Below are positions 1-25,745 of a stretch of 25,745 nt of DNA, piece after piece. Within the stretch, counting starts at the first letter, position 1; the number at the start of each line of letters is the position of its first letter. The translations under genes and the position numbers were made by a program. The DNA comes from Elusimicrobiota bacterium (GTDB lineage Bacteria > Elusimicrobiota > Elusimicrobia > Elusimicrobiales > UBA9959), in NCBI GenBank assembly GCA_036574205.1, contig JAINCQ010000031.1, positions 1-25,745 of the forward strand, written 5' to 3'. The notes under the pieces were generated by a model. It saw nothing but the letters and a program-made list of their open reading frames with translations, did no database searches and was not told where the DNA came from.

Positions 1-22
1 CCATTTTGAACCTCAACTTCAT
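1..22 (-). CDS. 5' end of a divergently transcribed gene (MKLRFKM...), runs off the window
   Basis: Minus strand reads AAGGAGG (37-31) then ATG (22-20) AAG TTG AGG TTC AAA ATG; only 7 codons are visible. Confidence 0.5.
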
Positions 23-55
23 AATGCAACCCTCCTTTATTGAGGGTTACATTAT
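21..55 (-). promoter_or_regulatory. 14-bp hairpin covering most of the SD and start codon of the minus-strand gene
   Basis: 21-34 pairs with 42-55 (one G-U on the minus RNA), 7-nt loop; RNA AUAAUGUAACCCUC-AAUAAAG-GAGGGUUGCAUUAU(G). Confidence 0.45.
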
Positions 56-121
56 ATAAATTTCAGTTACATTTTAAATGAGTTGACATTTAGCCTTATG
101 GTTACATTTTACATGATTTGA

Positions 122-1435
122 TTCGGGGAAAAAATAAACATAAAAGATGGAACTGAAATAACGACTGAAAGAGCTAGCAGCGTAGAAGTTTTTTTTGACA
201 ACGGCTCAAAAATTAAAATAGGACCTCTATCTTATTATAAGTTTGAACAGGAAACAGAAAAAGAGATAAATGGAACGCTTTTCATTGGAAAAGCAAGAAA
301 CTGGGTTAGGAGATATTCAAAGGAATATAAAATCAAAACTCCATCCGCAGTTTGTGGAGTAAGGGGGACAGATTTTCTTGTGGTTTCAGAAAAAGATATG
401 ACAAGGGTTGAAGTTTATGATGGAAGTGTTGAAGTATCTGATTTAAATAAAAGAAGCTTTATGATTACAAAAGGAGATTATATAGAGGTTTTGCCGACTG
501 GAATAACACAACCAAAAACAAATCCCAAACCCCCGCAGAATTTAGAAACATCTATTTCAGATTCAAAGCTTTTAGCAAAAAAAGAAATTTATAGTGAAAT
601 TTCCAGAGATGAGGTAATAAAAAAGGCTCAGCAGGAAATTCAAATGGCTGAATATCAGAATAGAAAAACTGCAATTGACGCATTTGGATTTAGAGTCAGA
701 ATGGAAGAGTATGTTACAAGACCTCAATCAAATCAGTTTAAATATGTTGTTTTAAATACAAGAGAAAATAGGTTTGATTTTGGAAAGATATTGTTTACTT
801 TTAATACAACATTACCAAAGGATCTTTCTGATGTTACAAAAAATATGAATAATTATTATGGAACATCCGCTCCTTCTATATATCTGACTGATATAAACAG
901 CATTATGTCAAATACGGTTGATAAAGTTACAGAAGAAGGAAGTGGGGGGAAGATGATTCCAGATGATACTAATAATCCTACAAAATGGACTCATTTTTTT
1001 ACCAACTACTTGTTTTATGCAGCTGGCAAAAATGAAGCTAATGAAAATGACGGTAAAGGAAGGCTTTTGTGGAGTTTTAGTGATGACAATAATAATGGAA
1101 AATATGATTCAAACGAGTTTTCGTATCTTGGAGGGGTAAAACCAACTTATAGTGTGTTATATCCGGATGGCGAAAATGTTTTGCATTCTGTAATTAAAAA
1201 TACTTATTCAGATTCAAATAACACATGGATAAGCGCTGAAGATTTTGTTGTTTTTGATAATGGAAAGGTTGCAGGTCTTGATGATTTTAAGTTAAATTCT
1301 GGTGAGGATAAAAATTCCTTTATTGATAAACTCAATTTTGAAAGGGTTTATAATAGTTCTCTTTTTAGCGATAAAATAGACCTTGTTTTTTCAGCAAAGT
1401 TATTAAAGGATATAGGAATTATAAATTTGAAATAA
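122..1435 (+). CDS. FecR-domain protein with long C-terminal extension; 5' end truncated or non-canonical start
   Basis: The frame of ORF 380..1435 stays open back to TGA at 119-121 and encodes DGTEITTERASSVEVFFDNGSKIKIG...KTPSAVCGVRGTDFLV, a typical FecR motif. No ATG/GTG/TTG between 122 and 380. DDNNNGKYDSNE resembles a Ca-binding loop. Confidence 0.75.
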   Translation, partial: FGEKINIKDGTEITTERASSVEVFFDNGSKIKIGPLSYYKFEQETEKEINGTLFIGKARNWVRRYSKEYKIKTPSAVCGVRGTDFLVVSEKDMTRVEVYDGSVEVSDLNKRSFMITKGDYIEVLPTGITQPKTNPKPPQNLETSISDSKLLAKKEIYSEISRDEVIKKAQQEIQMAEYQNRKTAIDAFGFRVRMEEYVTRPQSNQFKYVVLNTRENRFDFGKILFTFNTTLPKDLSDVTKNMNNYYGTSAPSIYLTDINSIMSNTVDKVTEEGSGGKMIPDDTNNPTKWTHFFTNYLFYAAGKNEANENDGKGRLLWSFSDDNNNGKYDSNEFSYLGGVKPTYSVLYPDGENVLHSVIKNTYSDSNNTWISAEDFVVFDNGKVAGLDDFKLNSGEDKNSFIDKLNFERVYNSSLFSDKIDLVFSAKLLKDIGIINLK

Positions 1436-1479
1436 GAGATTAAGATTGGGTTATTTATATGAATAAAAAAGGAGAAAGT

Positions 1480-2670
1480 ATGAAGTTTTTAACTGCACTG
1501 ATTTTATTTTTTATCACAAATAGTTATTGTGAGATGAAATTTAACCCGTCATTTAATCTTTCTATTTCTGGGGGAAAATATTATCTGGATGACAGATCTT
1601 CTTCCCTTGATTTAAATCTTGATGCTATTTTATCTCCTGTTTTAAGTTTTGATGAAAATAGATCATTATATCCAACATATATTGGCTATTATAGGGGGGT
1701 TCAGGATATCGAGGAGCTTGTTGGCGGGGATGTGTTGGTCAGGCAGAGGATGGGACATAGTTTTTCTTTAAAGTATGTTTATTTAAAGGATTTTAACTAT
1801 ATAAAACCAAGATTTTCTTATTCAATCAATTATATAAATGAAACAAAAGATGAAAATTGGGGAGAAGGTCTTTTTGATTATAGGACTCTTTCATTTGGCA
1901 TTGAGTTTGAGCAGGAAAGACCGAATGCTAGCTATAAAGAATATTTTGATTTTTTTTCGGTAGACTATCCTAATTACTCAACTCTTTTAAGCAAAGCTGA
2001 TACTGTTATAGACACAACAACCTATAGTGAACTCAGCCAAAATGCTGGCAAAGATGTTTTAAATTCAAGAAATTATAGAGCTGGTATTTCCTATACAATA
2101 TTCCCTAAAAATTTAACTCTTACGTCTTCTCTTAATTTTACATATAAAGATTATTTTGATCAGGCTCTGGTAAATGAAAGTGGCGGGTTTGATTCGGATA
2201 AGAGAAGAGATTTATTAACTGAAGCGGGATTAAATCTTGAAAAATCAGATAAAAAACTTTATATGGGAGTTTCTTTTTATTTTAACTGGCTTAAATCCAA
2301 TCAGAACTCATATGATGCATCAAGAACAAAATATATAGAAGATTATTATAGCTATCTTTCCTTTGATATAACACCAAAAATCACTATAAATTTGAAAAAT
2401 AAAGGTAGTTTTAGTTACTTTTTTTCATATAACAGATTAAATTATCTTGGAAGACTTTCTCAGGATATAAATGGGGATTATTTAAGCTCAAAGATATATC
2501 AAAATTTTTATATAAATTCTTTAGCTGTTAAGTATGAAGTTAGTAAAAACCTTTATGCAAATGCCAGTTATTCATATCAGGTTGTAGATTCCAATATGAG
2601 GTATGAAGCAGGGTATAGGTATAATTACAAATCAAGCAATTTTATGTTTGGGATTAGCTGGGAGTTTTAA
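1480..2670 (+). CDS. Outer-membrane beta-barrel protein, function unknown
   Basis: SD AAGGAG before ATG 1480 (preferred to 1459); signal peptide MKFLTALILFFITNSYC; Tyr/Phe-rich amphipathic strands; C-terminal beta-signal FMFGISWEF. Confidence 0.75.
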   Translation: MKFLTALILFFITNSYCEMKFNPSFNLSISGGKYYLDDRSSSLDLNLDAILSPVLSFDENRSLYPTYIGYYRGVQDIEELVGGDVLVRQRMGHSFSLKYVYLKDFNYIKPRFSYSINYINETKDENWGEGLFDYRTLSFGIEFEQERPNASYKEYFDFFSVDYPNYSTLLSKADTVIDTTTYSELSQNAGKDVLNSRNYRAGISYTIFPKNLTLTSSLNFTYKDYFDQALVNESGGFDSDKRRDLLTEAGLNLEKSDKKLYMGVSFYFNWLKSNQNSYDASRTKYIEDYYSYLSFDITPKITINLKNKGSFSYFFSYNRLNYLGRLSQDINGDYLSSKIYQNFYINSLAVKYEVSKNLYANASYSYQVVDSNMRYEAGYRYNYKSSNFMFGISWEF

Positions 2671-2732
2671 TAAGAAAACTTTTAAGGTGATATGAATAAA
2701 AGTTGTTTCGGTAAATAAAAAAAGGAGAGGTT

Positions 2733-5700
2733 ATGAATAAAAATATTATAAAAAAGCTAATCATAGCAATAATGTTTTTTTCTCAAATGGATCTTTATTC
2801 TCAAACTAATTCAAATCAAGTAGTGGTTGGTAATATAAATCAACCTTCAGGTGCTATTTATGGTCAGATGGGATGGGAAAATCCAATTGATATAAAAACG
2901 ATTGGTGAAGATGTTTTTGTACTTGCAAAAAATAATTCCACATCAGAAACTTATCTTATTAAATATTCCTCAGGTGTTTTTATTTCATCAAGTATTGTTT
3001 CATCCAATAGTATGGATGACTATAAATATGTGATCGGGGATAATAACTATTTATATCTTGCTGGAAATAATTATACAGAAAACCAGAATGTGATTATTTC
3101 AAAATATGATTATAACTTAGCATTTGTATCATCTGTCACTTATTCAGGAGGAGGTTTAGACCTGAAATCAATTACTATGGATTCTGCCAATATATATGCC
3201 TGTATTAACTCTAATCCTGGTAGTGGCAATCTGGTAAGAATAAATACCATCTCATTATCTACTACTGCAATTGTAGCTTTGCCTGAGAATTGTGAGGAAA
3301 GAGGTTTGCTTGAAAATTCCGAAGTTTTATATTCTTTGCTTGAAAATTCATGGACCCTTTATATAGCCGCTGCTTCCGTTTCTAATTTATCTTTTTCTAC
3401 TTTTTCTTTATTTTCTGTTATGCCTTCAATACCTAAATATGTTGGAATATCAAGTTCAAATTTATTTATTTTGTCATGTCCTTCATATGAAAGATGCGAT
3501 ACCTATAAATATGACATAAATGATTTTTCTGCCTTTATTTCATCAGAAACATTAATATTATTTCCAATGCTTCCAGATACCCCTCCATCCGGATCTTTCC
3601 CATTTGCAGTTATTGACTCTGTAATTTCCGTTGGTTATTCCAAATACAATCCTGTAACCAATAAAAATAGTTTTGCTGTTAATATTTATTCAACTTCAGA
3701 TTTTAAACTTATAAATGAGTTTAATATTGAAACACTGGAAGAGAATATATTAAGAAAAATGGATATGTCTTATGGTATTTCAGGCAGCACTTTATATGTA
3801 ACAGGTGAAACTTATTTCTGTAAAAACTTTGGATGCGATAATGATATAAGAACTGTTGCTATAAAAGATATAGACAAAATAACAAATAATCCGCCTGTTT
3901 TAAGTTTTCCACCTGAGTTCGTTTATGAAGCTGGCGTTGCACCTTCAAGAGTTGTTCCTTTAGGTATGCCAGTCACTTTTTATGTTGAATATCGTGATTT
4001 TGATGGAGATGATCCAAATTATGTAAAAGTTATAATAAATGGTAGCAACTATGACATGAGTTTTGTAAGCTCGGATTCATTAACAGGAATCATGCTCTTT
4101 TCTTATTCTACAACACCTTTAGCTGGAGTATATACATTTAAATTTGAGGCTCAAGACAATCAAGGAAATTTTGCTTTGGGTTATCCTGTTGAAAATGAAA
4201 ATAATCTTATTGTTGTTAAAGGTTTTTATGGCTCATTTGCAAATAACGATAAAACTGTTAACCTTGAAATTCCAAATGAAGAATTTAGTAAAAAACTTAT
4301 TCTTTCACAATCAGGCGAAGAAATATACCTGCTTTCTAATAATTCAGAGGGAGGTTCTTTTGTCGGAAAACTTTCAAGTGCCACAAACATAGAAAACGAA
4401 ATGTATCTTCCTTTTATGGAAAAAGATGAGTTTGTTATACATGATATGGTGGCTCAGGGCGATGGATATCAGATATTAGCTTCCTCACGAGTTTCTGAAA
4501 ATAATTATGAATTTTTCACAGCTACTATGACTTCTAATTTTCAAATAGTAGCATCTTCTACTATTGTTTCTGGTTTACAAGATATTCAGGGAAGATTTAG
4601 TCTTTATTTAAATAATGGAAATAGATATATATTTGTTGATGGTGATGATAGTTTTATGGTTCTAAAATGCGATAATACTAATTGTACTTTTTCCAATGAA
4701 ATAAAAATAGTTGAAGGACCTGCTAGCCAGAAGAAAACTAAACTTTCAAAAGGATTTATTGATGGTGATTTGGTGTATGTTGTGGGGTATTATTATAAAG
4801 ACGATTCTTCTCAGTCAGATATAAATGGTTTTATCGGCAAATTGAAAACAGATTTAACTGATTTTGAAATTGTTTCAACATTTACAGCGCCGGGAGTGAT
4901 AAGTTTTGATAGATTTATTGACTTTGTAAAACAGGGAGGCTATTTTTACGTTAGCGGATATTCAAATAATGGTGTTAAAAATTATGGCTTTATTTTAAAA
5001 TATGATGAAAATTTACAGCTTTCAGATAGTAGATTGTTTAATATTGGTAAAAGTGATGTTGTTAAAAGTATACTTATTGATAATGGAAAAATTGTTATAG
5101 CTGGAGATACAATAAGGGAAGAAAATCTTTCTCAAACCAGAAGTCCTTTTCTTGTTAAATTTGATACTGTAACTCTTGATATGACTTCTCTATACTTTTA
5201 TCCCTTTAATAATCAGTATGATATACACTATCAAGATGCTAAAATATCTGATTCAAATGTATATTTAGTTACTGATGTTAAATCTCCTATTCCTTCATAT
5301 AAGTCAGATTCAAAGATAGAGAAGAAGATATTAAGTGATATTATTGGAGACAATCAGGAAGTTAATGTTAATGTTGTGGTAAAAAGCACAAATAACGCTG
5401 GACTTGAGGATGTGGAAATAGTTCTGGTTCCTTTTGAATCAAGAAAAGTAAATATTGGTAAGGTCAAAACAGGTTATATTACTTCTTCAGATGGTTCTGT
5501 CCAATTAAAAGCCCTTAAAAATACAACTTATCTGGTTGCCTTATCTACACCGGGTTATTCCCCAACTATAAAGCAGCAATTTATGGACCCATATCAGAGG
5601 TTTATAAAAACTTTTAATGACAATACTACTGTAAACTATACTCTTTCAAAAATAAATACACCTTCAAATACTTTTAAGGTTATTGTAAATAATATTGTCA

Positions 5701-8700
5701 AAGGTTATCCTGTTTTTGTTTCGCTTGAATTGGTTGGAGTAAAAGAGCCAGTTGCTTTTGGTTTTGCAAAGGCAACTGATACTGTTATAACAGTTGATCT
5801 TTATAACGTTCCGAATTTAGAGTCTGGAAAGTATAAGATAGATGTTTCAGTTCCAGAGATATTATCTAAAAACGAAATACTTTACTCTAATTTTCCTGCA
5901 ACATATACCGCTTTAGCAAATTATATTGTAGATTTTTTAAGTGCTGGTCCAGCTGGGGGAAGCTATGAAGAACAAAAGCAACAAATTCAGCCTGTTTTTA
6001 CTGGGACTATTTTTGATACAAGTGGAAATCCAGTTTTAAATGCTCAGGTTAAAATATCAGCAGGAAATTATAGCGAAATAAAATATACAGATGCAAACGG
6101 AAAATTTGCTTTTTACACTTCTACATCTGTTATAGGATATACTGATGTTGATGTTTATATTAATAAAAAAGGATATACATCAGGTGGCGCTCATAGATGG
6201 CTTCCACTTTATGAATGGACACATTCTATCGCCCCTGCTACTTATACCCTTTCAGGTTATCTAACTTATGATGGTATCCCGCTGCCGGGTATAAAGGTTA
6301 AGGCAGGTGGTTATGATAATAGTAAGTTTTCATTTGGTGGTGTTGATAGTTATAAACCTGAAGGATTTAATAAACAGATTCGCAGCAATAGTTTTGTCAT
6401 AACAGATTCAAGTGGATATTTTCTTGTTGAAGGACTTACTGATGGAAATGTTGGTTTATATGTTGATTATCCTGTCAGTAAATTTATAAATTTTGGAAAT
6501 GATGAATGGAATAGTCAAAATGACCCAAATGATGATATAAGAATAGTCATTTCATCATCTGGTGCAACTCCTCCGCAAGGAAACCTTTGCACAAGCGGAA
6601 AAGTCTGGATTTTAGATAGTTCAGGGACCTGTAAAGGTATTTCTCCATATACATTTGAACTTGCAAAACCAATAGTAGAAAATGCCACTCTAAAACTGTC
6701 TGTTAAATATGATGTTATTGGATCAACAGATACTGCGGCAACAATTTTAATAGCTGAAGATAAGCCTTCAGATGATAAAATAAAGAAGTTTGTTAGATTG
6801 CCATCAGGTCTTGTTTCTGGAACAACCTCATATATTATTCATCTTACAAGCAATACAAGATATTATTTTGAAATTATTTCAGATAAATGGGCTAATAGAG
6901 GTATGTTTGATTCATTTGATTTTACAAGTACTGATACTGTTAGTGGAGAAATTGTTCTTACGAGAGCTGGTAAACTAAAAGGCAAGGTTATAAAACCTGA
7001 TGGAAGTGTTTTAATGCCTAGATGCGAAACTCAGGGTTGTAAATGGCCAAGAATTTATATTAATTCTTTAGATAAATCATATAATGAATCTACTGATTTC
7101 TGGGTGGATGAATACTCTGAACCAATCTTTGAATTTCCAAATATCCCGGCTGGAAAATATAATTTGTCTTTTCAAATGGAAGGCTATCCAATATCAAGTA
7201 TTGAAAATGTTAGTGTAGAAGCTGGAAAAACTACTGAGGTGAAGTTTAATCTTATGGAAGGGCTTGTGGTCCAACCCAATATCACAAGTCTACCATCTTC
7301 AACCTACTATTATGCGATTTTAGCAATGCCATCTGGTTTTGAGATGAAATGGAAAAATATAAATGATTTGCTATTTAATGAAGAGGCTGGGGAAAAATAT
7401 CTCATAGGTTATGATAAAGATTCTCTTTCCTTTGAAAACAAATATCTTTCTTCTGGTAAATATGATTTTTATCTTGTTTTAGCTTCAAAATTTAATCCAG
7501 GGGATGATAATGAAGACCCTCAGTCTTTTAGAAGCTTTATTAATTTTATAGGCAGAGAGAAAAACAAGGTTATACAGAAAGACCCACAAAATCCAAATTA
7601 TGGAACCGTTTCTCAACCTGTATCTGATTTCAATCTCTATGGAAGTATAGGTAAATCTTCATTGTCCGGGAAAATTACTGGAAAAAATATATTTAAGGAA
7701 GGTGATTTTAATAAAATATTTTCTGGAAATATATCTTATCTTATTTCATTAATCCCATCGATTATGATATACGACAGTGCTGGGGAGTTAAGAGGATTTG
7801 CTCACAGTATTATGGATAGTGAGCAATCACTAAGTAATTTTATGTCAGCATTAACCGCAAAAAGCACTCAGACCATTGTGGATGTCTTTCAAAGCTCTTC
7901 ATCATATTATATTGCTGGTCTTCCAAATGGAAAATATACTGCTGTATTTTTAAGTCCAAATTATCCAGCCGTAACTAAAGAGATAACCATAAATGGATCG
8001 ACTGTATATAATTTTGATTTTGACAGCGTAAATATTTCTTCTTCTCTTTTAAGTGGTAAAATTGTTGATGAGTCTTCAAATGCAATAAAAGGTGTAAAAG
8101 TATATTTGAGTCATAAAACATTTGAAAAGACTATATATACTGATGATAATGGAAATTATTCAATAGATAACCTTCCACCCGGGCTTTATAAAATGGAGAT
8201 TTCAAAAGAAGGATATGTTTCAGACGGAAAGAAGTTTTCCATTGCCGCAAATGATAACATAAAATTTGATTTTACAATGAAAAAATCTCAGGGTTCAATA
8301 ATTGGAAAGGTTTATCTTTCAAAGTTCCCAAATACTCTTGTAAGTGCCGGTGTTAAAGTAATTGCCTATAATGAAACCAAGAATGTTAGTGGTGCAAATT
8401 ATATTTCTAAAATTGAGACAATAACATCGGATGATGGGAGTTATGAGATAAAGGGTATTGAGGCTGGAGATGATTATAGAGTTGTGGCATCATATCCGGG
8501 AAAACTTACCCAGACTATAATTGTCAAATCAACTAATGGTGTTACGATCGCAGATGATATTGTTTTTATAGATATTCCACCTCAAATAGATGTAAAACTT
8601 AAAAAAGATAAATCTTTGCTTGAGGTTAATATAAAAAGTCCTAAAGAGCTTTTGAGCACTCCTATTTGTGAATATGTTATAGGAAAATACAACCAGGACA

Positions 8701-9878
8701 ACTTTAATGAGGACAATGCTGTTCAGTTAGCTCTTGTAAAAGGACCGGCAAATACATACATTGGAAGATTTAATATCTCAAAACTTCAACCCTATTACAC
8801 AATCAGAGTAACTGCCGGAGATATGGAACAAATCCAGAAAATTATAAATTATGATGTGCTAAATGATATAGCAGCAGAAAATTATATTTCAGATCAAATA
8901 TATGTTGGGGGAGAAGTATATATGGATAAGGAAAATGAAGAATACAGTGGAATTGAAATGGATCCAGGGACATTTGTTCAATCAACAACAACTATTTCAG
9001 GTTATTCAGCTTCAAGAATAAAGGTTATGGGGGTAGGAGATGAAGGACTTATTGGAGGTTTTTTCTCTGCTCTTCCATCTATTAAGACTGTTAAAACTCC
9101 CAAGGGAGAGATGAGTTTATCTGAGGCTTTAACAAGTATTATGGCTTCAGAGATTTATGATATTGATATATCAAATGCTGAGCCAAATAAGTCTTTTACA
9201 TTGACTTTAAAATACGATAAGGAAAAAGCCATTGAAAATACCAATTCGCTTAAAATATATCAGTATAACGATGAGAGTAAACAATGGGAAAAGGTCAATG
9301 GAACATATACTGTAGACCCAATGCTTGGAACTGTTTCAGTTGAAATTCCAAGTTTTAAAATAAGCGAAACTAACAATGATACTGTTACACCATTTGGAAG
9401 GAAAAAGCTTGGTATGAGCGCAGTTGTAAACGGCAGATTTGTTCCTCAGGGAACAACTTCTTCTCAAACTGGAAGATTTGCAGTGTTTACTGCGATGCCG
9501 CCTACTGGAACTTCTTATGAGGGAAGTTCATTTGAAATATATAACATACCAAATCCATTTAACCTGAAACCAAAAACAGTTCCGATGTCAACTGATGTCG
9601 GCTCTTCTGGTGTAACTGGCAAAACTGAAGGAACCATTATTAAATATCATCTTCCATCTGGTAAATCTGGCAATATTAAACTTGTGATTTACAATATTGC
9701 TGGCGAGAAGGTAAGAACACTTGATGAGGGATATAGAAATGGTGGCCAGATATATTACTCGGAATGGGATGGTAGAAACGATAAAAATGAAAAATGCGCA
9801 AGTGGGGTTTATTTCCTTGTAGCATATTTAAATGGTGATAAAATTGGAAAGCCGCATAAGATGGCAATTATAAAATAA
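2733..9878 (+). CDS. Giant secreted/surface protein (2381 aa): probable beta-propeller regions, Ig-like and carboxypeptidase-regulatory-like repeats, C-terminal FlgD-Ig/T9SS type-A-like sorting domain
   Basis: SD AAGGAG; signal peptide; repeated G(T/K)I.D..GN.(V/I).(N/G)..V...TD.NG.(F/Y) units; C-terminus IYNIPNPFN...IKLVIYNIAGEKVRTL...WDGRNDKNEKCASGVYFL...KMAIIK. Confidence 0.85.
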   Translation: MNKNIIKKLIIAIMFFSQMDLYSQTNSNQVVVGNINQPSGAIYGQMGWENPIDIKTIGEDVFVLAKNNSTSETYLIKYSSGVFISSSIVSSNSMDDYKYVIGDNNYLYLAGNNYTENQNVIISKYDYNLAFVSSVTYSGGGLDLKSITMDSANIYACINSNPGSGNLVRINTISLSTTAIVALPENCEERGLLENSEVLYSLLENSWTLYIAAASVSNLSFSTFSLFSVMPSIPKYVGISSSNLFILSCPSYERCDTYKYDINDFSAFISSETLILFPMLPDTPPSGSFPFAVIDSVISVGYSKYNPVTNKNSFAVNIYSTSDFKLINEFNIETLEENILRKMDMSYGISGSTLYVTGETYFCKNFGCDNDIRTVAIKDIDKITNNPPVLSFPPEFVYEAGVAPSRVVPLGMPVTFYVEYRDFDGDDPNYVKVIINGSNYDMSFVSSDSLTGIMLFSYSTTPLAGVYTFKFEAQDNQGNFALGYPVENENNLIVVKGFYGSFANNDKTVNLEIPNEEFSKKLILSQSGEEIYLLSNNSEGGSFVGKLSSATNIENEMYLPFMEKDEFVIHDMVAQGDGYQILASSRVSENNYEFFTATMTSNFQIVASSTIVSGLQDIQGRFSLYLNNGNRYIFVDGDDSFMVLKCDNTNCTFSNEIKIVEGPASQKKTKLSKGFIDGDLVYVVGYYYKDDSSQSDINGFIGKLKTDLTDFEIVSTFTAPGVISFDRFIDFVKQGGYFYVSGYSNNGVKNYGFILKYDENLQLSDSRLFNIGKSDVVKSILIDNGKIVIAGDTIREENLSQTRSPFLVKFDTVTLDMTSLYFYPFNNQYDIHYQDAKISDSNVYLVTDVKSPIPSYKSDSKIEKKILSDIIGDNQEVNVNVVVKSTNNAGLEDVEIVLVPFESRKVNIGKVKTGYITSSDGSVQLKALKNTTYLVALSTPGYSPTIKQQFMDPYQRFIKTFNDNTTVNYTLSKINTPSNTFKVIVNNIVKGYPVFVSLELVGVKEPVAFGFAKATDTVITVDLYNVPNLESGKYKIDVSVPEILSKNEILYSNFPATYTALANYIVDFLSAGPAGGSYEEQKQQIQPVFTGTIFDTSGNPVLNAQVKISAGNYSEIKYTDANGKFAFYTSTSVIGYTDVDVYINKKGYTSGGAHRWLPLYEWTHSIAPATYTLSGYLTYDGIPLPGIKVKAGGYDNSKFSFGGVDSYKPEGFNKQIRSNSFVITDSSGYFLVEGLTDGNVGLYVDYPVSKFINFGNDEWNSQNDPNDDIRIVISSSGATPPQGNLCTSGKVWILDSSGTCKGISPYTFELAKPIVENATLKLSVKYDVIGSTDTAATILIAEDKPSDDKIKKFVRLPSGLVSGTTSYIIHLTSNTRYYFEIISDKWANRGMFDSFDFTSTDTVSGEIVLTRAGKLKGKVIKPDGSVLMPRCETQGCKWPRIYINSLDKSYNESTDFWVDEYSEPIFEFPNIPAGKYNLSFQMEGYPISSIENVSVEAGKTTEVKFNLMEGLVVQPNITSLPSSTYYYAILAMPSGFEMKWKNINDLLFNEEAGEKYLIGYDKDSLSFENKYLSSGKYDFYLVLASKFNPGDDNEDPQSFRSFINFIGREKNKVIQKDPQNPNYGTVSQPVSDFNLYGSIGKSSLSGKITGKNIFKEGDFNKIFSGNISYLISLIPSIMIYDSAGELRGFAHSIMDSEQSLSNFMSALTAKSTQTIVDVFQSSSSYYIAGLPNGKYTAVFLSPNYPAVTKEITINGSTVYNFDFDSVNISSSLLSGKIVDESSNAIKGVKVYLSHKTFEKTIYTDDNGNYSIDNLPPGLYKMEISKEGYVSDGKKFSIAANDNIKFDFTMKKSQGSIIGKVYLSKFPNTLVSAGVKVIAYNETKNVSGANYISKIETITSDDGSYEIKGIEAGDDYRVVASYPGKLTQTIIVKSTNGVTIADDIVFIDIPPQIDVKLKKDKSLLEVNIKSPKELLSTPICEYVIGKYNQDNFNEDNAVQLALVKGPANTYIGRFNISKLQPYYTIRVTAGDMEQIQKIINYDVLNDIAAENYISDQIYVGGEVYMDKENEEYSGIEMDPGTFVQSTTTISGYSASRIKVMGVGDEGLIGGFFSALPSIKTVKTPKGEMSLSEALTSIMASEIYDIDISNAEPNKSFTLTLKYDKEKAIENTNSLKIYQYNDESKQWEKVNGTYTVDPMLGTVSVEIPSFKISETNNDTVTPFGRKKLGMSAVVNGRFVPQGTTSSQTGRFAVFTAMPPTGTSYEGSSFEIYNIPNPFNLKPKTVPMSTDVGSSGVTGKTEGTIIKYHLPSGKSGNIKLVIYNIAGEKVRTLDEGYRNGGQIYYSEWDGRNDKNEKCASGVYFLVAYLNGDKIGKPHKMAIIK

Positions 9879-9967
9879 AAGCGATAAGGAATAGAGGATC
9901 TAATATGGTTGGATATGAATCTATTAAGACATTGAGAAGTAGAAGGAAGAAAATTTAGGGAGGAAAA

Positions 9968-10897
9968 ATGAAAGGAGTTAAAATTATAATTACAATATTT
10001 TTATTAAGATTTCCTTTTGTTTGTTTTGCGGGAGAAGGAACTACTACCGCAAATTTTTTAAAGTTTTCTTATTCTGCCAGGCAATCCTCGCTTGCTGGGG
10101 CTTATAGCGCTATTGGAGATGATTCAAATGCTATTTTTTCAAATCCTGCTGGAATAATAGATGCTGAAAATAAACAACTTGGGGTTGGCTTTGTAAATTA
10201 TTTATTAGATTCAAAGTCAGGATTTATCTCATATAAAACCCAGGCCAAAAATTCTGATATTGCATTTGGAGTTATTGGATTTGAGGTGGATTCCATTGAC
10301 AAAAGAACAAAGGATTATGAAGGGATTGTTCCTTCAGAAGGGAGTTTTAATTCTACTGATATGTCTTTTTTATTTGCGTATGCAAAAAAAGATTTTGCAT
10401 CATCTTTGCTTGATAATTTAAATGCCGGATTTGTTTTTAAGTTTATAAACTCAAAGATAGATTCTTCAAGCGCCCAGTCAATAGCTTTTGACCTTGGTTT
10501 TTTGTATAGATATTCCAGTAATATAAATATTTCTTTTGTTCTTTCAAATCTTGGAACAAAAATGAAATATGAGCAGGAAAGTGATAATATACCTTTGAGT
10601 TTAAAGGCTGGGTTTTTATATAAGATAGATAAAAAAGCCAATATTGTTGCTGAGGTTGAAGAGTTTATTTACGACGAAAAATTCTATCCATCTATTGGAG
10701 CGGAATGGTATTTAAAAGAAAGTTTTGTTTTAAGAGGGGGTTATAGGTTTGGATATGATACATCAAATTTAGGGAGTATGGTAGGATTTGCCGCTGGTTT
10801 TGGAATAATAACAAAAGAGGTTGGTTTTAACTATGCGTATGTCCCATTTGGCGATCTTGGAAATATAAATAGATTTGATATACAGTTAAAATTTTAA
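9968..10897 (+). CDS. PorV/PorQ-family (UPF0164-like) outer-membrane protein
   Basis: Signal peptide; N-terminal FLKFSYSARQSSLAGAYSAIGDDSNAIFSNPAG matches the PorV pattern FL....AR..(G/S)..A..A..D..A...NPA; ends YAYVPFGDLGNINRFDIQLKF. Confidence 0.85.
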   Translation: MKGVKIIITIFLLRFPFVCFAGEGTTTANFLKFSYSARQSSLAGAYSAIGDDSNAIFSNPAGIIDAENKQLGVGFVNYLLDSKSGFISYKTQAKNSDIAFGVIGFEVDSIDKRTKDYEGIVPSEGSFNSTDMSFLFAYAKKDFASSLLDNLNAGFVFKFINSKIDSSSAQSIAFDLGFLYRYSSNINISFVLSNLGTKMKYEQESDNIPLSLKAGFLYKIDKKANIVAEVEEFIYDEKFYPSIGAEWYLKESFVLRGGYRFGYDTSNLGSMVGFAAGFGIITKEVGFNYAYVPFGDLGNINRFDIQLKF

Positions 10898-11115
10898 TTT
10901 TTTAATCTTTGTAGGACTTTTATTCCACTTATTGTTAGGTCAAACTTAATTGAAAAGCAAATATTAATCTTTTAAAATATAATCGGAGGTGTGTTATGAA
11001 AAAATATTTTTTGACAGTATTAAGTGTGTTTTTGACTCTCAGTCTTTATTCTCAAATAGAGGAAGTAGAAATTAGCCAATAAAGGAAACTGAGATTTTAA
11101 ATCCTTCTCCAAAGC
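10651..11115 (+). repeat. 465-bp direct repeat, copy 1 (porV 3' end, intergenic, signal-peptide leader)
   Basis: Matches 12220-12684 (offset 1569) with 6 substitutions and no indels by manual comparison. Confidence 0.97.
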
Positions 11116-11675
11116 CTTCAATTGCAAGAAAAGAAACTAGTTATTTGAGTTTAAATAGGTCAATAAAAAACACTATAAGCCGTTGTGAAAGGGAGAAGAA
11201 AAATCCGATAATAATAGAAAATCTCAAAAAACTATTTATTTATGGAACTTTTGAAGAAAAGATGGATTTTATAAATTCTACTTCTTATGTATTTCCTAAG
11301 AGATTTACTAACTTAGAGCTCAAAGATGGGTTATTGTTGGAGTCTACAAAAGGCCAACTGCAGGTATGTGAGGAAACGAATTGTAGGGTGGTAGAAGACT
11401 GTGCTATTAAGAAAAGATGTGAAGTTGTTACTGGATGTTTGTGTAGCGGGATTATAGGACTTATAGGAGTTTACGTTTGTAAAGATCCTGTAATTGGATT
11501 TATAGGAAGCGCTGCTAGTGATCCAATTTGTACCCTTGTAGAGGAAGAAGTTTGTGAAGATGTAAAAGAATGTGATAATGTGTTAAAATGTGATACTATT
11601 TGTCACTGGGAAAATAGTAGTGATATACAACATGGAGAATGTGTTAATACTCCCTATGGAATGCTTTGTCAATAG
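10996..11675 (+). pseudogene. Secreted Cys-rich protein, frameshifted after the signal peptide (cargo ORF 11145..11675)
   Basis: GGAGG + ATG 10996 gives MKKYFLTVLSVFLTLSLYSQIEEVEISQ* (stop 11080-11082). The -1 frame from 11076 continues PIKETEILNPSPKPSIARKETSY into the 15-Cys ORF. Confidence 0.7.
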
Positions 11676-11690
11676 TTTAGAGGAGAAATT

Positions 11691-11918
11691 ATGAATATTA
11701 TCAAAAGGTTACATAACGATAAAGAATTTAATCATCCTTTTGTTCGTATGAGTAGTATGTGGTTAACAGGAATCTTTCTAATTTTTTATCTAAAACCATC
11801 TGAGAAATATGGTTATTTGAAAGGATTCTTCATAGCACTTATTGTAGCACCATTACCTTATTTTTTATGTATGTTTATTCTTGGAGGTTTATATAAAATA
11901 GTTAAACGGTTGAGATAA
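11691..11918 (+). CDS. Small two-TM membrane protein (75 aa), candidate immunity protein
   Basis: SD GAGGAG, 15 nt after the Cys-rich ORF; two hydrophobic segments; basic C-terminus. Confidence 0.7.
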   Translation: MNIIKRLHNDKEFNHPFVRMSSMWLTGIFLIFYLKPSEKYGYLKGFFIALIVAPLPYFLCMFILGGLYKIVKRLR

Positions 11919-11980
11919 AAGAATATCTTTTGTAGTCGATAAAGTGGAGGTAAACTGCGGGTTTAAGAAATATGGGTAGC

Positions 11981-12219
11981 AAAACCGTTAAACACTTTTA
12001 CCGGTATTTTAATCTGGATGTGTCATTTAACTTGTTTTAATCTCTTTTATCCTTTCTTCTAATATTTTACCCAAATACGTTCATTTTGGGAAAAATCTTT
12101 GTATAAGTCTGTTGATATTCTCTATCGTCCCTTTCTAACTATGATACGGCAAAATATCAAAAACATATTAGACAGATTTAAGAACAAGAAATTACAGAAT
12201 GATACTTGTAGATTATTTG
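11981..12219. repeat. Degenerate relative of the dispersed intergenic element at 13270-13345 and 20285-20495
   Basis: AAAACCGTTAAACACTTTT and TGTCATTTAA..GTTTTAA are shared with 20285-20357; CAAAATATCA.AAACATATT.G..AGATTT is shared with 13270-13299. Confidence 0.65.
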
Positions 12220-12466
12220 TGAGGTTGAAGAGTTTATTTACGACGAAAAATTCTATCCATCTATTGGAGCGAAATGGTATTTAAAAGAAAGTTTTGTTTT
12301 AAGAGGGGGTTATAGGTTTGGATATGATACATCAAATTTAGGGAGTATGGTAGGATTTGCCGCTGGATTTGGAATAATAACAAAAGAGGTTGGTTTTAAC
12401 TATGCGTATGTCCCATTTGGCGATCTTGGAAATATAAATAGATTTGATATTCAGTTAAAATTTTAA
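12220..12466 (+). pseudogene. Duplicated 3' fragment of the porV-like gene (about 81 codons)
   Basis: Encodes EVEEFIYDEKFYPSIGAKWYLKES...DIQLKF*; one E>K change; no start codon. Confidence 0.85.
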
Positions 12467-12684
12467 TTTTTTAATCTTTGTAGGACTTTTATCCCACTTA
12501 TTGTTAGGTCAAACTTAATTGAAAAGCAAATATAAATCTTTTAAAATATAATCGGAGGTATGTTATGAAAAAATATTTTTTGACAGTATTAAGTGTGTTT
12601 TTGACTCTCAGTCTTTATTCTCAAATAGAGGAAGTAGAAATTAGCCAATAAAGGAAACTGAGATTTTAAATCCTTCTCCAAAGC
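12220..12684 (+). repeat. 465-bp direct repeat, copy 2
   Basis: Near-identical to 10651-11115. Confidence 0.97.
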
Positions 12685-13226
12685 TATCTATAGATTTGAA
12701 ATACTCTCAAAAAGCCTATACAAACATATGGATGAATGTTTATTTTAATGAATCTATAAAAGAGATAAGTGGCTATGATTATTCAAAAAGAATAGAGGTA
12801 AATCTAAGGAAGGCTTTTGAAGGAGAGTTTAATGGGAGCGTAAATGTGGAGAATAAATTTGAATGGATTAATATAAGAAAATTTGGCGATTCAATCAGTT
12901 TTTCAAATGCTTCTGGAAATCTAAATGCTAATAAATGGGGGGACAATTATTCCATAAGTGGAAACATAAAAGGCGAGGATGGAAAATATAAGTATATAAG
13001 TCTTACAGTATATAAAAGATTTTCAGATGAATTTTCTTTTGCTATAAATTCATATGGTATAAATATCTATTTTGATAAGTATTCTGTAAATGGTAATTTT
13101 GATGAAACGCTATATTCCAAAAAAACTATTGCTTATATAACATCAATGATTTTTGCAATAGAAATAGACTCAATAAAAAGCAATAAAGCAAATATCCAAA
13201 TAAAAGAAAATTATCTTTTAAACTAA
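12565..13226 (+). pseudogene. Secreted beta-rich hypothetical protein, same frameshift after the signal peptide (cargo ORF 12696..13226)
   Basis: Identical 28-aa leader from ATG 12565 to TAA 12651; the -1 frame gives PIKETEILNPSPK then LSIDLKYSQKAY..., an unrelated Cys-free cargo. Confidence 0.7.
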
Positions 13227-13447
13227 ACTCAATTATTGAGATCTGCTATTAATAATTTGTTTTTTATTGCAAAATATCAGAAACATATTGGGTAGATTTT
13301 TAAGGCCGCTGGAGCCGTGAAATAATATTTGTAAATCTATTGAAAAGTGTGTAATAAAAAATAGATATATCTCCCATAACGAATTGACCGGCTCGGTCAG
13401 CCTGACGCTCACTTTAGGGGTGCTCAAATTGTCCCTTCCTCTTAAAT

Positions 13448-13656
13448 CTCCTCACTCTGACCCTCTCCAAAAAAGGAGGGGGAAATTTGTGTAACAGGAA
13501 GATAGATGCTCTTTAGAATTGAAAATAGCATAAACAAGTGTTAAAATCCCTTCCCCCTTGATGGGGGAAGGTGAAGGATGAGGGTGAAAAATTAAATCAC
13601 TTTGCTGACACTTGTTTCCCTCTCCCTTGATGGGAAAGGATTAAGGTGAGGGTGAA
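13448..13656. repeat. Cluster of three BoxC/REP-like palindromic repeats
   Basis: 13448-13482 CTCCTCACTCTGACCCTCTCC-AAAAAA-GGAGGGGG, facing two opposite-orientation units at 13547-13588 and 13617-13656 ending TGAGGGTGAA. Confidence 0.8.
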
Positions 13657-13672
13657 ACTCATAAGAAGTCCA

Positions 13673-13704
13673 ACCTGCCTGTGCGTGTTTACGCGCAAAC
13701 AGGT
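13673..13704. repeat. GC-rich imperfect palindrome ACCTGCCTGTGCGTGTTTACGCGCAAACAGGT
   Basis: ACCTG/CAGGT outer stem with inner stem; a degenerate relative lies near 20991-21023. Confidence 0.55.
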
Positions 13705-13731
13705 ATGTATTGATATGATATCTTACAATAC

Positions 13732-13768
13732 TTGACATAACAGTTTAGTATTTGCTAAACTACTAAAT
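13732..13768 (+). promoter_or_regulatory. Sigma70 promoter (probably leaderless) overlapped by an inverted-repeat operator
   Basis: TTGACA 13732-13737, 18 bp, TGn-TAAACT 13756-13761, ATG 7 nt later, no SD; IRs AGTTTAGTA/TGCTAAACT (13742-13761) and TTTAGTA-N10-TACTAAA (13744-13767). Confidence 0.7.
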
Positions 13769-14083
13769 ATGAAAGTAAAAAAAGATATCTTTGAAAAAGC
13801 AAAAAAAATATCCAGGATTTTAGATTGCATTTCTTCCCCTATCAGATTAATGATTTTATGTATGCTTATAGAAGGAGAAAAAAATGTAAGTGAAATACTT
13901 GAAAAAATAGGCACTACTAAAGGAAATATGTCACAACATTTAAGGATTCTTACTGAAAATGCATTGCTTGATAATAGGAGAGAGGGAAACAAAGTATTTT
14001 ATTTTATAAAAGATAAAAAGATTACAAGAATACTTTCTGAAATAAAAAATCTTTATTGCCCTGACTTAAATTTTGATTTATAG
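13769..14083 (+). CDS. ArsR/SmtB-family repressor of the persulfide-sensing BigR/SqrR/YgaV type
   Basis: wHTH with SQHL; both signature cysteines present (RLMILCML and KNLYCP), as in YgaV RLLILCML...KNVYCP. Confidence 0.88.
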   Translation: MKVKKDIFEKAKKISRILDCISSPIRLMILCMLIEGEKNVSEILEKIGTTKGNMSQHLRILTENALLDNRREGNKVFYFIKDKKITRILSEIKNLYCPDLNFDL

Positions 14084-14086
14084 TAA

Positions 14087-14105
14087 CAGGTTTTCATAAA
14101 ACCTG
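14087..14105. promoter_or_regulatory. Perfect 8-3-8 inverted repeat between regulator and tusA
   Basis: CAGGTTTT-CAT-AAAACCTG directly before the tusA SD AGGAGG; no U-tract follows. Confidence 0.4.
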
Positions 14106-14120
14106 AGAGAAGGAGGAAAA

Positions 14121-14366
14121 ATGGATCTTAATTCAATAAAGCCAGCAAAAGTTGTTGATGCCAGAAGTATGGCCTGTCCCGGACCTCTTCTTGAAGCTAA
14201 GAAAGGTATAGCGCTTGTTAAAGTTGGAGAAGTGCTTGAAATACAATCAGGTGATAAGGGTTCAAGAGAAGATATTCCCGCATGGTGTTCAAAAACAGGA
14301 CATGAATATTTAGGCTATATTGAAAGAGATGGATATGATAGCCTATATGTTCTGAGAAAAAAATGA
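14121..14366 (+). CDS. tusA: TusA/SirA-family sulfur carrier protein
   Basis: VDARSMACPGP (CPxP), GEVLEI..D.GS..DIPAWC..TGH; 81 aa. Confidence 0.93.
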   Translation: MDLNSIKPAKVVDARSMACPGPLLEAKKGIALVKVGEVLEIQSGDKGSREDIPAWCSKTGHEYLGYIERDGYDSLYVLRKK

Positions 14367-14403
14367 TATAACATGGATGAATACTTATTTGTCATAAATT
14401 TTT

Positions 14404-14787
14404 ATGTCTGAAAAAAAACCCAAAATACTTATTATAACTACAAATCATAGCTCCTATCCTGGGGCAAATGCCGTAGGACAGGCCCGTCTTTCATATGACT
14501 CAAATACTTATATAATAAGAGTTCCTGACCCGGTAATGTTTCCTGAAAATTTCTATATAAAAGCTTTTGAAAAAGGAATATCAGGAATAATAATAATGTC
14601 CAGTGGGTCTGACTGTCCTTATGAGGGAGCATATGAAAGATTATCTAGAAGAGTGCAAAATGTATATAAACTTATGAAAGAGAAAAATATACCTATTAAT
14701 AGACTTAAGTTGACTACAATTTGTACTGTTTGTAGAGAGGCCTTCTTAAAAGAAATTTCTGATATGCAAAAGGTGGTATTTCAATGA
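14404..14787 (+). CDS. MvhD/FlpD-like (hydrogenase iron-sulfur subunit delta) protein, divergent
   Basis: SYPGANAVGQARLSY...IIRVP...AFEKGISGII...DCPY...RLKL follows the MvhD pattern; most ligand Cys replaced; CTVC near the C-terminus. Confidence 0.8.
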   Translation: MSEKKPKILIITTNHSSYPGANAVGQARLSYDSNTYIIRVPDPVMFPENFYIKAFEKGISGIIIMSSGSDCPYEGAYERLSRRVQNVYKLMKEKNIPINRLKLTTICTVCREAFLKEISDMQKVVFQ

Positions 14788-16079
14788 AAGAAAAAATAGA
14801 ATATAACTGTGACGCTCTTGTAATAGGAGCTGGTATAGCAGGGATGCAGGCCGCTCTTGATATAGGTGATGCTGGATTTGATGTGATTATGGTTGAAAAG
14901 TCTCCCAGTATAGGCGGAAAGATGATATCTTTAAGCAAGGTCTTTCCTACTCTTGATTGCGCAAGCTGTATTACAACGCCAAAAATGGCTGCTTCTTCAC
15001 ACCATCCAAGAGTTAAAATGATGACTTATAGCGAAGTTAAAAATATTTCAAAAAACTCTGAAGGTTTTGAAGCTTTGATAATTAAAAAACCAAGATTTGT
15101 TATAGAAAGCGAATGTATATCTTGCAAAAAATGCGAGGAAGCCTGTCCAGTTTATCTCACGGATGAATTTGAATATGGTCTTGGTGTTAAAAAAGCTATT
15201 TCTATTCCTTTCACAAATGCGATACCTCAAATTCCAGTTTTAGATGAGCAAAAATGTATAAGATGTGGGGCTTGCGCAAGAGTGTGTCCAAAGGATTGTA
15301 TAGATTACTTGCAAAAACCGCAAGAAATAATTGTAAAGGCTAAATCAGTAATAATAGCAACTGGCTATGAAATAACTCCTATGAATGCCAAAAAAGAATA
15401 TGGGGAAAATAAATTATTAAATGTAATATCGCCTCTTCAAGCAGAAAGATTACTTGCCCCGCATGGACCATATGGTAAAGTGTTAAGACCATCTGATGGT
15501 AAAATACCTGATTCAATTGCTTATGTTCAGTGCGCTGGTTCAAGAGATGAAAGTATAGGTATACCATATTGTTCAAGAGTTTGTTGTATGTATGCTATAA
15601 AACAGGCTATGTTACTTGCAGGTGCTTTGCCGTTAAGCGAAATTACTATTTACTATATGGATATAAGAGCTTTTGGGAAGAATTATGAGCAGTTTTATAA
15701 TCAAGCCCGCGCTATGGGGATAAATTTTGTAAAAGCAAAAGTGGCTAAAATAACCGAAGATAGTCAGCATAATGTAATATTGAGGATAGATAGACAGGAG
15801 GATGGTTCAAAACCTCAGGAGGTTAAGCATGATCTTGTGGTCCTTTCACAAGGTCTTATTCCTTCAAGAAAAGATTTTTTTGGCCTTGACTTAAAACTTA
15901 ATGAATATGGTTTTATAGATTCTCCTTTTAAAACTTCTTCTCCGTCTTTAACAAATATTGAAGGTGTTTTTGTGGCAGGAGTAGCATCAGGACCTAAAGA
16001 TATACCAGATACTATAATGGAGGCTGGTTCAGCAGCGATGGAGGCAGTAAATTATCTTAAATCAGTTAAAACTTCTTGA
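14784..16079 (+). CDS. hdrA: HdrA-like flavoprotein I (FAD domain with inserted 2x[4Fe-4S] ferredoxin)
   Basis: GAGIAG FAD motif, KVFPTLDCASC, CISCKKCEEACP, CIRCGACARVCP, QCAGSRD...YCSRVCC, GPKDIP. Confidence 0.93.
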   Translation: MKEKIEYNCDALVIGAGIAGMQAALDIGDAGFDVIMVEKSPSIGGKMISLSKVFPTLDCASCITTPKMAASSHHPRVKMMTYSEVKNISKNSEGFEALIIKKPRFVIESECISCKKCEEACPVYLTDEFEYGLGVKKAISIPFTNAIPQIPVLDEQKCIRCGACARVCPKDCIDYLQKPQEIIVKAKSVIIATGYEITPMNAKKEYGENKLLNVISPLQAERLLAPHGPYGKVLRPSDGKIPDSIAYVQCAGSRDESIGIPYCSRVCCMYAIKQAMLLAGALPLSEITIYYMDIRAFGKNYEQFYNQARAMGINFVKAKVAKITEDSQHNVILRIDRQEDGSKPQEVKHDLVVLSQGLIPSRKDFFGLDLKLNEYGFIDSPFKTSSPSLTNIEGVFVAGVASGPKDIPDTIMEAGSAAMEAVNYLKSVKTS

Positions 16080-16091
16080 TAAGAGGGTAAA

Positions 16092-17897
16092 ATGTCAGAG
16101 GAAAATAAAGAAGAAAATTTAATAAATGAGACTTATAGACAAAAGCCAAAAGTGGCTGTTTATGTATGTCACTGTGGCGGAAATATTTCAGATGTAATAG
16201 ATGTTAAAAAAGTTGCAAAAGAATTGTCTTCTTATCCTAATGTGGCTATATCCAGAGAATATGCTTTTATGTGTTCTTCAACAGGACAGGATTTTATTGT
16301 TGAGGATATAAAAAAACATGGAATAAACAGAGTTGTCATAGCTGCTTGTTCTCCATACCTTCATGAACTTACTTTCAGGGGAGCGCTTAATAGAGCAGGA
16401 CTTAATCCATATTTATATGAGCATGTCAACATAAGAGAACAGGCAAGTTGGGTTCATAAAAATGACAAAGAAGGAGCTACTCTTAAGGCTATAGCTCTTA
16501 TAAAAGCCGGAGTGGAAAAAGTCATAAGACAGGATCCGCTAAACTCTATAAGAGTAGAAGCTTTGCATTCAGTGGCTATAATAGGAGCAGGAATAGCCGG
16601 GTTAAAAGCGGCAATAAGTTGTGCTGAAAATGGTCTTGATGTAACTATAATAGAAAAAAGTTCATTTATAGGTGGTAAATTGAATAGAAGAGGTCCTGTG
16701 TATCCTACCGGAGAAAAATCAGTTGATGTGGTTGAAAATCTTTCAAAAAAAGCTCTTAGTATGAAGAATGTAAAAATATATACTGAGGCTGAGATATCTT
16801 TTATAGGAGGATATGTTGGTAATTTTCAGCTTAATGTTAAAAAATCTGATGGGAGTTTTGAAAAAGTAAAAGCTGGGGCTATAATAATAGCCACAGGTTT
16901 TGATTTTTATAAACCTTTAGACGGGGAATATGGATGGGGAAAAAGTCCATTTATTTTGACATTGCCACAATTTAATGAATTGCTTGAGAAGAACACAGGT
17001 TCAGAACTTGAAATTGAAGGTAAAAAAATCAAATCGGCTACCTTTATTCATTGTGTTGGCTCAAGGCAGATAAATGGAATAGATAAACCTGGCAAAAACG
17101 GGAAAGTTAATGAATATTGTTCCAGAATATGCTGTACAGCGATAATACATTCAGCTAACAGACTTAAAGAAAAATTTCCGAATATTGAAGTTTTTGACAT
17201 ATACACAGATATGCGAACTTATGGAATGGACCATGAAAAATATTATAAGAATGCTTCAAAAAATGACATAATATTTTTTAGACGTCCCCTTGAAGAAAGA
17301 CCTGTAGTAGATATAGGAAAAGATTCAATAATTGTAAAAACAAAAGATGTGTTAACAATGAATGAGGAAATGGAAATAGAAACTGATCTCCTTATACTTG
17401 GCACAGGTATTGTTCCAAATGATATAAGCGATATTGTAGAATACTTAAAGTTGCCTGTAGGATCAGATGGCTTTTTACAGGAAGTCCATCCAAAGTTAAG
17501 GCCTGTTGAAGTGGCAAATAATGGAATTTTTTTAGCTGGAACTGCACAAGGACCTATGGATATAATAGAAACTTTACAGGCAGCTAATACTGCAGCTGTT
17601 AAAGCTGCTGCATTGCTTAGTTCCGCTGATATACCGCTGGATCCTTTTGTTGCTGTTGTAGATGAAGATAAATGTACTGGTTGTGCTATTTGCCCTGCTG
17701 AATGTTCTTATGAAGGTGCTCTTACAATGGCTGAAAAAGAAGTTAAAGGCAAAAAGAAAAAGGTTGCTGTTGTAAATCCTGCTCTTTGTAAAGGATGCGG
17801 TGCATGTGTTGCTGTTTGTCAGCCACGCGCAATAAATCTGGCAGGATGGACTCTGGATCAGTTTGAGGCTATGGTTGAAGCTATAGCGAAGGACTAA
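16092..17897 (+). CDS. hdrA: HdrA-like flavoprotein II (N-terminal Fe-S domain, FAD domain, C-terminal ferredoxin)
   Basis: VCHCGGNI, FMCS, AACSP, NIREQ; GAGIAG; HCVGSR...YCSRICC; EVHPKLRPV; CTGCAICPAEC and CKGCGACVAVC. Confidence 0.93.
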   Translation: MSEENKEENLINETYRQKPKVAVYVCHCGGNISDVIDVKKVAKELSSYPNVAISREYAFMCSSTGQDFIVEDIKKHGINRVVIAACSPYLHELTFRGALNRAGLNPYLYEHVNIREQASWVHKNDKEGATLKAIALIKAGVEKVIRQDPLNSIRVEALHSVAIIGAGIAGLKAAISCAENGLDVTIIEKSSFIGGKLNRRGPVYPTGEKSVDVVENLSKKALSMKNVKIYTEAEISFIGGYVGNFQLNVKKSDGSFEKVKAGAIIIATGFDFYKPLDGEYGWGKSPFILTLPQFNELLEKNTGSELEIEGKKIKSATFIHCVGSRQINGIDKPGKNGKVNEYCSRICCTAIIHSANRLKEKFPNIEVFDIYTDMRTYGMDHEKYYKNASKNDIIFFRRPLEERPVVDIGKDSIIVKTKDVLTMNEEMEIETDLLILGTGIVPNDISDIVEYLKLPVGSDGFLQEVHPKLRPVEVANNGIFLAGTAQGPMDIIETLQAANTAAVKAAALLSSADIPLDPFVAVVDEDKCTGCAICPAECSYEGALTMAEKEVKGKKKKVAVVNPALCKGCGACVAVCQPRAINLAGWTLDQFEAMVEAIAKD

Positions 17898-17901
17898 TCT
17901 T

Positions 17902-18192
17902 ATGGAAGATAAAAATAAAAAAATAAATGAACAATTAAAGACACTTAATGAAACTAAAGGTCCTGTAAGTAAAACCTTGCTTGAATATAATAGGGAAAAT
18001 ATTTCAAAACAGAATAAAATTATTAAAGTTTTAAAGGATGGAGAAAAAACAATTCCAGAAATAGCTTCATTAACAGGGCTTTCTTCTAAGGAAGTGTTGT
18101 TTCATGTTACAGGACTTGTAAAATACGGAAAAGTTTCCGTTATAACAGCTAAAACAGGATATATGAAATATAAACTTGTGGAGAAAGAATGA
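17902..18192 (+). CDS. Small winged-HTH-like protein inside the hdr-like operon
   Basis: IIKVLKDGEKTIPEIASLTGLSSKEVLFHVTGLVKYGKV; ATGA overlap with the next gene. Confidence 0.75.
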   Translation: MEDKNKKINEQLKTLNETKGPVSKTLLEYNRENISKQNKIIKVLKDGEKTIPEIASLTGLSSKEVLFHVTGLVKYGKVSVITAKTGYMKYKLVEKE

Positions 18193-19256
18193 GAGTAAAT
18201 ACAAGATTTATAAAGGAAATTAAAAAATATGGTGCTTTTGATATATCGGCATGCTTTAATTGTGGAAATTGTACAGCAGTATGCCCTCTAAGCGCTGAAG
18301 ATTTATCGTTCCCAAGAAAAATGATACGCTACGCACAGATAGGTGCAGAGAAAGAAATAGAGGCTTTGCTTGAGCCATGGATGTGTTATTATTGCGGAGA
18401 ATGTTCAGACACCTGTCCAAGACAGGCATATCCAGGTGAGTTTATGATGAGCTTAAGACGCTATCTTATCTCAAAATATGATGTTACTGGTATATCTTCA
18501 TTTTTTTATAAATTTCCATGGGTTCAGAACTTGTTAACAATAGCCATTTTCGCTTTGTCTTTTACTATTTTTCTCAACTATAAAGGAGACTTTCAGGAAT
18601 TAGCTTCAAAAATAGAGATAGCTTTTCCTGTATATGTAAGCTTTGCTATATTTGCTTATGTTTTTACATTTTACAGAAAAACAATATTTGAAAAATATAG
18701 AAAATTTATTTTTTCTTTTGATTTTTCAAATATAAAAGAGACTTTATTACACGCATTTACGCAAAAAAACTTTATTTCATGTTCAGATAAAGATTTAACA
18801 AGATGGATAGCTCATCTATTGGTTATGAGTGGATATACTCTTACCCTTTTGATTTCTAATTTACATTTATTAGAACCTCTTAAATTTCATTATAAATTTT
18901 TTGATATAAGAACTTTCCTGGTTTTTTATGCTGGTTTTGCCATTTTATTTGGCGGTTTTGTTATGATGTTTAGGCGTGTGGTTAAAAAGGTACAATCTTC
19001 TTCATTTTCTCATTCAACAGACTGGCTTTTTGTGATAATGCTTTTTCTTATAGGTTTTAGCACCCTTGCCACACATACTGCAAATATATTTTTAGGGCCT
19101 GAATCTTTGTTAGTCTCATTATTGTATAAGTTAAATATAGCTATTGAAATAGCATGGATAATTATCGTTGTTCCTTTTACAAAATGGATACATATTTTTT
19201 TCAGACCTATGGCTATATATTTAAGAAATCTTAAAAGAGAGAAAAATTTAGCATAA
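18189..19256 (+). CDS. QmoC-like protein: HdrC-type 2x[4Fe-4S] domain fused to a NarI/HdrE-type cytochrome b membrane domain
   Basis: CFNCGNCTAVCP, CYYCGECSDTCPRQAYPGE; several TM helices; RWIAH and PFTKWIH..RP motifs. Confidence 0.87.
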   Translation: MRVNTRFIKEIKKYGAFDISACFNCGNCTAVCPLSAEDLSFPRKMIRYAQIGAEKEIEALLEPWMCYYCGECSDTCPRQAYPGEFMMSLRRYLISKYDVTGISSFFYKFPWVQNLLTIAIFALSFTIFLNYKGDFQELASKIEIAFPVYVSFAIFAYVFTFYRKTIFEKYRKFIFSFDFSNIKETLLHAFTQKNFISCSDKDLTRWIAHLLVMSGYTLTLLISNLHLLEPLKFHYKFFDIRTFLVFYAGFAILFGGFVMMFRRVVKKVQSSSFSHSTDWLFVIMLFLIGFSTLATHTANIFLGPESLLVSLLYKLNIAIEIAWIIIVVPFTKWIHIFFRPMAIYLRNLKREKNLA

Positions 19257-19274
19257 TAAAGGAAGGGGGATAAT

Positions 19275-19829
19275 ATGGCTGACATTAATGAGCTTGAAAA
19301 AAAAATTAATGAACTTAAAAGCGAAATTGAAGCATTAAAAGCTAATGCACCAAAAGATCAGCTTTCAATGGTTGTCATGAGCGGAGATTTAGATAAGTTA
19401 CTTGCGGCTTTTGTAATTGCCACAGGTGCTGCAGCTATGTATGAGAGAGTTGTAATGTTCTTCACTTTATGGGCTATACCGTTTTTGAAAGATCCAAACA
19501 AAAAGGTTCCAAAAGATATAATTTCAAAGGCTTTTGAAATAATGTTACCACAAAATACTAAAGGTCTTAAACTTTCCAGGATGAATATGATGGGATTAGG
19601 CCCTGTTATGATAAAGGGACTTATGAAAAAGTATAATGTAAAAACTCTTGGAGATCTGCTTAAACTTGCTGAAGAAATGGGAAATGTTGAAATATATATA
19701 TGTCAGATGTCAATGGATTTAATGGGATATAAATGGGAAGAGATGATAAATTATCCTAATATGAAATCAGCAGGAGTTGCTAAATTCGTGGCTGAAGCAG
19801 GACAAAGCAAGGCTACACTTTTTATTTAA
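19275..19829 (+). CDS. DsrE2-type (DsrE/DsrF/DrsH-like) sulfur transfer protein
   Basis: SGDLDK..AAFVIATGAAAM...MFFTLW...ICQMSMDLMG...GVAKF...ATLFI. Confidence 0.9.
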   Translation: MADINELEKKINELKSEIEALKANAPKDQLSMVVMSGDLDKLLAAFVIATGAAAMYERVVMFFTLWAIPFLKDPNKKVPKDIISKAFEIMLPQNTKGLKLSRMNMMGLGPVMIKGLMKKYNVKTLGDLLKLAEEMGNVEIYICQMSMDLMGYKWEEMINYPNMKSAGVAKFVAEAGQSKATLFI

Positions 19830-19839
19830 AGAGGCAAAA

Positions 19840-20214
19840 ATGGAGAACAATGAAAGTAAGGAAAAAATAGTTTATGTAGTAACACATGCAGAAGATAATC
19901 CAGAGAAGGCTATAATACCATTTGTCTTAGCAAATGGAGCTATGGCAATGGATGTTGAAGTTTCTATAATACTTCAAAGTAATGGAGTGCTTTTAGCTAA
20001 AAAAGGCTATGCTGAAAAGATAAATCATACATATTTTGATCCTCTAAAAAAATTGATGGATCAATATATTCAATCAGGCGGAAAAATATATTTATGTGCT
20101 CCATGTGTTAAAGCAAGAAATATGGAAAATGATATTATAGAAGGTGCTGTAATAATTGGAGCTGCTAAAGTAGTTCAGGAAGCACTTAGCGCAAAAGTAG
20201 TTTTTACATATTAG
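19840..20214 (+). CDS. DsrE-family protein
   Basis: GAGG then ATG 19840 (preferred to 19777); TH.EDNPEKA..PF.LANGA.AMD...GGKIYLCAPC..AR. Confidence 0.88.
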   Translation: MENNESKEKIVYVVTHAEDNPEKAIIPFVLANGAMAMDVEVSIILQSNGVLLAKKGYAEKINHTYFDPLKKLMDQYIQSGGKIYLCAPCVKARNMENDIIEGAVIIGAAKVVQEALSAKVVFTY

Positions 20215-20605
20215 TTTTCTTATCTAATTGCTAAAATAATTTAAAAAATTTTGCATAATTGATAGATTCAAAGAGTAAGGACAAAAAACCGTTAAACACT
20301 TTTGTTAGTGTTTTAAAACATAGATATTTTTTGCTTTGTCATTTAATCAGGTTTTAACTTCTTTCTTATTATACGCCAGATATCTCTGTTTTGTTACTCT
20401 GGTGTTTTAAACTTATGTGTCACTAAAACTACATTATTGGACAGATCTTTAAGGATGTTGAGCCGTAGAATAATATTTGTAAATCTATTGAAAAATACGT
20501 TTAAACACCAGACTGATTGGCCCCGTTGTCTAAGATATTTTGCTTTCAAAACAACATCCACTAATTTTACACGGCCGTAGTTAAACTGTGGATAATTGTT
20601 TTTTT

Positions 20606-20632
20606 GGTTTTACCTTCCGGGACGGTAAAACC
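20606..20632. other. Stem-loop GGTTTTACC-TTCCGGGAC-GGTAAAACC, possible minus-strand terminator
   Basis: 9-bp perfect stem; the T-run is on its 5' side on +, so it is not a canonical + terminator. Function uncertain. Confidence 0.3.
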
Positions 20633-20650
20633 GTCCTTCCCCCCTTAAAT

Positions 20651-20809
20651 CTCCTCACCCTAACCCTCTCCAAAAAAGGAGAGGGGATATGTATAGCAAG
20701 GAGATGAACATTGAAAAAAAATAAATGAGTAATAAGATCCCTTCCCCCTTGATGGGGGAAGGTGAAGGATGAGGGTGAAGAAATGGGAGAGGATTAAGGT
20801 GAGGGTGAA
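20651..20809. repeat. Second cluster of BoxC/REP-like palindromes, paralogous to 13448-13656
   Basis: CTCCTCACCCTAACCCTCTCC-AAAAAA-GGAGAGGGG 20651-20686; 43 bp at 20737-20779 identical to 13546-13588; half unit 20783-20809. Confidence 0.8.
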
Positions 20810-21046
20810 AAGAAGAGAGGGGACATAGCAGTTAAACCATCACGGAAGGTAATATTCATCACATAGAGTTTGAATGATGGGTTTATGGATTATATCTTAT
20901 AGTATTGAAAAACACCATAAATAATTGAATCGGAAAAACACCAATAAATTGGTTTTTAGATGAACAATTTAAAAATCATAAAAAGTCCAATCTACCTGTG
21001 CATGTCTTCTGCACGCAGAAGATATGTATAGATATCTTACATTTAT

Positions 21047-21084
21047 TTGACAGACATTTGGTTATTTGGTAAAATGTTCAAATA
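21047..21084 (+). promoter_or_regulatory. Sigma70 promoter (near-leaderless) with ArsR-type operator
   Basis: TTGACA 21047-21052, 17 bp, TGn-TAAAAT 21070-21075, ATG at 21084 with no SD; IR TATTTG-N10-CAAATA 21063-21084. Confidence 0.7.
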
Positions 21085-21371
21085 TGGATAGATTTAAAAA
21101 AGAGTATTATGTCAAAGAGGCTAATATATTAAAGGCATTGTCTCATCCAACAAGACTTTTAATTATAGATATGATTCAGAATAAAGAGTTTTGTGTATGC
21201 GAGTTACAGCAAAAAATAGGGGATGATATCTCAACTGTTTCAAAACATCTTTCGGTGCTTAAAAACGCTGGACTTGTCAATACTAAAAGGAAAGGTAAAT
21301 GGATTTATTATACTCTTACCTTTCCCTGTATAGTAAATTTTTTAAGATGTATTAAAGGAGTAGTAAAATGA
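21084..21371 (+). CDS. arsR: ArsR/SmtB-family metal(loid)-responsive repressor
   Basis: LKALSHPTRL, alpha3 site FCVCEL, STVSKHLSVLKNAGLV; start moved to ATG 21084 because TTG 21066 lies inside the promoter. Confidence 0.9.
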   Translation: MDRFKKEYYVKEANILKALSHPTRLLIIDMIQNKEFCVCELQQKIGDDISTVSKHLSVLKNAGLVNTKRKGKWIYYTLTFPCIVNFLRCIKGVVK

Positions 21372-22666
21372 GCTTAAAAGAGGAAAGGAAAACGTTGATT
21401 TTATTTGTTATTGTTTTCTTTGCTTTATACTTTCTTCCTGTATCCTCCATACGATTTAAGAATGCTATAATGGAGGCTTTTGAGCTTACAAAATGGTATA
21501 CACGCGAACATATTCTTCTATGTCTTGTCCCGGCTCTTTTTATAGCGGGTGGAATATCAGTTTTTGTTTCTCAAGCATCCGTGATGAGATATTTTGGAGC
21601 AGGAGCAAATAAAATTCTTTCTTATGGGGTTGCATCTGTATCTGGCACAATGCTTGCAGTTTGTTCCTGTACTGTTTTGCCGCTTTTTGCGGGGATATAT
21701 AAAAGGGGAGCGGGAATTGGACCTGCTATTGCTTTTTTATATTCTGGGCCCGCTATAAATGTTCTTGCCATAGTTTTAACTGCTAGAATACTTGGTTTTG
21801 AAATGGGGCTGGCGAGAGCAATTGGCGCTATTATTTTTAGCCTTGTCATTGGTATCTCAATGCATTTTATTTTCATAAAAGAGGAAAAACAAAAAATTGA
21901 AAATCAGATAAACATGCAGGTTCCTTCTTTACAAAGACCTTTATGGCAAAACATTCTTTATTTTGCTTCTATGGTTTTTATTTTAGTCTTTGCCAACTGG
22001 AGTAAAGGGGATAATACAGAAGGATTTTTTTATTTAATTTACCGCTTAAAATGGGTTTTGACTTCCATCTCAGCTATTTTTCTGGGGTTTATTTTAATTA
22101 TATGGTTTGGCGCAAATAAAAAGAAAATTATAATTTCTTCAGTAATTGTTTTTATATTGTCTATTTTATTCAGTGATATGCCTGTTATTGCTTTTTCTGC
22201 AGGTTTTATAGGGCTTTCCTGGGCAATATCAAATGATGATGGAGAATTGGGGGATTGGCTTTCTGCAAGTTGGGATCTTGCGAAACAAATATTTCCGCTT
22301 TTAATTGCTGGAGTATTTGTTTCTGGTTTTCTTTTAGGAAGGCCGCAAAATGAAGGAATCATACCTTCTAATTGGGTCAGGTGGGCTGTTGGTGGAAATT
22401 CATTTGGAGCTAATTTCTTTTCTTCTATTGTTGGGGCTTTTATGTATTTTGCAACTTTAACTGAAGTTCCAATACTTCAGGGGCTTATAGGAAGTGGAAT
22501 GGGAAAAGGCCCGGCGCTTGCAATGCTTTTAGCAGGACCGGCGCTTTCTCTTCCAAGCATGCTTGTTCTTAAAAGCATTATGGGAACAAAGAAAACAATA
22601 ATTTATGTTTTACTTGTTGTTATAATGTCAACTATTACCGGGATGTTTTATGGCGCATTTTTTTAA
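21368..22666 (+). CDS. ArsP/DUF318-family permease
   Basis: Polytopic membrane protein with LAVCSCTVLPLF, FLYSGPAINV, YFATLTEVPI, LLAGPALSLP motifs; ATGA-coupled to arsR. Confidence 0.9.
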   Translation: MSLKEERKTLILFVIVFFALYFLPVSSIRFKNAIMEAFELTKWYTREHILLCLVPALFIAGGISVFVSQASVMRYFGAGANKILSYGVASVSGTMLAVCSCTVLPLFAGIYKRGAGIGPAIAFLYSGPAINVLAIVLTARILGFEMGLARAIGAIIFSLVIGISMHFIFIKEEKQKIENQINMQVPSLQRPLWQNILYFASMVFILVFANWSKGDNTEGFFYLIYRLKWVLTSISAIFLGFILIIWFGANKKKIIISSVIVFILSILFSDMPVIAFSAGFIGLSWAISNDDGELGDWLSASWDLAKQIFPLLIAGVFVSGFLLGRPQNEGIIPSNWVRWAVGGNSFGANFFSSIVGAFMYFATLTEVPILQGLIGSGMGKGPALAMLLAGPALSLPSMLVLKSIMGTKKTIIYVLLVVIMSTITGMFYGAFF

Positions 22667-22675
22667 GGAGGTATT

Positions 22676-22915
22676 ATGAAAAAAATACAAATACTTGGCA
22701 TGGGATGTCCAAAATGCAAGAAATTGTATGAAACTGCTGAAATGGCGGCAAGAGAATTAGGGATAGAATATGAGATGGAAAAAATAACTGATATAAACAA
22801 AATAACGGAGATGGGTGTGATGATTACTCCGGCTTTAGCTATAAACGGCGAAGTGAAACTTGCTGGTAAACTGCCAACTGGTGAAGAACTAAAAAAAATT
22901 TTAAAAGATAATTAA
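22676..22915 (+). CDS. Small thioredoxin-like redox-active disulfide protein (MTH895/TM0996 type)
   Basis: ILGMGCPKC, GVMITPALAING; SD AAGGAGG. Confidence 0.92.
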   Translation: MKKIQILGMGCPKCKKLYETAEMAARELGIEYEMEKITDINKITEMGVMITPALAINGEVKLAGKLPTGEELKKILKDN

Positions 22916-22920
22916 AAAAT

Positions 22921-23286
22921 ATGCCAGAACAATGTGATTGTTGCACTAAAACAATGATTGTTCTGTCATGTTCCGGCGCCTCAGATGTGGGTGAACTGGC
23001 AGATAGAGCCGCGCGGATGCTATCACAAAAAACAAAGATAAAAATGGGTTGTCTTGCCGGTATAGGGGGGAATATAAGCGGTTTTATAGCATCTGCAAAT
23101 GGGGCTGATATTGTTATAGCCATAGATGGTTGTTCAGTTTCATGCGCCAAAAAGACTCTGGAAACTCATGGTATCAAAAAGTTCAATCATCTGAAAGTTA
23201 CAGACTGCGGCTTTGAAAAAGGCGATGCTTTAGTTACTAAGAAAAATATTGAAAGGATTTTCAGATATGCAAAAAAACTTATCTAA
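22921..23286 (+). CDS. DGC-domain (putative zinc-binding) protein
   Basis: CSGASDVG, MGCLAGIG, AIDGCSVSCAKK. Confidence 0.9.
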   Translation: MPEQCDCCTKTMIVLSCSGASDVGELADRAARMLSQKTKIKMGCLAGIGGNISGFIASANGADIVIAIDGCSVSCAKKTLETHGIKKFNHLKVTDCGFEKGDALVTKKNIERIFRYAKKLI

Positions 23287-23887
23287 ATCCAAGTCTAAAA
23301 ATCAACTAAAGATGGTAAAAATTTTTCTTATATGCTTTGTAATATTAAGTATATTAATTGGGGTTTACAAAGCAATTAAGTCACCATGTTGTGATGTAGA
23401 AAATAGTGATATATTATCATCAGATAAGGAAAGCGTAGTGCAGATTACATCCAGTTCAGAATCTGTCCTGAAATCGTCAGCTTTTGCTGATAAGACTGAA
23501 GCAAAATCTAAAGCAGATAGCGCTTCATCCAACTTACAGGCAAAAAAGACAAAAAAAGCAATAGTCTATTACTTTTACACTAGTATTCGTTGTTATTCAT
23601 GCACTCTTATTGAAAATTATATCAGGGAGGCTGTGGAACAAAATTTCAATAAACCATATAATGGCTGGATTGTTGAATTTAAAGGTGTGAATGTAGAGCT
23701 TGGTGAAAACCGTCATTTTATAAAAGATTATTGGCTTAATTCAAAATCTGTAGTTGTACAAAAATTTGAAGATCAAAAACTACTGGAATGGATTATATTA
23801 AAAGATGTTTGGCTATTATTAGGGAATAAGTCATTGTTTATTAATTATGTCAATAATGAAATTAAGAAGTTTTTGGATAAGGAATGA
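23267..23887 (+). CDS. Membrane-anchored extracytoplasmic thioredoxin-like protein (ArsF-family-like)
   Basis: N-terminal TM anchor, Ser/Lys linker, VYYFYTSIRCYSC..IE motif; AAAGGA precedes ATG 23267. Confidence 0.75.
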   Translation: MQKNLSKSKSKNQLKMVKIFLICFVILSILIGVYKAIKSPCCDVENSDILSSDKESVVQITSSSESVLKSSAFADKTEAKSKADSASSNLQAKKTKKAIVYYFYTSIRCYSCTLIENYIREAVEQNFNKPYNGWIVEFKGVNVELGENRHFIKDYWLNSKSVVVQKFEDQKLLEWIILKDVWLLLGNKSLFINYVNNEIKKFLDKE

Positions 23888-24576
23888 ACTTTGAATTTTT
23901 GGCTGTATCATTAACAGCTATATGGACAGGAATACTTACAGCAATAAGTCCATGTCCGCTTGGGACTAATATAGCTGCCTTGTCTTATATTTCAAAACAT
24001 TGCGCATTAGGAAAATCAACAGTGCTTTTTCATAGTTTATTATATACTGCTGGTCGTGCTGTGGCATATATAGTGATAGGTTTTCTGGTTGTTAAAGGGT
24101 TGCTCTATACCCCTTCATTTTCTTTTTTAATTCAGAAATATGGCAATCAAATTCTTTCACCTTTACTTGTATTAGCAGGGATGTATATGCTTGATATGTT
24201 TAGTACCAATTTTGAAGGATTTAATATATTAAATCCTTTACGTTTTAAAACAAAAACAGGAACGATACCTTCTTTATTTATGGGAATAGTGTTTGCTATG
24301 GCTTTTTGTCCTATTTCTGCTGCACTTTATTTCGGTATAATAATACCACTGGCAGTTACTAATTCCTCTCCATTTTTCATACCTTTTTTATATGGCATAG
24401 GTACTGCTTTACCGGTTACAGTGGTTGCTATTGTTATTGACTTTGGTATAAAGAAAATATCTTCAATAACTGAGATTGCTGCCAGGGTTGAAAAATATGC
24501 TAAAGCAGTAACTGGATGGATATTTATCATTGCAGGTATTTATCTTGCTCTAAAATATATATTTGAGATAGTTTAA
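23884..24576 (+). CDS. CcdA/DsbD-TM-like membrane protein (ArsG-family-like)
   Basis: About 6 TM; TAISPCPLGTN and AMAFCPISAALYFG cysteine pair; YGIGTALPV. Confidence 0.85.
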   Translation: MNFEFLAVSLTAIWTGILTAISPCPLGTNIAALSYISKHCALGKSTVLFHSLLYTAGRAVAYIVIGFLVVKGLLYTPSFSFLIQKYGNQILSPLLVLAGMYMLDMFSTNFEGFNILNPLRFKTKTGTIPSLFMGIVFAMAFCPISAALYFGIIIPLAVTNSSPFFIPFLYGIGTALPVTVVAIVIDFGIKKISSITEIAARVEKYAKAVTGWIFIIAGIYLALKYIFEIV

Positions 24577-24613
24577 AGTTATGTTAGCAAAAAGAGAAAA
24601 TTATTCGTAAAAC

Positions 24614-24656
24614 TTGACATAAGCTCATATTTTATATTATTATTGATATTAATAAT
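24614..24656 (+). promoter_or_regulatory. Putative fur promoter with Fur-box-like palindrome
   Basis: TTGACA 24614-24619, TATTAT 24638-24643; ATTATTGAT/ATTAATAAT near-palindrome 24639-24656. The AT-rich background lowers confidence. Confidence 0.45.
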
Positions 24657-25152
24657 GAATATAAATAAAAAGAAATTCGGTTATAAATTTGGATGTTGCG
24701 GTGAAAAGTCTTTGAGAAAATGTTTTAGAAAAGAAGGGGCAAGGCTTACTCTACCAAGAAAAATTATTGTAGATTTTTTCCATTCAGAAAAAGGACATTT
24801 TACAGCTGAAGAAGTTTTTGAAAAACTTGCTAAAAAATATCCAGGGATTGGTAAAGCAACTGTTTATAGAACACTTTCGGCCCTTTATATGGCTGGAGTT
24901 TTGAATAAATACGATTTTATAAAAGATAAAACGTTATATGAACTTTCATGTGGGCATGAAGGGATAAAGCATCATCATCATATCGTTTGTTCTAATTGTG
25001 GAAAAATAGTTGAATATGATAATTTTATGGACGAAGAAAAAGCTTTTTTTGACAAGCTTGAAAAAACTCTTTCTTCTATATATGGCTTTAAAATAAGAGG
25101 TCATTCACTTTATTTTTATGGGCTTTGCAAAGATTGCAAAAAATTAATATAA
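24655..25152 (+). CDS. fur: Fur-family transcriptional regulator
   Basis: RLTLPR, HFTAEEV, IGKATVYRTL, HHHHIVCSNCG, GLCKDC; ATG 24655 preferred to TTG 24643. Confidence 0.9.
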   Translation: MNINKKKFGYKFGCCGEKSLRKCFRKEGARLTLPRKIIVDFFHSEKGHFTAEEVFEKLAKKYPGIGKATVYRTLSALYMAGVLNKYDFIKDKTLYELSCGHEGIKHHHHIVCSNCGKIVEYDNFMDEEKAFFDKLEKTLSSIYGFKIRGHSLYFYGLCKDCKKLI

Positions 25153-25333
25153 CTCATAACCTAAATACCTATTCATAATTTTATTAAAAATGTAGTATAT
25201 AAAAAGCTATCTTGTAATTATATCTAATAAAACCTGAATAATTACCGCAGAATATTACAAACACATTTCACAATTATCAATCTTAATTATCTTAGATTTT
25301 TACTGTATTAAAAGTAAGAATTAGACAAAATTG

Positions 25334-25390
25334 TTGACATTACCCCCTACCCCTTTTAAATTGACATTATAAATAAGAATTTTGTATTAT
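25334..25390 (+). promoter_or_regulatory. Tandem sigma70-like promoters upstream of the pilin gene
   Basis: TTGACATTA at 25334 and 25361; TAAATT at 25357 (17 bp spacer) and TATTAT at 25385 (18 bp spacer). Confidence 0.4.
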
Positions 25391-25426
25391 TTTAGTATAA
25401 CGTTTATAAATGGAGGTATATATCTT

Positions 25427-25745
25427 ATGGCAAAGGCAAATATGAGGAGTGGTTTTACTCTGATAGAACTTCTTGTTGTTGTCCTTATTATCGGGATACT
25501 TGCTGCTATGGGAATACCACAATATTTTAAAGCGGTTGAGCGTTCAAGGGTGGCTGAGGCTTTTAATGTGTTTTCAAACATAAAAAATGCACAAGAAAGA
25601 TTTTATTTAAGAAAACTTAATTATACAAATAACTGGGATAATATTGACATAAGCGTTAAAAATGCATCAGGCGTAGATTGTACTGGTACAGGGGCATGCA
25701 CTCTTAAATACTATAATATTCAGATAGTTTCAAATTCAAACACTA
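25427..25745 (+). CDS. Type IV pilin (PilE/PilA-like), truncated by the window end; absent from the ORF track
   Basis: GGAGG at 25412; MAKANMRSG/FTLIELLVVVLIIGILAAMGIPQYFKAVERSRVAEA class III signal with E5; frame open to the end. Confidence 0.95.
   Translation, partial: MAKANMRSGFTLIELLVVVLIIGILAAMGIPQYFKAVERSRVAEAFNVFSNIKNAQERFYLRKLNYTNNWDNIDISVKNASGVDCTGTGACTLKYYNIQIVSNSNT

Follow-up and report, generated by a model that had tools for sequence, protein, structure and literature searches.

Illegitimate duplication-insertion as the probable origin of a repeated, frameshifted leader on two unrelated cargo genes beside a PorV-like gene in an Elusimicrobiota bacterium

From the 3' part of a PorV-like gene onward, the stretch of 25,745 nucleotides analysed here (the window) carries a 465-bp direct repeat that places the same leader sequence upstream of two unrelated protein bodies, cargo A and cargo B. 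We consider it probable that this locus arose through a one-off illegitimate duplication-insertion at the level of microhomology, which left behind a chimeric and probably dead gene, and that it does not represent a cassette system. The two repeat copies, R1 (10651..11115, + strand) and R2 (12220..12684, + strand), have a period of 1569 bp and show six mismatches (R1 positions 10703, 10798, 10882, 10924, 10965 and 10991), exactly reproducing the coordinates and the number of differences given in the initial annotation. Its account of the repeat content was also borne out: each copy comprises codons 229-309 of a PorV/PorQ-family gene with its stop codon and, at the 5' side, the final base of codon 228 (10651-10897 in R1, 12220-12466 in R2), followed by a 98-bp spacer (10898-10995 in R1) with a GGAGG motif 6 nt 5' of an ATG, a signal-peptide ORF and a leader ending in ...NPSPK. 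The shared coding part thus amounts to 28 codons of signal peptide and a further 12-13 codons, and from 11116/12685 onward the downstream sequences diverge sharply. A BLAST search of the 1.85-Mb genome itself recovered R1 and R2 (E = 2.3e-244 and 3.2e-236) and no further copy.

The 120 bp encoding the signal peptide and leader are identical in R1 and R2, with all six mismatches falling into the remaining 345 bp. However, given six differences in 465 bp, the probability of finding none in the 124 bp from 10992 to 11115 is ~0.2, so that the identity of this segment is not significant. The porV fragment in R2 matches residues 225-309 of the PorV-like protein with 95% identity and one TAG; it has no usable start, and its frame is closed upstream by the TAG at 12209. 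At position 10703, R1 encodes the Glu residue seen in the three orthologue translations shown, and the corresponding codon of the R2 fragment specifies Lys, a replacement that suggests relaxed constraint on this fragment. Both copies further contain a promoter-like site (TTGAAA-17-TAAAAT). Among the features described initially as duplicated, the ribosome-binding site and the signal-peptide ORF are indeed present twice, but sites resembling this promoter are no more frequent in the window than in shuffled sequences (17 found versus 16.1 expected).

The leader turned out to be interrupted by a frameshift. In R1, the signal-peptide ORF (10996..11082, + strand; 28 codons plus TAA) is preceded by GGAGG at 10985-10989 and ends within the frameshift site at 11077-11082; its counterpart in R2 spans 12565-12651. 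The ATG at 10996/12565 opens a frame encoding MKKYFLTVLSVFLTLSLYSQIEEVEISQ, which terminates at the TAA at 11080/12649. By contrast, ...IKETEILNPSPK is read in the -1 frame, which continues into both cargos and whose upstream side is closed by the TAG at 11073/12642. As written, neither cargo is therefore encoded behind the signal peptide, and the claim that the signal peptide sits in frame on two cargo domains was not confirmed. In all five full-length homologues of cargo B, the product of the signal-peptide ORF aligns to B-family residues 1-29 and the leader encoded in the -1 frame to residue 30 onward, without gap or overlap. An orthologue from the same genus (G001) reads AAA ATA AAA GAG at this place, whereas the window reads CAA -TA AAG GAA, lacking a single A, and the same A is missing from both repeat copies when compared with the intact homologues. 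Among the 20 best-scoring B places of related genomes, 18 are free of internal stops, the exceptions being this window and one other genome. By parsimony, the frameshift would most simply predate the duplication. Judged from the sequence, the leader-A chimera and the leader-B gene, neither of whose bodies is exported as written, are most likely pseudogenes.

Several observations identify cargo B as the resident gene. Its open frame (12645..13226, + strand) consists of the remainder of the leader and the B domain and has seven database matches, including five full-length homologues of 195-212 aa with an in-frame signal peptide. Because all five of these carry the leader in frame, it represents the native N-terminus of B. 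The B family is found in 50 of the 79 genomes of this bacterial family, and the gene in the window has no partner gene. The predicted structure (pLDDT 81) shows 12 strands and a C-terminal helix, resembling the Tubby/LURP-one-like barrel with its 12 strands and central C-terminal helix, and residues 49-201/202 of the model align to PDB entries 1i7e (Z 9.4) and 2q4m (Z 9.2), although these scores lie only slightly above the values of 7-8 obtained for unrelated models and are followed by outer-membrane 12-stranded barrels (Z ~8). B has no sequence-family match, and a Foldseek search with the B model yielded nothing significant. Cargo B can be described as a secreted protein that is restricted to the clade and whose predicted fold is a tubby-like barrel. 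Atlas leads pointing to a 'beta-flower' (0.83-0.87) stayed below the 0.9 bar, were unconfirmed by Pfam and were set aside.

Cargo A has a different history. The chimeric open frame (11076..11675, + strand) starts with the leader remainder IKETEILNPSPK, which extends to 11114, and then continues from 11115/11116 with a 5'-truncated cargo A, a Cys-rich sequence with a glycine zipper. Its closest relative, P0002, is 245 aa long, shows 52-55% identity and possesses its own signal peptide. An own signal-peptide-like N-terminus is found in 13 of 13 cargo-A relatives, which marks the copy in the window as a truncated intruder; an F-D motif present in 12 of the 13 is likewise missing from it. Cargo A is followed by orf75 (11691..11918, + strand), a partner gene encoding a small hydrophobic protein. 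A paralogue of orf75 with 44% identity (E 3e-16) is located on contig C19 (C19:58495-58758) and in turn sits 3' of a cargo-A paralogue with 28% identity (C19:57104-57739). Small hydrophobic ORFs also follow cargo-A relatives in four of five other loci examined as well as P0002, but orf75 bears no similarity to the ORF downstream of P0002. Cargo A and orf75 are absent from the orthologous locus in all six related genomes, and a donor copy of A with its native N-terminus was found neither in the own genome, which is 95% complete, nor in metagenome contigs.

Sequence and structure comparisons place cargo A in no known family. At E up to 0.01, Pfam and NCBIfam gave no match for cargos A and B, orf75 or the small ORFs. 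With relaxed thresholds, the alignments of A and B yielded sub-threshold single-member matches only, and Pfam/NCBIfam matches to toxin or immunity families were lacking, for the A alignment also at a relaxed threshold. P0002 shows Pfam hints below the cut-off, to a glycine zipper (E 0.0016) and to class II bacteriocins (E 0.063). The model of A (pLDDT 62) comprises a helical domain and one long hairpin, with no Foldseek match in the PDB at E up to 0.001 and no usable match in the Atlas; stems of pore-forming toxins occupied the top Foldseek rows with TM values below 0.16 and were not counted. As a counterpoint to the pseudogene reading, both bodies are still open, over 199 codons in A and 193 in B.

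The junctions of the inserted segment show how little sequence its ends share with the target. At the left junction, the B leader has TCT CCA AAG, and the corresponding position in the closest A relative is occupied by ACG CCA AAG. The fusion of A to the leader is in frame, an outcome expected by chance in one of three cases, yet also the one that selection for a working chimera would give. On the right, a piece of a dispersed repeat X (11959..12149; 68-75% identical to four further genomic sites, of which two lie at contig ends) leads into T1 (12149..12219), a truncated and diverged copy of a dispersed repeat T that ends exactly at the R2 junction. Full copies of T have 135-175 nt; T1 is cut at about base 71, where it abuts the middle of porV with an overlap of the TTG/ATTG type only. 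The visible similarity at the junctions is hence limited to a few shared bases. T1 is 78-80% identical to other T copies over 65-73 nt, with 27 of 31 positions matching T2, a full repeat (13266..13440) located directly 3' of cargo B. T2 has 26 matches in its own genome and none in the other two species of its genus, reaches a depth of 220-390 compared with ~13 for its flanks in Logan contigs (from a single public run containing this stretch) and is not RNA-like in its folding (z-score +0.89). The similarity between 12149-12179 and 13269-13299, which could have marked A and B as alleles between common flanks, reflects this dispersed repeat with its 26 genomic matches, and that idea was discarded.

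The gene into which the segment was probably joined (9968..10897, + strand) encodes a 309-aa outer-membrane protein of the PorV/PorQ family. Its initial designation as porV holds for the broad family (NCBIfam NF033709 PorV_fam, 145.3 bits versus a cut-off of 90) but not for the PorV equivalog (NF033710 T9SS_OM_PorV, 47 bits versus a cut-off of 250); the PorQ equivalog model also scored below its cut-off. The protein has 10 matches in its own genome, and orthologues with conserved upstream synteny are present in six related genomes. The genes that lie 3' of porV in relatives, namely a 300-aa lipoprotein-like gene, panD and coaX, are here located on another contig behind an ars operon, so by its gene order the locus is rearranged in this genome.

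We propose the following sequence of events. The ancestral order would have been a PorV-like gene, the spacer and gene B, whose product would be a small secreted protein with an N-terminus composed of a signal peptide and a clade-specific motif of ~22 residues ending in P-x-P-K. A foreign or paralogous segment of 1104 bp, containing the 3' three-quarters of a cargo-A gene, the partner orf75 and pieces of the repeats X and T, would have joined the B leader directly after the ...CCAAAG (PK) codons, and its other end, inside the T repeat, would have been linked to position 10651, halfway through the PorV-like gene. In consequence, the 465 bp between the junctions are now present twice. The segment may have been acquired either by a replication template switch to the A locus and back to a point upstream of the exit point or by homology-facilitated illegitimate integration of incoming DNA. 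The outcome would be two genes behind the same upstream region: a chimera in which A is fused in frame to the leader and, downstream of it, the leader-B gene, which the event left untouched. If the 465-bp repeats recombined through RecA, A would be lost and the locus would return to its ancestral order. Duplication-insertions are typically recognized by a direct target duplication flanking the insert, few shared bases at the junctions, truncated features and the lack of a recombinase or target site. The locus resembles such microhomology-mediated events in its repeat-insert-repeat layout, the 5' truncation of A, the 3' truncation of T and the CCAAAG and TTG-type overlaps, and its state is derived, being missing in relatives. 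It differs in that the donor was not found here and that the event is reconstructed from a single end state; moreover, the duplicated target of 465 bp is long enough for an unstable array.

An artefact of assembly or topology, with two strain variants stitched together or a chromosome of the order porV-R-B accompanied by a separate 1569-bp circle of R and the A segment, appears improbable to us. The genome was assembled from a metagenome into 43 contigs, the k-mer graph (flank-R, R-A, A-R, R-B) fits a tandem array and a chromosome plus circle equally well, and the single run containing the stretch may be the source sample itself. However, the Logan contigs contain a 1164-bp sequence comprising the last 30 nt of R, all of A and the first 30 nt of R, and this junction from the tail of A to the start of R, recovered in an independent contig set, cannot be produced by two porV-R-cargo alleles. 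The contig depths are 13.4 for the flank, 14.1 for A and 12.7 for B; since alleles would require A and B to add up to the flank, these values, together with the A-to-R junction, argue against the two joined haplotypes that the initial annotation had named as a potential refutation. The collapsed R has a depth of 18, which is less than the ~21 expected for two copies (one copy, ~13.5); the flank contig stops 30 nt inside R, and 10756-11069 is devoid of Logan cover since the collapsed repeat was placed on the second copy only. In addition, the six differences between the copies, including the replacement of a conserved Glu in a non-functional fragment, are what a genuine duplication of some slight age would show, and a 1.5-kb circle without a replication gene is unlikely to persist at one copy per chromosome. 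Far less credible still is the idea that ribosomes bypass the frameshift or undergo programmed -1 recoding, such that both proteins would be made with a signal peptide at a regulated low level. The shift is common to both copies, the overlap between the frames amounts to no more than about two codons (from TAG 11073 to TAA 11080) and both cargo bodies are intact, but the site reads AGC CAA TAA and lacks a slippery heptamer of the type X XXY YYZ, the change is a simple loss of one A, the junction lies within a single frame in all five full-length homologues, and internal stops are missing from 18 of the 20 best-scoring B places.

The arrangement had initially been compared to polymorphic-toxin or antigen cassettes, an analogy that fails with regard to leader copies, ownership, junctions and frame. 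We regard it as unlikely that the locus is a functional cassette in which a constant promoter and leader are offered to alternative cargos (a toxin-like A, an immunity-like orf75) and recombination changes their expression. Two unrelated bodies do share an identical upstream region and are fused in frame to the same leader; the recurrent small hydrophobic ORF behind A and its relatives, the weak hints in P0002 and the modular occurrence of the leader motif on at least 10 cargo clusters in relatives would also suit such a system. However, the leader DNA exists in two copies only: the 218 bp of spacer plus leader have only chance matches of 20-36 bp in the 79 other genomes of the family, and an exact 25-mer of the leader has no match in metagenome contigs. 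The leader search suggested in the initial annotation thus revealed no further cargos at the DNA level, but at least 10 cargo families through the protein motif. Furthermore, B, to which the leader natively belongs, lacks a partner gene, neither copy has the signal peptide in frame with the cargo, orf75 is unlike the ORF after P0002, no toxin or immunity family was matched, and neither the 247 duplicated nucleotides of porV coding sequence nor a junction in a truncated repeat would serve any cassette purpose. With complete upstream regions in both copies, nothing is silent and nothing is left to switch on. As predicted, recombination between the repeats would excise 1569 bp without disrupting the PorV-like gene; rather than switching the cargo, it only deletes A, because B already has a full copy of the upstream region of its own.

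Known systems of exchangeable modules differ from the locus in similar respects. The description of Rhs/CDI orphan modules in the work of Koskiniemi et al. (2014, PMC3967940) is of modules that lack initiation and export signals and gain them by recombination with a large delivery protein. As far as that description goes, the likeness extends to a C-terminal body that is accompanied by a small gene and lies next to a gene with an identical upstream stretch, and to the deletion of the intervening DNA by recombination between shared stretches. Here, however, both genes have a complete upstream region and leader, such that a deletion activates nothing, and the shared part consists of 41 codons plus the tail of a neighbouring gene, with B partnerless and no toxin or immunity family detected. 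The window also contrasts with Rhs/CdiA-CT loci in having no large conserved N-terminal delivery region and no downstream cassette devoid of start and export signals, as the spacer, ribosome-binding site and signal-peptide ORF are present in both copies. The window has 41 ORFs of 60 aa or more; Pfam scans of 26 of these identified no Rhs, CDI or other delivery domain and no recombinase, integrase or transposase family, in agreement with the earlier statement that the window lacks a recombinase. Compared with shufflons, integrons and invertible promoters, the 26 scanned ORFs include no recombinase, the window has no inverted repeats of at least 40 nt, and the borders lie in the middle of a gene and of a repeat. 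An Rfam search of the whole window gave no match at E up to 0.1. The probable duplication-insertion thus provides a clear, datable example of illegitimate recombination building a chimeric secreted-protein gene, and it cautions that the same leader on different cargos need not mean a programmed system when frame, junctions and relatives point otherwise.

Although the leader DNA is confined to this locus, the looser notion of the leader as a module holds at the protein level. Its motif of ~22 residues, provisionally defined here and of the form [FL]E-x-[IL]-[SN]-x-x-[DK]-IK-x5-7-P-x-P, is located N-terminal to cargos of at least 10 unrelated families within this bacterial family (10 clusters among 30 proteins), including an L,D-transpeptidase and the predicted tubby-like B domain, and was found in none of 355 genomes outside it. 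It was detected in genera g1, g3, g4, g5, g7, g11, g12 and g13; at E up to 0.05, no match was found in g2, g6, g8, g9 and g10. The profile was built without signal peptides, and in 18 of 18 non-training matches the signal peptide ends at the motif start. As a result of the frameshift, the leader in the window matches the profile in two halves, with IKETEILNPSPKP aligning to profile positions 11-23. No Pfam or NCBIfam model is matched by the motif, and a literature search for N-terminal sorting signals in Elusimicrobia retrieved nothing relevant among the papers listed. Given the modularity of the motif on many cargo types in relatives, a fusion of the leader to a new cargo could in principle be functional.

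It is a rather doubtful notion that the leader is a clade-specific N-terminal targeting module, consisting of a signal peptide and a tag that also changes in step within a genus, which was caught here in the act of re-assorting onto a toxin-like body with its partner gene exactly at the P-x-P-K end of the tag. If true, recombination of this kind would be the raw mechanism by which such leaders spread between gene families. The PEP-CTERM/exosortase system offers a precedent, as comparative genomics was used to define short protein-sorting homology domains (PMC1569441). In the features given in that account, both are short, clade-restricted motifs at a fixed place relative to a terminus in many unrelated secreted proteins; the motif described here, whose sorting role is putative, differs in being N-terminal, directly after the predicted signal-peptidase site. 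An alignment generated with MAFFT had suggested that the same motif is native to the A family, but the profile matches none of the 13 relatives and recognizes the chimera in the window (E 0.0017) via its B-derived leader. Nor do genes with the leader regularly accompany PorV-like genes, an idea likewise dropped because just one of 30 loci has a PorV-like gene within 1.5 kb. A short N-terminal tag shared by unrelated exported proteins of one uncultured bacterial family is the kind of signal that has elsewhere led to new sorting machineries, and the motif can now be searched for by profile.

The locus is built around a 465-bp direct repeat, whose two copies, R1 (10651-11115) and R2 (12220-12684), are spaced 1569 bp apart and, as reported in the initial annotation, differ at six positions only (10703, 10798, 10882, 10924, 10965 and 10991 in R1). 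No further copies exist in the 1.85-Mb, 43-contig genome, and both lie in the window, which is the entire contig C22. The described content of the repeat was also borne out: each copy contains the final 81 codons and stop codon of the PorV-like gene (9968-10897, forward strand), a 98-bp spacer whose GGAGG precedes an ATG by six bases, and a leader ending in ...NPSPK, after which, as claimed, the identity breaks off abruptly (at 11116/12685). The PorV-like gene reaches 145 bits (cut-off 90) with a broad PorV/PorQ-family model and stays below the cut-offs of the PorV and PorQ equivalog models. The sole amino-acid difference in its duplicated part replaces a Glu in R2, the non-functional fragment; this Glu is kept in R1 and in the three orthologue translations shown. 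The gene comes after that for a 2381-aa protein, which contains CarboxypepD_reg repeats and whose C-terminus weakly resembles the CHU_C/FlgD_ig type. The bacterial family has a strongly expanded set of PorV/PorQ-family genes, with 10 matches to this protein in its own genome, itself included, and up to 41 in relatives.

The reality of this arrangement was assessed with the Logan contigs of one public run, a hot-springs metagenome that contains 89% of the sampled words and is maybe the source sample. A 10.6-kb flank contig (depth 13.4) stops 30 nt into the repeat, an A contig of 1164 bp (depth 14.1) runs from 30 nt before the repeat end through the whole of cargo A to 30 nt into the repeat start, and a 696-bp B contig (depth 12.7) exits the repeat into cargo B. 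The repeat itself is collapsed into a 465-bp contig without indels, in which the alleles of the two copies form a mosaic (depth 18). Two strain alleles, one joining porV and repeat to A and the other to B, would require the depths of A and B to add up to that of the flank, whereas each by itself is close to the flank value; moreover, they could not produce the observed junction leading from the tail of A into the middle of porV. This argues against the initial annotation's concern that the assembler had joined two haplotypes. The contig graph by itself is the same for a tandem array and for a chromosome accompanied by a separate 1569-bp circle. The repeat depth falls between the values expected for a single copy (about 13.5) and for two (about 21 when the six bubbles are taken into account).

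In the tandem array as assembled, the two open frames differ in their relationship to the leader. Cargo B (12645-13226) gave seven matches among 5.8 billion proteins. Besides the window's own product, they comprise five full-length proteins (195-212 aa) whose N-termini are of the same type and a 166-aa protein that begins differently; one homologue is named by its source as an Elusimicrobiales MAG protein. Since the five full-length homologues share this N-terminus, the leader is cargo B's own. The B family occurs in 50 of the bacterial family's 79 other genomes and in none of 147 genomes from the order's two other families. In several genomes, two B domains share one open frame (about 370-450 aa), often as tandem copies in a protein of ~385 aa (e.g. 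G004:C51:13676-14791). A model of cargo B built from 11 sequences (pLDDT 81) comprises 12 strands and a C-terminal helix; its best structural matches, a tubby C-terminal domain (Z 9.4) and a LURP-one-type plant protein (Z 9.2; residues 49-201/202), are only slightly above background, and a Foldseek search returned no significant match.

The initial annotation placed the same signal peptide in frame on both cargos, a claim that did not hold. The reading frame starting at the ATG at 10996 (12565 in the second copy) encodes MKKYFLTVLSVFLTLSLYSQIEEVEISQ and then ends at a TAA, and the frame that reads IKETEILNPSPK and runs into both bodies is the -1 frame, which opens only past the TAG at 11073. 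In an alignment with the five full-length homologues, the short ORF corresponds to residues 1-29 and the -1 frame resumes at the next residue, the two pieces abutting perfectly on intact relatives. At the site of the shift, the same-genus orthologue has AAA ATA AAA GAG and the window CAA -TA AAG GAA, with one A missing and no slippery heptamer, and 18 of the 20 best-scoring B places of related genomes have an open frame free of internal stops, the exceptions being the window and one other genome. These comparisons suggest a plain frameshift mutation, present in both copies. The most parsimonious order places this shared frameshift before the duplication; the leader-A chimera would then never have worked.

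The body behind R1 (cargo A; open frame 11076-11675, body starting at 11115) is a member of another family, found in 16 of the 79 family genomes. Its closest relative, P0002 (245 aa, 52-55% identity), stems from a MAG with a record titled Bacteroidota, and the window's genome has a 28-30% identical paralogue on its contig C19. The window copy was aligned with 13 other members, all of which have their own signal-peptide-like N-terminus, shortly followed by an F-D motif in 12 of them; in the window copy, the first 45-70 residues are missing and the B leader takes their place. The family combines a helical domain with a glycine-rich stretch and a C-terminal part rich in Cys, P0002 gave glycine-zipper and class II bacteriocin hints in Pfam at sub-threshold level only, and the model of cargo A was weak (pLDDT 62), with no structural match. 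Fifteen base pairs after cargo A starts orf75 (11691-11918), a gene for a small hydrophobic protein; transmembrane character was judged by eye for this and other small ORFs. For orf75, a single relative was detectable (44% identity), which is encoded downstream of the A paralogue on C19. Small hydrophobic ORFs also follow A relatives at four of five other loci inspected as well as P0002, but the ORF after P0002 shows no similarity to orf75. Cargo A and orf75 may form a toxin/immunity pair. More generally, the secreted, Cys- and glycine-rich A family regularly precedes at least one small hydrophobic ORF (window 11076-11918; G000 C19:57104-58758; L078:189-1188), possibly as a bacteriocin-like pair, with no match to a described family.

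In six related genomes, the upstream order of the 2381-aa protein and the PorV-like gene is kept, and none of them has A or orf75 at this place. Only the same-genus genome G001 has B nearby, in the order porV, a 308-aa lipoprotein-like gene, B and panD. In the window's genome, the lipoprotein-like gene, panD and coaX are found on contig C12 (C12:365-4968) directly behind a putative ars operon, so that the region downstream of the PorV-like gene has been reshuffled. By eye, the translations of this arsenic operon resemble arsR, a methyltransferase, arsC and an ACR3-type gene.

Downstream of orf75 lie two repeat pieces, X (11959-12149; 68-75% identical to four other genome places) and T1 (12149-12219; 78-80% identity over 65-73 nt to other copies of the dispersed repeat T). 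At the right junction, T1 breaks off near base 71, where it is fused to mid-porV at position 10651, with a TTG/ATTG-type overlap only; at the left junction, TCT CCA AAG of the B leader aligns with ACG CCA AAG of the closest A relative. Thus a truncated gene (A) forms one end of the insert and a truncated repeat (T1) the other, with similarity at its junctions limited to a few shared bases. The window contains no inverted repeats of at least 40 nt and, in agreement with the initial annotation, no recombinase among the 26 ORFs scanned. This layout, which is derived relative to the other genomes, was probably made by a single duplication-insertion, the order of events being reconstructed by parsimony. 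Replication might have left its template at the end of the B leader, copied an A locus and returned 465 bp before the exit point; alternatively, incoming DNA might have been anchored on the leader, with an illegitimate join in porV completing the insertion. Both scenarios would yield the order flank-R-insert-R-B, and the in-frame fusion of leader and A would arise by chance alone in one in three cases. Microhomology-mediated duplication-insertions are a known class, which the locus fits. As proposed, recombination of one repeat copy with the other would remove A, which would re-establish porV-R-B; no cargo would be switched on, given that a complete upstream region already precedes B. As a working system, the locus also differs from Rhs/CDI orphan modules (PMC3967940) and from recombinase-driven cassettes: defining features of these systems, such as a large shared delivery region or a site-specific recombinase among the ORFs scanned, were not found here.

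A search of relatives for further cargos, suggested by the initial annotation, found a spacer-plus-leader copy at the DNA level in none of the 79 other family genomes, and an exact 25-mer of this segment was absent from the metagenome contig collection. At the protein level, a profile of the B-family N-termini also matched non-B proteins in relatives. A second profile, comprising 24 positions and excluding the signal peptide, had matches in 48 of 79 family genomes with E-values of at most 0.05; with a limit of 0.001, it matched in 16 of 46 family genomes and in none of 355 from the rest of the phylum. In all 18 non-training matches with DNA fetched, the signal peptide ends exactly at the motif start. 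Thirty leader-bearing proteins (loci L081-L119, e.g. L081:1501-2181) fall into 10 cargo clusters with unrelated bodies: a ~290-aa family (15 members), B (7), a YkuD_2 L,D-transpeptidase (1; Pfam E 4.8e-53) and seven other singletons. Leader identity is 38% for different cargos within a genus (15 pairs) versus 26% for the same cargo in different genera (8 pairs), the pairs being few and not independent. The motif matches no Pfam or NCBIfam model, has a PorV-like gene within 1.5 kb at only one of the 30 loci and is absent from the A family's own N-termini. Since it precedes 10 cargo clusters and its end (P-S-P-K) coincides with the right edge of the repeat, the proposed constant N-terminus with variable C-terminus applies to the clade in a loose evolutionary sense, but not as a cassette switch at this locus. 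The window may thus exemplify how the leader reaches a new body. In kind, the motif resembles the short sorting domains identified by comparative genomics (PMC1569441), from which it differs in being N-terminal and without a known partner.

T, whose full form spans 135-175 nt, has 26 matches across the genome, including 12149-12219, 20435-20494 and the full-form copy T2 directly after B (13266-13440), and none in the genus's two other species. Many copies lie at contig ends, and T reaches a depth of 220-390 in the metagenome contigs, compared with about 13 for the flanks. It has no Rfam match and no RNA-like fold, and may be a MITE-like element marking rearrangement points. Its 5' edge is sharp (GCAAAATATCAGAAACA...), and most copies contain a perfect GGACTGACCG...CGGTCAGTCC hairpin. 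A 37-bp segment matching the beginning of T is located just downstream of another genus's PorV-like orthologue (G014 C34:120-156). Finally, two GC-rich composite repeats (13438-13591 and 20641-20782; 87-91% identical, about 7.2 kb apart), each followed by an ArsR-family gene (13769 and 21066), flank an arsR-tusA-Qmo-like-dsrE block that could be a duplicated or mobile unit.

Follow-up and report, generated by a model that had tools for sequence, protein, structure and literature searches.

In the Mvh–Hdr complexes of methanogens, the MvhD position is the point at which electrons enter towards the flavin. The two-cysteine repressors BigR, SqrR and YgaV control detoxification genes of the SQR, persulfide dioxygenase or rhodanese type. 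Among the Qmo complexes, a 'type II' form has been set apart, which occurs with or without Apr/Dsr and to which no role is assigned in the portion of the survey drawn on here (Neukirchen et al., 2023; PMC10504309); the carriers named in that portion, Ammonifex degensii and 'Ca. Vulcanisaeta moutnovskia', are both sulfate reducers. According to the sections consulted of a study of sHdr systems, these are accompanied by TusA/DsrE sets and ArsR-type repressors (PMC11094781). No publication describing a TusA/DsrE-linked family of Qmo-like complexes was found in the literature. Here, we describe such a locus from an Elusimicrobiota bacterium. We tentatively propose that it encodes a sulfane-sulfur-inducible, self-regulated HdrA-like ('type II') complex of the Qmo kind, whose partner would be persulfide on TusA, DsrE and DsrE2 rather than APS reductase. 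Its most likely activity is the reduction of carrier-bound persulfide, linked to quinone and ferredoxin, the direction and the catalytic site being what we infer.

The locus lies at 13769–20214 on the plus strand of the window (the whole stretch of DNA that was analyzed, 25,745 nucleotides) and comprises, in order, an arsR-type repressor gene, tusA, mvhD-like, hdrA1, hdrA2, a winged-helix (wHTH) gene, qmoC-like, dsrE2-like and dsrE. An earlier note on this DNA had described a tightly packed operon of these nine genes; all nine open reading frames were found where it had placed them, and strand and family matches (Pfam, NCBIfam) agree as well. Successive genes are spaced by 37, 37, −4, 12, 4, −4, 18 and 10 nt, which includes two 4-nt overlaps. 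The start of dsrE is ambiguous between TTG at 19777, which would overlap dsrE2, and ATG at 19840; the latter was used.

The first gene (13769..14083, plus strand) encodes a 104-residue ArsR/SmtB-family repressor of the two-cysteine, persulfide-sensing BigR/SqrR/YgaV type, assigned by Pfam (ArsR/HTH_5) and by PDB matches, the best of which are BigR (3pqj; 2e-16) followed by YgaV (3cuo) and SqrR (6o8l). Both sensing cysteines are in place, as the earlier note had supposed: C31 and C97 share alignment columns with the two cysteines of all three structures, and they are kept in 28/29 and 24/29, respectively, of the homologues adjoining related clusters. The protein reaches 74 bits against the NCBIfam metalloregulator model (cut-off 55) and 71 bits against the BigR equivalog model, under the cut-off of 155. 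Promoter and inverted-repeat searches identified a sigma-70-like promoter (TTGACA-18 nt-TAAACT) with 10 of 12 consensus matches and a TG extension, together with an overlapping candidate operator (13732..13767, plus strand). The latter is a 10-nt inverted repeat with arms at 13744–13753 and 13758–13767, ending 1 nt upstream of the arsR start codon. A palindromic 28-nt block over the promoter is nearly invariant in five Elusimicrobia, in which the flanking sequence has diverged, and the motif occurs once in the genome.

Three genes encode proteins of sulfur-carrier families. TusA (14121..14366, plus strand; 81 residues; Pfam TusA 69 bits, cut-off 28.6) has its active-site Cys19 within a CPGP motif, and this residue is invariant in 45/45 aligned sequences and also in a further alignment; matches to the NCBIfam YedF/selenium models are weak and lower than the TusA score. 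The DsrE2-like protein (PF13686; 19275..19829, plus strand; 184 residues) matches Pfam DrsE_2 with E = 1.6e-39 and bears a coiled-coil-like N-terminal extension. Its Cys143, conserved in 42/42 sequences, is aligned with that of PDB entry 3pnx (6e-24), and its score against the NCBIfam DsrE2 equivalog is 48 bits, under the cut-off of 210. The DsrE-family protein (19840..20214, plus strand; 124 residues; Pfam DsrE E = 1.6e-17) carries a CxxC motif whose C107 and C110 are both kept in 23/23 sequences, the first of them being aligned with a cysteine of 3mc3 (5.6e-11).

The third gene (14404..14787, plus strand; 127 residues) had been labeled mvhD-like. This is correct for family and fold, as the product matches Pfam FlpD/MvhD at 67 bits (cut-off 22.3) and its AF2 model (pLDDT 81) has a TM score of 0.81 to MvhD 5odc_D, but it is not a classical MvhD, since the cysteine ligands are rewired: only C71 remains of the classical set, and an invariant C107-x-x-C110 has been gained. 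These two cysteines occur in 43/43 sulfur-linked and 0/6 Mvh/Nuo-linked proteins, the non-sulfur comparison groups being small (5–9 sequences). An exhaustive search gave 53 full-length hits, of which 14 are of the CxxC type, 36 are classical and none has both; C71 is missing in three of the 14 CxxC-type representatives. The solved MvhD structures have no cysteine at the positions of C107 and C110, and no C-terminal CxxC was seen in the MvhD-like tail of canonical QmoB. The motif is the only sulfur-specific feature found; comparison of cysteine conservation gave no sulfur-specific cysteine in HdrA1, HdrA2 or QmoC. No HdrB-type or other known S–S-cleaving site was recognized in the operon, and to name the MvhD-like cysteine site as catalytic is a guess from these patterns.

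The two HdrA-like flavoproteins were assigned by the HdrA2 model, which they match with 461 and 495 bits, the full-length cut-off of 1100 not being reached. HdrA1, in the QmoA position (14784..16079, plus strand; 431 residues), consists of an FAD/thioredoxin-reductase-like domain with an inserted 2×[4Fe–4S] ferredoxin domain, has 15 invariant cysteines and covers residues of about 141–559 of solved HdrA with 401 bits, compared with 243 bits against canonical QmoA. HdrA2, in the QmoB position (16092..17897, plus strand; 601 residues; no fused MvhD domain), has the N-terminal Fe–S domain of HdrA, an FAD domain without insert and a C-terminal 2×[4Fe–4S] ferredoxin domain; it covers residues of about 2–245 and 326–652 with 397 bits, compared with 139 bits against canonical QmoB, and its cysteine conservation was also computed. 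The two proteins are complementary, as HdrA split into the two halves of a heterodimer. The next gene (17902..18192, plus strand) encodes a winged-helix protein of 96 residues without cysteines and with sub-threshold HTH matches only. It is translationally coupled, with a 4-nt gap to hdrA2 and a 4-nt overlap with qmoC, and is present in 42/43 sulfur-type loci and in Mvh-linked loci too. Its AF2 model (pLDDT 90.5) matches generic wHTH folds only, the Atlas look-alikes being wHTH clusters of 92–99 residues, and the protein may have a structural role in the complex or may regulate locally.

The membrane subunit (18189..19256, plus strand; 355 residues) joins an HdrC-like 2×[4Fe–4S] N-terminus, to which its PDB matches to HdrC are confined, with a NarI/HdrE-like membrane domain of about 5–6 hydrophobic segments by hydropathy; the NarI-like match is slightly below the cut-off. 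Eight cluster cysteines, C198 and the membrane-domain residues H209 and H335 are invariant in 93/93 rows, and H275 is invariant in 54/54 sulfur-linked rows. Against the qmoC model this protein scores 133 bits (cut-off 300), whereas full-length canonical copies reach 426–535. In a tree of QmoC proteins it falls outside the canonical clade with a support of 100, the canonical rows all coming from one order. The separation from true QmoABC thus emerges from both model and tree. One sulfate reducer has both versions: its aprBA–qmoABC operon scores 502 bits for qmoC and 964 bits for aprA, whereas the QmoC of its TusA-linked copy reaches 190 bits.

The earlier note had allowed that similar clusters may exist in other anaerobes, its reading requiring tusA and dsrE to be conserved neighbors; a large cross-phylum family was indeed found. 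Among the 49 related loci with sufficient flanking DNA to judge, tusA and a dsrE-family gene are both kept in 43, and these linked loci span Elusimicrobiota, Desulfobacterales, Krumholzibacteria, Thermoleophilia and one Asgard archaeon (at least five phyla). Record titles place the close relatives in metagenomes from sulfidic settings or groundwater. Sister clusters carry an MvhAG hydrogenase or NuoEF in place of TusA/DsrE, which argues that the carriers occupy a redox-partner slot; in the proposed scheme, the carriers would contact the complex. A GltD-like NAD(P)H module is found on the first HdrA in 8/43 sulfur-type loci and is absent from the Elusimicrobiota operon, so the electron donors may differ between lineages.

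In the whole genome (completeness 95.3%), the nine-gene locus is the only TusA/DsrE/HdrA/MvhD/QmoC set. The searches gave no aprA, dsrA or sat, and found no DsrC, HdrB, LbpA, molybdopterin reductase, Psr, sHdr, Sox-type enzymes or YeeE. The sole CCG-domain gene, on another contig, is GlcF-like and partners a GlcD-like FAD oxidase, and the sole GCV_H gene sits within gcvT–gcvH–gcvP. The earlier note had reported HdrB, AprAB, a lipoate-binding protein and a hydrogenase large subunit as missing. All four are absent from the window and the first three from the whole genome, but NiFe-hydrogenase-type large subunits are encoded elsewhere, in a four-subunit group-3b-like enzyme and in a group-4/complex-I-like module; neither locus adjoins an MvhD. 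The genome also encodes NuoA–H, CydAB and a UbiA gene adjoining a polyprenyl synthase, which, together with the invariant H209 and H335, makes a quinone link plausible. No HemB was found, which weighs against the scheme favored below: the cytochrome-b domain and CydAB must receive heme that is imported or made by another route, unless the gene lies in the missing 5% of the genome.

In the scheme that we favor, persulfide or polysulfide would oxidize the two cysteines of the repressor, the palindrome over the −10 box would be vacated and the operon would be transcribed, while sulfane sulfur would be loaded on TusA and the DsrE proteins as cysteine persulfides. The HdrA-like heterodimer would gather electrons from ferredoxin through its ferredoxin domains and from menaquinol through the Fe–S/cytochrome-b subunit, by electron confurcation following the logic proposed for QmoABC–AprAB. 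These electrons would pass to the MvhD-like subunit, where the C71/CxxC site is predicted to sit at the usual position of the [2Fe–2S] cluster of MvhD, and carrier-bound persulfide or disulfide would there be reduced to H2S. Persulfide reduction by menaquinol alone is uphill; thus, the reductive scheme needs a low-potential co-donor, which we assume. If true, the complex would let electrons from quinol and ferredoxin be disposed of anaerobically and would also remove reactive sulfur, in a host with complex I, quinone and cytochrome bd and with Psr, Dsr and Apr absent.

Less probable, but the most serious competitor, is the same complex working in reverse: sulfide or carrier thiols would be oxidized to carrier persulfide at the MvhD-like site, and the HdrA flavin would bifurcate the electrons, one branch reaching menaquinone by way of QmoC and the other ferredoxin, which would amount to flavin-based, sulfide-driven production of reduced ferredoxin. 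In the sister clusters, Mvh and NuoEF place an electron donor in the slot of the carriers, and in the solved Mvh–Hdr complexes (5odc and relatives) electrons are wired into HdrA through MvhD; with MvhD as the entry point, a donor role of sulfur fits no worse than an acceptor role. The S0/HS− midpoint falls between those of quinone and ferredoxin, so such a bifurcation would be near equilibrium, and the sulfidic or groundwater origin of the close relatives is in keeping with it. Nevertheless, the sulfane sulfur formed would have no sink in a genome lacking Dsr, sHdr, Sox-type and molybdopterin enzymes and YeeE, and an operon derepressed by persulfide is better suited to consuming than to producing sulfane sulfur.

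Rather improbably, sulfur could be no substrate at all. The HdrA/QmoC core would then be a ferredoxin (or NAD(P)H):quinone oxidoreductase, and the role of TusA and DsrE would be confined to building or repairing its cofactors or to regulating it. The pairing of the core with the unrelated Mvh and NuoEF would suit this, as would the lack of a sulfur-specific cysteine in HdrA1, HdrA2 and QmoC and of a recognizable S–S-cleaving domain. Yet the carrier cysteines are invariant and their genes retained across phyla, the cysteine change in the MvhD-like protein coincides exactly with carrier presence, and a two-cysteine, persulfide-type repressor controls the operon; moreover, the Mvh/Nuo-linked forms lack TusA/DsrE, so the carriers are not needed for maturation of the core. 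Oxidation of carrier-bound sulfur to sulfite in the manner of sHdr, or another chalcogen or thiosulfonate on the carriers, is very unlikely: the accompanying carriers and repressor recall sHdr and the weak YedF/selenium matches recall other chalcogens, but there is no HdrB/CCG subunit or LbpA (the lone CCG protein being GlcF-like and the lone GCV_H part of gcvTHP), sHdrA (6tjr) is a far weaker match than methanogen HdrA, and the YedF models score under the TusA model. An ordinary QmoABC that serves APS reductase, whether for reducing sulfate or for oxidizing sulfite, as the subunit plan of two HdrA-like flavoproteins and an HdrC/HdrE-like membrane subunit might suggest, can practically be dismissed, being contradicted by the lack of aprA, sat and dsrA in the 95%-complete genome, the weak qmoC score, the tree placement, the closer match of HdrA1 and HdrA2 to methanogen HdrA than to QmoA/QmoB and the coexistence of both versions in one sulfate reducer.

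Compared with known systems, the favored persulfide-linked complex shares with canonical (type I) QmoABC, the quinone-interacting membrane-bound oxidoreductase that sulfate reducers and green sulfur bacteria possess, two HdrA-related flavoproteins, a membrane subunit joining an HdrC-like 2×[4Fe–4S] part to a cytochrome-b-like domain, and an MvhD-type module. It differs in that the genome lacks AprAB/Sat, the MvhD module has a gene of its own and another cysteine set, a wHTH gene precedes qmoC, and TusA/DsrE and a two-cysteine repressor belong to the operon. HdrA1, HdrA2, the MvhD-like protein and the HdrC-like portion of QmoC find their best sequence and fold matches in the MvhADG–HdrABC and Fdh/Elp–Hdr complexes of methanogens (5odc, 7bkb, 8rvu, 9sfi), but here the operon has neither an HdrB catalytic subunit nor a hydrogenase, HdrA is split in two, the cluster cysteines of MvhD are replaced and the output is directed to a membrane subunit of the cytochrome-b type. 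The repressor shares with BigR, SqrR and YgaV both aligned cysteines and a palindrome over the promoter of its own operon, whereas it stays below the BigR equivalog cut-off and, set against the targets generally known for these regulators, the genes that it would control form an anaerobic redox complex. As in the sHdr systems, in the sections consulted, an Hdr-type flavoprotein, TusA/DsrE-family carriers and an ArsR-family regulator come together (PMC11094781); unlike them, the locus has no HdrB1/B2, stand-alone HdrC1/C2 or LbpA with lipoylation genes, sHdrA is only a distant match, and a membrane QmoC-like subunit is present. By description, the complex also resembles type II Qmo, whose subunits are, in the portion of the survey drawn on here, likewise nearer to HdrA than to QmoAB; that portion mentions no TusA/DsrE linkage, rewired MvhD or repressor such as those of the present complex (PMC10504309).

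Nine open reading frames, all on the + strand, lie within positions 13769-20214 of the window. They are separated by 37, 37, -4, 12, 4, -4, 18 and 10 nt and thus make up a single operon, in which two of the junctions are translationally coupled; together with the Pfam and NCBIfam matches, they bear out the tightly packed nine-gene operon proposed in the earlier note. The first gene encodes an ArsR-family repressor (104 aa; Pfam HTH_5; 74 bits with the NCBIfam metalloregulator model against a cut-off of 55), followed by TusA (81 aa; PF01206, 69 bits against 28.6) and an MvhD-like protein (127 aa; FlpD/MvhD domain PF02662, 67 bits against 22.3). The two HdrA-like flavoproteins, HdrA1 (431 aa) and HdrA2 (601 aa), score 461 and 495 bits, respectively, with the NCBIfam model named HdrA2, under its cut-off of 1100. 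They are followed by a winged-helix protein (wHTH; 96 aa), for which all HTH matches are sub-threshold, and by a QmoC-like protein (355 aa) with an HdrC-like 2x[4Fe-4S] N-terminus and a NarI-like match just below threshold. The last two products are a DsrE2-like protein (184 aa; PF13686, E = 1.6e-39), which at 48 bits is below the NCBIfam DsrE2 equivalog cut-off of 210, and DsrE (124 aa counted from the ATG at 19840; PF02635, E = 1.6e-17). TusA, DsrE and the DsrE2-like protein all pass the Pfam gathering scores. The active-site cysteine of DsrE aligns to PDB entry 3mc3 and that of the DsrE2-like protein to 3pnx; among homologues, C19 in the CPxP motif of TusA is kept in 45/45, C143 of the DsrE2-like protein in 42/42 and the CxxC of DsrE in 23/23. 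The structural neighbours of the wHTH protein (Foldseek against the PDB) are generic winged-helix repressors and Z-alpha domains only, and its look-alikes in the Atlas fall in clusters of small wHTH proteins with functionless annotation; it may be either a subunit or a regulator. An Rfam scan of the whole window gave no matches.

With the qmoC equivalog NF038018 (NCBIfam, cut-off 300 bits), the QmoC-like protein reaches 133 bits. The same cut-off was passed in 55 of 61 Desulfobacterales genomes, in which full-length canonical qmoC scored 426-535 bits and one truncated frame 304 bits. A second class of full-length matches, at 186-201 bits, occurs in eight of these genomes, its neighbourhood having been examined in G001 (Desulfosarcinaceae) alone, and one partial match of 118 bits was also obtained. 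In seven Desulfobacterales genomes (G206, G208, G209, G215, G226, G241 and G252), the open frames that contain the second-class matches are 710-837 aa long, which means that the QmoC-like domain there is part of a fusion with other sequence. In a quick IQ-TREE analysis of 93 QmoC-type proteins, the 30 canonical rows, which come from a single order, form one clade (SH-aLRT 100, branch 2.5), and the window protein is placed among the 63 non-canonical rows. G001 carries both kinds of gene: an aprB-aprA-qmoA-qmoB-qmoC operon, in which aprA and the canonical qmoC (502 bits) are about 4 kb apart, and, about 165 kb away, a TusA-linked qmoC-like gene (190 bits; locus L042). HdrA1 scores 401 bits against the solved methanogen HdrA and 243 bits against QmoA of G001; for HdrA2 the corresponding scores are 397 bits and, against QmoB of G001, 139 bits.

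The genome that carries the window (1.85 Mb, 43 contigs, 95.3% complete; window on contig C22) has, by locus, Elusimicrobium and other Elusimicrobia MAGs as its nearest relatives. Two DNA sequencing runs, both from hot-spring metagenomes and one of them possibly the source, were listed as containing the sequence, and no RNA run was among those listed. Searches of this 95.3%-complete genome returned no aprA, dsrA, sat or DsrC, the aprA search giving 964 bits in G001 as a positive control; molybdopterin oxidoreductases and YeeE/YedE were likewise not found in it. By the QmoC tree and the qmoC score, the operon lies outside the canonical Qmo clade, and no aprA was found elsewhere in the genome. 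In HdrB, the CCG domains hold the catalytic non-cubane clusters. The sole CCG-domain gene of the genome, on contig C40, codes for a GlcF-like protein and comes after the gene of a GlcD-like FAD oxidase, and is therefore not HdrB; similarly, the sole GCV_H gene sits inside gcvT-gcvH-gcvP and is therefore not LbpA. The lack of AprAB, HdrB and a lipoate-binding protein, which had been noticed in the window, is thereby extended to the whole genome. For hydrogenases, the earlier observation holds for the operon, which encodes none, but NiFe hydrogenase-type units are found elsewhere in the genome. Contig C38 encodes a four-subunit group-3b-like ('sulfhydrogenase'-type) NiFe hydrogenase and a HycI protease (L083:4470-8495 and 10816-11322), which may connect NAD(P)H/H2 to the reduction of sulfur in this organism; a group-4/complex-I-like membrane module is also encoded. 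NuoABCDEFGH adjoins cytochrome bd (CydAB), and a UbiA prenyltransferase adjoins a polyprenyl synthase; these genes indicate a quinone-based membrane chain, which makes a quinone contact of the QmoC-like subunit plausible. Despite the presence of CydAB (contig C14, L085:7549-9881) and a heme-type QmoC-like subunit, HemB/ALAD was not detected in this genome, which suggests that heme is imported or made in another way, or that the assembly has a gap. One rhodanese is encoded, on contig C37. No paralogue of the nine operon proteins was found elsewhere in the genome by tblastn, apart from the second ArsR of the window and a weak ferredoxin match.

Conservation of the neighbours was assessed in 65 loci from species-representative genomes, retrieved with the window QmoC-like protein; since the search patterns were derived from this protein, near relatives are favoured. 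After leaving out one locus without a QmoC reading frame and 15 truncated loci, 49 were kept, each flanked by no less than 4.6 kb on the upstream side and 1.5 kb on the downstream side. Both tusA and a dsrE-family gene are present in 43 of the 49, neither in five and DsrE without tusA in one, so that the two carriers, as had been expected, are kept neighbours. Among the 43 sulfur-type loci, an MvhD-like gene occurs in 42, a wHTH gene in 42 and an ArsR homologue in 33; 25 have DsrE2 only, eight DsrE only and ten both. The first HdrA is 849-1022 aa long in eight of the 43, and two of three such proteins scanned (from L050, L057 and L058) carry a GltD/NfnB-type NAD(P)H module. The sulfur-type loci belong to Elusimicrobiota, Desulfobacterales/Desulfobacteraceae, Krumholzibacteria, Thermoleophilia and a Myxococcota-labelled MAG, and a truncated Heimdallarchaeota locus has the same parts. 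Within Elusimicrobiota the distribution is patchy: the cluster is present in 4/201 sampled genomes including the present one, all of one family. Neither aprA nor dsrA was found in the four other cluster-bearing Elusimicrobia handles, which correspond to three distinct genomes as G005 and G059 are seemingly one assembly.

Several loci show further features. L029, from a Rectinemataceae-labelled Spirochaetota MAG, has a complete TusA-linked cluster with 58% identity to the window and nests within the Elusimicrobia clade of the QmoC tree; this reflects either a recent transfer or a mis-binned contig. Further genes for sulfur mobilisation are found next to variant clusters: a class-V aminotransferase gene (cysteine-desulfurase-like; L050:490-1953) lies upstream of a Krumholzibacteria cluster, and a rhodanese-TusA fusion (L044:5149-5940) is encoded in the Heimdallarchaeota locus.

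QmoC relatives without TusA/DsrE are accompanied by other modules for electron input: hdrA-mvhG-mvhA-hdrA-wHTH-qmoC in Holophagae, hdrA-qmoC-hdrA-mvhD-mvhG-mvhA-hycI in Bacteroidota, and qmoC-nuoE-nuoF-hdrA-mvhD. In the QmoC tree, these Mvh- and Nuo-linked forms are interleaved with the sulfur-linked ones, which implies that partner modules were swapped more than once, and TusA/DsrE occupy the slot of a redox partner.

HdrA1 spans residues ~141-559 of the solved HdrA, that is, the FAD domain with its inserted ferredoxin domain, and HdrA2 spans ~2-245 and 326-652; it has the Fe-S domain at its N-terminus and the ferredoxin domain at its C-terminus, and its FAD domain lacks the insert. By their sequences, the two look like an asymmetric counterpart of the HdrA homodimer. 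The cluster cysteines of HdrA1, HdrA2 and QmoC are equally kept in the sulfur-linked and the other forms, and therefore none of them is sulfur-specific; a search for such a cysteine in these three proteins gave none among comparison groups of 5-9 sequences.

The MvhD-like subunit differs between the two groups. Mvh- and Nuo-linked proteins and the solved MvhDs have the classical pattern, consisting of an N-terminal CxxC, a cysteine after strand 2 and CxCx4C. This set typifies cluster-bearing MvhDs and holds their cluster ligands. The sulfur-linked proteins retain only its last cysteine (C71), and a new C107-x-x-C110 after strand 4 is present in 43/43 of them versus 0/6 of the others. The model of the window protein (pLDDT 81; TM 0.81 to 5odc_D) predicts that the MvhD fold is retained. 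In canonical Qmo, an MvhD-like tail of QmoB was matched in all 30 loci, and a CxxC of the C107xxC110 type is absent from the six alignments printed. When 1.84 billion representatives were searched exhaustively with a profile, 1748 relatives were obtained at E <= 1e-3; the best 150 of these comprise 97 partial sequences and 53 covering the full domain. Of the latter, 36 have the classical pattern, 14 have the C-terminal CxxC without the N-terminal cysteine pair (11 of them with C71), three have neither pattern and none has both. A predicted complex of the MvhD-like protein with TusA, run with alignments for both, scored 0.01 against a mark of 0.32, which speaks neither for nor against binding. 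Because the carrier cysteines are invariant, we infer from conservation that the sulfur chemistry would be sited at the cysteine site of the MvhD-like subunit.

BigR, SqrR and YgaV have two conserved cysteines, in helix 2 and the C-terminal helix. The closest solved relatives of the operon repressor are BigR (3pqj, 2e-16), YgaV (3cuo) and SqrR (6o8l), and its C31 and C97 fall in the same alignment columns as both cysteines of each; this column match supports the two-Cys repressor of the persulfide-sensor type that the earlier note had described. With the BigR equivalog of NCBIfam, the repressor scores 71 bits and does not reach the cut-off of 155. A sigma-70-like promoter (TTGACA, 18 nt, TAAACT) lies at 13732-13761, and an inverted repeat of 10 nt at 13744-13767 overlaps it. 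When four relatives are aligned with the window, the 28-nt block at 13742-13769, which includes the palindrome, is near-invariant up to the start codon, while the flanks are scrambled. The motif is single-copy in the genome, runner-up sites carrying five mismatches. The palindrome is read as a candidate local operator of an autoregulated operon; a regulon beyond the operon was dropped, as no second motif copy with fewer than five mismatches was found genome-wide.

Directly 3' of the cluster, six close relatives carry a gene for a FadL/TodX-type outer-membrane channel (L003:10294-11409, L004:10081-11199, L006:10099-11271, L007:4444-5616, L010:10070-11272 and L012:9682-10899). The window has an 851-bp non-coding spacer after dsrE in its place (20215-21065); the idea of a pseudogenised FadL there was dropped, since tblastn detected no trace. 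The operon is bracketed by repeat-rich segments at 13280-13665 and 20430-20815, each with a GC-rich hairpin (CCTTCCCCC-loop-GGGGGAAGG) at 13549 and 20740, respectively. Direct repeats specific to the operon, as in a mobile cassette, were rejected because the flanking similarity is that of a dispersed repeat family, spread in dozens of copies over at least 25 contigs. Downstream, a second ArsR-headed cluster (21066-25152) encodes an ArsR 32% identical to the operon repressor, an ArsP-type permease, a Thioredoxin_3 small redox protein, a DGC-domain protein, an unassigned 212-aa reading frame, a DsbD_2 membrane protein and a Fur-family regulator; it may be a thiol/metal(loid) redox-export unit. 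Upstream, the final 84 codons of a 309-aa reading frame (9968-10897) are repeated at 12212-12463 with 96% identity. This second copy, a gene fragment or the product of a recent partial duplication, suggests that the DNA on this side of the operon has been rearranged locally. Further upstream, a giant 2381-aa reading frame (2733-9878) has CarboxypepD_reg, PEGA/SpaA-like and C-terminal FlgD-Ig domains, and the frames flanking it (380-2670 and 9968-13226) matched no Pfam family.

The reading we favour, to which we give slightly less than an even chance, is that of a reductase which releases H2S from sulfane sulfur bound to the carriers. It would draw its electrons from ferredoxin and menaquinol by way of the HdrA pair and QmoC, and the appearance of persulfides would switch the operon on. 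Known redox potentials and analogies to ferredoxin:thioredoxin reductase and the CoA-persulfide reductases serve as background to these readings. The main competitor is the oxidative mirror image, in which sulfide is oxidized and electrons are bifurcated to quinone and ferredoxin; thermodynamically it comes close, and it agrees with the usual role of MvhD as an entry wire, but it is unlikely as the genome lacks a sink for sulfane sulfur. Less probable still is a sulfur-independent ferredoxin:quinone oxidoreductase whose carriers serve maturation only, because the Mvh- and Nuo-linked forms do without them. An sHdr-type oxidation is very improbable and canonical Qmo can practically be discounted, since each lacks defining features here.

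Returning to sulfane-sulfur reduction, a more specific version is offered tentatively and is rather doubtful in its full form: a flavin-based confurcating (or bifurcating) persulfide:menaquinone/ferredoxin oxidoreductase, with S-S chemistry at the cysteine triad of a cluster-less MvhD-fold subunit beside the HdrA Fe-S chain. For Qmo-AprAB, electron confurcation has reportedly been proposed. If true, this would be a third solution for disulfide/persulfide reduction in the Hdr world, beside the non-cubane clusters of HdrB and the flavin-CxxC reductases, and an unrecognized energy-linked respiration of zero-valent sulfur without Psr, Dsr or Sre for fermentative and other anaerobes in many phyla. 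The interpretation of the earlier note stands in all computable respects, its biochemical part being a putative reading of sequence.

Anoxic sediments, groundwater and guts are rich in zero-valent sulfur and persulfides. Psr/Sre, Dsr, sHdr and the NSR/CoA-persulfide reductases, the known routes by which these are handled in the cytoplasm and at the membrane, are all missing from this genome. An operon that joins TusA/DsrE to a quinone-linked HdrA complex across phyla points to an unrecognized sulfur redox route and would provide flavin-based electron bifurcation with a new module, for output or for input. As the family occurs both in sulfate reducers with canonical Qmo and in non-sulfate-reducers, automatic 'Qmo' or 'Hdr' labels can mislead when sulfate reduction is called from metagenomes. 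Two precise experimental handles are offered by the conserved operator and the rewired MvhD-like subunit. In the literature searched, which did not extend to subscription-journal reviews on HdrA modules, no description of the TusA/DsrE-linked Qmo-like gene combination was found; the passages drawn on from PMC13490349, PMC12142623, PMC10504309, PMC13293266 and PMC4911364 concern canonical Qmo, the YTD cluster or DsrEFH. A general remark on 'type II Qmo' is the sole printed precedent in the literature examined. The present analysis adds the genome-wide inventory, the paralogy with canonical Qmo within one genome, the conserved operator, the quantified synteny and the sulfur-specific cysteine switch of the MvhD-like subunit.

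The cluster is one more member of a widespread, uncharacterized Qmo/Hdr variant. With type I QmoABC it shares two HdrA-like flavoproteins and a membrane HdrC/HdrE-like subunit, but the aprBA and sat companions of that system were not found in its genome. It differs from HdrABC and sHdr in that an HdrB-type subunit with CCG domains is absent from the genome, and from sHdr also in the absence of LbpA. It is more like type II QmoABC, in that the window counterparts of QmoA and QmoB are closer to HdrA than to bacterial QmoAB. 'Type II' Qmo, with A. degensii and V. moutnovskia as named members, is set apart from canonical Qmo (Neukirchen et al., 2023; PMC10504309), and by sequence the HdrA pair of the window appears to match the trait given there.
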